Virus record (IMG/VR): IMGVR_UViG_3300009082_000023
Coordinates: 1-52,889 of that record
DNA: 52,889 nt
Origin: a virus
Taxonomy: Duplodnaviria > Caudoviricetes
Reading direction: 5' to 3' (one strand)
Within the stretch, counting starts at the first letter, position 1, and each line of letters opens with the position of its first letter. The translations under genes and the position numbers were made by a program. The notes under the pieces are model-generated. The model was not told where the DNA came from, did not search any database, and worked only from the letters and a program-made list of their open reading frames with translations. Below are positions 1 to 52,889 of the stretch, piece by piece.

Positions 1-123
1 CAAATGCACTTACCGACCTGTATAATAAATCAAGCCTGCGACAACTAAAGAATATTACCGTCAATCTTTGCATATTGTTTTCTATTCTGAATCAACTCCG
101 TTATCCTTAACTGCTCCGAGGTG
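1..123. repeat. 123-bp exact direct terminal repeat (copy 1); circular-assembly overlap
   Basis: 1..123 (caaatgcact...ctccgaggtg) is identical to 52767..52889; the ORFs at 45..803 and 52156..52839 read across it. Confidence 0.97.
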
Positions 124-803
124 TTAATAGTACCGTCACAAATAGGATTCAGGTCATTGTAAAGGTACAAAATCTTATCAATAAATCTCACATGACCGTC
201 TGCCATTTCAATCATAGGATACATAAAAGCCAAATCCCATGCTACTTTAAAATACTGCCCGTCGTCGCCTCGCAAATCCTTATCTTCAATCCTATCCCAT
301 AAAGACTTCCGGAAAGTCCTCAGATGAGATGTTACCCAGTACCCGCTCCTGCGATACTCAGCCGGTGTGGTCTGTGCATCTACCAACCACCCCTCCTCAC
401 ATGGAACCCTCATCTTATCAAAAGCCTGACAGGTATTTTTATACTTTCCTGATACCGGAAGAAAAGAGCCGTAAGTCATCCATACGTCATTTGTATAAAG
501 AGAGTCAAGATGTGATAACACTTTATCATCTGCCAGCCGGTCATCACCGTCAACGGTTACAATAATATCCTCACCTATTAACTTAATGCCCCTGACAATG
601 TTTTCCAAAGCACCAAGCCTCTTTCTGTTCGTTATGGCAAATACAGGATATTCCTTAATTACCCCCCACGTGTCGTCTGTTGAACAGTCGTTAATGACCA
701 AAACATCATAGTTCAAATAATCCTGAGATAATATAGACTCTATACACCCCCCGATCCACTTCTCGGAGTTATAGACCGGCACTATAATATTAAACTTGTT
801 CAC
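45..803 (-). CDS. GT2-family (GT-A) glycosyltransferase
   Basis: IIVPVYNSE..., INDCSTDDT, and DxD-type motif VDGDD. Confidence 0.9.
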   Translation of the reverse strand: MNKFNIIVPVYNSEKWIGGCIESILSQDYLNYDVLVINDCSTDDTWGVIKEYPVFAITNRKRLGALENIVRGIKLIGEDIIVTVDGDDRLADDKVLSHLDSLYTNDVWMTYGSFLPVSGKYKNTCQAFDKMRVPCEEGWLVDAQTTPAEYRRSGYWVTSHLRTFRKSLWDRIEDKDLRGDDGQYFKVAWDLAFMYPMIEMADGHVRFIDKILYLYNDLNPICDGTINTSEQLRITELIQNRKQYAKIDGNIL

Positions 804-1614
804 TTATTAATTTTCTCCAGTAGCCAAAATCCATCTTATCAAGGTTCCACTTAACCACCGCCATACGTTTGTACTCATTGAACAGAAACATATCCGTAAG
901 CTCCTCCCAGTCATCAATAAACAATATCGGCAAATCGGTATAAAATTGATTATTTATATTGCGGACACAAATAGGGATAGTTTTCATATAAAGACACTCC
1001 CAAACTCGGTGTGTGTCTATTCCGTTACCCTCAGGACAAACAACAAAAGGATGGTTATATATATTATCCAGGTAGTTATCAAAGCCCTGCCCATTAGCAC
1101 CATTATGCGCTGTTACCCACCCTTTGCCCTTCAGTACATCGTATGGCCTCTGCCTCTTTGCAGGGTTTGTCTTAATGTTATGATTGAGATAAAGAAGATT
1201 CTTAAAATCCTTTTTGTGGAGCAGTTTCTTTATCATTTTTTCCTTCTTATCTTTCAGCCAGAAATCATTCTCTATTCCTATCGGTATTGATTTAACTCTC
1301 TCATGCTGAATGTTCACGTTTGTAGTGTACCACATCAGGCAGTTATCCGGTGGCTCAATATCTGCGGGTGTATCAGCATTATGAGTGATAAGGATATATT
1401 TCTTTTTTATATTTTGAAAAGCGTAGTCTGCAAAAAACGTATGAGTGTATATTATATCGCCGTCAACCAACAACCGGCTATCCAAAGTACTTACCATATA
1501 CCGATAGTCATTGTGAGTAAAGTTATTCAGCTCCGTCCCTGGCGGCGGTGCATACTGAAACTTCGCTATCGTACGATACTTATTGCCCTGAATAAAGTCA
1601 TTCATATAAGTCAA
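790..1614 (-). CDS. putative glycosyltransferase, exostosin/GT47-like C-terminus
   Basis: FVVCPEGNGIDTHRVWECLY..IPI motif; located in the glycan island. Confidence 0.65.
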   Translation of the reverse strand: MTYMNDFIQGNKYRTIAKFQYAPPPGTELNNFTHNDYRYMVSTLDSRLLVDGDIIYTHTFFADYAFQNIKKKYILITHNADTPADIEPPDNCLMWYTTNVNIQHERVKSIPIGIENDFWLKDKKEKMIKKLLHKKDFKNLLYLNHNIKTNPAKRQRPYDVLKGKGWVTAHNGANGQGFDNYLDNIYNHPFVVCPEGNGIDTHRVWECLYMKTIPICVRNINNQFYTDLPILFIDDWEELTDMFLFNEYKRMAVVKWNLDKMDFGYWRKLISEQV

Positions 1615-2413
1615 TTATCTTTTTTATCCCTTCCTCCAAAGACGTCTCAGGCTCCCAGTATCTCAGAATATCAGTCCCCGGCTCTTGCAGGACACTCCGC
1701 TGAACATCGTCTATCTCATCACCCAAAAGAACCGGGCAATCATTAAAATAAGACGCTACAATCCCTGCCACATCTTTAATCTTCACCCACAGAAAACTTG
1801 ATACATCAAACTGCCTGTCTTTTATCTCATCAAACCGCTCCATTATGATATTTATACACCGGCAACAATCATCTACATATAAAAACTGTCTAAGCTCCTC
1901 CCCTGTCGTACACATCTGAATGAAGTTATTTTCTTTCGCCATCTTGATAAAATTAATTATAGCGTACGACTTCTCTCCGTTCCACTTAGCACCATATACA
2001 TTCCAGAATTTAATTACCTTGCCATTTAAAGCATTAGTATATTTCTCCCCGATGCGCTTTAGTGTTCCATAACTGCTGTGGTTCATCCCCGACATCTGAC
2101 TTGAGATGAATATAAACGGGACACTGAATCTGCTCAGACTATCAAAAGTATGATTCATGATCTTTATGTTATTTGAAATGAACCTGTAAGTATCCTGATT
2201 CTTTTTTAAATAAACAGCCCCCCCTACGTCAAAGGCAAGAAAAAATACAAAATCAACCCCTGGTATTATTTCATCCAACACACCGGGAATGCGCAAGTCT
2301 TGCATTGGATTTAAATGGTAATCAAACTCTATCACGTCATTATTCAATTCTCTTAGATAAGACGTTAATCGTGTTCCTATGTGCCCTGCCGAACCTAATA
2401 TAATTATCTTCAT
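1598..2413 (-). CDS. NAD-dependent nucleotide-sugar epimerase/dehydratase (extended SDR)
   Basis: GSAGHIG Rossmann motif, YGTLK catalytic YxxxK, NVYG, RQFLYVDD. Confidence 0.88.
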   Translation of the reverse strand: MKIIILGSAGHIGTRLTSYLRELNNDVIEFDYHLNPMQDLRIPGVLDEIIPGVDFVFFLAFDVGGAVYLKKNQDTYRFISNNIKIMNHTFDSLSRFSVPFIFISSQMSGMNHSSYGTLKRIGEKYTNALNGKVIKFWNVYGAKWNGEKSYAIINFIKMAKENNFIQMCTTGEELRQFLYVDDCCRCINIIMERFDEIKDRQFDVSSFLWVKIKDVAGIVASYFNDCPVLLGDEIDDVQRSVLQEPGTDILRYWEPETSLEEGIKKIIDLYE

Positions 2414-2418
2414 AGTTA

Positions 2419-3195
2419 TTAATGGAATAGATGAATATTGTGCTGGATTACTAACTGATCATAAGGCGAGTTAGGAAAGTCCCCCCTCTCATTAATGCTA
2501 TACTGTGAAGGGTCTCTGTAAATTTCCCTTCCATATTTAGTACACAATAACGAGAACACAGACTGGTCAAAGAGATGGTATTTGAAATCTGGCAAATTAG
2601 GCTGACCGCAAACATTCATGTCATCCGTCACAATACGTGAATCAGTCATATACGTCTGCCATTCTGTTAAGAAAGCCATATTTCCGGGTGTTTTCATCCA
2701 TGAAGATATGGCAGCATTAACGCACCTGGTATGCCAATATAAAGGACTATCTAAACCCATTAAAATAAAAGTATCCCTCTTTGTATAAATAGAATGATAA
2801 TGAAGCCTCTCCGGCGTCTTTGATACTGCAAATATCATGCTCTTGTTCTTGTCTAATTGGGTGATCTCAAATAATGGGTCAAGGTTATTCACAACTCTCA
2901 TCCCCGCATCTATATATAAAACAATATCACCGTCCTCGCATAGCCTCATTGTTTCCAAAATTATGTAAGGCTTCCAAATCCAATAACTAGCCGTCCTTGT
3001 TTTGCGTGTCGCATTGTCATTAATGGGCCTTGACACTATACCCCAGTTTTCAATAAAAAATACAGAGTCTTTAAGATCATCATACGTATATTTCACAAAC
3101 TCATCAACCATACCCGTCTCAATAGATGACCTTTTAAGTATATCAAGATTTTCGTAATATCCTTTAGTACCGTATGATGTCACATATTTTCTCAT
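2419..3195 (-). CDS. putative GT-A glycosyltransferase
   Basis: YWIWKPYII, LYIDAG and DQSVFSLL motifs typical of sugar transferases; genomic context. Confidence 0.6.
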   Translation of the reverse strand: MRKYVTSYGTKGYYENLDILKRSSIETGMVDEFVKYTYDDLKDSVFFIENWGIVSRPINDNATRKTRTASYWIWKPYIILETMRLCEDGDIVLYIDAGMRVVNNLDPLFEITQLDKNKSMIFAVSKTPERLHYHSIYTKRDTFILMGLDSPLYWHTRCVNAAISSWMKTPGNMAFLTEWQTYMTDSRIVTDDMNVCGQPNLPDFKYHLFDQSVFSLLCTKYGREIYRDPSQYSINERGDFPNSPYDQLVIQHNIHLFH

Positions 3196-3452
3196 GTATA
3201 GCTTTTAATTTCATCCAGAATATCGGTGCGCCCGTTGGTTGCCGCCTCGTTTATCTTCTTATCTATTGCCGACTTCAATAGACTCCTTTGCTTTGCCAGC
3301 CGTATGTTGTCCCCGCTCAGTTTAACAATCAGGTCTATATCTTCTTTTGACCTCTTTGCTTTATTGTCAAGTTCGGCTGTCTTATCCAGTAATTTAAAGA
3401 GTTTCATGTTTACTGTTATCAGCTTGTCAATTAATTCACTAATTGTTTCCAT
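3192..3452 (-). CDS. small helical hypothetical protein in the glycan island
   Basis: ORF adjoining its neighbours; begins TISELIDKL. Confidence 0.6.
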   Translation of the reverse strand: METISELIDKLITVNMKLFKLLDKTAELDNKAKRSKEDIDLIVKLSGDNIRLAKQRSLLKSAIDKKINEAATNGRTDILDEIKSYT

Positions 3453-3454
3453 AA

Positions 3455-4132
3455 TTAAATTATGTTCCAGTTAAGCCTCAAAATCATCTGATCAAACGGC
3501 GCAGGTCTTACATATCTATGTAGGTTCAAGCTGTTATGTATTATATTCATCAGGTCAACAAATGCAACCAGCCCTGTTGTAAAAATATGTACCTCCTTAG
3601 ATTTCTCAATCAGATAAAGTGTGTCTAATATACTTACATTCTTCAGTTCAACTAAATGAATAATCCTGATGTCGGGGATATATCTTCTGTCAATCATAAA
3701 ACCCCTGGCAGGATCATCATGCAGAAAAACATATTCTTCATCGTCTTTTAACCCTAAATCATAAAATATATCCTTTTCTTTTTTCAGGTCACGTTCAAAG
3801 TAGAAATTGTCCCACATCAGATTTAAGGGTAGATTCATCCGGTCATAAAAGAACCTGACAAATGATATAGTAGGGTCTTCTTTGATAACATCAGCATATT
3901 CCTGCCATCCGAGATACAGAACGTCTTTGTATGTTTTGGGATCATCAGTATTGATTTGAACATTTTTTATACTGCTATAAAGCCTTCTTATATTCTCAAT
4001 ATGAAGATCGGAACAATGCTTCATGACGAAAAGTATTATATTATCATATCTTTTAGATAGCTCCTTAATCAAGCCATAACAGATAACATAATCTCCGAAA
4101 CCGTAATGAGTACAAATAAAAAGATCATTCAT
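3455..4132 (-). CDS. putative GT-B-like sugar transferase (HxGxGD N-terminus)
   Basis: THYGFGDYVICYG resembles GT9/fucosyltransferase-like N-termini; genomic context. Confidence 0.45.
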   Translation of the reverse strand: MNDLFICTHYGFGDYVICYGLIKELSKRYDNIILFVMKHCSDLHIENIRRLYSSIKNVQINTDDPKTYKDVLYLGWQEYADVIKEDPTISFVRFFYDRMNLPLNLMWDNFYFERDLKKEKDIFYDLGLKDDEEYVFLHDDPARGFMIDRRYIPDIRIIHLVELKNVSILDTLYLIEKSKEVHIFTTGLVAFVDLMNIIHNSLNLHRYVRPAPFDQMILRLNWNII

Positions 4133-4884
4133 AAATCTTCCGTATAAATATGTTCTGCCCTAAACTCTTTTTTATGCCTCAATTCTTTAAAAAGTGCCGC
4201 ATTCCTATTGTACTTGTTCTCATTAAACTCAAAGGCCTTATTGTCGTAATGGTACTGATGAAATACAAATGGCGAGTCAATGATACGAACATCCAATCCC
4301 AAACAGCGTACCTGATGAATGAAATAGTTATCTTCATAACCAAGCCCCTCAGAAAACCTCTCATCAAAGCCGTTAATCTTTTTAAGATTGTCCATAGTTA
4401 TAGCACAACAAAAATGAAGTGCTTCGGGCCGGTAAATAGAATGATTGTACCATGCACTGTCGCCATTGCTGACAGCTATCCGATTATTAAGACTTCTTAA
4501 ATCTACGTCCTGCCCTTTCCCTAGAGAGTAACAAGCAAATGAAAGATAATTATTTTGACTCAGATGCCTCTTTACATATCCTACTATGTCGCCACTATGA
4601 TAACACTCTGCATTCTGAATTATTACACTCGTAGCACCACCTTTTAATGCCTGAATAAATCCGAAGTTAAACACGGGGGCGGGGGCAAACCATTTCTTTT
4701 CGTTCAATCGTAGAATAGTTATCTCAAAAGGATAAGATTGGAGATTCAGCTCTTCAGGTGAATTGTCGTCAACTATAACAACATTAAAATCCGCCGGGTC
4801 ATACTGAAGAAAAGAATCTAGTGTTTTAAGCAGTTGTGAGAGGCGGTTATAATATGTGGCCACAATAGTTATCATCCAACGCAA
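4129..4884 (-). CDS. GT2 glycosyltransferase with GT7C-like C-terminus
   Basis: VIVDDNS; NGFDERF..GLGYEDN. Confidence 0.85.
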   Translation of the reverse strand: MRWMITIVATYYNRLSQLLKTLDSFLQYDPADFNVVIVDDNSPEELNLQSYPFEITILRLNEKKWFAPAPVFNFGFIQALKGGATSVIIQNAECYHSGDIVGYVKRHLSQNNYLSFACYSLGKGQDVDLRSLNNRIAVSNGDSAWYNHSIYRPEALHFCCAITMDNLKKINGFDERFSEGLGYEDNYFIHQVRCLGLDVRIIDSPFVFHQYHYDNKAFEFNENKYNRNAALFKELRHKKEFRAEHIYTEDL

Positions 4885-4920
4885 TATAAATTAATTAGCT
4901 TTATATTCCTAAATTATTTA

Positions 4921-5232
4921 TTAACAGTAACAACTCGGGCAAATCTTCATTCCTTTGACTGATGACTGGAATGGCTGATTGCAGTGATCACATTTGCACT
5001 GGTACATCTTTGGTTCATCCGTAGGCTGTGGCTGATTCTCTGCAACTATCTTCTTCAAACAGTCAATACAAAACGAATGACAATATGTTTCTTTGTCGCA
5101 GTTGTCACATATTGAGGGCTTGTCCTCTTGCAGGGATTCAAGCTCAGTGGCAATAGATTCAATATGAACATTAAGTACCTTGTACCAATAAAGATGCTTT
5201 TTCAGCACTTCAACAATCTGTTCTTTTTTCAT
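4921..5232 (-). CDS. hypothetical protein with four CxxC pairs (Zn-binding)
   Basis: CDNC, CIDC, CDHC, CPSC. Confidence 0.6.
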   Translation of the reverse strand: MKKEQIVEVLKKHLYWYKVLNVHIESIATELESLQEDKPSICDNCDKETYCHSFCIDCLKKIVAENQPQPTDEPKMYQCKCDHCNQPFQSSVKGMKICPSCYC

Positions 5233-5531
5233 GTCTGGTTATTTAATGTCAATTCCTGTGAGTCCTATTGATTCCAGTAATTCTTTCCCTGTTTTGAACT
5301 CTTCTCCTTTTGGGGTGTTCTCAAAATAATAAAAGGTTTCAGCCTTGCCAAAATTACCGTAAGTTCCTTTTCGCTTCTTTGTCTTGGTCTCACTGTAAAA
5401 CTCACGTCCATTGATAAGATTACCCGGTGCAATGATTGTATGTTTGCGCTTCATTAGGTGCGCCGTATCAAATGCCATGTGCATTATCATTTCAGATTTT
5501 ATATTAACTTCTTTCATGTCTGGTTATTTAA
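5227..5531. repeat. 20-bp exact direct repeat flanking ORF 5239..5517
   Basis: tttcatgtctggttatttaa at 5227..5246 and 5512..5531. Confidence 0.85.
5239..5517 (-). CDS. hypothetical protein
   Basis: ORF co-oriented and tightly packed with neighbours. Confidence 0.6.
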   Translation of the reverse strand: MKEVNIKSEMIMHMAFDTAHLMKRKHTIIAPGNLINGREFYSETKTKKRKGTYGNFGKAETFYYFENTPKGEEFKTGKELLESIGLTGIDIK

Positions 5532-5544
5532 ACTTTTGCGGGGG

Positions 5545-5745
5545 TTAATAATTCCAATTTACATTACCTGCGAAATCAATGGGTTCAATGGGTTCGTCAG
5601 AATATATGTAATAGTAACACTCTGTATAACTGCCCTGAAATTGTAATGTTCCTTTCTCATCAACAACCTTATATTGTGTTACTACCGTTCCCTGCCCGTC
5701 ATAAACAGGCTCAATTCTTAATTTTCCGTCACTAGTTACACTCAT
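5545..5745 (-). CDS. hypothetical protein
   Basis: ORF co-oriented and tightly packed. Confidence 0.55.
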   Translation of the reverse strand: MSVTSDGKLRIEPVYDGQGTVVTQYKVVDEKGTLQFQGSYTECYYYIYSDEPIEPIDFAGNVNWNY

Positions 5746-5771
5746 CTTATCTCTGTATTAAGTTTTACTAT

Positions 5772-6335
5772 TTACTTTTGCGGGTTAATTGCCCTCTCCT
5801 CCCTTGCACTGTCATCATTCAATAAGTCGTGCATGGTTGCTGATTTGCGGGAATTAAGGTATTCGTCAACCGCATCCGGTATTTCATCATCAAGCATTGT
5901 TTCTGTATTTACAGTCGTTGCAAACCTTATCAGTTCATCCCTCAATGTCACCCCCTCTGCTTTGTCAGGAGTTACTGATTGGAGAGTGGCAATTTCAGAT
6001 AGCAATAAATTAACTGAAGGGATGTTAAAAAACTCTTGTGATTTGGAAAGAGCAACTAATCTTCTGTATTCATTTATCAAACATTTCATCTTCTCAATGA
6101 TTAAATCCTTATTGCCCTGAGATTGAGAGGCAAAATCTTTCATCAATATAACCGCATGAATAGGAGTAATGTGATCACCTAATTCAGTTGCCTCTTCAGC
6201 CGTCATGCCTCCATTACGTTCTGCATAAAACTCGTCTGCTGTTTTCATATTATTGGTTTTTAGGTTTACGTTCAAATTCAAATGCTTTATTGAATATCTG
6301 AATCCTGCTAAATCCGTTATAATAGTAGAAATCAA
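5772..6335 (-). CDS. hypothetical protein (true start probably at MKTADEF, ~6249)
   Basis: ORF with an A-rich context before the internal ATG. Confidence 0.55.
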   Translation of the reverse strand: MISTIITDLAGFRYSIKHLNLNVNLKTNNMKTADEFYAERNGGMTAEEATELGDHITPIHAVILMKDFASQSQGNKDLIIEKMKCLINEYRRLVALSKSQEFFNIPSVNLLLSEIATLQSVTPDKAEGVTLRDELIRFATTVNTETMLDDEIPDAVDEYLNSRKSATMHDLLNDDSAREERAINPQK

Positions 6336-6380
6336 ATATCTTCTTTATCCTGAAGTGAAAGTAATGTCCGCTTATAGTTT

Positions 6381-6590
6381 TCATTTGTCTTTACGTTCAA
6401 ACTTAGTTATCCGTTCCCTCATTACCGGGAACGCTTTGCCCTCATCCCTGAGCCAAATCTTATCATCTTCAACCCTAGTAACTTCATACAACCCGCTGAT
6501 GAAATGATGTGACCATTCGTTATGGCTCTCTTTGCCGTTACCGGTAGTAGCTTCAAAGTACCCAAACTCATTCAACTGTATATCTATCAT
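6381..6590 (-). CDS. hypothetical protein
   Basis: ORF co-oriented with neighbours. Confidence 0.55.
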   Translation of the reverse strand: MIDIQLNEFGYFEATTGNGKESHNEWSHHFISGLYEVTRVEDDKIWLRDEGKAFPVMRERITKFERKDK

Positions 6591-6640
6591 CTATTCTTTA
6601 ATTGACAGAATTTCTATCCCTGTTTGTTTGCCGGCAAAAT

Positions 6641-7354
6641 TTAGATTCTAATCTTATTCTTTGAAAGTGAATGATTATAAACTTCCTCAATCATAGAAAT
6701 ATATTGTTTTGTGGTATGACATTTTACAAAGGCTCTCGGATTGCCGGAAATTTTCTCAATTAATATCTCTTGCTTATAGTTTTCTGTATTCATTGTTTTA
6801 CTAATAGCCAGAGGGAATCGGCTATCCCAAACAAACGTATATTGAAATTGCTTGTTCAATAAAGTGCATATTTCACAAACAGCAATAGCATGATTAATAT
6901 TTAATACATCTAAATATCCCTCTTTAAGTTGTGGCAAATCTCTCCGGCCTTCACTATTACTAAGGGTCAATAATGCACTTATTGACATGTCAGGATATTT
7001 ATTTATAAGATGACTTAATTGCATAAACTGATTAACTTTTTCAATAGTGTAAAAATTAATATAATCCATTGCCGTCCAGTTTTTCTGATAACTATTAAGC
7101 CGTGAAATATCTTTCCGGTCAACCGATGCAATTATATAATATATTTCAGTATTCAGATATTTTGCTGCCGATAACCTATGCTGTCCATCTATAACAAACA
7201 TATCTTTATTTACAAGTATCGGATTAACTGATAATAAATTTTTAGCTTCAATGGCATGTATTAATTTATTTACATGTTTCTGATCTACCTCCCGGTTTGA
7301 TGCAACCTCTTTGAATATTGCAAAATCTTTGGTTTTTTTAATTTCTACTTCCAT
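6641..7354 (-). CDS. ParB/Srx-like N-terminal domain protein
   Basis: NR..., PILVN...VIDGQHRL motif. Confidence 0.8.
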   Translation of the reverse strand: MEVEIKKTKDFAIFKEVASNREVDQKHVNKLIHAIEAKNLLSVNPILVNKDMFVIDGQHRLSAAKYLNTEIYYIIASVDRKDISRLNSYQKNWTAMDYINFYTIEKVNQFMQLSHLINKYPDMSISALLTLSNSEGRRDLPQLKEGYLDVLNINHAIAVCEICTLLNKQFQYTFVWDSRFPLAISKTMNTENYKQEILIEKISGNPRAFVKCHTTKQYISMIEEVYNHSLSKNKIRI

Positions 7355-7589
7355 GGTTTATATCTTTAATTGTAATCATTCCCCGAAAAAGAAAAGAAAG
7401 AAAACGGCAAAAGAAAGAAAAGAAAAAGAAGTCCCCAAAGAAAAATATCTTTTGCCTATACTGGCAATTGCCTGATCCAAGCAACGCCGTTTTGCAAGGT
7501 TTGTCTTATTTGACCTTACAAACTTAATATCGTAAATCTTAAAATATAGTAGCATAAATACCTCTTTTGAATAAGTATAAATACTTATT

Positions 7590-7856
7590 TTAAAATGGCC
7601 TATTCAACTCAAATAAATGAAATACCAGCCCGCCGTTAAGCATTTGAAATGTTCCGATATATGATTCTGAATGAGTTATTGTCATTCCTGTACCATATAA
7701 ATAGAATCTTCTTTCTACCATTTCTTCATCAGGATTAACTAACGCCCAGATATAAGGTTCTGATTTTTGCATTTGTACGGTTAATACCTTTGCACTCATT
7801 GGCATTTTAATGACTATCTCATCATTAACAGGAATCGGATATTTATATATTTTCAT
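7590..7856 (-). CDS. conserved small phage protein (KIYKYP...VFHLFE type)
   Basis: IYKYP, IWALV, GTG, YIGT.Q..G.LVFHLFE pattern common in phages. Confidence 0.7.
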   Translation of the reverse strand: MKIYKYPIPVNDEIVIKMPMSAKVLTVQMQKSEPYIWALVNPDEEMVERRFYLYGTGMTITHSESYIGTFQMLNGGLVFHLFELNRPF

Positions 7857-7874
7857 ATTGGTTAATTTTGTGGT

Positions 7875-8315
7875 TTATAAATCTCTCATCACTTTTTGAT
7901 AATAATCGCACCACGTCATCCCGTCATGCTGTTTTCCCGTCCCGAACCACAACCTTATAGCCTTGTCAGGATAGTACTTAGGATTCTTAGCCCCCTGAAT
8001 AATGTACCAAATTTCTACACTCTTTGCCGGGTCATAGGCATCATTCCACGTGTACCGGGTATCGCTGTATTTATTTACCTCATTGATCATCACGGGTAAT
8101 ATTTGCAAAATGCCCCGTGCTTTAGTGTACGGATTAACAGCATCAGCATTATAGTTGCTTTCAAAGCGTATAATCGCCCTAAGAAACGGGTCTGATACGT
8201 TGTAGATATATAGTACCTCTCCCGCCGGTACGTCTGCCCTGCCATTGTCCGGGGCTGTCAGGGTTAGGTTTATCAGTATCAAAAAAATTGTTATCAACAT
8301 CTTTTTCATCTCCAC
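7875..8315 (-). CDS. lytic transglycosylase (SLT-like) with N-terminal signal/anchor
   Basis: AIIRFES catalytic Glu motif, A.N....ARGILQI; hydrophobic N-terminus. Confidence 0.8.
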   Translation of the reverse strand: MEMKKMLITIFLILINLTLTAPDNGRADVPAGEVLYIYNVSDPFLRAIIRFESNYNADAVNPYTKARGILQILPVMINEVNKYSDTRYTWNDAYDPAKSVEIWYIIQGAKNPKYYPDKAIRLWFGTGKQHDGMTWCDYYQKVMRDL

Positions 8316-8382
8316 ATTATTCGTTCATACTAGCAATCTTTTTAAATTGCGTTTCTCATCAGTCCCCCTTGTTTTTGCAAAT

Positions 8383-8760
8383 TTACAAAGAATTAATGAC
8401 AGGCATCCTGACACCCCGTCTCATCATTTCAACTGCAAAGTAATTCAGCTTCATGCCTCCCTGCCCATGAAGTCCCTTTTTGATGTTTGTCAGCTCCCTC
8501 CGGTAACTGTCTATTTGCGCCCGCTTAGTCTTATCGGTGTCATAATAGTTTTGAATAGCCTTGCAGGAATTGAATATGGTGCATCTGTCCTGCCCGAAGT
8601 ATGAGGCGATCTCTTCCTTTTTGCCCACATCAAACTCCAAGCAAAACGACTGGATCAACTGCCTTGTATAGACTATCTCTTTCTTTCGGGTGTGGGCGAG
8701 CACCTGCTCAAATGGCACGTGCTCCCGAAAACAAATCAACTTACAAATCTCTTTAAACAT
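8383..8760 (-). CDS. DnaA C-terminal (domain IV)-like HTH protein
   Basis: RKKEIVYTRQ...IASYFGQDRCTIFNSCKAI resembles DnaA R..EIV.ARQ...IG..F.RDHTTV. Confidence 0.7.
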   Translation of the reverse strand: MFKEICKLICFREHVPFEQVLAHTRKKEIVYTRQLIQSFCLEFDVGKKEEIASYFGQDRCTIFNSCKAIQNYYDTDKTKRAQIDSYRRELTNIKKGLHGQGGMKLNYFAVEMMRRGVRMPVINSL

Positions 8761-8761
8761 A

Positions 8762-9568
8762 TCAGAATAATATTGGATGTGATTTACTTATTTCCGTTTT
8801 AGCATAACCGAGATCATTAATTTCATTTTCCTTTTGTTGCCATTCATTAATTAATTCGGTAGCTTCTTTATAGAAATTCTTTTTTATCTCAAATCCATAG
8901 GATTTTCTGCCAAGCTTCAGGGCTGCCAATAATGTAGTTCCGCTCCCGGCCACGGGGTCAATAACAACATCCCCTTTGTCTGTAAATACTTCAATAAGTT
9001 GTTTTAATAAAGGAACTGATTTCTGAGTAGGATGAATCTTCCTCGTTTCATTATCCCTCTCTACATCAAAACAGTTAAATATCATTTTACCATTGTTATT
9101 AAACTTGGGTAGTTTTTCACGGAATAAGATTAATCCATATTCACAATTTCCAACAACTCGCATATTAGCTTTTAAAACTTGTGCAGAAAAATTCTTTCTG
9201 AAAACCAGATTAATGTAGTTGTTTAGTCCGTATTCTTTTGCCAAGTTTATTAAATAGAATTGCTGTTCAAACTCACAAAACACAATCATACACGGAGCCT
9301 TGCCTCTTTCTTTCGGTTCTTTAATAAGCATGGTTGAGCAGAAGTGCATAAATTCCTTAACCCTAAAATCCTTATCCGTATCAAAAAACTCCTTACCAGC
9401 CAGTTTACTCTCTCCGTTCTTATTGTCTCCGTCAATATACCATGCAGGATTTGAGCCATAAGCGTTTATTCCGACATTATACGGTATGTCTGCAATTATC
9501 AGTTGCGCCTTTGGTATAGCATAAACTTTATAATTCTGAAAGTGATCGTTAAATAAATTATATTCCAT
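8762..9568 (-). CDS. DNA N6-adenine/N4-cytosine methyltransferase (beta class)
   Basis: IADIPY catalytic motif precedes HPTQK and DPVAGSGTT SAM motif. Confidence 0.92.
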   Translation of the reverse strand: MEYNLFNDHFQNYKVYAIPKAQLIIADIPYNVGINAYGSNPAWYIDGDNKNGESKLAGKEFFDTDKDFRVKEFMHFCSTMLIKEPKERGKAPCMIVFCEFEQQFYLINLAKEYGLNNYINLVFRKNFSAQVLKANMRVVGNCEYGLILFREKLPKFNNNGKMIFNCFDVERDNETRKIHPTQKSVPLLKQLIEVFTDKGDVVIDPVAGSGTTLLAALKLGRKSYGFEIKKNFYKEATELINEWQQKENEINDLGYAKTEISKSHPILF

Positions 9569-9619
9569 ATCAAAAATGTTTAATGTCGCTCATCTTATTA
9601 TCGGGTCACAGTTAATAAA

Positions 9620-11488
9620 TTAAAACGGTGCTTCATCTTTGTCCGTTTCATAAAAGTTAATTGAAATATTCTTACTTGGACCGCTCTTGACATCTAGCGG
9701 ATTAGGTATTTCTGTTTGTTCATTCATCTCATAATAACGCATCGCTCCTCTTTTGAATCGCATCTGAACAGTCCCCGGAGTGCCGCAAAGTTTCTGTTTC
9801 TTAATCTTCTGGCTGGTAAATTCCACATCCCGCCTCTCATAATCCGAAGTATAATAAGGTCTGTAAGTACACAGAACATTATCACATTTGTTGCTCCACA
9901 TAGCACCACCGGAAAGATCATAAACATTTGGCTTCTCATAATCACCGTTGCTGTTTTTACTAAGCGACCCCCGTGGATGCGCAATGATAACCATAAAGAT
10001 TTGATATTGTTGTGCAAGTCTTTTCTGCTGACTTAAAAATGCACTCAAATACAAATCTTCACGTCCGCCGTTTTTCTTAATGTCGGTGTCAAGTTGATTA
10101 TAAGGATCAATAACACAACCATCAACTTTGTGCTTTTTAATCAGTTCTACAAACCGGGTATTGATATAATCAGGTGACGGGCTTTCGTTCTCAGGATAGA
10201 TATAAAAGAAATGTTCTTTAATAAAATCCATTCCTTTAACGTACTCTGTTTCCGGCATCTGATTTGCAAACCCATACTGAGTATTCTCTCCGATATACAT
10301 ATGGATCAGATCATCATAAAAATCATCAGGGGGATCTTGTTCAGGGGAAAAGAAAGCATATTTATAACCTTCAAAAACAGCTTTCATCAAACAGAGTTGC
10401 ATTATCATTGTACTTTTCCCCTGGTTCATTATCCCGTGCATGAGTGTCAATTCTCCCCGCTTCCATTTAAAATGTTCATCAATCTTTTTAAAGTGAGTTG
10501 TTTCCCCCTGCGAGCGACCTGTTTTAAAACTAAGTAACATTGACTCCCTTACATTATCTAAGTAGATAACATCAGACAGAGGAACATTTGTTTCAATAGC
10601 CTCATAAACAAGTTCTTTTTTAGTGATTGTTTCAATAGGCTTTCCGGTCTTATCAAAATGAGCGGAACATGAAGTACCTGAAAAGTTCTTGTAAATTTTA
10701 TCGGCTATTAAATGAATATCTTTAGGATCTACTTTACTGGCTGCATTTTGATATTTAAAAGTGATCATTTGCTTCGCATCCAAAAGCGGAACACCAAACC
10801 GATTACAGGCAGCAAATATCTTTACCAGAAAATTATGTTTGTTCCCATCCTGATAATATTCCCCCTTAGTCTCCATCCATTTCTCAATATTAGAAATAAT
10901 AAGAGCGTAATCATAAATGACTTCGGTAGTTGCAATGGACTGTTTTATGATCTTCTCTTCTTTAAGAGTTGTAAAGACATCTGATTCCGGGTTATAGTAA
11001 ACATCAGGATCGTAACTCTCAAAACATATCCGGGAAACATCTTTGAACTCATCCAACTTCTCGTCTCCATAATAATCAGTAAGGGCAGCCGCACTTAAAG
11101 AATGTGTCTTTACAGAGTTCGGGATCTTAACAATAAGTTTTAACCCGTCTCCTGATGGAGAAATAAATAATAAGAAAGTATATTTATCACTTATCAGACG
11201 GGCTTTTAAATCGCTTAATCTTTCCCCTAAATGGTCAAAATCAATAGCTATTAACCCTGAGTGTTCAATGAGTGCCTTATCTTCACGTTTAGAAAACGTA
11301 CCCGAAAAACAAAGTGCCGGAAGTTGTTTTTTAATATCCCTCCGTTTCTTCTCATCTTCACAGGCACGAATCTGATAAATTAAAAGAGCTGATCGCCCGG
11401 ACTTAATACGCTGGATAACCTTATCTATCGTAATATGATAGGGTTCGTCAACCGATTTAGCGTTTCTGAATATGGTTATCTTTTGCAT
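9620..11488 (-). CDS. primase-helicase: BT4734/VirE-N-like primase domain plus SF4 (twinkle/DnaB-like) helicase
   Basis: KKQLP, IAIDFDH, SPSGDGLK, DVSRICFESYDP; Walker A G..NQGKST, IDPYN, IAHPR, DLSGGAMW. Confidence 0.85.
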   Translation of the reverse strand: MQKITIFRNAKSVDEPYHITIDKVIQRIKSGRSALLIYQIRACEDEKKRRDIKKQLPALCFSGTFSKREDKALIEHSGLIAIDFDHLGERLSDLKARLISDKYTFLLFISPSGDGLKLIVKIPNSVKTHSLSAAALTDYYGDEKLDEFKDVSRICFESYDPDVYYNPESDVFTTLKEEKIIKQSIATTEVIYDYALIISNIEKWMETKGEYYQDGNKHNFLVKIFAACNRFGVPLLDAKQMITFKYQNAASKVDPKDIHLIADKIYKNFSGTSCSAHFDKTGKPIETITKKELVYEAIETNVPLSDVIYLDNVRESMLLSFKTGRSQGETTHFKKIDEHFKWKRGELTLMHGIMNQGKSTMIMQLCLMKAVFEGYKYAFFSPEQDPPDDFYDDLIHMYIGENTQYGFANQMPETEYVKGMDFIKEHFFYIYPENESPSPDYINTRFVELIKKHKVDGCVIDPYNQLDTDIKKNGGREDLYLSAFLSQQKRLAQQYQIFMVIIAHPRGSLSKNSNGDYEKPNVYDLSGGAMWSNKCDNVLCTYRPYYTSDYERRDVEFTSQKIKKQKLCGTPGTVQMRFKRGAMRYYEMNEQTEIPNPLDVKSGPSKNISINFYETDKDEAPF

Positions 11489-12006
11489 GATAACAGATAA
11501 TTTTCAGTTTTAAACTCATCCCTGCGGTGATCCCATATTAACCGGGCGTTAAAAACAATTCTCAAATATTCCTTGTCATTAAAAAAATATCTTTGCAATT
11601 CTCCGATATTAAATTGCCCTAAAAAAGTATTGACATTATGCTGACAAGCAAGGCTCCCTGATTCAAAAACATTATGCTGATGCATTAGCTTACCCTCATC
11701 TAAACATTTTCCGCTTATCTGTGGATAAGTCAAAACCATCACTTTACCGTAATTTACAAAAGTCTTCTCAGTATAGTCATTTGCTTGATGAAGCCATTGA
11801 CCAAGTAGTGAGCCGGTCTTCTTATCATCAGTCTTAATCTCTATACCGATAGGATACTTTCTTTGTATGTCGCTGTTATGAATCATGATTATATCAATTC
11901 TCCTCTTCGCATCCGTTGACCATACTTCCATTTCAACCTTAAAATAATTTGACAGGAAGCTAGCTATCTTAAATTGTAATTCTTTCTCAGTTAATGCTTG
12001 TTCCAT
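11476..12006 (-). CDS. PD-(D/E)xK nuclease-like protein
   Basis: EV....RRIDI ... GIEIK. Confidence 0.6.
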   Translation of the reverse strand: MEQALTEKELQFKIASFLSNYFKVEMEVWSTDAKRRIDIIMIHNSDIQRKYPIGIEIKTDDKKTGSLLGQWLHQANDYTEKTFVNYGKVMVLTYPQISGKCLDEGKLMHQHNVFESGSLACQHNVNTFLGQFNIGELQRYFFNDKEYLRIVFNARLIWDHRRDEFKTENYLLSCKR

Positions 12007-12716
12007 CAGTCTTCAATTCTTTTTCCCCATCCGTCCCTATCATACGCTTCTTCCGGCACACCACTTACCGTAACTTTCTTAAACTCATCATTGAAGTTTT
12101 TATCAGCCAAATATGTCCGGGCTTTCTTGCAATATTTCTTATCACTCAGGGAATCAAAATAAGGCTTTATGTTATCAATAGCTTTTTGCCGTTCATTATC
12201 ATTAAGTTTATCCCAATACTTTGAGGCAGCTTGAAAATCAGTTTTCTTTAACTTCGTAATATCATGATATGAGTCCCAAAAAAGACTTATAGATATTATA
12301 TTTTCTTTTTCTTTTCTTTTCTTTCCTTTGCTAGGTTTTGCTAGATTTTGCTTAGCAATTGCTCCGAGCCTACCTGCAACTGCCCGTTTTTCAGATAGTT
12401 CAGCCCTCTTCTCAAAGTTGTTATTTACCCTATTAGACCAGAAGTATTCATCATCAGATAAGAACAACTCACATGGCAAAAGGCAATATTGTATAATTGC
12501 TTGAATTTGCTCAGCACTTGCTAGCATTTGCTTGGCAATTGCTAGATAAAGATATTGTTTTAATGGCAATCTATGTTCAGAATTTGAATGTAACATCTCT
12601 ATAATGCGCCAAAAAACACCATAGCCAACAGCACCAAATTCACCAACAAGAGCCTGTAATTTTGGATCGCCTGTTGGTTCGTAGTCGTGTGAAAAATAAA
12701 AAGCCTCTTTACCCAT
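12006..12716 (-). CDS. DUF4373/Lin1244-like replication initiator (replisome organiser)
   Basis: YFSHD...DPKL..L...G..GYG.FW.IIE.L; the likely start is MGKEAFYF, because the annotated extension lies inside an RNA hairpin. Confidence 0.75.
   Translation of the reverse strand: MGKEAFYFSHDYEPTGDPKLQALVGEFGAVGYGVFWRIIEMLHSNSEHRLPLKQYLYLAIAKQMLASAEQIQAIIQYCLLPCELFLSDDEYFWSNRVNNNFEKRAELSEKRAVAGRLGAIAKQNLAKPSKGKKRKEKENIISISLFWDSYHDITKLKKTDFQAASKYWDKLNDNERQKAIDNIKPYFDSLSDKKYCKKARTYLADKNFNDEFKKVTVSGVPEEAYDRDGWGKRIED
12301..12545. repeat. phased TTGCT iteron-like arrays plus purine/pyrimidine tract; candidate replication origin
   Basis: ttgct at 12328, 12338, 12348, 12359 and 12497, 12507, 12518, 12528, 12539; T/C tract 12301..12329. 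Confidence 0.55.
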
Positions 12717-12869
12717 TACCCACCCTCCAAAAAACAACCCCGCCAGTAACAAAAAAACCACCGGTCACCCTGGAGCGTGTAACTCCGACCGATGGAAATT
12801 TTGCCCTGTGCGGGGTATTTTTAAGAACTGATAATTCAAAATAACTCATACACGATTAATTTGGTACTG

Positions 12870-12900
12870 CAAATATAAACATCTTTTTTGAATAAACAAA
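12870..12900 (-). promoter_or_regulatory. Bacteroidota sigma-ABfr-type promoter for the replication operon
   Basis: minus strand TTTG (12900-12897), 19 nt spacer, TATATTTG (12877-12870). Confidence 0.75.
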
Positions 12901-12916
12901 TTTATTTTATATTTAT

Positions 12917-13234
12917 TCACTCAGTATTCTTTATCTCAGCTTCCGGCCCAGGCTTCATAAAAGCATGAAACTTATGAGCGAACTCTACAAACGCCACGAT
13001 GACCTGCTCTTTATCCCTGCCCTTCATCTTGTTGATCTTAGTGAACTGATCATTGATTGTCTTATAAGCGACATCAGTGACCGGGAACAGGCGAATACAA
13101 GCGAGCAGGTAACGAAGCTCACCCTCAAAACTCTTCGCATCATCAACGCCCTTACGGTAAAGCACGACCCCGGCGATCAGGCAGATAGCTCCTATCAACG
13201 GAACAGCCACTTGAAAAAATGATTTCCAGTCCAT
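12917..13234 (-). CDS. membrane-anchored hypothetical protein
   Basis: N-terminal hydrophobic helix. Confidence 0.6.
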   Translation of the reverse strand: MDWKSFFQVAVPLIGAICLIAGVVLYRKGVDDAKSFEGELRYLLACIRLFPVTDVAYKTINDQFTKINKMKGRDKEQVIVAFVEFAHKFHAFMKPGPEAEIKNTE

Positions 13235-13467
13235 TAGTTTACAAATTTAAGATTTCTTATCTGCGATTTCTGACCGGGCAAATTAGCCCCTAATACAGTT
13301 AGTGCGATTTTGCTGATAATAACTTCAGCCTTTGCAGGTGCGTATCTATTCACGACTTGACCGACCGTCTTACCTGTCTGATCTTCGCAAATAAATGAAG
13401 TGCCGAGATAACGGAATAGTGAATCCATTACCTTGTCTGCGAGTTGTTTGTCTGTTTGTAGTGTCAT
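13234..13467 (-). CDS. hypothetical protein
   Basis: ORF coupled to neighbours. Confidence 0.55.
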   Translation of the reverse strand: MTLQTDKQLADKVMDSLFRYLGTSFICEDQTGKTVGQVVNRYAPAKAEVIISKIALTVLGANLPGQKSQIRNLKFVN

Positions 13468-13883
13468 AGGTTTATAGTTAATTCGTTTCCGGTCAAAGCA
13501 AAGTATAGATTTTGGAGTTGGTGAACGTATTTTATTTTAATAAAACTCAATAATTCATCTCCATTCTTATCTTCTATTCCTACATCTATACTCCATGCCC
13601 AACAAATATATTTATTCCATAATATATCTTTGTAAAAACCGCATAATCCAGCACCATCTTTTTTCTCAAACCCGAACTTTAATAGCCATTCTTCGGTTAG
13701 GGGAATACCAGAGATATGATTAGGATTTGTTTTCAATCCTTCGTGTTCAGGTGTATTGTTTGTCAATATTTCCCCAAATATTGTCATACCCTGAACCTGT
13801 GTTTCATGTGCCGGTATTGCTATTGGCGCATTCTGATATGGAATTAATATCCAATTCCCGATTCTCAATTCATTTGCTTTCAT
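13464..13883 (-). CDS. conserved Bacteroidota-phage hypothetical protein
   Basis: ELRIGNW...IPLTEEWLLKFGF...YVHQLQNLYFALTG pattern. Confidence 0.7.
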   Translation of the reverse strand: MKANELRIGNWILIPYQNAPIAIPAHETQVQGMTIFGEILTNNTPEHEGLKTNPNHISGIPLTEEWLLKFGFEKKDGAGLCGFYKDILWNKYICWAWSIDVGIEDKNGDELLSFIKIKYVHQLQNLYFALTGNELTINL

Positions 13884-13928
13884 TTTATTTATTTTAAAAA
13901 TCTATGTCTGTCACCTGCTAAAAAACAA

Positions 13929-14159
13929 TTATGAAGATATTGTACTTCGCCCTTTAGATAAAGGGACGTTCCCTATTCCATGCGCCCGGTCATGACATTT
14001 ACGGCACATAGCCATTAGATTACTGATTACATCCTTGCCCTTGCCTCTGCCCTCAATATGATGAATATCTTTTGCCGGACGGCCACAGGCTTCGCATAGC
14101 ATAACATCCTGCTCCCCGTAATCAAAGTACCTCATATAAACTTTACAGTGGCGGGTCAT
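13929..14159 (-). CDS. HNH endonuclease-like protein
   Basis: CEACG...DIHHI...NLMAMCRKCH..AH. Confidence 0.8.
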   Translation of the reverse strand: MTRHCKVYMRYFDYGEQDVMLCEACGRPAKDIHHIEGRGKGKDVISNLMAMCRKCHDRAHGIGNVPLSKGRSTISS

Positions 14160-14383
14160 TTCGCTCCGTGATAAATAGGTTTAGAACGCCCTCCGACATG
14201 AACATATTGAACGTGCCGTCCTCTGGTTAACTTCCGGTTGTTATGCGTTAAATAAAAACGTACTCCGATTCCACTTGTAATGTCTTTTAGTTTCATTGTA
14301 TAGATTTTAATTGTTTATCTCATCAGGATTACCGTAAATCTCTTCAGGGGAGAAGTCCTCTGCCTGGTCGTCTGGATAGTCGG

Positions 14384-14824
14384 TCATAATTTGTCTATAT
14401 AAAATTTATAAAACTCATCCCAATATTGGCTTTCGGGATCAGGTAAGGAAATTGATAAATCAGTATTGGCAAATATCTGAATACGATCTAAGTAATATTT
14501 GAATTGAGTCGTGTTCATATTAGTAGTTGTACGCCTTTGCCGGGATTCTCCAAATACTTTAATATCTTCAGGTATCAGGAACTTATCTTTGAAATAGTCA
14601 TGTAGATCATTTCTTTCGGTTCCTGTTTCAAATTCAATGCATGTGAGCCAAAGCCAGTAAAGATTGTTTTGAGAGATTGACCGTGTAGATTTCTTTTCAA
14701 TTACTTCAACGGTATAGAGCTTCTTAATATCCAACCGCCGGATAAAAGATATAACCATTTCACGGTCAACCTCTGTTTGTAGTTTGCGCTTCAATTTAGA
14801 ATGGAAGGTCGTCTCCCTCTGCAA
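14384..14824 (-). CDS. NinB/Orf-like recombination accessory protein
   Basis: RSISQN.LYW, LHDYFK..FL, TT.MNT.QF..YLD.I; adjacent to SSB and Bet. Confidence 0.65.
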   Translation of the reverse strand: MQRETTFHSKLKRKLQTEVDREMVISFIRRLDIKKLYTVEVIEKKSTRSISQNNLYWLWLTCIEFETGTERNDLHDYFKDKFLIPEDIKVFGESRQRRTTTNMNTTQFKYYLDRIQIFANTDLSISLPDPESQYWDEFYKFYIDKL

Positions 14825-15149
14825 TAGGTTTCAAGTCACTTACTGGTTCGGGTTCGGTATGTTCCCAAATAGATACATCACCCAGGATAGGGGTGCTTTT
14901 CTTTTGCTCGTCAGTCATTGCCTTAAATACCTCTTTCGGAAGTTTTTGCTTGATGAGGTGCGTTTTCTTGTCCTTTGCTTCTTTGAGTTCAAAAGCTGTT
15001 AGGTCAAGATACACCCCTTTTTCACCTTTGAATAGATGATTTTTTTCAAGTGGAATAATAAGGCACTCCACTGGTCCGGCTGCTCCTTTCTCAAAGCGAC
15101 ATGCACAAATAAGATTTTGCAAGTTTAGTTTAATGTTTAAGTTTGCCAT
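14796..15149 (-). CDS. probable single-stranded DNA-binding protein
   Basis: acidic DDLPF C-terminus; immediately downstream of the recombinase. Confidence 0.65.
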   Translation of the reverse strand: MANLNIKLNLQNLICACRFEKGAAGPVECLIIPLEKNHLFKGEKGVYLDLTAFELKEAKDKKTHLIKQKLPKEVFKAMTDEQKKSTPILGDVSIWEHTEPEPVSDLKPIAEGDDLPF

Positions 15150-15150
15150 T

Positions 15151-15912
15151 TTAATATTTTTTAGGTTGATTCTCTTTGAGTTCTGTAATTATATTTTCCA
15201 TTTCAATATTTGTAATTTCAGGATCAGCAAGTTTCTTTTCAAAAACCTCTTTCATCTCTTCATCAAAATTAGATGTTCTGATAAGCTCCTCAGCATAACC
15301 AAAGGATTTAATACTCGGCTTCTCTTCATGATCTTTTGTTATGGCCACATCATTCTTGATCTCAAAATCTTCCTCCACTGCCAGTCCTGTTATGCCATAG
15401 GCTTTAGCAAGACAATGCGACTCAGCAACTTTCTTAATCATGGCTACTGGGTCGGCCTTCCAAACATTATACCCTTTGTTATAAGTATCAAAGTCAGCCC
15501 ATTCAATGGTAGCATATTCACATCCTTTGGGTTTGCTAATAGCATAGGCTCCGAGTATCTTTGCCTTTGAGGTCACGTCTTTTATATGTGAACAATGACC
15601 GAGAGCTATATTTAAATCAAAAAACTCTCCTTCCCTGACAGCATCTGAAGAAATCCCGTTCCATCGTGGATCTGATTGAGCTTTACTTAAAAAGCCGTCA
15701 CGTCCGGCAAATACAATGATATTGCCCTTTGTATCTTTATAGCCCCACACTTGTTTAAGGAATGGATTAAGGCCGTATGACTTCGCCACGTTAAGAAAAT
15801 ATGCAAGTTCCAGGTTTGTAAATCCCTTTGCAACGGTATCTTTGATTATAGATACCTCTTCCGGTGTCCATGTCTGTACCTGATCAGAAATTTTTTGTAA
15901 TGCTGTTTCCAT
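15151..15912 (-). CDS. RecT/Bet-family single-strand annealing recombinase
   Basis: GLNPF.KQ, GRDGF...A, W...P..MIKKVAESHCL..A. Confidence 0.85.
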   Translation of the reverse strand: METALQKISDQVQTWTPEEVSIIKDTVAKGFTNLELAYFLNVAKSYGLNPFLKQVWGYKDTKGNIIVFAGRDGFLSKAQSDPRWNGISSDAVREGEFFDLNIALGHCSHIKDVTSKAKILGAYAISKPKGCEYATIEWADFDTYNKGYNVWKADPVAMIKKVAESHCLAKAYGITGLAVEEDFEIKNDVAITKDHEEKPSIKSFGYAEELIRTSNFDEEMKEVFEKKLADPEITNIEMENIITELKENQPKKY

Positions 15913-15922
15913 AGTTTTGTTT

Positions 15923-16192
15923 TTATTGGTTTACGATTTCAAATTTAATTCCTTTAGGCTCTCCGTTCCAAAGATGATCCGGCACTACCCGAAACTCGCA
16001 CCGGCAACCGAGGCACTCATAAAGGCCATAGTCTAAGTCTTCTTTTATATACAGCTCCCAGTTGTTTTCAACAAACACTTTCTCCCTGCGAAGTATGTTT
16101 CCGCCACACCGAGGGCAGACACCCACGTCTTCAAGACTCTCAGGCTTAGGGTTGAAGTGAGCCATAATGTTGTTTACATCTTTTGCGTTCAT
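15923..16192 (-). CDS. Zn-ribbon hypothetical protein
   Basis: CPRCG...CLGC. Confidence 0.6.
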   Translation of the reverse strand: MNAKDVNNIMAHFNPKPESLEDVGVCPRCGGNILRREKVFVENNWELYIKEDLDYGLYECLGCRCEFRVVPDHLWNGEPKGIKFEIVNQ

Positions 16193-16659
16193 AGCTTTAG
16201 TCTTTTATAAGCTGTTAAAACTTCTTCTGTTAAATATTCCCGACATATATCAGCCGACTTTTTTAGCGAACTTATTCGGGCGGCGGCATAGGCGGCATCG
16301 GCATTGGCGGCGGCATAGGCGGCATAGGCGGCATAGGCGGCATCGGCGGCATAGGCGGCATAGGCGGCATCGGCGGCGGCATCTAACTCTGCCCTTGTAA
16401 TTTTGCCATTAACATAATCAAAACAGGACTGTAAAGCATCTTTACTTCTTTGGTCTGTCATCAGATGTTCAACTTGTTTTGCACACATAGCCTTAGCCAT
16501 AGTTAATGCCTTATCGTCAACATCCAGCTTTTTAGCGAGCCATAACATCCAGTCGCCCCGCTCACAGTTTTGCCATGCGAGGATAGCAGATTTCTGTTCC
16601 CTTACATATTCAATAGCCTCTCTGCAAGCATTTAGTTTTTCAAGTTTGTCAGTCTTCAT
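16189..16659 (-). CDS. hypothetical protein with Ala-rich (AAY/AAD)n tract
   Basis: ORF; LNAC..., WQNCERGDWMLWL. Confidence 0.7.
   Translation of the reverse strand: MKTDKLEKLNACREAIEYVREQKSAILAWQNCERGDWMLWLAKKLDVDDKALTMAKAMCAKQVEHLMTDQRSKDALQSCFDYVNGKITRAELDAAADAAYAAYAADAAYAAYAAYAAANADAAYAAARISSLKKSADICREYLTEEVLTAYKRLKL
16278..16382. repeat. 9-bp tandem repeat (ggcggcata/ggcggcatc)
   Basis: about 10 imperfect units, in frame. Confidence 0.9.
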
Positions 16660-16671
16660 AGTTTTAAGTAT

Positions 16672-16902
16672 TTAGTTATCCCATGTAATTATCTCTGCTC
16701 CCGGACGGTTGAATCGTTTAACGAGCCACTTTATGACGTCCCACTTTACGGACTTCGCCTTACCGTTTTGTAATCGCTGTATCATCAGCTCCCCGGATGT
16801 CTGTGATCCGAACAATTCAGCCTCAGTCATTTCCCGTGCGAGCTGAGCCTTTGTCAGCTTCTCACCGGATTCTGCAATAAGTCGTGTGAAATTTATCTTC
16901 AT
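16672..16902 (-). CDS. Cro/XRE-like HTH regulator
   Basis: LTKAQLAREM...LQNGKAKSV helical pattern; near the start of the early operon. Confidence 0.55.
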   Translation of the reverse strand: MKINFTRLIAESGEKLTKAQLAREMTEAELFGSQTSGELMIQRLQNGKAKSVKWDVIKWLVKRFNRPGAEIITWDN

Positions 16903-16927
16903 GTTAAAAGTTTTTAGCGGTAACGAG

Positions 16928-17140
16928 TTATTTAATAATATATGTTCCGTTATCTATTCCCCTTTGAAAGATTCTTATTGAAGTACAAGCTCTTCTCATT
17001 GTATTTTTCCCCCATGAACTTTTTTCAGCAATCCCTGTCCACCAACTAATTTTCTTATCCGTTACGTTTGATATTATAAATTCGGCACCAGTCGGAGTAA
17101 AAATCATTTTCATTCCTGTTTTTAAATCTGTTGCTTTCAT
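16928..17140 (-). CDS. hypothetical early protein
   Basis: first ORF after the AT-rich intergenic region. Confidence 0.55.
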   Translation of the reverse strand: MKATDLKTGMKMIFTPTGAEFIISNVTDKKISWWTGIAEKSSWGKNTMRRACTSIRIFQRGIDNGTYIIK

Positions 17141-17394
17141 TTTGTTATTTATAATTAGTCTAAATAAAGATAATCTATTTTTCTATTTTGCTTAACGGGG
17201 TAAAGGTATATATTACTTATATACTACAATATTATTATGTCAAATAGAATGCAGATTTTTTGTAATTTATATTCATTATAAATAACACTACAAACCCCTT
17301 TATCTACGATTTCAGCCCTTCTGTTACAAAACGGCCTGCGCCACGACTAACGGGCAGATCATTCAACACACATCACCGGGCGCATCGTAGGAGC

Positions 17395-17427
17395 AAAAAA
17401 AGGAGGGTTACTATCTTCACCCTCCTT
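17395..17427 (-). terminator. intrinsic terminator ending the tmRNA transcript
   Basis: AAGGAGGGT-loop-ACCCTCCTT followed by a U-run. Confidence 0.85.
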
Positions 17428-17690
17428 AGTCGTCAAGAGTTGCCTCTTAGCAATTACGCTGCCATGCGTGACTGTGACCTTTCGGTCATTGAAATTGTTT
17501 TGCCTTTTATGGCTTTAGTCCTCCATTATTGCCTTGCATCCTGTCAAATCCAGTCATCCCCATACTGGTTGTTAAGGCACAACCATAAGCCGGGGCTGTC
17601 TAAGCCGTCCACCATCCGGGATTAATCGGAGTGGAGATGCCGGGAATCGAACCCGGGTCCAGTGATACCGCCTTATAACTTCAACGAACT
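17395..17690 (-). ncRNA. ssrA: circularly permuted (two-piece) tmRNA
   Basis: The acceptor piece GGACCCGGG-TTCGATT-CCCGG-CATCTCC-A (17660-17632) precedes the coding piece GGGGATGACTGGATTTGACAGG (from 17561). The 7-bp acceptor stem has G3:U70. Tag ORF 17504-17454 encodes GKTISMTERSQSRMAA*. Confidence 0.88.
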
Positions 17691-17694
17691 AAGG

Positions 17695-17726
17695 CAAATT
17701 TAAAACGTATTTATTTATTATGCAAA
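17695..17726 (-). promoter_or_regulatory. Bacteroidota-type promoter of the tmRNA gene
   Basis: TTTG (17726-17723), 20 nt spacer, TAAATTTG (17702-17695). Confidence 0.8.
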
Positions 17727-17734
17727 TTTATTTT

Positions 17735-17767
17735 AAAAACAGAGAGCCGGAATGAACCGACCCTCTG
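17735..17767 (-). terminator. intrinsic terminator ending the late/lysis operon
   Basis: CAGAGGGTCGG-TTCATT-CCGGCTCTCTG-TTTTT; a second hairpin CCGGGG/CCCCGG lies at 17797..17818. Confidence 0.8.
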
Positions 17768-17826
17768 CCCCTAAAACCAAGAAACTATGAAAACTACCGG
17801 GGCTAACCACTTCCCCGGCTCAGAAA

Positions 17827-18552
17827 CTACTTAATAAACTGATGTCCGGTTATAAGGATGGCAGTTGTTAGTACCACATGAAACCAGGTCTTTTGATAAA
17901 ACTTCTTATTCTCCTTAATGATCAGTGCCTCCATTGAATTGACTTTCAGATAAGGATTTTCAGTTGTAAATATGCCAACCGGTTTAACTTTCAGGAATCC
18001 TGCTTTCTGATAACCGAGAGTCAGCTCCCCGGAAAACAAAGTCTCAAGTTTGAACCAAGCGAGTTTATTTGTGTCCATTCCTGCATTAAGAGTAAGATAC
18101 TTCTCGTTGATTTTTAATAGATCAAAAGGTATTTTAACATAACTCTGATAAACCCCTGATGTATCTTTTATAGTTATTATTGTCGTACCCGGAACCAATT
18201 TTAACGAATCCCTGAGTATCTTAATCGTACTCTCCAGTTTAGTATTTGCCAAAACCTGTTTCAAATGTAGGGCTTTCAGACGTTCTTTCTCAAGTAATCC
18301 TGCCCGGATAGCATCTTTTTGATCTTCAATAATGGCATTTTTTACTGATACAAAGTTTTCCAGTGACCCTATTTTAACAGAATACCTTTGAATTGTATCC
18401 CTGTACGCTGTCAGATTAGCCACATTTAAGGCTCTTTCTTTTTTCAAGGGGCTATGCCCAAAAAAATAACCTATGCTTAAAACGCAAATAAACGCTAAAA
18501 TAAGCCATATTCGTTTTTTTAACCAGTCAAGTAGTTTTGTAAACATCTGCAT
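17827..18552 (-). CDS. membrane-anchored coiled-coil lysis-cassette protein (spanin-like)
   Basis: N- and C-terminal hydrophobic segments with a coiled coil; last gene of the lysis cassette. Confidence 0.55.
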   Translation of the reverse strand: MQMFTKLLDWLKKRIWLILAFICVLSIGYFFGHSPLKKERALNVANLTAYRDTIQRYSVKIGSLENFVSVKNAIIEDQKDAIRAGLLEKERLKALHLKQVLANTKLESTIKILRDSLKLVPGTTIITIKDTSGVYQSYVKIPFDLLKINEKYLTLNAGMDTNKLAWFKLETLFSGELTLGYQKAGFLKVKPVGIFTTENPYLKVNSMEALIIKENKKFYQKTWFHVVLTTAILITGHQFIK

Positions 18553-18763
18553 CGGTTACCATTTTAGTAATGAACTTAAAAAGCACAGCGAAAGCACTCC
18601 ATCCCCACGTAACCCACTCTTTACCGGCAAAGTCAGGGACTTCCATCATGATAGGATCAATAACCAGGATAGTTGCAAGGATAATATCTGCAATCTTTTT
18701 AAGCGTTACCGGTGTACGCTTACTGTAATTCTCCGGATGAATTGAATAGTTAGCGATTCTCAT
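18527..18763 (-). CDS. holin-like membrane protein
   Basis: 78 aa, two hydrophobic segments, TP...KKIAD motif, next to the endolysin. Confidence 0.6.
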   Translation of the reverse strand: MRIANYSIHPENYSKRTPVTLKKIADIILATILVIDPIMMEVPDFAGKEWVTWGWSAFAVLFKFITKMVTDADVYKTT

Positions 18764-18870
18764 TTCAGTATCTTATTAATGTTTGCAATAATCAGTACAC
18801 AAGCAATGATCAATATAATCCAGCCGTAATCATCAAAAAATTGATATGCTTTTTTAAACGTCTCTTTCAT
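18760..18870 (-). CDS. 36-aa membrane peptide not in the ORF track
   Basis: MKETFKKAYQFFDDYGWIILIIACVLIIANINKILK*; ATGA-coupled to the next gene. Confidence 0.5.
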   Translation of the reverse strand: MKETFKKAYQFFDDYGWIILIIACVLIIANINKILK

Positions 18871-19285
18871 TCTGAATCAGTTCAAAGTGAGGTTCATCCC
18901 GGAAGCTGTCATCATGAATGTCTCCATCCATATCAAAGTCAGCCCCGAGCCGTATCCGGTGCGAAATAGTTCCTATCCTGTAAAGCTGATCAGCACACGC
19001 CTTTACATATCCGGCAAAGAAAAGCATCTGATCCCGGGTCCAGTCAATTTTGCCTTTTACGTAAGGAGCAGCGTCAACGGCCCACGAAGGATTCTTATTA
19101 TGTTTTGAATTAGGATATTGCAGTTTACTTTTGCCCTCTGCAAATGCTTTGTCCTGTTCGGGCTTATCCCGGTGGCCACATACGATTGTCGTATCCATGT
19201 CTATAATAACATGGTTGAAAAGGGTCTGCAAGTCCCTGTGTGCGGTCTTTAGTCTTGCCTTGCTTGTTTCTGAAAAATGGTTCAT
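18854..19285 (-). CDS. endolysin, M15-family (L-Ala-D-Glu) peptidase
   Basis: GHR...Q, SKHN....AVD, D.PHFEL. Confidence 0.9.
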   Translation of the reverse strand: MNHFSETSKARLKTAHRDLQTLFNHVIIDMDTTIVCGHRDKPEQDKAFAEGKSKLQYPNSKHNKNPSWAVDAAPYVKGKIDWTRDQMLFFAGYVKACADQLYRIGTISHRIRLGADFDMDGDIHDDSFRDEPHFELIQNERDV

Positions 19286-19524
19286 TTCTGTGAGTATATT
19301 TCAATAAGGTGGTCTATTTTAGTGAGTATCTCTTTATGATCTTCCCTGTTTATCTTCTCTGCCAGAAGCGTGGCTATCTCTCTTTGAAGCAATTCTCTGT
19401 TAATAGCATTTATACGCATATCAACTTTCGTTATGTCAATCTTCAGCTTCAGGTAAACCCCGAATATTGTAGAGAGCAGAAAGACTGCTGATATGATAAC
19501 CGATATGACCTGAAAAGTATTCAT
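19282..19524 (-). CDS. small single-TM protein (holin/antiholin-like)
   Basis: N-terminal TM helix plus coiled coil. Confidence 0.55.
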   Translation of the reverse strand: MNTFQVISVIISAVFLLSTIFGVYLKLKIDITKVDMRINAINRELLQREIATLLAEKINREDHKEILTKIDHLIEIYSQK

Positions 19525-19745
19525 CTTAGTTCCTTTGTTGAGTCCTCCAGTCTCTTTATGAATATACTATCTTCCGTCACCGGGGTTCCATGTATTGCTC
19601 TTGTCGGTGCATTGAGGACTCTGTAATAATATATTGAATCGGAAAGCTCCTGCGAGTACTTGTATGACACATAACTGACCGTCCCTATGCTCATAAAGAT
19701 AAGTGCCACCCATATTGATAGAAAAACAATTACCCGTTTATTCAT
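19521..19745 (-). CDS. small membrane protein (probable start at MNKRVIV)
   Basis: TM helix; lysis region. Confidence 0.45.
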   Translation of the reverse strand: MNKRVIVFLSIWVALIFMSIGTVSYVSYKYSQELSDSIYYYRVLNAPTRAIHGTPVTEDSIFIKRLEDSTKELR

Positions 19746-19980
19746 CTTTGAGGTCATCAATTTTCTTTTCAAGTTTATCAATAGCCTTAATGACAAGTTC
19801 AAACTCATTACGGGATACTTTCTCCTTTTGTAGACACTGAATATCATACTCGGCTCTGTTTATTTTGGTCTCCATGATTGCTTTGCCGCCCCACAACCCG
19901 AAGGATATGGTTGTGACACTGATTATCAATGTCAACAACCACTGTGGAACAACTACCGTTTTTGATTTATCTATTGTCAT
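19738..19980 (-). CDS. small single-TM protein
   Basis: TM helix plus coiled coil; lysis region. Confidence 0.55.
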   Translation of the reverse strand: MTIDKSKTVVVPQWLLTLIISVTTISFGLWGGKAIMETKINRAEYDIQCLQKEKVSRNEFELVIKAIDKLEKKIDDLKDE

Positions 19981-20022
19981 ATCTCATCTGTCATAATCTC
20001 TCGGAGACGCGTATCAGCTCCT

Positions 20023-21510
20023 CTAAGTTGGTTTATTCATTAGTTTCATTAAGAAACAATATTGAGCACACTGATTTGCAAGTGATGAATTATGAACCAA
20101 CATATAACCATCACTATCAATCTTAAAAGGTTTTTGCACTGATAGAAAAACCGGATGAACTGGCAGGTGTTGAAAATACTCATCCGGTATATTCTGCCAT
20201 GTCACACCATAATCATTTGATCCTACTATACTGGGAGAATCAGTAAAACGTGTTGATATCATGTGTTCCCCATATTCAGACAACCCTATCATGTCTTCAT
20301 TTACAGACCCCCCTGACAGAAATAATGCTGTATGATCTCCATGATCGGTACTGAATATATTTGCAAGTGAACATTGATAAATACCACCACCATCTCCTGC
20401 ATCATTTGTCCATATTACTGTACTTGCATCAGGGAATCTCATACCTGCCACTCTGAAGAAATTCCCCGCATCAGTCATCGCGTGCCATGTCAAAGTCCAT
20501 ACATCTGTTACAGTATTATAATGACCTTCCAATATTCCACATTCTACGCCATGATCCCCCGTACAGAAATAGAAAGTCTCATTATAAGAATTAAAAGCAG
20601 TATAATGGAAGTGATGACAGTAAATAGGATTAGTTACATCTCCGATAATATTTCCCCCTGCCCCCGCATAAGATGTACCGTCATCTCTTTCAGCAGGATT
20701 ATCACCAAACTTATACATTATCTTTATCGTTGCCCCACCATCTGCCGTATAATATATATTAATAGGTGTTGCCCCTACATCATCCTGCCCCTGCCAATAT
20801 GCCCCCCATGCAAGAACTTCAACACCATCTACCATATAAGATTCAGTCATAAGAGCACCAAAATATAAACCGGGCAATGCAGCATTCACAGGAACGTGCC
20901 TTACAAGACCGGGAACTGTGATTTCATTTACTGTCGTTAGTAAATCCTGAGAAGAATAAATCTTATTATCATCCTCCTTCCCTGCAACAATTACAGAACC
21001 ATCTTTAAACACCCATGCCATACGAAGGTTAGCTGCTGTAAATGCTATCTGTTTTGAATACGGCCACGTAGCCCCCCCGTCAGCCGAAAGATATAAAATA
21101 TCGCTTCCCCATATCATTGCTAACTTCCAATCATCCTGCTGACATACTATCCTTGCATAATCACTCCCAATATAAAGTTGTTTTAACTTTGGGAAAAATG
21201 GAGGTACTTCTGCCTGAAATAATTCTGCCTGTCCATTGACTATTCCAAAATTAGTATTCATCCCAGAGATTAAAGCTCCTGCCGTAGTTACTATGTCTGT
21301 ATGTGCCTTTGCCCTGCCTGTTGATGACTTATTAATATCATCAATAGCAGTATTAACCGAACTGACAAAATCCTGATATGTACTAACCGAACCAAGTACC
21401 GTATCAGAATCACCCGTTGCCATGTTCTCAATATCTGATATATTGGCATTAATGGCAGCTAATAGCCGAGTCCCGTTCATTGAATATGTTAATGTCTGAA
21501 TAGCCATCAC
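20023..21510 (-). CDS. tail spike/receptor-binding protein with Asp-box (BNR) beta-propeller
   Basis: SADGGATW, TADGGATI and SNDYGVTW Asp-boxes; follows the tail genes. Confidence 0.7.
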   Translation of the reverse strand: MMAIQTLTYSMNGTRLLAAINANISDIENMATGDSDTVLGSVSTYQDFVSSVNTAIDDINKSSTGRAKAHTDIVTTAGALISGMNTNFGIVNGQAELFQAEVPPFFPKLKQLYIGSDYARIVCQQDDWKLAMIWGSDILYLSADGGATWPYSKQIAFTAANLRMAWVFKDGSVIVAGKEDDNKIYSSQDLLTTVNEITVPGLVRHVPVNAALPGLYFGALMTESYMVDGVEVLAWGAYWQGQDDVGATPINIYYTADGGATIKIMYKFGDNPAERDDGTSYAGAGGNIIGDVTNPIYCHHFHYTAFNSYNETFYFCTGDHGVECGILEGHYNTVTDVWTLTWHAMTDAGNFFRVAGMRFPDASTVIWTNDAGDGGGIYQCSLANIFSTDHGDHTALFLSGGSVNEDMIGLSEYGEHMISTRFTDSPSIVGSNDYGVTWQNIPDEYFQHLPVHPVFLSVQKPFKIDSDGYMLVHNSSLANQCAQYCFLMKLMNKPT

Positions 21511-22631
21511 AGTCCATTTATTTCCTTCAGATTATTATATATAAGGGCTTTTGTTGCTGTATCACTTGCGGCATTTCCTAAAATAATATCTTTAACCTGA
21601 GCATTTGCCCACGAGCTTGCACCTAAACCTCGTGCAAATAATGTAAAACCACCAGCATTGGATGCCCCACAATCAAATACATCTGTTACTGTTTGATTTA
21701 TTTGAAATTCACTATTAACTCCATTAAACAATACTCTTATAATACCCCACGTATTAACAGCGAGATTAGCATTTTTTGCACTGGTACCCCCTATCCCGAC
21801 TTGAAGTTTCGGAGTAATATCCTCTTGCCAAAATTTCATTGTATCATTCGTATTCCCATCAAAAATCCTATCATAACGAGTCCATGTAACTTGTTTTATT
21901 ACCATCCATACCTCTTCGGGTTGACTCCAAGTAAAGGCAGCAGTTTTCAGAAAATCATCTGCCCCGTCACCTAATATTCCATCTGCACTCAATACGGGTT
22001 TTATTCCATCAGCACCCGCCTGTAAAAGAGGATTCGCAGAACCAAGCCAATCTGCCCATGCAGAGACTAACCCTCCAACTTGTGTAACGCCTGTTAAATA
22101 ATTATACCACTTATAGTGTCCATTATGTAACGGGCTCCATAACTTACTCGGCCTGTTTGACTTTAAAAATCCATTAAGATTAAGCTCATTGAAATAATAC
22201 ATATAGAGGCTAAAATCTTTGCTTAACTTGTCCTCTATTGTCTGAGTGATAGTTGCCGTTGACTTAAAAATAAGTATAGCCTCAATAGTATTAGGTGCAT
22301 CATTCAGATATTTTACAAATGTTCTCCCAAAATTATATCCTATTAATTCGGCAGTTGTTACTGTCCTTTGTGCTGCTGCGGATGTAAACCACACATAATC
22401 AGTATCAGCACTTTTATAAGTAGCAGTATTGGGACAGGTATAAGTCTCTGATCCGGCAACTCCGGCAACAGTAAGGTAATCAGTTGCACCCGAAACTTTA
22501 TTAGGCATCTGACCACCGGAAATGTCAGAATAAAGTCCAAAAAACAATACCTCTGATTGACGAGCCCAGTACTGGCTAAAGCTAAATCCACCGTGTTTAA
22601 AACAATTACCTATACCTATCCCGATAGCCAT
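21507..22631 (-). CDS. tail fibre/receptor-binding protein, LamG/ConA-like C-terminus
   Basis: MAIGIGIG start; VSAWAD...Q...P....DG.DDFL beta-rich pattern. Confidence 0.6.
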   Translation of the reverse strand: MAIGIGIGNCFKHGGFSFSQYWARQSEVLFFGLYSDISGGQMPNKVSGATDYLTVAGVAGSETYTCPNTATYKSADTDYVWFTSAAAQRTVTTAELIGYNFGRTFVKYLNDAPNTIEAILIFKSTATITQTIEDKLSKDFSLYMYYFNELNLNGFLKSNRPSKLWSPLHNGHYKWYNYLTGVTQVGGLVSAWADWLGSANPLLQAGADGIKPVLSADGILGDGADDFLKTAAFTWSQPEEVWMVIKQVTWTRYDRIFDGNTNDTMKFWQEDITPKLQVGIGGTSAKNANLAVNTWGIIRVLFNGVNSEFQINQTVTDVFDCGASNAGGFTLFARGLGASSWANAQVKDIILGNAASDTATKALIYNNLKEINGL

Positions 22632-22701
22632 GTCAATTATGTATTAATAAAGGTCACACAACGAGACAATATATATCCGTTGCATGACCCTGTTTCTCAT
22701 C

Positions 22702-23097
22702 TCAATATCCTACCGAAAATAACCCCGTAGTGCCAACATCGACAGAAAGTAATCGTGCTGGATACCACTGTCCTAAGTACGCCGTTGACTGTGTAGGGGT
22801 TATCATGAAGTCGCTCCCATCGGCGAGGGTAACATAATATATCCCCGCATCGGTTTCTATGGTTATCATAAACGTCCCGTCAAAATTAGTATTCGGATTA
22901 CCGTCAGGATCAACTCCCGGAGTATAGTCAGTAACAAGAGCTGCCCCGTCAATAGGGCCGAGTACATTAGTATCAGTACCCACGATCTGGAGGTCAACAT
23001 AACCCCCCAGGGAGTCTTTAAGTGCCGCTCCTTTTTCTGTATGATGCAGGTCGCCGCAAACTTGCTTCTTAAACCCGCTTGCTTTTGGTTCGCTCAT
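22702..23097 (-). CDS. putative structural protein
   Basis: position in the tail module; beta-rich sequence. Confidence 0.5.
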   Translation of the reverse strand: MSEPKASGFKKQVCGDLHHTEKGAALKDSLGGYVDLQIVGTDTNVLGPIDGAALVTDYTPGVDPDGNPNTNFDGTFMITIETDAGIYYVTLADGSDFMITPTQSTAYLGQWYPARLLSVDVGTTGLFSVGY

Positions 23098-23888
23098 TAC
23101 TGTTCCCTCCCTTGTTCACCTTCGTTACTAAATACTTTCAAAGCCAGATTACCACATGAGTCTTCAGCAAAGACATTCTCTGCCAAAGCCCTCTCAGCCG
23201 GGATGTGATTGATAGCACACGTCCAGAAAGCTATCAGGTCATCACAGTAACCCTCTACAATAGCTATATTGATATAATAATGACCGTCATATTCTACAAT
23301 ACACCTTGCAAGTAATTCAATAAATGACTCCGGCGACTCCACACATTTTGTATGATAATCCGTAAACGTATCACTATCACTGAATAGCTTGATTAGCAAC
23401 CTGTCACAGTCATCTTTTGCAAAGACATTAGCGACAAGCAACCTTTCGGATTCAATGGCATTGGTGGTACAATCCAGTATTGGTGTCAGCTCACTGCATG
23501 ACCCGTGGTCAATGACTGCATTTATCTTCGTATGACCTGCATAAACAACTATACACCGTGCCAGCATCTCAAGAAACGAAATCTGCATCTCTGCACACTC
23601 ATTATAGTCTGTCCAGTCGTTATCGGAGTTTGAAAATATCTTCCATGCAAGATAATTACAGTCATCCAGGGCAAAGGTATTCTCAACTAACAGCCTGTCG
23701 GGAGTGAAATGGTTAGTGTCGCAATCTACAAGGGTACTAAGCTCAGTGCAATCATCTTCATATACCAAGCTATTAATCCGGTAGTGCGTCACGCCAGCAA
23801 TATCCTGATAGCCGTAAATCGTGGAACCAAGCATCTGGATAAACCTCAGTGCCAGGCTCCCGCATCCTGTATTCTGATCTGTTGCCAT
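23097..23888 (-). CDS. Cys-rich structural protein with three ~85-aa repeats
   Basis: repeated F.(E/Q)(M/L)L...I..Y...IN...C..L....C..N....R.L..N.FA.D.C..L..K.FS. Confidence 0.6.
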   Translation of the reverse strand: MATDQNTGCGSLALRFIQMLGSTIYGYQDIAGVTHYRINSLVYEDDCTELSTLVDCDTNHFTPDRLLVENTFALDDCNYLAWKIFSNSDNDWTDYNECAEMQISFLEMLARCIVVYAGHTKINAVIDHGSCSELTPILDCTTNAIESERLLVANVFAKDDCDRLLIKLFSDSDTFTDYHTKCVESPESFIELLARCIVEYDGHYYINIAIVEGYCDDLIAFWTCAINHIPAERALAENVFAEDSCGNLALKVFSNEGEQGREQ

Positions 23889-24460
23889 TATGCTATGGGT
23901 GAAAAATGTTGACGGAAAGGATGATTCTTACTTGACCAGGTTACCTTTATCATGTACTTGATCAATTCCTGACGGCTCCTCGGTATGACCATGTTCATCT
24001 TAACCGATACGTCTAGCCCCTGCCATCCCCCGAACATTATACCGTCAGCAGTCTGATAGTTGGCTTTATAAGAACCGTTACATTCTGAACCGAGTAAGAA
24101 GTTATAGTTTATCTCATTGGTCTCGTCAACCTCTAAGTTAAGAGTAAACTTCTTATAACCATAGACAATACGGTCGCCAGATATGGTCGTCTCTGTCTGT
24201 TCCGGCTCTGGCTGTTCACCAATGACATGGATAGCCCTGATGTCATCTATCTCAGTGCCAGCTTCAGATAGATGAGTAAGCCAGTTAGCTATATGGTCAT
24301 ACTCGTCCTGATTTGCAAAAGGCGGGGTATCGCTGTCAACCCACAAATATAACCACTCAATCTCCCCCGGATGTGTCTCCGGCGCACACTCACTAAAACT
24401 CACCGCTTCCAATACTCCCTCGCAGGTAGTAGGACATTCGGGTAAAAGATAAATACTCAT
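23888..24460 (-). CDS. putative major tail tube protein
   Basis: 190 aa, acidic and beta-rich, G..P.PE.T hairpin region; upstream intergenic gap. Confidence 0.5.
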   Translation of the reverse strand: MSIYLLPECPTTCEGVLEAVSFSECAPETHPGEIEWLYLWVDSDTPPFANQDEYDHIANWLTHLSEAGTEIDDIRAIHVIGEQPEPEQTETTISGDRIVYGYKKFTLNLEVDETNEINYNFLLGSECNGSYKANYQTADGIMFGGWQGLDVSVKMNMVIPRSRQELIKYMIKVTWSSKNHPFRQHFSPIA

Positions 24461-24521
24461 TTCACTTCAATTTTAAATTAATACTCAAAAATAACTTATC
24501 TATATCTCTCACTCAAAAACA

Positions 24522-26471
24522 TTATGTTAAATTATTACAACACCCTCCGACGACGAAAGCCTCGTCATAATCAAACGTTATGTCAAACTTGACATAGTAT
24601 TTATCATCAAAGAGATATTCATGTTCCGGATCCCAGTTATAAACATCATGTGTGTCACCAACACGGTCAATAAGTTCAATCGTATCGTGAAGCATGATCC
24701 TGTAAATCACATCTGCCATATATCCCGGAAGCTCTTTTGTTCGCAAAAGATATTTCTTGTCCTGCCGTCCAAACGAACGGATGAACTTGCCGTATCCGTC
24801 TTTTGAACCTTCTTCGTCTAACGGGAAAGTGTTCTCCATAGGCTCTGATTCCAGCCACATTGACTGCGTTAATCCGTCTTCATATAATATATCACCCAAG
24901 TCGCAGGTATTTGAGAAGTTTATCCTCGTGTATTTCTCGGAATATTGGCGAATGATTAAGACTTCTGATGTAGAGAAGTTTGCGGCGGCTGTGTTTGCGA
25001 GATACACATAATAAGTGTCGGCTGTGGTAGCCGTGAGAGTTATAACATTAAGCCCGGCAACAATAGCATTACTATCTACCCACCCCACGGTGTTCCTTAA
25101 ATAAATAGTGGGAAGCTGACCGCTATTCTGTGTATGAAAAAATATAACTGTTATATTCTCTAATTGTGTTAATACAAAAGTATCTGATTCCGCGCTTCCG
25201 TTAGCTCCTGTCTCAATGGCTGAAGTTATAGCTGTATCAACAGAGGTAAAGGTCTCGTATGTAGTGCTGCTCCACTCTGTTATGAGATTAGGATATATAC
25301 AATCCACATCAAAATAATCGGAATAATAAATATGACCGTCTGCGGTTGTGAATTTAAGATAGTAAAAACCTGCTGTTAATAGTGTCCCTAATGTGCCGCC
25401 CTTATACTGGAAATAATCATTAGTAAGGGCAGTATAAAGAGATGGGTGGACAGATATATAACCACTATCTATTATTTTTAGATTACAATTAACAAGTTCA
25501 GTATCAGAATTAAATATATAAACTCGTAAATCAACCCCGGTATTTATTATCGGTGTGAGATAAGCAACGTGTTCGCCGGCCACTAATGTCACAGTATTAG
25601 AACTTGTTACAAGACCTGTGGCTGCATCTCTTAATTCTATTTTAGGTGCAGTTCCTGAATTTAATGTCAAATCATAATATATTCTTAACTTATTTATTAA
25701 GTATCCGGGAATTAATATCTCGCCTGCTATTGTTGGTGCATAAGTCATTGTTAAATATGCAGTTTCTTCACCGGCCCCAACTGTTTTTCTTAAATCATCA
25801 ATATAGACATCCCCATAGCTTTGTGAGAATGTATCATAACTTACATTTTGTCCATCCGTAAGTTTAAATCTGTTAGAATAAAATAACTCATTAGAATATG
25901 GGAGACTTAATGAGACATTAGTAAATGAATAATTACTTGCGGCAACATAGCCCATTGCTATTTGATAATAATTATCCGCAGCTAATGTCCATGTATAATC
26001 ATTCTGTCCTGCCTGAGCTGTATATTGTGTTACTAATGCACCACCTGCAATATTACATCTTATTGATGGTGCTGAACCAGCCGCAAGAGAAAAATTGCCG
26101 GATAATGTAATAATATCTCCAACTCTCCCCCAGAATGTAATATGTAGATATATGTAATGTGCCACATTACTCTGTATAACTTGATTGACTTCAAGATTAT
26201 TAACATTAAATGTAGGACATGAATTATTTGACCATATATTATACCTATTAAATGAAGATGAGATATTGTTCCCGTCTTTGTTTTTAAGATCAATCCATGT
26301 TATCTCTCCCGGATCATCAGCCTCCACGTTCCATTCCATTGAAGGCAGTCGCCACTGCGGAGTCTTAATAGGAGAAAGCATATCAAGTTTTGAGGCTTTT
26401 ACTTTCTCGTAGTTCTGTTTTGCCAGCCTATCGTAAACAGGTAGTGTAGTGTAAATTGTTTTCATCAGCAA
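24522..26471 (-). CDS. tail tip/structural protein with three inserted beta-sandwich repeats
   Basis: downstream of the tape measure and hub genes; internal repeats. Confidence 0.55.
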   Translation of the reverse strand: MLMKTIYTTLPVYDRLAKQNYEKVKASKLDMLSPIKTPQWRLPSMEWNVEADDPGEITWIDLKNKDGNNISSSFNRYNIWSNNSCPTFNVNNLEVNQVIQSNVAHYIYLHITFWGRVGDIITLSGNFSLAAGSAPSIRCNIAGGALVTQYTAQAGQNDYTWTLAADNYYQIAMGYVAASNYSFTNVSLSLPYSNELFYSNRFKLTDGQNVSYDTFSQSYGDVYIDDLRKTVGAGEETAYLTMTYAPTIAGEILIPGYLINKLRIYYDLTLNSGTAPKIELRDAATGLVTSSNTVTLVAGEHVAYLTPIINTGVDLRVYIFNSDTELVNCNLKIIDSGYISVHPSLYTALTNDYFQYKGGTLGTLLTAGFYYLKFTTADGHIYYSDYFDVDCIYPNLITEWSSTTYETFTSVDTAITSAIETGANGSAESDTFVLTQLENITVIFFHTQNSGQLPTIYLRNTVGWVDSNAIVAGLNVITLTATTADTYYVYLANTAAANFSTSEVLIIRQYSEKYTRINFSNTCDLGDILYEDGLTQSMWLESEPMENTFPLDEEGSKDGYGKFIRSFGRQDKKYLLRTKELPGYMADVIYRIMLHDTIELIDRVGDTHDVYNWDPEHEYLFDDKYYVKFDITFDYDEAFVVGGCCNNLT

Positions 26472-28309
26472 GTTGTTGAATAATCTCTTGTTAAATCATA
26501 ATTAGGCCATGCACCCCCGAGTTCATCGTCGACATGAGTCAGTACACAATCCGTTTGGTGACCTGCCCCATCCAGCCCCCATGCGATAGTTATAGTGGCC
26601 GTCCTGTCACCAGCAACAACGGCGGCATCCGTGCCTACATACCCGGAGTTCCATGTACCTCCATCAGCAGAGTGTTCACATATTATCCTCATCCGAGGCG
26701 GGTCAGCAGCAAGGGCAGCATCAGCAGCCTCCGTAAAGACAAGGTGGAACGTGGAGTCGTAGTTTGGCGCACCCCTGCCAACTTCAACAGCAAGAACGCA
26801 TTGTGAAGGTGCGTTGCCTGCATTGTTATTATTTTTAGGACCATAGAGGAGACTCAGTTTCATAAGTCCCGATGGCTCTAGCGATCCTTTCTCTACAATA
26901 GCCTTGACGCCTCCGAAATACGCCTCTCCCAACTCGGAAGTAATCTCTTTGTCAGGTTCAAACTCATCACAAAGGATAACAGATACCTCTTGTCTTTTTG
27001 TCTTCTTTGCCGTGTAGAAAGTCTCAAGAATACCATTCAGATAGCCCGTTATCATAACTCTATCGTGCCGGAAGAAAAACTCATGCAAAGCTCTCCACGA
27101 CAGGTCTCCGTTGAACTTAACAGGATAACCCGGAGCCACGCCCTTACCTGTCTCTGCAAGCTGAATATAATAGTTACCGCCGTCTTCGTAATTGGTCAAC
27201 AGAACAAAACCCTCATCCGAGATAACATCCGTTAAATCCGGGTCTGCCATACAATCCTGAATATACTCTATATCAGTGGTCACGTTTACCGATAGTTCCG
27301 TAGAGTTAGTTCCTGAGTCCTGGTTCACACATAACGAATCATACCATATATCATTAGCCATGAAATCCCCGTCGGCCTCTATGAATGCAAACTTCTCATA
27401 TTTAGGCATTGACTCTTTTGTGTAAACATATTTGTTTGAGGCCCTGGCTAAAGCATGGTCTATAAGGTTTATCCCACCGGCCACAGGCGGGTAGAAACTG
27501 ATATGTTCAACTCTTATGTTCCCCGCACTGTAATCCCACGTTACGTTAAACATCTTCAGCATATCCATAATAGAGTTGAAAGACACCATAGCGATAGTGG
27601 TGCCGTCTGTCGCCGCGGGGTGCTTTATGTCATTCTTTTGAGCTATCGTAACATAAAGGAGCCGGTTCACTGCTAAAGTAACAGGGTTATTCGCTGCTGT
27701 GAAGAAAGTGCTTGTAACACCCACAGCCCCTCCGCTGATGTCGTCAACAATATAAGTAATAACATCTAAAAGTAAGCGGTTACGAGTATAGGTATAAGTA
27801 GTCCCAGCCCGTGTCATCTCGGTAGTAACCAGCGGCACGTCGCCCGTTGGCATATCAATCATATTGTATTCGTTGTCGCCCTTGTCAAACCAAATGACAT
27901 AATCATCATCCAGCATAGGGGTTATCTCAAATAGACAGTTGTCAATATCAAACTTACCTTCAGATGTAGAAAAATAACCATTCCAGTACGTAGTCTCCAC
28001 GCCCGAAACAGTCTTCTTTATCTCTAATAAAACCTCTGCACACGGATCAGCCCCCTCAATTAACCAAAACAAATCCCAGTCATCCATACGGTTTTGTTCT
28101 GCCCCAGCATCATCAATGGCTATTGAATCAGTGCCGAACAGTAGTGAGCCGTTAAACTTTACCCGGTAAAAAATATGACCCGGTTCCTTTTCGTAAGTCA
28201 GTTGTGTAGATAGGAACTTCAAAGGAAATACTTCGTACTCTACCGCATCATACGTTACGTAAAATCTGTATAAAGGTATATTACCCGGTGTATATGGCCC
28301 GTAACTCAT
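26465..28309 (-). CDS. tail tip/hub protein
   Basis: immediately downstream of the tape measure gene. Confidence 0.55.
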   Translation of the reverse strand: MSYGPYTPGNIPLYRFYVTYDAVEYEVFPLKFLSTQLTYEKEPGHIFYRVKFNGSLLFGTDSIAIDDAGAEQNRMDDWDLFWLIEGADPCAEVLLEIKKTVSGVETTYWNGYFSTSEGKFDIDNCLFEITPMLDDDYVIWFDKGDNEYNMIDMPTGDVPLVTTEMTRAGTTYTYTRNRLLLDVITYIVDDISGGAVGVTSTFFTAANNPVTLAVNRLLYVTIAQKNDIKHPAATDGTTIAMVSFNSIMDMLKMFNVTWDYSAGNIRVEHISFYPPVAGGINLIDHALARASNKYVYTKESMPKYEKFAFIEADGDFMANDIWYDSLCVNQDSGTNSTELSVNVTTDIEYIQDCMADPDLTDVISDEGFVLLTNYEDGGNYYIQLAETGKGVAPGYPVKFNGDLSWRALHEFFFRHDRVMITGYLNGILETFYTAKKTKRQEVSVILCDEFEPDKEITSELGEAYFGGVKAIVEKGSLEPSGLMKLSLLYGPKNNNNAGNAPSQCVLAVEVGRGAPNYDSTFHLVFTEAADAALAADPPRMRIICEHSADGGTWNSGYVGTDAAVVAGDRTATITIAWGLDGAGHQTDCVLTHVDDELGGAWPNYDLTRDYSTTC

Positions 28310-30204
28310 CGTTTCACTGTCCTTGTATTTGTTCCCTTTCTCACTATCGTAGAGTTACCCATTTCAACCACTTCACGGGATGTTTGCCGCCTCGGTTCTA
28401 ACTGTCTGCTTATCTGAGTGAGTTTATTATTCACCCTGTCCAGACGGTTATTTGAGCCGTTGTTATCCACGTTTATATTATTTACGGGTGCGATAATATT
28501 CTCAGGCATTATCTTTGTAAACCGGTTGACCATTAGTTTACGGTCGTCTTTGTTGATAGCCTCTAATACGCCTCTGTATTTAGCGGCAGGGCCTTTCTTT
28601 GTTACGAACTCCTCCTCATGCACTATACCCGCTACCCGCTCGCCCGTGTCGTCTCTCATGCCTCCTTTGCCCGTCCAACCACCTTTGGCAAATTTCTGGG
28701 ATACTATCAGAGCTGTTTGTAAAGCTCCAAAAATAGCGGCATAGGTAGCGGCTTTTGTAGCTAATGCAGGACCGACAACCGGGATACCGACCTGAGACAT
28801 ATAAGCCTTAATAACTGACTGAGCCGTGTCTATTAAAGACTGTGCAATGGCTATCTGCTTTTGTTTTTTTGAATATTCTTTCTCAATCTCAATCCGTTGT
28901 AATGCAGCGAGTGTTTCTATTGAATTTATCTTATTCGCATCATCTTTTGCAGCCTTAACTTTCATCTCTGTTTCTTTGTCAAGTGCTGCAAGTTCCTTTT
29001 CAAGGTTCTGATCTGTTATATTTGCTATTATCCCGAATACGGCTTGTTCACTTGCAATAATAGTATCCCATGCCTGTTTTTTTAATTCAAGTTTTGCCTC
29101 CTCTGCTTCTTTAACCCTATCAATTTCTGCTTGTTTCTGTTTCTTATCATATTCATCCAATTCTTTACCTATCTCTTTTTGTGCGTCGGCCGTCTGAATC
29201 TGGATACGCTTCATAAGAGTACTGTCTTTTATTGCCCATACTGTCTTTTGTTTTGACTGAAGTTTAAGATGATCCTCATACTTGTCACGCCATTTCTTTT
29301 GCCCGTCAAGTTCAGTCTTTAACTCTGCTTCAATTCCCGCCTTAACTAACCCGGTCATCATAGAGTTAAGTTCTTTCTTTGACGCATATCTTTTCTCTTC
29401 TATACCATAGAGTTTTATAGTCAATGCAGATTCTTCTTCTAATAAAGTAAGGTTATCCGGTGCTGTTTTTAACCATTCCCTGACAAGTCCAAGACGGGTA
29501 GCTGTATTCTCATTCTCAATATCAATAGCCCGATTATGTGCCGTTAAGGCATAGGTATAATTCTTTAATCTGTCTTCATTTGATTTTGTTAAATCTCTGG
29601 CATCAACTAAATATTTATTATATAATACCTGGTATTTAGCTACATCCTTCAAACTTTCTCTCTCAATCGCACGGAGCTTCATCATATTCGCCTGAATGAA
29701 AGCAACCTCTTCCATATTCTTCTTCCATTCTTTCATCGGGGTCTTATTAAGGATGTCATATAATAATTGCTTTGTAGCTGCAAGTATCACATTGAAATTA
29801 TTAAATCCTGTCTCAGTCTCCATAACTGCATTTTTCAATATCCTCATTGAAGATGCAACAGCAGCAATGGCAGCTACAATACCGGCATAAACCTTTGCTA
29901 ATTTACCTCCACTTTCAGCAACTTTCTCATTAGCCTGCACCCCCGCATCTTCATATTCTTTTAAATGCAGTTTTGCCTCATTTATTTTCTTGTTATATTT
30001 CTCAATGTCATCAACTGAATATGCTTTTCGTTTAGCTTCCTGTAGTTCCTTCAAAGATTCTTCAATATCTTCAATAAGTCCCTTTTCGCGCTTCATACCT
30101 TTCTCTGCCGTATCATGCAGGTTCTGGGTGGCACGTTGCGCCTCCTTGACCTTATTAACATAGTCGGTATTTGTAGCTTTGAGTATTAAATTAATCTCCG
30201 CCAT
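28306..30204 (-). CDS. tail tape measure protein
   Basis: long helical Ala/Lys/Glu-rich protein; FAKGGWTG...AGIVHEEEFV motif; follows the frameshifted chaperone. Confidence 0.85.
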   Translation of the reverse strand: MAEINLILKATNTDYVNKVKEAQRATQNLHDTAEKGMKREKGLIEDIEESLKELQEAKRKAYSVDDIEKYNKKINEAKLHLKEYEDAGVQANEKVAESGGKLAKVYAGIVAAIAAVASSMRILKNAVMETETGFNNFNVILAATKQLLYDILNKTPMKEWKKNMEEVAFIQANMMKLRAIERESLKDVAKYQVLYNKYLVDARDLTKSNEDRLKNYTYALTAHNRAIDIENENTATRLGLVREWLKTAPDNLTLLEEESALTIKLYGIEEKRYASKKELNSMMTGLVKAGIEAELKTELDGQKKWRDKYEDHLKLQSKQKTVWAIKDSTLMKRIQIQTADAQKEIGKELDEYDKKQKQAEIDRVKEAEEAKLELKKQAWDTIIASEQAVFGIIANITDQNLEKELAALDKETEMKVKAAKDDANKINSIETLAALQRIEIEKEYSKKQKQIAIAQSLIDTAQSVIKAYMSQVGIPVVGPALATKAATYAAIFGALQTALIVSQKFAKGGWTGKGGMRDDTGERVAGIVHEEEFVTKKGPAAKYRGVLEAINKDDRKLMVNRFTKIMPENIIAPVNNINVDNNGSNNRLDRVNNKLTQISRQLEPRRQTSREVVEMGNSTIVRKGTNTRTVKR

Positions 30205-30887
30205 TATGCAACATTTTTATTTTTCTTATTCCACGGGATATTACCCATCATTGCTTTGCTAATTTTTTGTTTAGTCGATTCAGACAATGGCTTTCTTTTT
30301 TTGCCAGTTAGTGCTTTTGAAATCTTTAAACAAGTTTCCTTGCTTACCTTTTTCCCTTTCTGAGAATAAGTTAATTTTTTACCTGTTAATGCGGCACTTA
30401 TTTTTTTCTTTCTTTATTCTGATAATTTTTGTCCCTTAAGGGTGTTACTAATCTTTGCCCTTACTTCTACAGACATTTTTTTACCCTTAGCCGCATTGCT
30501 CATCTTTATACGAACCCACATAGGCATTGGCCCGTGTTTAATTCCTTTCTGCCATAATCCCAGTCTCTTACAGGTTTCTGCTGATCTTTTTACCCCCAAA
30601 CAATTATTAGCTATCTTACATATATTAAACCACGGATTAAGTCCGTCTATATAAAATTGTTCTTTCTTGATTAAATCTTCTTTATCACATTCAATTATTA
30701 TCGAGAAAACTAGATCATCTTTGCCGTACTTGTTATAATGGTTTTGGAGTTTGGAATTTCCGTGTTTATTCCGTCTTAATAGGCTTAAGTGTTGTTGCCA
30801 TCGTTCATAAATATTAAATGCACTACCAACATAATGTTTTTGGGGTTTTATTACAGATTCAATTTTATATATACCACATATTTTCAT
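30204..30887 (-). pseudogene. GIY-YIG/NUMOD3 homing endonuclease with an in-frame premature stop at 30414..30416
   Basis: GIYKI...YVGSA. The same frame continues with NUMOD3-like repeats to a TAA overlapping the tape measure ATG. Confidence 0.8.
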
Positions 30888-31135
30888 TATTTGTCTTTCA
30901 TTTTATTATCTATATAGGCAAAAAAATCAAATATATCAAAAGTCATTAAAGTCTTCATTTCCGAGGCGCTCCCCTCTGTTATGTTGAATAATAAGTTATT
31001 CCAATATTTATCTAATTCTTTAATTTCATTCACTATTCGCCCTCCGGTTCCGCCTTCGTTTTTGAACCATCTGGGATAATAATTTTGTAAGCGTCGGTCC
31101 AGTGAGGCGTTAAACTGGACGCTAACTGAAAAAAA
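30887..31135 (-). CDS. -1 frame extension of the tail assembly chaperone (gpGT-like)
   Basis: slippery T-TTT-TTT at 31135-31129; 3' hairpin GTCCAGT/ACTGGAC; the -1 frame stays open to TAATG at 30887. Confidence 0.75.
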   Translation of the reverse strand, partial: FFSVSVQFNASLDRRLQNYYPRWFKNEGGTGGRIVNEIKELDKYWNNLLFNITEGSASEMKTLMTFDIFDFFAYIDNKMKDK

Positions 31136-31566
31136 GGCAAACAGTCAAGCTCCTTGCTCCAACACTCAATCTTATCCTTCGCCTTTGCCTCATCGTAAAC
31201 AGCAAGGTCTTCGCCTTCCTCGTTAATAAATAAAGCACATATTCTCCATGCAGGGTCGTCTTTCTCCTCTAAAGAGACAACACCGTACATTATATTGTGA
31301 AGCACCACAGCCGCATCACCAAGTTTAGCCTGATTCAGGAAGTCCCACGCCGTGCGGACATTCTTAAACAAATCCAGAAACGAAGCGGAGAAGCCAAACT
31401 CTAAATTGATTCTTTGCAGTTCACGGTAACGGTTAAAAGACAACTGCTCGGACTTAATGTAAAACTTTCGTCCGGCACATTCAAAATACTTTTTTTCAAA
31501 GTCAACGGTTTTTAGTTCATTCATCGTGGTTGAGTTTATCGTAAAGGAATCCATAAATAACAACAA
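31033..31566 (-). CDS. tail assembly chaperone (gpG-like)
   Basis: upstream of the tape measure gene; LPFF slippery site. Confidence 0.7.
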   Translation of the reverse strand: MLLFMDSFTINSTTMNELKTVDFEKKYFECAGRKFYIKSEQLSFNRYRELQRINLEFGFSASFLDLFKNVRTAWDFLNQAKLGDAAVVLHNIMYGVVSLEEKDDPAWRICALFINEEGEDLAVYDEAKAKDKIECWSKELDCLPFFQLASSLTPHWTDAYKIIIPDGSKTKAEPEGE

Positions 31567-31810
31567 AGAATATCCCTAAAGCAGGGTAAAAAAGATGTTC
31601 TAATAAGTTGTAATCTTTATAATGAAGTATTAAATAAATCCATGCGAGGGCCTGCCCTGCGAAACATTTTTCGCACCAACCTAACGGATTCCTCAACCAC
31701 CACGGCAGACCCTCTATTAGTTTCTGATACCAACAGAAAATACCTTCCGGTTCTCCCAGACGGACAAACATGAAAGCTATAATTGATATTTGGAATATCT
31801 CAAAAATCAT
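31517..31810 (-). CDS. small membrane protein with CxxC (DUF1360-like)
   Basis: three hydrophobic segments; PLGWCEKC. Confidence 0.55.
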   Translation of the reverse strand: MIFEIFQISIIAFMFVRLGEPEGIFCWYQKLIEGLPWWLRNPLGWCEKCFAGQALAWIYLILHYKDYNLLEHLFYPALGIFFVVIYGFLYDKLNHDE

Positions 31811-33174
31811 ATCTCTAAGTCATTACAAAGTTTAGCTGCTGAGTCCGTATGCCCGGCCTGAGCAATAATCTCGTTAGTGTTATTCTGACCCTCACCAACT
31901 GCGACAGACGTAGTGCCTATTGCGACATTCACAATATTGCTCCATGATTTTGATATACTCTGATCAGAAGGTGCGGCTTCGTAGTAAGTAGTTGCACCGT
32001 CAATATAAGATATTAACCCTCCGGCAGGCCCCGTGTCCCCGATCACATAAGCCCCTGCGACATCTACAAATGAGCGACAAGCCCGGACATGATATAAAGA
32101 TGTCTTATTCTCATTAATAAGCCATATTCCGGTATTAAAATCTATACCCTCGGAACTTGTTGCATCATCTTCAGTTGACGACCAATATACAGCATCTGCA
32201 AAGTCTCCCAATCCCAGAGCGTGCAATGAATACATAGCATTAAGTTCATCAATAGACGGCAGGAACCAGTCACAAAACAAAGTAGTCACCGTAATCACAT
32301 TGGAGCTATCGCTTGTATCATTGTCATCATAACACCGCACCCGGTAGTAATATATAGTATGATCAGTAAGTCCTGTTACTGTATATTCCTGAACATCACC
32401 TACATCTAAATTTTGATAACCCGCAACAAATGAAGCAAATGTATTAACGGTAGATACATCTAAATAATATCCGGTAGCCTCCGTTTCAATTTCCCAGACA
32501 GCTTTAAACGAAAGACAGTCTATATCTTCAGCCTCTGATGCCACGGGCGTCATCTGGTCAATGACATCTTCACATGGAGCCGGCACCACATCAGAATCCA
32601 GACATATAGCGAAATCGGTCTTAATAGTCAGTGCAAAATAATCATACGGGTACATCAGGTACTGGATATGCTTCTCATCAAAGGTGTACTGAGAAAAAAT
32701 AGAGTTACTCCGTGGCTCTTGTCCAACTACCTCACTGTAAAACTGATGAAAAGGCGTGTGCTCTTCTGGGAACAAAGGTAAAGCCCTGATTATCTCCGTT
32801 ATGATATGTGCAGACCGTGTGCAGACCGTTCCTGTCTTGCAGGTATCAGATATTATCTTTGCAATGTTTATCCAGCAGACCAATTTAAGGGTAGAGGTAT
32901 AATATTTTTTATTGCTCTCATATTTGACAAAACTCACTCCCCCGTCCTCAAAGTAAATCACAGTATTATAAGCACTGTTAGGCATCAGGTCGTTATATGC
33001 ACCCTCTTTGCAGTCGTCGGCTGTGGTGCAACAGGCAATAGGAAAAGACTTCTCCACTGGCCCGTCTGGCCCCTTAATCTCAATGTGAGCCGTTGAGACA
33101 AGACCCGCTATCTTATCAACGAAGTCAAGTCCTTCAATCTGTCCTTTTATTATGTCAGCTACTGCCTGGTTCAT
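31807..33174 (-). CDS. virion protein: putative tail-completion N-domain + FN3 + permuted DUF1566-like lectin domain
   Basis: W....ATGYYLDVS...YTVTGL....YYYRVR FN3 pattern; DWFLPSIDEL, YWSS, VRACRSF. Confidence 0.7.
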   Translation of the reverse strand: MNQAVADIIKGQIEGLDFVDKIAGLVSTAHIEIKGPDGPVEKSFPIACCTTADDCKEGAYNDLMPNSAYNTVIYFEDGGVSFVKYESNKKYYTSTLKLVCWINIAKIISDTCKTGTVCTRSAHIITEIIRALPLFPEEHTPFHQFYSEVVGQEPRSNSIFSQYTFDEKHIQYLMYPYDYFALTIKTDFAICLDSDVVPAPCEDVIDQMTPVASEAEDIDCLSFKAVWEIETEATGYYLDVSTVNTFASFVAGYQNLDVGDVQEYTVTGLTDHTIYYYRVRCYDDNDTSDSSNVITVTTLFCDWFLPSIDELNAMYSLHALGLGDFADAVYWSSTEDDATSSEGIDFNTGIWLINENKTSLYHVRACRSFVDVAGAYVIGDTGPAGGLISYIDGATTYYEAAPSDQSISKSWSNIVNVAIGTTSVAVGEGQNNTNEIIAQAGHTDSAAKLCNDLEI

Positions 33175-33758
33175 GCTAATCCGTTGTTTTTAAATATCTG
33201 CAAAACATCAAGGTTATACTGTTCCTTTAGTGTATCAATTTCTTTTGGTGATAAGTCAAGTATATCGCCCCGGCTCTTTGTATTCCCTGCGAGTTTTTTC
33301 TTTTCGCTATCATTTTTTGCTCCTATCACTGCTATACCTTGTTGATGTTGTGAGTTATTACTTATAACGTTTATATCTGCCCACATACGCCCGGAAAGCA
33401 TGAAGTCTACATGGTTGACTTGCGCCCCGTATATCTGCCTGTATTGCCTATAACCGCCTGGAAGTATTGCCAGCCTGTGACCCTTAACCGTCCGCCACTC
33501 CATTGCCCTACGTTTTTCCTTACTTCCAAATAAGGTATTACACTTATCCCGAGGTAATGACTTACACCCTACAAGCATTGCCTTCGTAGAATAAGGTCTG
33601 TATTTAGCTCCCTCTGCATTTTCCCCTTTTTGCTGTACCCTCTGTCTTAATAGAGTTAGTGCCGTCATTGCCATCCGTACCATAACCTGACCATGCGCCC
33701 CTGTCTGAAGGTCGCTGATTACATTGTTAAGTCTGTCATTGTACTCATCTATGGTCAT
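33171..33758 (-). CDS. putative neck/tail-completion (virion morphogenesis) protein
   Basis: G.....PYS, VD..LSGRMW basic pattern; position after the head genes. Confidence 0.55.
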   Translation of the reverse strand: MTIDEYNDRLNNVISDLQTGAHGQVMVRMAMTALTLLRQRVQQKGENAEGAKYRPYSTKAMLVGCKSLPRDKCNTLFGSKEKRRAMEWRTVKGHRLAILPGGYRQYRQIYGAQVNHVDFMLSGRMWADINVISNNSQHQQGIAVIGAKNDSEKKKLAGNTKSRGDILDLSPKEIDTLKEQYNLDVLQIFKNNGLA

Positions 33759-33787
33759 AACATCTGCGACTGTCTTTTATATAAATT

Positions 33788-33943
33788 TCATCTTTTTAAT
33801 CTTCTTTTTTTTAGATATTTTGCACTCGCTTTTAAATATGCTCTTTGATAATTCCTTCGTAATCTTATCTTAAAACGAGTGTTTCTGCCCGACCTGCCAG
33901 TATGTGGCCCTGCTGCATTTTGATTCCCCATCGGTGCTCCCAT
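33788..33943 (-). CDS. 51-aa very basic protein not in the ORF track
   Basis: MGAPMGNQNAAGPHTGRSGRNTRFKIRLRRNYQRAYLKASAKYLKKRRLKR*. Confidence 0.6.
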   Translation of the reverse strand: MGAPMGNQNAAGPHTGRSGRNTRFKIRLRRNYQRAYLKASAKYLKKRRLKR

Positions 33944-33975
33944 TGCTTTGAAATTTTAAATTAATATTAAAAAAA

Positions 33976-35061
33976 TTATAACATTTGTGACTGTCTTTTA
34001 TAGCCGTGCGGACTTTTGCATTTTAAGCACTCATTCCGATCTTCGGTCATATTCTCTCCGATGAACTCAATCATCTCTTTATACTTAGTTTCGTAGAACT
34101 GTATATTAGCCGACAATCCCTCAACGCCCAAGAGAGTGTATCTATTGACCTCTTCGGAGTCCATTATATAAGCTGTCAGGAAGCTCCCTGCCTTGTAAAG
34201 AATAGCCCAAGCGATAGCATAATCCACGGGGTCTTGTGTCCAGTCAGCGTGTTCATTGCAAAGCATAGTAAGAATGTCGCACTCAAAGTTACCATGAAGG
34301 ATCAGACCCCGTGCATCTCTGGAAGTTCCCCAGTCATCCCTAACGGTTAAATCCGATCCATGCACACCGGCAACCATAGCCCACTCTGTCCACTTGTCCC
34401 GTGAATACTTATAGCAAGGTTTATTAACATCAAAACACCACGAAAACCCTCCACAGTTACAAGTCAGCTTATTGTTTTTAGGCACTCCCCCGGCTGTGGA
34501 ATATAAGAAATACAAATCACCCTCCAGATCAAAACTTACTGGAGTGATAGCCGTGTATTTCGGTCTCCCTGCCAAAGAAGTTAAGGCAATAGTCTCAATA
34601 GCCGCCCCGCCGTCTTCGTCGTCCTGCCCCGTGTAAACATTCAAATTGATAGCTTCAGTAGTATCAAGTATTAAGGTAACACCCCGTAAATTGAACGAGC
34701 CTCCGATAATATCTGAATACATCCGTAGCCCGTGGTAAGTATCAGCACTCAGCGAAGATGAAAAAGCCTTACCTCCTATGTCGCCGTAGAACCTATTTCG
34801 TGCCGGTTCCTTAGTCTTGTATATCTCTCTCAGGACGTCAACCTTAAAAGCATTAACAGCATTCTCGCGGGCATAGGTCATCTTCTCCCATATAGAATAA
34901 TTACCACCTGTGGTACTCAAAAGCCTTAACGCCATCCCCGGCAACTCATCAATAAACAACCCGGAGTCAGATTCAGAATAAGAAGCATCGTAACCAGACA
35001 CACAAGCATCCGTCTTTCTCGTGAATCCGATTACATTTTCCAAACAAACATACACACTCAT
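33976..35061 (-). CDS. putative head-tail adaptor, Cys-rich
   Basis: position after the capsid and decoration genes. Confidence 0.5.
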   Translation of the reverse strand: MSVYVCLENVIGFTRKTDACVSGYDASYSESDSGLFIDELPGMALRLLSTTGGNYSIWEKMTYARENAVNAFKVDVLREIYKTKEPARNRFYGDIGGKAFSSSLSADTYHGLRMYSDIIGGSFNLRGVTLILDTTEAINLNVYTGQDDEDGGAAIETIALTSLAGRPKYTAITPVSFDLEGDLYFLYSTAGGVPKNNKLTCNCGGFSWCFDVNKPCYKYSRDKWTEWAMVAGVHGSDLTVRDDWGTSRDARGLILHGNFECDILTMLCNEHADWTQDPVDYAIAWAILYKAGSFLTAYIMDSEEVNRYTLLGVEGLSANIQFYETKYKEMIEFIGENMTEDRNECLKCKSPHGYKRQSQML

Positions 35062-35072
35062 CTTATTTTATA

Positions 35073-35993
35073 TTACTGATAAACAACTATTGTACCCACT
35101 GAAATCCACTCCGTCCCTGACCATCTTTTTAGCTTGCTATCTGATACGCCCCCTGATGCTGTTTCTTCACCGGCGGTAAACAGATGAAACTTTTGATTAA
35201 CCGATACCGACGGGTCTATCCTCGCTTCAATAGTGCTCCCTGCTCCAAAGTTCAACCCATCATAAAAAGGTATCATACCGAACATACCCCCACTGGGCCG
35301 TGTGCATCCTACTGAATCAGATACAGGAAACTCCATGATCACCATGCCATTGATAAGCAACTGTAAATGTCCCATCATAAAATCACCTACCTGGGTCTGA
35401 AGCGTAATGTCCTGCAAAGTAAATCCACCCGTAAGGACAGTATAAGAAGCGATAATTTGATTAGCCGTCTCCACGGTTATTATCGTCCTCTGTTTATCTA
35501 TTATCGTTGCACACGTAGAGGTATTAACACCAATAAAAGAAACGTTATAACAGACCTGAGGCGATCCGGTAGTGGCTAATTTATCCTGAGTAACAATAAG
35601 CCGTACAATGTCCCCCTCTGCGAATTGCACCCCGTCATAAAGTAGTAACTGTCTTCTGCTTATGTCAAAATCAGCCGTACCAAGCGACCCGCCAAAGGTT
35701 GACTTTATACCTCCGATACGGAACTCCATTTTATCCACTCCATTGACCTGAAGTTTAACTATACCAACAGGCATAGATGCAAGCGAGGGAACTCTCGGTA
35801 TATTTGCAAACTGTCCGAAAGGCCAGAGAAACTTAACGCATGACGAATAACCATCAGGCACGGTATATTTACCAATGCTTACAGCACCGTCACGCATGGG
35901 GTGTCTGCTTGACCAGTTAGAAGTGAGATCGGGAAGCGTCCCAACCTTCTCCTGTGAGTCAATGGTTATGGTCTGCTTGTTAAACACTGTCAA
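35073..35993 (-). CDS. putative head decoration/fibre protein
   Basis: beta-rich; shares LQV.GVDKMEFR with the upstream gene; ends KRWSGTEW. Confidence 0.5.
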   Translation of the reverse strand: MTVFNKQTITIDSQEKVGTLPDLTSNWSSRHPMRDGAVSIGKYTVPDGYSSCVKFLWPFGQFANIPRVPSLASMPVGIVKLQVNGVDKMEFRIGGIKSTFGGSLGTADFDISRRQLLLYDGVQFAEGDIVRLIVTQDKLATTGSPQVCYNVSFIGVNTSTCATIIDKQRTIITVETANQIIASYTVLTGGFTLQDITLQTQVGDFMMGHLQLLINGMVIMEFPVSDSVGCTRPSGGMFGMIPFYDGLNFGAGSTIEARIDPSVSVNQKFHLFTAGEETASGGVSDSKLKRWSGTEWISVGTIVVYQ

Positions 35994-36339
35994 AAAATAA
36001 ACTTGCCGTCCATGTATAAGAAGTCGTTGCCGCAGGGGTTACTTTTACATCCACCGCCTCTGACCCCGAGAAAGCCAAACCATTACCAAGTGGAATAACT
36101 ACTATTCCCGCAAGGGTATCGTTATCGGTGTTCTGAAGCCTGAACTCCATTTTATCTACACCTCCAACCTGAAGGTAGATAGTTCCGAGGTTAGATTCTG
36201 TTGCCGACCATGTAGTGGGATAACCCGCTATCACGATAGTCTTTAACTTTAAACCACTCGCCGGAGTATTGGTGAGAATTGTTTGTTTTGCTGTTGTTGC
36301 TGTGGTCACTAAGCGACCATAGGCGATTGTCTGTGCCAT
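35980..36339 (-). CDS. putative head decoration protein
   Basis: Thr/Ala-rich beta protein after the major capsid gene. Confidence 0.5.
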   Translation of the reverse strand: MAQTIAYGRLVTTATTAKQTILTNTPASGLKLKTIVIAGYPTTWSATESNLGTIYLQVGGVDKMEFRLQNTDNDTLAGIVVIPLGNGLAFSGSEAVDVKVTPAATTSYTWTASLFFDSV

Positions 36340-36344
36340 ATAAA

Positions 36345-36647
36345 TTAAGTATTAGTATTTATCCATAAATCACCCGTTGAAGGGTTTGCGGGTTGTGTTG
36401 TTCCAACTGTTATCTTTGCCAGTCCTGAAAATTGCAGGTGCGCCGATTGACTATGTGAGTAAGCAGGCGAAATCTTTGCTATCTCGGTATCGGCAACAAG
36501 ACTCTTGCCCGTCACCTTATCCACCTTACCGGATATATCGACGGGATGTTCAGTGAAGTAATCAGCCACAGCCGTAGCAATAGTCTCGCCGGTACTGACT
36601 ATCGTCTGAACGAAACTCGCAAACCTATTTGAACCCCGTGCATACAT
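36345..36647 (-). CDS. short fibre-like protein
   Basis: KVDKVTGKSL and VGTTQP.NP.TGDLWINT fibre motifs. Confidence 0.55.
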   Translation of the reverse strand: MYARGSNRFASFVQTIVSTGETIATAVADYFTEHPVDISGKVDKVTGKSLVADTEIAKISPAYSHSQSAHLQFSGLAKITVGTTQPANPSTGDLWINTNT

Positions 36648-36654
36648 ATTTTAA

Positions 36655-36700
36655 AATAAAAAAAGGTACATCCCAAAATTAATCAAGACGTACCTCTCTT
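36655..36700 (-). terminator. terminator after the major capsid gene
   Basis: AGGTACGTCTTGA/TTGGGATGTACCT stem plus U-run. Confidence 0.65.
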
Positions 36701-36722
36701 TTAAAAACATTCTGTTAAAAAC

Positions 36723-37721
36723 TTACTCGCATTCAAATATGAGCACACCCGTATTCGTCTCATCGCACGGGAAAGGATTAGCAGCAAACAGCCCGGTAAA
36801 GGTGATCTTCAAAGCCCTGTAATACTCGCCATCTTCGCAAGTATCTTTCATCAGGAAATCATAATATATCCCCGGAAGATTCTTGCTTTCTTCGCTCCAT
36901 TCCCAGTACTGACCGGCAAACGGTTGTGCGTTGATCGGGTTGATCTTGTGCCATGCCTTATTCAATAGTGCCACGGCTGTTTTATGAACCATGAATGTCT
37001 GTCCTGAAGCATGATCTTCAATATTCTCAGGATCCTGATAAACCCTCATCGTGTTCATCTTCTTGAATCCACCGAGGTCACCGGCTGTCCCAGCCTCCAG
37101 CGGACGGTTAAATAGTAACTGATAAAGGTTGTTACCTGTTATAAGGTAAGGATTGCGGAACTTATTGAGCCTCTTAACCTGGTCAAAATAACCCCAGATG
37201 TTGTCATCCCAGTACTGAGCAGCTATGGTCGTCGGGTTACCTCCGGGTGCGCCCACTCCTCCTGTAAACAGGTTAGTGCCGGCGGCAGCAGTAAGTCCAG
37301 CGATAACATATTCAACCACTCTCTCGTCAAGGGCGGTCATGTGAGCCAGCTTCTGGAAAGCTATTGACTGATCCTGTTCAATAGTGCGCTCCCTGTATGC
37401 CTTGAAAGGCACTTTAAAGGCGGTCTCATACAGACATTCAATCTCATAATCCTTGCATTCAGGATCAGCATCTTCACCCTCAATGTCGCATGAAGCGGCA
37501 CAGGCGGTGACTTCGGGGCTACACTTGGTAAGCCACTCAACTCTCAGTTCATTGTTTTTCCCTCCGGTAATCTCAGTGAAATTAACCGACTGATTTTCAA
37601 GCACGGCCTTTGCAGTGACTACGTCACCGATAAGGTCGTTATTCTTCATAGGATCGGTCCATATATCATCGGCCATCCTTTGAATAGTATGCAAATATCC
37701 ACAACTAATCTCTAAACTCAT
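36723..37721 (-). CDS. major capsid protein
   Basis: 332 aa; follows the scaffold gene and precedes a terminator (assignment by synteny). Confidence 0.7.
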   Translation of the reverse strand: MSLEISCGYLHTIQRMADDIWTDPMKNNDLIGDVVTAKAVLENQSVNFTEITGGKNNELRVEWLTKCSPEVTACAASCDIEGEDADPECKDYEIECLYETAFKVPFKAYRERTIEQDQSIAFQKLAHMTALDERVVEYVIAGLTAAAGTNLFTGGVGAPGGNPTTIAAQYWDDNIWGYFDQVKRLNKFRNPYLITGNNLYQLLFNRPLEAGTAGDLGGFKKMNTMRVYQDPENIEDHASGQTFMVHKTAVALLNKAWHKINPINAQPFAGQYWEWSEESKNLPGIYYDFLMKDTCEDGEYYRALKITFTGLFAANPFPCDETNTGVLIFECE

Positions 37722-37725
37722 TTTT

Positions 37726-38589
37726 TTAATCTTTTAAGGTTTCCATCAAATCTGTAAACTTCTTGCGATCTGCTGGAGTGATTTTCGGGTCTTTGAGTTT
37801 TTCAATACAGTCAGCTTTCGTTCTCGGCTCACCACCTGTTGTTGTCGTTGTGGTTGATTGATTGCCGGATGAACTTCTTTGCTGTGCCGTTGGATATTCA
37901 AAATACTTATCGGAAATAGACTTCTCATACTCTTCAAAAGTCACGGTATTGCCGTGCGAGTCTCTCATCACGTTACCATCCTTATCAAGGACTATTGGTG
38001 TTCCGTCTTCGGACTCCTGGTAATTACCAGCTCTCAATTCATTCAGATAAGTCTCCTTCCATACCTGAGCCTTCTTCGGGTCGGACGGAAGTATTGGTTT
38101 GCGTGCCTCTAAGTTGACAAGTGCCTTATCTTTAATCTTCTCAAACAGCTTCTCTTTGCCAAATTCCTTCTCACGTGCCTCCAATTTGTCCTTCCACTCT
38201 TTATCCCTCGCCTTCAGCTGCTTATCAATAGAAGCCTCTAAAGCAATGAAGTCAGGATGTTTCTTTATATCCTTCGGGTTAGCGGCCACTGATTCTGTCT
38301 TTTGCTTAACAATAGACTCTACTAACTCTACTCCAATGAGATCAGATTCAACTTCATACTTCTCCTTGAGTTCTTTCTCCAGCTTTTCGGCACCTTCCTT
38401 TATGCCTCGGTTACGCTGTTGAGTTTTCTCAGTTGTGAATTTAGACATCCGTAATTCGTCTGCTTTTACAACAACAGATAAGTCTGTCAAATCTCCGGCC
38501 TCGTTATAGAGTGTGGCCAACTGCTCCGCATCCAGTTTATAGACTTTGGATAGTGTCTCATTTAATTTAGTCTGCTCTTCAGCCTTCAT
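37726..38589 (-). CDS. capsid scaffolding protein
   Basis: highly charged coiled coil with a low-complexity C-terminal linker, directly before the capsid gene. Confidence 0.7.
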   Translation of the reverse strand: MKAEEQTKLNETLSKVYKLDAEQLATLYNEAGDLTDLSVVVKADELRMSKFTTEKTQQRNRGIKEGAEKLEKELKEKYEVESDLIGVELVESIVKQKTESVAANPKDIKKHPDFIALEASIDKQLKARDKEWKDKLEAREKEFGKEKLFEKIKDKALVNLEARKPILPSDPKKAQVWKETYLNELRAGNYQESEDGTPIVLDKDGNVMRDSHGNTVTFEEYEKSISDKYFEYPTAQQRSSSGNQSTTTTTTGGEPRTKADCIEKLKDPKITPADRKKFTDLMETLKD

Positions 38590-38767
38590 TCTTTTTTACT
38601 TTTATTTTCTTCAAATCCTTAGGTATCTCTGTTGAAATTACAGGGCGCGATCTCAAATCCGTAACCGTGAACCGCTTCAGTATCTCAGGCTTACGAACCA
38701 GTAATGCAAACTCTTCCTCACTCAATATCTGCACATAACCCGTCTTCTTTGACTTTATCTCTTTCAT
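38579..38767 (-). CDS. small basic hypothetical protein
   Basis: ORF coupled to neighbours. Confidence 0.55.
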   Translation of the reverse strand: MKEIKSKKTGYVQILSEEEFALLVRKPEILKRFTVTDLRSRPVISTEIPKDLKKIKVKKNEG

Positions 38768-39135
38768 TTCTTACGCTTTACTGTTTTCCTAACCACTTTC
38801 TTTACAGGTTCCGGCCCCGGTTCCTTTATCGGTTCATCAGGAACAGGTTGAGTCGTGACTGCCTCAATAGGAGCCGTCGATGATACATTGTCTCCGGGAT
38901 ATTCAACAGGTACTTTCTCAGGAATAGGTTCAATCTTCGGACGTATCTCATCCAATACCGGAACAATCACTTTCTTTGGGGGGCTAAGCAGTTCCTTTGG
39001 TGTGTTACGAAATGTCTTATCCGAAGCCAATACTGCCCCGAAATGCTTCGTTATATCTTGAACAAGACTCTCCGACACCATACGAGTCGTGCCATTAGGC
39101 ATGATTACTTCTACTCTGTCAGTTCTTTTTGGCAT
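38764..39135 (-). CDS. Pro-rich protein with basic tail
   Basis: ORF after an intergenic motif region. Confidence 0.55.
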   Translation of the reverse strand: MPKRTDRVEVIMPNGTTRMVSESLVQDITKHFGAVLASDKTFRNTPKELLSPPKKVIVPVLDEIRPKIEPIPEKVPVEYPGDNVSSTAPIEAVTTQPVPDEPIKEPGPEPVKKVVRKTVKRKK

Positions 39136-39200
39136 AACTAAAATTTTCGTTAAATTACTATATCATCAAAAAATACATACAAACATCTCGTTAAATTAGA

Positions 39201-40154
39201 CTACTCCGCAAGTTCAGGACGCATCTTAAACGCCAAATCATCAGGAATCCAGCCCAGAGAGTGACGGCAGTTATATCCGCCCCGGTCAATAAGCGGATCA
39301 TAACCCGGATAACCCATATACGAAGGCACGGCGTAAACATCTTTCTGCTTTATCTCATAACCTGCTGGATATTCACCTTTAGAAGGTGTCCACTCCGGCC
39401 ATTCTTTTGCCTCCTCTACGCTCCAGACCTTATTATTATGTGCAGCGCAAAAATCCCGGCTGTCCTTAATCAGTCCCCCCTGATAAATAAAGTACTTAAA
39501 CCCGAACTCATTACCGAGAGTCTTATTATAAGCCGCATCATATTGCTGGTACAAATCGTAAGCAAACCGCTGATACTGTCTCTCCATGACCCCGGCCTTC
39601 TGATCCACACCCGTAATCTTATCCCTGAGAAGATCAATAAACTCCTTGCGATCCATACCCGAGGACACGGCCTTAGAGGTCATCTCCTTTAACTCTGTTC
39701 CTATGGTATTGGAATTAAAAAAAGACTCCAGAAATCCACCCCTGATAAACTTACCTCCTTTTAATCCTATTCGTAAGTCAATGAGTTCATTTGCTGTGGT
39801 CACAACTTTATCAAACCTTGCAGGCAAATCGCCTGACAATACTATCTTAAAATAATCCACTGACAACTCAGCAATCTTACCCGTGGCCTTAACTATCTGA
39901 TCAGCGATAACAGGATTAACCCCGGAAGCAAATCCTTTATAGATTTTGTCAATAGAAGATATGAGCCGATAGTTCTTTGCCGTCTCCTGAATAACCCCGT
40001 CCTTAATGTCAAGTTCTGGGATCAGCTCTTTAAGTACATCAGCAAGCAACCGGGACTGTGACCTTACAACAGAGGACTCCAGCTTACTTCTGGCAGCATC
40101 CAGGTACTCGTCTTTCTTCTTTAATATGTCTGCAATTCTGCGAGGTATTCTCAT
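39201..40154 (-). CDS. minor capsid/head morphogenesis protein (MuF/gp7-like)
   Basis: Y.G....DSRDFC...GGYNCRH. Confidence 0.8.
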   Translation of the reverse strand: MRIPRRIADILKKKDEYLDAARSKLESSVVRSQSRLLADVLKELIPELDIKDGVIQETAKNYRLISSIDKIYKGFASGVNPVIADQIVKATGKIAELSVDYFKIVLSGDLPARFDKVVTTANELIDLRIGLKGGKFIRGGFLESFFNSNTIGTELKEMTSKAVSSGMDRKEFIDLLRDKITGVDQKAGVMERQYQRFAYDLYQQYDAAYNKTLGNEFGFKYFIYQGGLIKDSRDFCAAHNNKVWSVEEAKEWPEWTPSKGEYPAGYEIKQKDVYAVPSYMGYPGYDPLIDRGGYNCRHSLGWIPDDLAFKMRPELAE

Positions 40155-40386
40155 TTCGTTTCTCGTAGTTCAAATCAATGAATGACTCCCTCATCCGGGA
40201 GACGGTGACAATAGCCACGTTAATATCGTAAGGCTCTTTTACAAAAGCATAGTAACGTTCAATGGCCTGCTTTAGAGTTATCGTAGGTACAAGGTCTTTT
40301 TGAGCCTCTACCCAAAATAGTAAGGCAATAGACTCAAAGTTCTTTTTATACAGCCTATGGATCGGTCTATTTATGTCTGCAGTCAT
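40084..40386 (-). CDS. hypothetical protein
   Basis: ORF overlapping both neighbours. Confidence 0.45.
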   Translation of the reverse strand: MTADINRPIHRLYKKNFESIALLFWVEAQKDLVPTITLKQAIERYYAFVKEPYDINVAIVTVSRMRESFIDLNYEKRNENTSQNCRHIKEERRVPGCCQK

Positions 40387-41023
40387 AATATCTTTGTCTT
40401 TCGTTAAACTTACCTAACTCACCGAGTTCATATTTGCGCCTCATCCGTGTAGAGGTTTTCTTTAAAGTTGCTGATCCGATATGATCCACCTGAACACTCG
40501 TGAATAGTGCGTGCTTTATCCCTGCCGTCTTTATCTGCTCCCCATAGAGGTTATCCGAGAACCAAAAGGTCATTGTCTCATCTAGTTTGCCAATAGCATC
40601 CAAAACGGTACGGTCAATAAATATACACCAGCCGTTAAGGATAGCCCCTATGGCATAACCTTCGTACATCATTCCGTCTTTCTGAACAGGTGTTCCAACC
40701 GAGTAAGCCGAAGCTGAGTGATAGCCATTCATTCGCATCAAATCCCCTATCTTTGACCACCCCGGACGGAAGATCAGATCATTGTTTGCCAATATGTAAA
40801 TATCACCTTTGACGTGTTTAAGCCCTAAATTCAATGCACGGTTATAATTAAACTCCCCATTGTACTGAATGAACTTATCTACGCCTTTATATTTGTAAGG
40901 ATTGCCCGTCTCAATAAGTATCACATCGACGTTACCCTCAGCCCGAGCAGAGTCAATGCACCGTTGCGTTACCGGTGTCAGTATCGGTGTACTCTTTGAT
41001 ACTATGATGAGGTCATAAGTCAT
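40367..41023 (-). CDS. GT2-like glycosyltransferase in the head module
   Basis: FNYNRALNLG, LANND, IGKLDE...WFSD. Confidence 0.85.
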   Translation of the reverse strand: MTYDLIIVSKSTPILTPVTQRCIDSARAEGNVDVILIETGNPYKYKGVDKFIQYNGEFNYNRALNLGLKHVKGDIYILANNDLIFRPGWSKIGDLMRMNGYHSASAYSVGTPVQKDGMMYEGYAIGAILNGWCIFIDRTVLDAIGKLDETMTFWFSDNLYGEQIKTAGIKHALFTSVQVDHIGSATLKKTSTRMRRKYELGELGKFNERQRYYDCRHK

Positions 41024-41202
41024 TTACAAGTATTAGGTTGGTCTCTTAGAATTTCTATTAGAATTTCTTCGGCCAGTAATTTGCGCCCCTTCCAAAAAAA
41101 TTCTGCATTTGGTTGAAAACATTCAGGATATTTTTTGACATTTTTTAATGTTATACAAGCAATGTCAATCTCATTTCTAACACAATGTTCAATTGCATTC
41201 AT
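41020..41202 (-). CDS. small hypothetical protein
   Basis: ATGA-coupled on both sides. Confidence 0.45.
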   Translation of the reverse strand: MNAIEHCVRNEIDIACITLKNVKKYPECFQPNAEFFWKGRKLLAEEILIEILRDQPNTCK

Positions 41203-41813
41203 AATACATATTCTTTAGTTGGTGTGCTTTGGTTTATTCCTATATGTCGCATCTCTAAATCCAGAAGATAACAAGGGTGATAAGCATGACGAAGGAAATA
41301 CTTACCTATCATTGAGTCACCGCATTTCAGATGTTTAAACTCCATGCAAAGCCTCTCACAAATTGAGTACGGTATCATCTGAAAAGCCCCGCCGGTATGA
41401 GTCGTCAGCTTCACGGGATAGTCATTGATAACACCTTCGGTAAGCACTTCAGGTGCATAAGCCCTGTCAAGATTCAGATCAATGGGCGAACAGACATAAT
41501 TCCTGCTATATTCATAAAAACCCAGCATCTTATTAATAATGTCATCTGTCACCGTTTCAATGTCGTTGTCCAGCTTCAGGATAAAGTCATAACCTTTCAG
41601 TTGTTTGACAGCATCCCTGAATGCGTAAGCTATCCCGAAGTTGCGCCCCAAAAGAATGCGGTTGAAGTCCTTTAGGTATTCCTGCGTCCCATCCGTCGAT
41701 CCATTGTCAATGAACAAATGATAATCTACCGAAGTCTTATCATAAAAACTTTCAACTGTCTTTTTAGTTAAGTCCAATCGGTTATATGTTATCGTAACAG
41801 CGGCGACTGTCAT
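41199..41813 (-). CDS. GT2 glycosyltransferase in the head module
   Basis: ITYNR, IDNGSTDGT, KLDND. Confidence 0.88.
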   Translation of the reverse strand: MTVAAVTITYNRLDLTKKTVESFYDKTSVDYHLFIDNGSTDGTQEYLKDFNRILLGRNFGIAYAFRDAVKQLKGYDFILKLDNDIETVTDDIINKMLGFYEYSRNYVCSPIDLNLDRAYAPEVLTEGVINDYPVKLTTHTGGAFQMIPYSICERLCMEFKHLKCGDSMIGKYFLRHAYHPCYLLDLEMRHIGINQSTPTKEYVL

Positions 41814-41952
41814 ACAGATATTAATTTTATCAATATCTTATATTTCAATTTTGTTCTTATCCACCAAATCCAAAGAGGATGAATCTTAATAAGTAATTCC
41901 CCTTTATTTTCTGAGGGAATAGATTTCATATACCATTTCAATTTAGCCATAA

Positions 41953-42555
41953 TTACAGGTCATACCCTCCTTTACCGGGCAAATGCAAAACGTAATACTC
42001 CCCCCCTTCAATTTTACGATAGTTCGGATACCTTCGCAGCTCCTGAACGAAATAGTAGTCGTGTGCATAGCCTGAGTGTTTCCAACGTACCGGAAGGGCT
42101 TGCCGGTGACAGATATTACTCGTACCGTGCCTTCCTATCTTCGTAATATCGCAGGGGTTTTGATACCAACGCCCGGACTTTGGCATATAACGGACGTCAT
42201 CAAACCACACCCAGTCACTCTCTCCTATCTGCTCTGCTATTCTTTGCAGATGATTCTCACCCCAGATGTCGTCAATATCCAAGTAAACAATATACTCTCC
42301 CTCCGCCTCCTCAATTCCTTTGTTACGAGGTTCGCCAGACCATAACGGCGACTTAGGAATAAGAAACGTCCGCACCTCCATACCCCGAAGCAAGTCCACG
42401 GTCTTTTGACAGCCATCAGCAACAACAATGATCTCAAAGTCTTTAAACGTCTGTTTGAATACCGAACCTATTGCCCGGAATATCTTATTCTCCCTATCCC
42501 GTGCTGCATTTGGATAAGGTGCGAGTAACGAAGGTATGACGACTGTAAACTTCAT
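41953..42555 (-). CDS. GT2 glycosyltransferase directly after the portal gene
   Basis: SVFKQTFKDFEIIVVADG, RNKG, YLDIDD. Confidence 0.9.
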   Translation of the reverse strand: MKFTVVIPSLLAPYPNAARDRENKIFRAIGSVFKQTFKDFEIIVVADGCQKTVDLLRGMEVRTFLIPKSPLWSGEPRNKGIEEAEGEYIVYLDIDDIWGENHLQRIAEQIGESDWVWFDDVRYMPKSGRWYQNPCDITKIGRHGTSNICHRQALPVRWKHSGYAHDYYFVQELRRYPNYRKIEGGEYYVLHLPGKGGYDL

Positions 42556-44315
42556 TGGAAATTAATTGCTTCAATTGGTTCCGGTGTCTCGTCTTTTATT
42601 GTCTGAATGTACTCCGCTGTCTTTGCTTTCACTAATTCAAGTATCTTCTTGTAAGCCAAATCAAACAGCCACGGGTTCTGATTCTCTGCCTCCAAGTCCT
42701 GAAAGATACTCTCAAAGTTTTCCCACAAAGTCCTGTTATACAGAGGCACGTTGTTTTGTGAAATGATAAACCGAATATCAGCCTCAGTGTATCCCCGGAA
42801 CGGATTAATCAAATTCTTGATCTTCATCTCCTTCAGCTCATCCGGGCGGTCTGAATACAGTATCTCGTTTATGTCATCTTCAATAGCTGATATAGTTGAC
42901 GTGGAAGCCCCAGCATCTTTAGCAGCTTTCAGCTCTGTCATCAGCTCCTGAAGTCCTTTCATCTTAAAGTCATTTGGGAACTTATGCTGAACCTCCAGCC
43001 CCTCTCTCAGATCCGTAAACGTGGCAATGTCCATAACGACAAACTCCCATACTGAAGAGTAATGTCGGGCAAAAGGATACAGGGTGTCATTCATATTATC
43101 TGTCTCCAGTATCTTCTCCGTAGCCGTCACTGATACCTCCTCTCGGGTAAACAGATCAGCGTTGAACATCATTGCATGGACAGACTTCTTAAGATACTCA
43201 ATATAATCCTGCTGAAAAGTCAGTAGCTCAATCGGAGGTGCTTTATAGACAAGCATATTATCAAGGGCTATCATCTGTGCCGGGTCTTTAGGCAATGCAA
43301 GTGTTATCATGTCCATCGTCCCCCGGTGCATAGGCTGAACACCCGTTCCCCCGCACACCTCACACATAGAACCGTCAGGCAAATAACCCTTGTTACACTC
43401 TCTCACAGTACACGGAGTCACATAAGCAAACCTCTGCGGGAAAGCTGTCATGGCCGTACTCAAATCCAGCTCAGAGTCAATCTTTAGTGTCTTTTCAAGG
43501 TAAGCCAGCACGGAATGAAACACTGATACAAACGTCCTGCCCTTAGTCTCGGTATCCCTGTTAAACCCGAACCTCACAGCCGGTACTTTCTCATTCTTTG
43601 GCTCGTAATATGTTATCTTGTAGTATTTCTTATCAATTTCTACGTACTCACCGTCCTTTATAGGGCTGTTATACTCGCTCTCCCCAACCTGAACAAGCTC
43701 CACGGTATCCATACCCAGATACATAGTATATTTGAATCCGTCCTGCTCAGTTTCTTTCTCAATGAACTTTATCGGTAGTTTCACAACAAGATATTCAAGT
43801 ATCTCATTCCGGTATTGAAACATTATAGCCTCTGCTGATGTGGCAATGAACGGATACGGCTGTGCTTTCTCTTTGATAGGATTGAATGTGTCAAACTCGG
43901 TTATCAGGAAAGCATTAGGATCGGTGTAGTTGTAATCAATGAAAGCATATTCAAGGAACTTCTCCAGCGACTTGTCACCCCAATACTTTGCAATGAAATC
44001 TTCCAGTTCCTGTTTCTTGTCAGTATCTGCAAAGTCAATCTTTCGGACAATAGGCTGTTTGCGTGAAGCCTTTTGAAATGGTAGCTTCGTAGAGTTCAGT
44101 ATCGCAGGACAGACCGACTTGGTTATGTTTGTCCGTTGTTTGAACTCATCCTCTGTCTCCCTGGTTATTATCCGTGCGAGTAGGTCTTCAATACCTTTAC
44201 CGGTAAATAGCTTGAAATACTTGTCTGCCAAATCAGTTACCCTATCGTAATCCTGATGTGTCAAGTTATCCTTGACAATCCCCTTCAATAACTCCAGCCC
44301 TTCAATTTTATCCAT
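42552..44315 (-). CDS. portal protein (with a DnaJ-type Zn-finger insert)
   Basis: 587 aa, helical, after terL; CTVRECNKG...CEVCGGTG. Confidence 0.75.
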   Translation of the reverse strand: MDKIEGLELLKGIVKDNLTHQDYDRVTDLADKYFKLFTGKGIEDLLARIITRETEDEFKQRTNITKSVCPAILNSTKLPFQKASRKQPIVRKIDFADTDKKQELEDFIAKYWGDKSLEKFLEYAFIDYNYTDPNAFLITEFDTFNPIKEKAQPYPFIATSAEAIMFQYRNEILEYLVVKLPIKFIEKETEQDGFKYTMYLGMDTVELVQVGESEYNSPIKDGEYVEIDKKYYKITYYEPKNEKVPAVRFGFNRDTETKGRTFVSVFHSVLAYLEKTLKIDSELDLSTAMTAFPQRFAYVTPCTVRECNKGYLPDGSMCEVCGGTGVQPMHRGTMDMITLALPKDPAQMIALDNMLVYKAPPIELLTFQQDYIEYLKKSVHAMMFNADLFTREEVSVTATEKILETDNMNDTLYPFARHYSSVWEFVVMDIATFTDLREGLEVQHKFPNDFKMKGLQELMTELKAAKDAGASTSTISAIEDDINEILYSDRPDELKEMKIKNLINPFRGYTEADIRFIISQNNVPLYNRTLWENFESIFQDLEAENQNPWLFDLAYKKILELVKAKTAEYIQTIKDETPEPIEAINFQ

Positions 44316-44895
44316 TATCTTTAATATTTATCATCCAACAACCTTCAAAATCATAATCCTTAATAACATCATCACCAAATATCTCGTCAACAGCACCTAT
44401 CACCCCCGGATATGTAGGTATGTAATCATGTCCGGCAATTACACCCCGAACCTTTGGCAGCCATGCCAGTATGTCGGCCTTCACATTCTCATAGTCGTGT
44501 GCCGCATCAATAAATACAAGGTCAATAGACTTATCTGCAAACCTATCTGATGCTTCTGTACTCTTTGCCACGATCAAATCATACTGATAAGGCTTCAGGT
44601 TATTCTTAAATACGGTAAGTAGCCCCTCGCTCTGCCCCTCAAAATGATCAACGCCTGTTATATTAAATTGCTTGCCTGCCCGTGAAGACGTCTCTATCAG
44701 GTAAATAAGCGACTGCCCTTCAAGTAACCCGACCTCTACGAACACGCTCCCTGAAGGGAACCTGTCAATCATGTCCTTATAAAACGTGGGCCATGTAAAG
44801 AATCCGTTAACCATTATAAAAGTTTTTAAAAAGTTCCACTGCCTCATATTCAAATAGATCCCCGAAGTGTCCATACTTCTGATACTTCTCTCCAC
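44308..44895 (-). CDS. class I SAM-dependent methyltransferase (Methyltransf_24-like); true start probably near 44814
   Basis: VEVG...G.S, DLVFIDAAHDYENVKADI..W, GHDY. Confidence 0.85.
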   Translation of the reverse strand: MERSIRSMDTSGIYLNMRQWNFLKTFIMVNGFFTWPTFYKDMIDRFPSGSVFVEVGLLEGQSLIYLIETSSRAGKQFNITGVDHFEGQSEGLLTVFKNNLKPYQYDLIVAKSTEASDRFADKSIDLVFIDAAHDYENVKADILAWLPKVRGVIAGHDYIPTYPGVIGAVDEIFGDDVIKDYDFEGCWMINIKDNG

Positions 44896-46291
44896 TATCG
44901 GGATCGGTAACTATATGCTTATCTTTACCCCCGTCAATCCCCTGCTTACAATACATCAGGTCATTGATCAGATGAACACATCTTTTGTCAATGATAACAT
45001 TAATAGGGAGCTTACCTTCAAACATACGATTCACAAAGTCCCTGCGCAATACAACTGAGGGATTTGCTATTAAAGTCCGGTCGCTCCCGTTAAACAGATA
45101 TTTCCTTAGTTTAAATTCAATGACTTCATAATGATGAGAGAAATCCTTGTTCATTGTTGAGCGGTTATGGCCGGAAGCATCACCGTAAAATAATAATCCT
45201 GCTTTATGATTAGGATAACGCTTTATAAACTCATCACAGACCTCTTCTGTTGAGTTATGAGGGTTTATAAGGGCTATCTCGTCAATCCATCGCCAGTCCC
45301 ATGTCCGTACTCCGTTAGTTATCTTTGACTCTTTTATTTGTGCTATCCCTGCTGAGTTGTAAGGTACTGAGTTCTGATCAAATGAAATGTGAATCGGAAG
45401 CGACGGATCATATTTAACATCGCCTACGTGTTTAAATCTACTGAATGAACTGTAAAACTCTCCACCGGTTGTTGCAAAAGGATTGCCATAAACAAGAGCT
45501 TTTCCTCTTTCATCACTATTATTAGCAAGAATATTATTTATGTAGTTAATCCCTACATTATGAACATTATGGTAAGTAGAACTTATTACAACCTTTTTAT
45601 TTCCAAACTCTTTTTCAAAAAACGTTTTATCTGAATATATTTTCGCACTTATTTCATCTATATATTTATCAAGTTCAAACATCTCATTGATCCAGTCCAC
45701 ACGAGCAGGAGACGTAAGACAATAAAGCGGATTGTATTGTTCTTCTGATTTACCAATATGGCTTAGTTTGCCATTAACCATATATATTCCCGGCTGTCTA
45801 AGTCGTGTTAATATAACCTCCTTAAGTGCTTCTTCTTTAGTATCTTTTGTTTCATCAAGTAAGCAAAACCCAAACTCCTTCCCACTATGACTCATGTAAT
45901 TGTCCAGCGACCCGGTAAATATTAAACCACCATTACAAAATGATATTATATTATTGAACCGGTCAAAGTTACGTCTACATTTAACCCAGGTAGAGGGAGG
46001 TTCACTTCCTGAAACATAAGTGCCATTAGGATTTTCTTTATTCCATTCCGTTATTCCTACACTTGCCCAATACTCACGTATTCTAAACAATGTACTGGTA
46101 TTAAGCTGGTCATACGTATTGCTAAATATAGCCCCCATTACTTCAGAAAAGTTCTTTATATAATAAATTGAAATAATACCACCTATAAATGTTTTTCCTG
46201 ATCCAGTGCCGGCCATGAATAGATTATTTGCTACTGTACTGGTGAGCATTGCCATTTGAGGTTTAGATACTATTTGTTCAATAGCTTCCAT
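44807..46291 (-). CDS. terL: terminase large subunit
   Basis: AGTGSGKT Walker A, LLDE Walker B, SFD and YGD.SG RNase H-like nuclease motifs, H..D. Confidence 0.92.
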   Translation of the reverse strand: MEAIEQIVSKPQMAMLTSTVANNLFMAGTGSGKTFIGGIISIYYIKNFSEVMGAIFSNTYDQLNTSTLFRIREYWASVGITEWNKENPNGTYVSGSEPPSTWVKCRRNFDRFNNIISFCNGGLIFTGSLDNYMSHSGKEFGFCLLDETKDTKEEALKEVILTRLRQPGIYMVNGKLSHIGKSEEQYNPLYCLTSPARVDWINEMFELDKYIDEISAKIYSDKTFFEKEFGNKKVVISSTYHNVHNVGINYINNILANNSDERGKALVYGNPFATTGGEFYSSFSRFKHVGDVKYDPSLPIHISFDQNSVPYNSAGIAQIKESKITNGVRTWDWRWIDEIALINPHNSTEEVCDEFIKRYPNHKAGLLFYGDASGHNRSTMNKDFSHHYEVIEFKLRKYLFNGSDRTLIANPSVVLRRDFVNRMFEGKLPINVIIDKRCVHLINDLMYCKQGIDGGKDKHIVTDPDSGEKYQKYGHFGDLFEYEAVELFKNFYNG

Positions 46292-46304
46292 TAAATAGCC
46301 ATTC

Positions 46305-46409
46305 TTAATTTTCTTTTAATCCATTTGATATATTTAAAGCACTTCCAATATAAATTCTTTCGGGCTTTATAATTGATTGTATCTTATATATCCCGCTTGT
46401 CTTAATCAA
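46305..46409 (-). pseudogene. GIY-YIG homing endonuclease remnant
   Basis: translates to LIKTSGIYKIQSIIKPERIYIGSALNISNGLKEN*. Confidence 0.75.
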
Positions 46410-46791
46410 TCTTTGCTTTTATTATTATATCCGGTAATTGCTGAATATTTACATTATGATCTATCTCTTGTTTATCTGACCATTTCATATTCTTTAAAGC
46501 AAATATAGATCCAGTTGCGTTTCCAGTTTGAAGATTTTTCTCATAAACCATTTCAATTCTTAGCCTTGCTCTTTTTATTGTGTAAGAAAACTCTACATTT
46601 TCTTCATAGTCATAAAATGATTGACGGCTTTCAAATCCGAGATAATATGCAAGTCCGCAAATAGTCTTTTTCTCTCTCTTGATCTTGAAATAAGAATCAA
46701 TCCTGCTTTGTAATACCGTTGCAGTATCAAAGAGAGCTGGTCTCCCTCCTGTATTGCCTAATGCGTTCTTATTCCCTTTTGGTGCTGCCAT
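46402..46791 (-). CDS. terS: terminase small subunit (P22 gp3-like)
   Basis: MAAPKGNKNA..GRP, T..GL...LG, IFALKN..W.D; upstream of terL. Confidence 0.85.
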   Translation of the reverse strand: MAAPKGNKNALGNTGGRPALFDTATVLQSRIDSYFKIKREKKTICGLAYYLGFESRQSFYDYEENVEFSYTIKRARLRIEMVYEKNLQTGNATGSIFALKNMKWSDKQEIDHNVNIQQLPDIIIKAKID

Positions 46792-47185
46792 ATTAATACT
46801 AAATAGTATTATACCTATTTATCCTTTATTAAGTCAAAAAAAACTATTTCTTAGGCGGTATCTTCTTTCCCCCGCACTTACACTTAGATTCAACTGTCAG
46901 TTTACGCATATCGGATATTTTAAAAGTATGTTAATATGTTCTAATCTTATTGTGATTCGCTCCCACACCCTGATCATCAACTCATCAACTTCTCTGTCTG
47001 TTAAAGTCATTTAACTAATTCTTTCGTTAAATAATTCTGCAATTTAATAAATAATATTTCAAAATACAAAAATATTTATTAACATCATAATACTGTGTTC
47101 GGTGCTTCCGATAACCCGATAGTCTTTATCCCGGTCATCTCTTCATCCTCTTTAAGCTCCTCATCCAATTCCAGAACAAGCGGTA

Positions 47186-48169
47186 TCATCTTAGCCACCC
47201 TCCTAATCTAAGCAAATCTATTAAATATTCTTTATCTTTCAAATTATCAGCAGATGAAAATTCTTTTATCCCCGCCGGTGGTCTCTCAAAATAATCCCTG
47301 CCCGTCTTAACTTGCGGGTAAATAACGAAGTAATCTTCATTGACATACCGTGTCCTGTCCGCCTCATCGTGCGAGATAAGCACCTCATGAACCTTCTCTC
47401 CCTCCCTGCGACCTGTCTCAATGACTTCCGTCTGTCCGTAAAAGTCAATAAGCACCTCAAACAAATCCTTAATATAAAACGAAGGCATATTCATAACAAA
47501 CGTCTCTCCACCCTGCCCTAACTCCGTAGCCTGAAATAATAATCCTATTGCCTGCTCAATAGTCAAAAAGAAACGGGTCATTGTGGGATCTGTCATATAA
47601 ACCGGACTCCTTGATTTGATCTGATTAATAACATAAGGAACCAGCGAGCCGTTAGTACCTAAAACATTTCCGCCCCGGATGCAGATGAAGTCCGTATCCG
47701 AACTTAAACAGTTAGCCTGAATAGATAACCGCTCCCCAATCCCTTTAGTGTACCCGTAAAGATTAACCGGGGCCACAGCTTTATCCGTTGATACGTCAAT
47801 AAATTTCTTAATACCGTTTCGGATAGCTGCTGTTATAAGATTCTTTGTACCGATTATATTAGTCTGAATAGCCTCATAAGGATAATTCTCACAGATAGGG
47901 ACGTGTTTTAAAGCTGCCAGATGATAAACATAATCCACCCCTCTCATTACCTGCTCCACTGCTTCCTGATCCCTGACGTCACCGATAACGAAACGAAGCC
48001 TCTTGTCATTAAACTTGCGCTCCATGTCAACCTGGTTTATCTCTCCACGCGAAAAGATAATGACCTCTTTAGGATTCTTTAAAAGCAGTTGCCGGGTCAA
48101 CTCCCGGCCCCAGCTACCAGAACCACCGGTAAGCAGTATTTTAGTATTCATCATGGCCCTGCCTTTCAT
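47186..48169 (-). CDS. UDP-GlcNAc 4,6-dehydratase (PseB/FnlA/CapE family)
   Basis: TGGSGSWG, FSR.E..Q, GDVRD, HLAALKHVP, STDKAV.P.NLYG.TK, MTRF, G.R.GEK.HE. Confidence 0.92.
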   Translation of the reverse strand: MKGRAMMNTKILLTGGSGSWGRELTRQLLLKNPKEVIIFSRGEINQVDMERKFNDKRLRFVIGDVRDQEAVEQVMRGVDYVYHLAALKHVPICENYPYEAIQTNIIGTKNLITAAIRNGIKKFIDVSTDKAVAPVNLYGYTKGIGERLSIQANCLSSDTDFICIRGGNVLGTNGSLVPYVINQIKSRSPVYMTDPTMTRFFLTIEQAIGLLFQATELGQGGETFVMNMPSFYIKDLFEVLIDFYGQTEVIETGRREGEKVHEVLISHDEADRTRYVNEDYFVIYPQVKTGRDYFERPPAGIKEFSSADNLKDKEYLIDLLRLGGWLR

Positions 48170-49277
48170 ATCTGTAATCTTTCCCTAAAAGAATCCTTAC
48201 AACGGTATCAGACACATTCTCCTTAGTGTAATCCGGCAGTCCGCCCCACAGTTGATTCATCTTCATTATTCCCCTGTAAGCATTTAATATATCTTCTTTG
48301 TTTGTTGCTGAAAGTATCACTGATCCGTTTTCAATAAGCTCCTGCCTCTCGGTCGTATTACGAAGTATTATCGTAGGCACTCCAAATAATGAGGTCTCCT
48401 CGGGTACTGTCCCGCTATCAGTTAAAACTAATTTAGCTGACTTTTCAAGTTTAACAAAATCAAAAAATCCTATCGGGTCTATTAACTTCACTTTATCAGA
48501 AAATCTTATGCCATGTTTACCAAACTGATCCTTTGTCCGGGGATGAAACGAATAAACTACCGGCATATCTTCTGCTATCTCATTAACGGCCTCTACAACG
48601 TTCCTGGCACGGGAAGGGTTATCAACATTCTCGGTACGGTGAAAAGTAAGCAGGGCAAATGATTGCGGCTGTTCATAAGGCTTATCATCAAAATCTATAA
48701 ACTTACTCAAATTAAGCCTCTTCAAAATTTCACTATTATCAATTTCATACTCATAAAATTTCAGTACCTCGTTAATCGGGTTGCCAGTCTTGTAAACGAA
48801 GTTCTTTGAATGACCCTCCCTGATAAGATTCTCCTTTGAGTTCTCGGTATAAGGCAAATTATAAGTGGCAAACGAATCAATTATCTTCCGGTTACTCTCC
48901 TCGGGAACCAAAGGATCATAACATCTATTTCCTGCCTCCATGTGATAAACCGGGATGCCGCGTTTAGCTGCCATAATTGTAAGAAGTGAACTGTTTGTGT
49001 CACCCAGAACCAAAACCTTATCCGGCTTCTCTTTAATAAGTATCTGCTCAAATTGCATAAATCCATTACCGATAAATTCCCCTGTTGAATGTGTTCTGGA
49101 GAATATATAGTCAGGTTTGCGAATCCGTAAGTCCTTTAAAAAGATGTCGCTTAGATTCGGGTCGTAGTTCTGCATAGTGAAAACGTGAACGTGACGGCAA
49201 ACATCATCCAATTTACGAAGGATAATTGAGAGCCTTATCAGTTCCGGTCGGGTTCCTGTAATGGTTAATACTGTCAT
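48141..49277 (-). CDS. non-hydrolysing UDP-HexNAc 2-epimerase (FnlC/CapG/WbjD-like)
   Basis: GTRPELIRLS, GDTNS, HMEAGNRC.D..VPEE.NR, TDSGT..EE, TERQE. Confidence 0.92.
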   Translation of the reverse strand: MTVLTITGTRPELIRLSIILRKLDDVCRHVHVFTMQNYDPNLSDIFLKDLRIRKPDYIFSRTHSTGEFIGNGFMQFEQILIKEKPDKVLVLGDTNSSLLTIMAAKRGIPVYHMEAGNRCYDPLVPEESNRKIIDSFATYNLPYTENSKENLIREGHSKNFVYKTGNPINEVLKFYEYEIDNSEILKRLNLSKFIDFDDKPYEQPQSFALLTFHRTENVDNPSRARNVVEAVNEIAEDMPVVYSFHPRTKDQFGKHGIRFSDKVKLIDPIGFFDFVKLEKSAKLVLTDSGTVPEETSLFGVPTIILRNTTERQELIENGSVILSATNKEDILNAYRGIMKMNQLWGGLPDYTKENVSDTVVRILLGKDYRYERQGHDEY

Positions 49278-49945
49278 TTTTTATAAGTTAAATATAATTT
49301 ATTCATTAGTTCCGTCGTAGGTATTATATCGTCTTTAAACTCAGATATTATCTGGGCAACCTCGCCAACAGTTGTGAGATAAACCGGCTTCACTGTCAAA
49401 TATTCTTTTGACTCCCTGAATATGCTCCCCTCCATGAGATTACGAAACTCATTAACAACGTCGTCAACATATACAAGCATGAGCTCTTTATTCGGGTCGT
49501 TTATTTTAAGGTCAATGCCATAGCAGACATTAAATAGGAACGTATTTATTGCTGAGTTATATTCAGGCCTCCCCCAGCGACCAAATACATTAGCGAGCCG
49601 GTATAGATAAACCTTGCCTTTATACCACATTAAAAGCTCCTCCTCCAGACGCTTGTATTGCCCATGTTCCGTATTGCCCATTGCAAGTATTGAAGATGTG
49701 TAAATAATCGGGGGGTAGTTCTCATGCCTGTCAAGTGAAGAAAGAATAAACTGAGTGAGGTGGGTGTCAAATCCCTCCTTTATCCCCGATGCAAGATGAA
49801 AGATAAAATCTACATCTCTAAGGACAATATCAAGATACTCATAGGTATGTTCTTTGTCAAACAACAGGACTTTGTAATCCTGAAGTGCAAACAATAGATT
49901 TTTACCTATAAAGCCGTTGGTTCCTGTTATTAGTATTTTTTTCAT
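49274..49945 (-). CDS. FnlB/CapF/WbjC-like SDR lacking the C-terminal cupin
   Basis: ITGTNGFIGKNL, YRL.NVFG.W.RP.YNS...TF, L.LVYVDDVV, ends KLY.TY. Confidence 0.8.
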   Translation of the reverse strand: MKKILITGTNGFIGKNLLFALQDYKVLLFDKEHTYEYLDIVLRDVDFIFHLASGIKEGFDTHLTQFILSSLDRHENYPPIIYTSSILAMGNTEHGQYKRLEEELLMWYKGKVYLYRLANVFGRWGRPEYNSAINTFLFNVCYGIDLKINDPNKELMLVYVDDVVNEFRNLMEGSIFRESKEYLTVKPVYLTTVGEVAQIISEFKDDIIPTTELMNKLYLTYKK

Positions 49946-50769
49946 ACGTTTTTAATTAAGTTACCTATTATTGTGTTCGGCAGGTTTTTCTCCCCCCCGC
50001 CGGTACGATTAAGAAAGTCAGTCCAGATAACGTTCCCCCCGTACCAATGACATCCTATTGAACCTTCAGTAAACCTTACAGGCGACGACCTCATTAGCTC
50101 ACCAGCAGATACATGATGACAGTCATAAGCATATACTACGTCCATATCCAAGTTAACACCCTTCGGGATCATGTCCATATTCCTGAAATACTTATTGAAT
50201 AAATCCGGCCCCCAGCATTGATATTCCCGGACTTTGTAATTACCGTTAAAGCTATTCTGAAGTATCTCAAAAAACTCGCTGTTCTTTACTGCCAGGTTAA
50301 AGCCAGTAGAGTGTCCGTAATCAGCAATACAAACAAAAACATCCTTATCGGCGTTCTCAGGACAGTTGGCTTTCATATTCTCTATGGGAGCAAAGTAAAG
50401 AATATCCATATCAGTCCACAGTCCCCCTTGCTGATGAAGAGCAACTATACGAATGAAGTCAGCCTTATGAACCTCTGGGGTCTGCCGTGCAAAACCTATT
50501 TTATCAAAGTCCACTTCTTTCATCTCTACGTTTAACTTAGGAAGTTCGGAAAGATAGTTTTTACAAACCTTATCATTAACTACCGGAGTGCCTTTCATAT
50601 AATTCCATGACGGCTGTCCTCTGTAAGGAACTTTAGGATACCACACCACCACCCTCCAATCAGGGTTATGCTTTATGAAAGTCTTTAATGTCAGGTAACG
50701 GATATAAAGCAGATGATCCCCGCCCCAAAAGGTGTGAAGGATTTTCGGTATTCTATTCAGATGCCACAT
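49942..50769 (-). CDS. GT32-like (DXD) glycosyltransferase
   Basis: IPKILH.FWGG, KADFIR...L...GGLWTDMD, WGP. Confidence 0.8.
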   Translation of the reverse strand: MWHLNRIPKILHTFWGGDHLLYIRYLTLKTFIKHNPDWRVVVWYPKVPYRGQPSWNYMKGTPVVNDKVCKNYLSELPKLNVEMKEVDFDKIGFARQTPEVHKADFIRIVALHQQGGLWTDMDILYFAPIENMKANCPENADKDVFVCIADYGHSTGFNLAVKNSEFFEILQNSFNGNYKVREYQCWGPDLFNKYFRNMDMIPKGVNLDMDVVYAYDCHHVSAGELMRSSPVRFTEGSIGCHWYGGNVIWTDFLNRTGGGEKNLPNTIIGNLIKNV

Positions 50770-50772
50770 AGT

Positions 50773-51582
50773 TTATAAACATTTCATCATTGCCTCTTTT
50801 AAAATATCTTCGTACTTGTAATGCTTTAACCCATACTCATAGTTGTCGCCTACAAGCGAAAGCATACGCTCATAAACTTCAGGGGTGAGCTGATTACAAA
50901 CGTTTATTATATCATCAACACTATCAACCATAATCATACCGTATTCATTGAAGTATTCTCCAATCACTGTGCACCCCCAATAAATAGGAACCGTCTTTGT
51001 AATAAAGCAGTCAATTAATTTCTCCGAGAAATAATAACTATTCCTGAATCCCTCAATACAAATATGAAACATACAATCAAATACGTTTACTTTCCACTTC
51101 TTATTAGGCCACGGAGGCATCGGCAAAGTATCTGCCGTCGGTTCAAACTGATTCCATGATCCGCGGTAAATGTCAAACGGTATCTTTATCTCTTTGCGCC
51201 TTGCATAAAGCTCATGCCTTAGTGGATGTCCGGGGGCCACGTTGCGGCTTGTCATCACAATAGACACCCCGAATTTCTTTTTCAGGTCGGGGGCGGGATC
51301 AACAAATGAGCCATTGCCAATCAGCTTAATAGATTTCGGCAATGTTAATAGCTCTGGATATTGAGTAAGCAAAAACGTATAAGCCTGTGGGTTATCTAAT
51401 ATGATTTTGTTATAGTCTCTCCACCCCTCGGTAGTGACAAAAAAACGAATAGTATCTTCAGGTACAGGTGTGAGGTTCTGCGGAATAGTGTTATCAATAC
51501 AGCACTCTACCCGCTTATCAGTTGGCAGGTCTATATTGGCCTCAATGCCTTCAGGGAATATAGATTTCATTAATACTTTCAT
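50773..51582 (-). CDS. GT10 (alpha-1,3-fucosyltransferase)-like protein
   Basis: F.ICIE....YFSEKLIDCF...VPIYWG. Confidence 0.8.
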   Translation of the reverse strand: MKVLMKSIFPEGIEANIDLPTDKRVECCIDNTIPQNLTPVPEDTIRFFVTTEGWRDYNKIILDNPQAYTFLLTQYPELLTLPKSIKLIGNGSFVDPAPDLKKKFGVSIVMTSRNVAPGHPLRHELYARRKEIKIPFDIYRGSWNQFEPTADTLPMPPWPNKKWKVNVFDCMFHICIEGFRNSYYFSEKLIDCFITKTVPIYWGCTVIGEYFNEYGMIMVDSVDDIINVCNQLTPEVYERMLSLVGDNYEYGLKHYKYEDILKEAMMKCL

Positions 51583-52193
51583 GTTTGCATTTTTAAAAAT
51601 TCAGTAAGAAAAATAGGATTAGCGATGTGCCCGCAATCATCACGATACTGAAGATTGAAATATCCATTCTCGTCAGCATATTTATCGTAAACATCAAAAT
51701 ATATAAACCCAAATTCCCCGCATCTATTTTTCAAACATTCATTAAAAAATCTTACATAGCATCTTCTTTCCTCATCTGTGCCTGTACTTGGAAAAGGAGA
51801 TGCAGAAGCAGTCGCCTGAATATTGGATGGTACTACATTAAACACAAATTTTTTGGCTATTTTATATTGGTTAATAGCAAAGAAATAATTTTCAACAATC
51901 TTATCTATAATTTCTTTATAGTATTCTTTATTTCTTCCTATATGAACCCGGCAATCTATTTCTCCAAAGCAAAAACATACCCAATCATTTTTTCTAACCC
52001 CCATATCATAAATAGATGGCCTTTCTATTCCAAATGCAGCACAAGTTTTATCTATTAAATAATGGCAAATAATATTTAATCCAGTTATATTAATACCTCC
52101 CCATGTAAACTCTCTCGCATGACTATCACCTATGATATGTAAATTTATCATATTTTTATTTCTCGTTTCCTGTTTTATATTCACTCCTTCCAT
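51579..52193 (-). CDS. SGNH/GDSL-like esterase or acyltransferase
   Basis: IIGDSHA, FGEIDCR, D..H. Confidence 0.7.
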   Translation of the reverse strand: MEGVNIKQETRNKNMINLHIIGDSHAREFTWGGINITGLNIICHYLIDKTCAAFGIERPSIYDMGVRKNDWVCFCFGEIDCRVHIGRNKEYYKEIIDKIVENYFFAINQYKIAKKFVFNVVPSNIQATASASPFPSTGTDEERRCYVRFFNECLKNRCGEFGFIYFDVYDKYADENGYFNLQYRDDCGHIANPIFLTEFLKMQT

Positions 52194-52839
52194 AGCCTAT
52201 ATTCACAGCATGGTCTTCTAATAAGCAGGCACTACGATAGCCTAAGTCGTGATACCGCTCTCCTATGGCCTGCTCCCGATGCCAGATAGTACCCTGCCAC
52301 GGGATGTCAGCGTATGGCGCAACTTTCTTATAATCTGAAAGTCTTTTCAACCCGCAAGCCGTAGTAAATCCATGCCATGCAAAGTCATTATATCCGTTTT
52401 GTCCTCTCTGATAGTTATCGCAAACCAACTTATAAGACACGTTACCGGCTTTCAATATCTCAGGCTCTAAGGGATGTCCGTTGTAATCCTGCAACCAGAC
52501 CTCTTCTATTTTAGGGTCTTTCATTATTTCCATTGACCGTTCTATAAATCCGGGCTTAGTAATACACCAGTCATCCTCTACGTGGAAAAGCCAGCCCGTC
52601 TTAATGTGCGAATAACCTATGTCAATACTCTTTATCAGTCCATAGTTCTTATCATTCAAAACAAAGGTAACATTAACATAGGTATCTCTTAATTGCCGGT
52701 GTATATTAGTATCGCCTGAGTCGTTGACTATTATAAACTCACTTATCGGATAAGTGTTTATCTCTACAAATGCACTTACCGACCTGTATAATAAATCAAG
52801 CCTGCGACAACTAAAGAATATTACCGTCAATCTTTGCAT
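52156..52839 (-). CDS. GT2-like glycosyltransferase
   Basis: SCRR.DLL, IVNDS, FHVEDDW. Confidence 0.8.
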   Translation of the reverse strand: MQRLTVIFFSCRRLDLLYRSVSAFVEINTYPISEFIIVNDSGDTNIHRQLRDTYVNVTFVLNDKNYGLIKSIDIGYSHIKTGWLFHVEDDWCITKPGFIERSMEIMKDPKIEEVWLQDYNGHPLEPEILKAGNVSYKLVCDNYQRGQNGYNDFAWHGFTTACGLKRLSDYKKVAPYADIPWQGTIWHREQAIGERYHDLGYRSACLLEDHAVNIGYGRSEYKTGNEK

Positions 52840-52889
52840 ATTGTTTTCTATTCTGAATCAACTCCGTTATCCTTAACTGCTCCGAGGTG
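52767..52889. repeat. 123-bp exact direct terminal repeat (copy 2)
   Basis: identical to 1..123. Confidence 0.97.

Follow-up and report, generated by a model that had tools for sequence, protein, structure and literature searches.

The stretch of DNA analysed here (the window, 52,889 bases) is a complete phage genome, and positions 17395-17726 of its minus strand hold a real circularly permuted, stripped-down phage tmRNA gene, which belongs to a kind already known. Almost all bacteria have tmRNA, an RNA that frees stalled ribosomes and whose textbook form is a one-piece molecule with pseudoknots. The order of the window gene is permuted: the 3' acceptor half lies upstream and ends at 17632, a 70-nt spacer follows, and the 5' half starts at 17561. 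A preliminary description of this DNA had assigned the elements of such a gene to the minus strand, and reading of the sequence confirmed the position of every one of them.

The first element on the minus strand is a Bacteroidota-type promoter-like site (17695-17726), read from the sequence as TTTG at 17726-17723, 20 nt and TAAATTTG at 17702-17695, which ends 2 nt ahead of the first modelled tmRNA base. The acceptor piece (17632-17692, minus strand; about 61 nt before CCA addition) was delimited by the RF04321 alignment and the two-strand fold; its predicted 5' end follows from the promoter position and its predicted 3' end from the tRNA-like fold. It carries the 3'-side strands of helix 2 (17692-17688, 17679-17676, 17668-17665 and 17662-17660), the T-arm CCGGG-UUCGAUU-CCCGG (17656-17640; sequence reading, RF04321 and fold), the acceptor 3' strand CAUCUCC (17639-17633) and the discriminator A (17632). 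CUC stands directly 3' of this A, so CCA is not encoded in the gene.

The 70-nt intervening segment (17562-17631, minus strand), an insert in the RF04321 alignment, would be excised from the precursor. Its hairpins GGCU/AGCC and UGGUUGU/ACAACCA both fold (-21.3 kcal/mol). The coding piece (17397-17561, minus strand; about 165 nt by sequence reading, RF04321 and fold) starts with GGGGAUGACUGGAUUUGAC at 17561 and contains the acceptor 5' strand GGGGAUG (17561-17555), a 12-nt D-loop analogue, the 5'-side strands of helix 2 (17543-17541, 17539-17536, 17528-17525 and 17519-17515), the tag frame, two small hairpins and the terminator. Its 5' end would correspond to the RNase P site of the tRNA-like fold, and its probable 3' end is set by the terminator. 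The tag reading frame (17454-17504, minus strand) begins, just after AUAAAA, with the resume codon GGC (17504-17502), comprises 16 codons for GKTISMTERSQSRMAA and ends GCA GCG UAA, with the stop codon at 17456-17454. RNAfold predicts a terminator-like hairpin at 17395-17427 (minus strand), with a 9-bp stem (AAGGAGGGU/ACCCUCCUU), a 10-nt loop and U7. A simple consensus terminator scan of 17100-17950 reported nothing, because the 10-nt loop exceeds the limit of 8 nt used in the scan.

Identification as a permuted tmRNA

The preliminary description had proposed a phage-borne permuted tmRNA with a promoter-like site, a tag frame and a terminator hairpin, to be checked with Infernal and ARAGORN. 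The proposal is borne out by the covariance model RF04321 (tmRNA_permuted), which matches 17454-17692 of the minus strand with 62.6 bits (gathering cut-off 47, E 8.3e-10). The alignment covers model positions 1-213 of 213, i.e., the full length, and RF04321 is the sole Rfam family above its own cut-off in the full 52,889-base window. This model is merged from the alphaproteobacterial, betaproteobacterial and cyanobacterial two-piece lineages. None of the lineage models (RF01849, RF01850 and RF01851) is listed for the window; clan CL00001 retains only the best match, here RF00023 with 32.8 bits, and any match to the lineage models is below 32.8 bits. ARAGORN, with its permuted-tmRNA routine included, called 0 tRNA or tmRNA genes in the 52,889-base window, and the second of the proposed checks thus went against the gene. 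DNA contigs from two further public runs (X2 and X3) span the gene with zero base differences; the gene is therefore not an assembly artefact.

Fold of the two pieces and absence of pseudoknots

In an unconstrained two-strand fold of the predicted pieces (-74.3 kcal/mol), the 7-bp acceptor stem and the T-arm form, and a helix in three parts joins the pieces. The tRNA-like domain consists of the stem GGGGAUG/CAUCUCC with G3:U70, the discriminator A and the CCGGG-UUCGAUU-CCCGG T-arm, and the expected 7-bp stem with its G3:U70 pair is present in the sequence, in the RF04321 alignment and in the fold alike. Helix 2 comprises 5, 4, 3 and 3 pairs in the RF04321 alignment, with one more G-C pair found by eye; the two-strand fold has a 7-bp distal helix and otherwise the same layout.

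RNAalifold on the MAFFT alignment of the family described below (A1) recovered the T and acceptor stems only. Because helix 2 was not aligned or recovered in this way, it was assessed by duplex energies calculated for each sequence and by a comparison of cognate with non-cognate partners. The helix 2 duplex of the window gene (-21.2 kcal/mol) ranks 2 of 39 family members. In the family mean, helix 2 strands pair with their own partner at -14.6 kcal/mol vs -10.8 kcal/mol with the partners of other members, a difference reached in 0 of 20,000 permutations; this partner specificity supports the inter-piece helix of the preliminary description. Comparison with plain shuffles of single sequences lends moderate support (mean z -1.4, 14/44 below -2; -2.35 for the window gene).

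Typical bacterial tmRNA usually has four pseudoknots, of which PK1 lies between helix 2 and the tag, and PK1 is important in E. coli tmRNA. In the window gene, about 10 nt lead from helix 2 to the resume codon and 52 nt from the stop codon to the U-run, the latter occupied by two plain hairpins. These gaps agree with the earlier statement that the usual pseudoknots have no room. As judged from spacing, the window tmRNA is without PK1 and the other usual pseudoknots; the argument is made from the lack of room, since minimum-energy folding is blind to pseudoknots.

A family of short permuted tmRNAs

A pattern scan of IMG/VR yielded 63 loci in permuted order. Eight exact duplicates were left out of alignment A1, as were 13 non-duplicate loci of the proteobacterial type, with UUCGAC and AND-type tags; A1 has 44 rows, namely 42 IMG/VR loci, one locus from a metagenome-assembled genome (MAG) and the window. 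As the alignment indicates, the window gene is a member of a family of short permuted tmRNAs with 43 other viral or MAG loci, found in unrelated phages. The preliminary description had envisaged a singular event in one phage, which this spread does not bear out. For the family we use the working name "short permuted tmRNAs of Bacteroidota phages"; it has members labelled in GenBank and is not a curated family. The window gene shares its hallmarks: the UUUGAC D-loop analogue, no room for pseudoknots, location in a phage, and an in-frame tag of the x-K/N-V/T-I/V... type that ends at an aligned stop.

Conservation and covariation of the acceptor stem in homologues, proposed earlier as a check, are both found. 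Every one of the 528 T-stem and acceptor-stem cells in A1 is paired; there are 68 double changes, spread over 4 pairs, and the covariation score is 0.367 vs 0.068 in shuffles, none of 500 shuffles reaching the observed value. The search pattern fixed G3:U70 and parts of the stems, and invariance there in the relatives is no evidence.

Of 11 permuted relatives tested, 10 exceed the RF04321 cut-off, and the scores in the family span 46-73 bits; on RF01850 (beta_tmRNA) the relatives reach 28-53 bits, the cut-off being 84. ARAGORN calls "tmRNA*" in 11 of 15 family loci and misses L069, L023, L008 and L015. Recognition by ARAGORN is a detector heuristic and not a biological criterion. The spacers of the relatives measure 46-75 nt, a range partly set by the search pattern. 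A hairpin with a U-run lies downstream of the stop codon in 26 of 40 members (median distance 44.5 nt), and the distance from the end of TAnnTTTG to the T-loop is 41-50 nt in 9 of 44 A1 members, among them the window (43 nt).

Over 185,579 species genomes, the only match to the family pattern was a contig of an Aequorivita (Flavobacteriaceae) MAG. In this MAG, whose completeness is unstated, the best standard tmRNA match has 21.4 bits, below the cut-off. When the window gene was compared with cultured phages by BLAST, the sole match was a 34-nt stretch of the T-arm in Gordonia phage GMA2. The same search gave no match for L004 and only the flanking peptidase gene for L023, and Cellulophaga phage phi4:1 was not returned with L043, L031, L016 or L007.

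The tag reading frame

Loss of the tag frame in homologues had been named beforehand as grounds for rejecting the gene. The frame is kept: it is open and ends at the aligned stop in 40 of 44 A1 members, with lengths of 30, 33, 42, 45 or 48 nt. Tag lengths in the family differ by multiples of three only, and the second codon and the C-terminal pattern are conserved (consensus x-K-V-I-x-M/L-F-x-x-P-L-R-A/M-V/A-A). GGC as the resume codon of the window gene is backed by ARAGORN, which calls the tags GKSISMVPQAFRMAV (L005), GKSIQMFNQPLRMVA (L056) and GKTFEMFHAPLRAVA (L046) at the equivalent position in relatives; the first two are also the nearest to the tag of the window gene. Odd resume codons (UCA, CCA, GUA, GAC and GAA) occur among the family. 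The middle of the window tag (TISMTERSQS) is the most divergent in the family, and its end is MAA vs the usual R-A/M-V/A-A.

The phage and its host

The motif TTTG-N18-22-TAnnTTTG, a Bacteroidota-type promoter consensus, occurs 10 times in the window, a count that none of 100 shuffles attains (shuffles: 1.83 +/- 1.40). A Shine-Dalgarno core stands upstream of 8 of 72 ORFs vs a background of 16%. Together with the Aequorivita match, the promoters and the missing Shine-Dalgarno signal suggest that the host is likely a member of the Bacteroidota, as the preliminary description had assumed. No SmpB was found among the 61 ORFs scanned nor in a six-frame search, which supports the proposed dependence on host SmpB. 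No integrase was found among the 61 ORFs compared with PHROGs and with Pfam.

The tmRNA gene is missing from the two nearly complete phages whose terminase is closest to that of the window (73% and 65% identity) and is therefore dispensable. Three RecT relatives also have no tmRNA, and have no detectable terminase in common with the window, and IMG/VR contains no relative of the upstream 241-aa ORF. The window shows the gene to be a mobile accessory, lodged between gene modules in a small-RNA slot that runs from promoter to terminator. Among 10 runs matching this phage, X9 is the sole RNA run, and the contigs of this metatranscriptome cover only 18523-18697 of the phage, outside the tmRNA; contigs are not able to demonstrate that a transcript is missing.

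Known relatives

Some members of the family already carry a label. GenBank or RefSeq records with a labelled tmRNA include Chryseobacterium phage MA9V-3 (PV245944.1, 22766-23124) and the crAss-like phages cr10_1 (MT774382.1), cr125_1 (NC_055900.1), cr114_1, cr50_1 and cr60_1. Like the window gene, these genes have the permuted order, reside in Bacteroidota or crAss-like phages, and possess the UUUGAC D-loop analogue, short Gly-start tags and a coding piece that ends soon after. They score 46-65 bits with RF04321 and are called "tmRNA*" by ARAGORN, which is silent on the window gene; their tags (GNVIDINKYVAKLEVAA, GNNFVTDYTQLAVA and GNFYVTDYTRIAA) differ from GKTISMTERSQSRMAA, and their phage backbones are unrelated to that of the window. 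cr125_1 has a much longer spacer, so that the match spans 326 nt. The window copy has its own promoter and is not part of a tRNA array.

Two-piece tmRNA of bacteria was reportedly described in Alphaproteobacteria (Caulobacter) by Keiler, Shapiro and Williams in 2000, and Sharkady and Williams are said to have added in 2004 a betaproteobacterial lineage and some cyanobacteria. These genes have the same succession of 3' acceptor half, spacer, 5' half and tag as the window gene, and their mature RNA is likewise predicted to be held by the acceptor stem and helix 2. However, they are the sole chromosomal tmRNA and keep their pseudoknots, whereas the window gene is a phage accessory without them; their tags of the AND... 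type are unlike that of the window.

Two-piece tmRNAs in phages have already been published (PMC9004378). Table S1 of Buchholz 2022 (PMC9004378) lists cr115_1, cr114_1, cr10_1 and Cellulophaga phage phi4:1 as "Permuted". The literature search, which lay outside Table S2 (gene forms by taxon) of PMC11915505, returned no paper describing the phage family. OM43 phage Melnitz, the pelagimyophages (PMC9004378), Stenotrophomonas phage vB_SmaM_Bhz51 and Xanthomonas phage JGB6 resemble the window phage in encoding a permuted tmRNA that relies on host SmpB. These proteobacterial-type genes adjoin tRNA genes or follow their own promoter, and, unlike the window gene, have a UUCGAC D-loop analogue, AND...-type tags (ANDDSYTVRIAA and ANDSYFEVALAA) and a longer region between helix 2 and the tag. 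Melnitz is described as additionally carrying a glutamine riboswitch. The tmRNA of mycobacteriophage DS6A (PMC4131195 and PMC11915505) is like that of the window reduced, phage-borne and in need of host SmpB; it consists of the tRNA-like domain only and has no tag frame, whereas the window gene has a conserved one.

Proposed function and alternative explanations

Directly established for the locus are its anatomy, the covariance-model match, the conservation and covariation in the family, the retention of the tag frame in relatives and the lack of an SmpB gene in the phage; from there we infer its transcription, processing, charging, part in ribosome rescue and the fate of tagged proteins. Most probably the locus is a functional-looking, pseudoknot-free two-piece tmRNA gene, a sporadic accessory of a virulent-looking 52.9-kb tailed phage with a probable Bacteroidota host. 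The host-type promoter (17726-17695) would drive a precursor of about 295 nt ending at the hairpin and U-run (17427-17395), in which the 3' acceptor half would pair with the 5' half that lies downstream of it, forming the tRNA-like domain. Host tRNA-processing enzymes would then cleave on the 5' side of G17561 and on the 3' side of A17632 and attach CCA, releasing the 70-nt spacer and leaving pieces of about 64 and 165 nt held by the 7-bp acceptor stem and about 16 bp of helix 2. Host alanyl-tRNA synthetase could charge the RNA via G3:U70, and host SmpB and EF-Tu may bring it to ribosomes stalled on broken mRNAs, where translation would resume at GGC and append (A)GKTISMTERSQSRMAA. The benefits proposed for the phage, rescue under cleavage of tRNA or tmRNA and redirected tagging, are speculation.

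The RNA might instead be a decoy that soaks up host SmpB or competes with host tmRNA, damping trans-translation, with the tag unused. The phage has no SmpB of its own and the RNA lacks all pseudoknots; a DS6A-like molecule inhibits tmRNA in E. coli, as stated in PMC11915505 and PMC4131195. Nevertheless, a pure decoy would not need a frame kept in 40 of 44 members, changing in length by steps of three and conserving its second codon and C-terminus, and the DS6A-type genes have no coding part at all. We therefore regard a decoy as unlikely.

Even less probable is a family member in decay, on its way out of this phage, although this would explain both the divergent tag, whose middle is off the family consensus, and the silence of ARAGORN, and the gene has been lost from, or was never present in, the closest phage relatives. 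The stems are intact, with zero mismatches in the acceptor and T stems, and helix 2 is among the most stable of the family; the gene has a promoter, an open tag frame, a stop codon and a terminator, and 62.6 bits is mid-range for the family. ARAGORN also misses the four other members named above. Finally, the halves of the gene could derive from a host one-piece ssrA, as attP-like or transduced fragments that were joined in permuted order by chance and have no function. The ssrA 3' end is carried by ssrA-integrating phages (PMC4383910), and in the T-arm and acceptor 3' strand the window departs from one sampled Bacteroidota one-piece gene (L083) at two T-loop positions only, but this reading, raised earlier as a possible refutation, is close to refuted and has hardly any probability left, with no integrase found in the phage, the halves, inter-piece helix and tag frame conserved and covarying over 44 sequences from unrelated phages, and a helix 2 and tag unlike those of the sampled host-type genes.

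Origin and significance

The two-piece gene favoured here shares several features with the sampled one-piece tmRNAs of Bacteroidota. Their acceptor stem reads GGGGAUG/CAUCUCC or GGGGGUG/CACCUCC and their T-arm is almost the same; as in the window, they leave CCA unencoded and have a C next to the discriminator. Cellulophaga phage Calle_1 (MT732432.1) also carries a one-piece tmRNA (RF00023, 86.6 bits). However, the one-piece genes of Bacteroidota and of Calle_1 have the standard order, 369-383 nt and pseudoknot regions, whereas the window gene is permuted and without pseudoknots; one-piece helix 2 is G+C-rich, unlike that of the window, and one-piece tags read ANYNYALAA, ANYDYALAA or ANYNYAMAA as against GKTISMTERSQSRMAA. 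Compared with four sampled Bacteroidota one-piece genes, the 5' and 3' ends are thus alike in the stems and unlike in helix 2 and tags, which is too little to place the family. The tRNA-like domain is both too short and too conserved for this purpose.

We put forward, as a tentative and rather doubtful possibility, that the family is a fourth, purely phage-borne two-piece lineage, which would have originated in a separate permutation of a one-piece gene of Bacteroidota type, lost all pseudoknots and come to move among unrelated Bacteroidota phages, the abundant crAss-like gut phages included, with a conserved, non-host tag that may direct rescued proteins to a fate set by the phage and not by the host. 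The hosts of the Bacteroidota phages that harbour the family, crAss-like gut phages included, have ordinary one-piece tmRNAs. This raises the question of why such phages carry their own ribosome-rescue RNA with a non-host-like tag. The window gene is a naturally minimised tmRNA, of about 64 + 165 nt, with the tRNA-like domain, helix 2 and tag only, and offers a compact natural test of what trans-translation needs, notably whether PK1 is needed. What the window alone adds is modest: one extra member, missed by ARAGORN-based phage annotation.

A permuted tmRNA gene on the minus strand

All sequence elements that the preliminary description placed on the minus strand between 17726 and 17395 read as described. 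A promoter-like TTTG-N20-TAAATTTG (17726-17695) precedes an acceptor stretch of 61 nt, whose 3' end comprises the T-arm CCGGG-UUCGAUU-CCCGG and CAUCUCC-A; CUC, not CCA, follows this discriminator A17632. After a 70-nt spacer with two hairpins, the 5' half opens with GGGGAUGACUGGAUUUGAC at 17561. AUAAAA precedes the open tag frame GKTISMTERSQSRMAA, which begins with GGC at 17504 and ends with UAA at 17456-17454. A 9-bp hairpin and seven U (17427-17395) close the gene, all on the same strand. A simple terminator scan reported none in 17100-17950, because the 10-nt loop of this hairpin exceeds the limit of the scan.

The identification as a permuted tmRNA was right. RF04321, the permuted tmRNA model of Rfam 15, matches 17454-17692(-) over its full length with 62.6 bits (cut-off 47, E 8.3e-10), and no other Rfam family exceeds its cut-off in the window; the RF00023-type standard tmRNA model reaches merely 24.5-32.8 bits, on the 3' half of the gene. 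ARAGORN reported no gene in the window. Unconstrained co-folding of the two predicted mature pieces gave the expected structure at -74.3 kcal/mol, with a 7-bp acceptor stem containing G3:U70, the T-arm, a three-part helix joining the pieces (helix 2), small hairpins within and 3' of the tag, and the terminator. DNA contigs of two other public runs cover the gene with zero differing letters.

A family of permuted tmRNA genes

The gene is not the singular case it had been taken for, and the independent permutation first claimed for it is a possibility only. A scan of IMG/VR with a pattern for the permuted arrangement yielded 63 loci. Of these, 13 non-duplicate loci belong to the proteobacterial type (UUCGAC, tags AND...), and the remaining ones share with the window the UUUGAC D-loop analogue, a GUUCGUUGA-like 5' strand, the resume context AUAA(A/C)N and tags of the form x-K/N-V/T-I/V-...-R-A/M-V/A-A. 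The family alignment has 44 rows, namely 42 viral loci, one locus from a metagenome-assembled genome (MAG) and the window; 8 exact duplicates and the 13 proteobacterial-type loci were left out.

The tag frame is open from the aligned resume codon to the aligned stop in 40 of the 44 rows, over 30, 33, 42, 45 or 48 nt, and does not end at that stop in the other four (L013, L017, L032 and L055). The resume codons in this column (17504-17502 in the window) are GGC and GCA, and also UCA, CCA, GUA, GAC and GAA; AAA or AAU/AAC almost always follows as the second codon. By eye, many members have the resume codon in a hairpin loop, and the hairpin covaries (AUAACU...AGUUAU or CAACU...AGUUG). For one viral locus (L004, 331-959), the permuted tmRNA called by ARAGORN has a discordant tag of 21 residues that lies far downstream; in the alignment, GKVVQMFSPSLRAVA occupies the family position. 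A hairpin with a U-run lies 3' of the stop in 26/40 members (median distance 44.5 nt, range 25-151); the longest few distances reflect tRNA T-arms, and several other members, as read, run directly into a tRNA gene. Terminator hairpins of many members (e.g., L069, L036, L056, L063, L048 and L009) have a common loop, (A)GCGA(A/C)AU, between G-rich and C-rich arms, which the window's terminator lacks. Upstream, TAnnTTTG ends 41-50 nt before the T-loop in 9/44 members, and a tRNA-like T-arm ends 56-58 nt ahead of it in 10/44; the start of the acceptor piece is therefore similar in the two settings. Across the family, space is lacking for the usual pseudoknots PK2-PK4, and the position of PK1 holds a 3-bp hairpin at most.

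Covariation among the homologues, the proposed check of the structure, supports it. In the T and acceptor stems all 528 of 528 cells are paired; 68 double changes fall on the four pairs that vary. Only these variable pairs count as evidence, since GGGG, G7, CUCCA and two letters of the T stem were set by the search pattern. The stems score 0.367 for covariation versus 0.068 in shuffles, none of 500 reaching the observed value, and at most 0.069 with slid partners. Helix 2 was not aligned by MAFFT, and folding each duplex separately revealed a common three-part layout in most members. Compared with mononucleotide shuffles the duplexes have a mean z of -1.4, with 14/44 below -2. Among 39 non-redundant members, cognate strands average -14.6 kcal/mol versus -10.8 with permuted partners (sd 0.43), a value reached in 0 of 20,000 permutations; 14/39 members rank in the top three, and the window ranks second.

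Relatives in public records

The novelty of the gene had been overrated. Its kind is already known from public records and a published table, and the window's gene is a further member. Matches to the T-arm in BLAST led to labelled tmRNA features in the crAss-like phages cr125_1, cr10_1, cr114_1, cr50_1 and cr60_1 and in Chryseobacterium phage MA9V-3. The three analysed, cr125_1, cr10_1 and MA9V-3, are permuted according to ARAGORN and score 46.3, 49.6 and 64.7 bits with RF04321; the tag GNNFVTDYTQLAVA of cr10_1 is identical in two viral loci (L006 and L057). Directly upstream of the labelled gene of cr125_1, and slightly overlapping it, lies a RAGATH-9 RNA (RF03146, 154.4 bits, cut-off 75.2; L089 500-668, NC_055900.1 about 87758-87926). 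Cellulophaga phage Calle_1, in contrast, has a one-piece tmRNA (RF00023, 86.6 bits); one tmRNA is listed for phage Calle by Bartlau et al. 2021 (PMC8776804). The permuted tmRNAs of Stenotrophomonas and Xanthomonas phages were excluded from the family, being of the AND.../UUCGAC kind.

Phage two-piece tmRNAs were published by Buchholz et al. 2022, with 53 ARAGORN-called permuted forms in a set of 133 unique phage tmRNAs; the CrAssphages cr115_1, cr114_1 and cr10_1 (host 'Unknown') and Cellulophaga phage phi4:1 (Bacteroidetes) are entered as 'Permuted' in part 1 of their Table S1 (PMC9004378). These phages are undiscussed in the main text, where 'Bacteroid', 'Flavobacter' and 'Cellulophaga' have 0 occurrences each. 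The 2025 tmRNA database paper, which built RF04321 from alpha-, beta- and cyanobacterial sequences, puts the number of phage sequences at 79 and assigns permuted forms to three bacterial clades, which it names (PMC11915505), and the Panino paper mentions a phage tmRNA copy (PMC11590407). In our literature search, no paper was found that describes permuted or minimal tmRNAs from Bacteroidota phages or from crAss-like phages.

In a search of 185,579 species genomes, the pattern in its UUUGAC form matched one, on a 5.8-kb contig of an Aequorivita (Flavobacteriaceae) MAG. Across 151 genomes of its phylum, RF04321 exceeded the cut-off in that MAG only. There were 21 weaker matches, and the nine loci read were 5' halves of ordinary one-piece tmRNA genes with the tags ANYNYAMAA, ANYDYALAA and ANYNYALAA. 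When applied with E-value thresholds, RF04321 marks such halves of Bacteroidota genes as 'full-length' at 28-41 bits (G003-G114, L078-L086); matches below the gathering score are thus a trap when counting permuted tmRNAs.

Proposed working

The two-piece tmRNA of Caulobacter serves as the model for the processing steps proposed here, and by this analogy we infer all processing, charging, delivery and tagging steps of the window's tmRNA. In the precursor, the acceptor stem would form by pairing of the 3' strand, which lies upstream, with the 5' strand, which lies downstream. RNase P would cut directly 5' of G17561, 3' processing and the CCA-adding enzyme would mature the end at A17632 (an encoded CCA is likewise absent from sampled host-type one-piece genes), and the spacer would be lost. 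Host AlaRS would charge the RNA, host SmpB and EF-Tu would deliver it, and the ribosome would switch to GGC and add the tag. The phage may gain additional rescue capacity during host mRNA degradation; alternatively, the tag may route rescued proteins to a fate other than that set by the host YALAA-type tag.

The tag is conserved throughout the family, which speaks for its being read and makes a pure SmpB decoy less likely. An attP-like relic is argued against by the covariation in the family and by the absence of an integrase. The origin of these RNAs, their function without pseudoknots and the meaning of the tag are worth testing at the family level.

Carrier phage, probable host and mobility of the gene

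The window is an entire virus record with terminal repeats (52,889 bp, 39.6% G+C, exact 123-bp repeat), and of its 75 chosen ORFs the minus strand carries 72. Among the encoded proteins are terminase subunits, portal, endolysin, RecT, NinB, primase-helicase, methyltransferase, and numerous glycosyltransferases and sugar epimerases; neither an integrase nor SmpB was found. The tmRNA gene occupies a gap of 686 bp, with the lysis end of the structural genes on one side and the recombination/replication genes on the other. The polysaccharide-synthesis set is unusually large (45-4884, 40367-42555 and 47186-52839, minus strand) and is placed at both genome ends and between the portal and structural genes; it has at least 8 ORFs with family-2 or related glycosyltransferase domains, a Polysacc_synt_2 dehydratase/epimerase, a UDP-GlcNAc 2-epimerase and two more NAD-dependent epimerases. 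A GIY-YIG-type homing endonuclease ORF (30414-30887, minus; phrog_314, E 4.7e-23) stands alone amid tail/structural genes, and an HNH endonuclease ORF (13929-14159, minus) belongs to the early region. In a wetland metatranscriptome run, contigs match only 18523-18697 of the stretch compared, inside a 78-aa ORF (18527-18763) located upstream of the tmRNA; of these three contigs, one has 9 differences.

Four lines of evidence point to a Bacteroidota host. The TTTG/TAnnTTTG motif, which we take to be the Bacteroidota-type promoter consensus, occurs 10 times versus 1.83 expected (0/100 shuffles reach 10). A Shine-Dalgarno core precedes just 8/72 ORFs versus a 16% background, with A-rich upstream regions instead. 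The terminase has weak matches, all below 60% identity, in 36 phage records, including 11 from Flavobacterium, 5 from Salinibacter and 2 from Bacteroides, and also 10 from Rhizobium. The relatives of the tmRNA are the fourth line.

No terminase shared with the window was detectable in the phages with the most window-like tmRNAs (five records, one complete), and, conversely, no permuted tmRNA was present at E up to 0.01 in the two near-complete phages whose terminases are nearest to the window's (73% and 65% identity). The closest of these, G160, carries a homologous promoter stretch (84% over 45 nt) at the window's tmRNA slot, followed by a different, hairpin-rich stretch of ~85 nt (L106 about 1440-1545, minus) with the long-range complementarity UGGUGAG/CUCACCA and a C5/G5 hairpin with a U-run. 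Rfam gave no match to this stretch at E up to 1, and it may represent a further small RNA. Together, these observations indicate that the tmRNA gene is sporadic cargo of a promoter-to-terminator slot.
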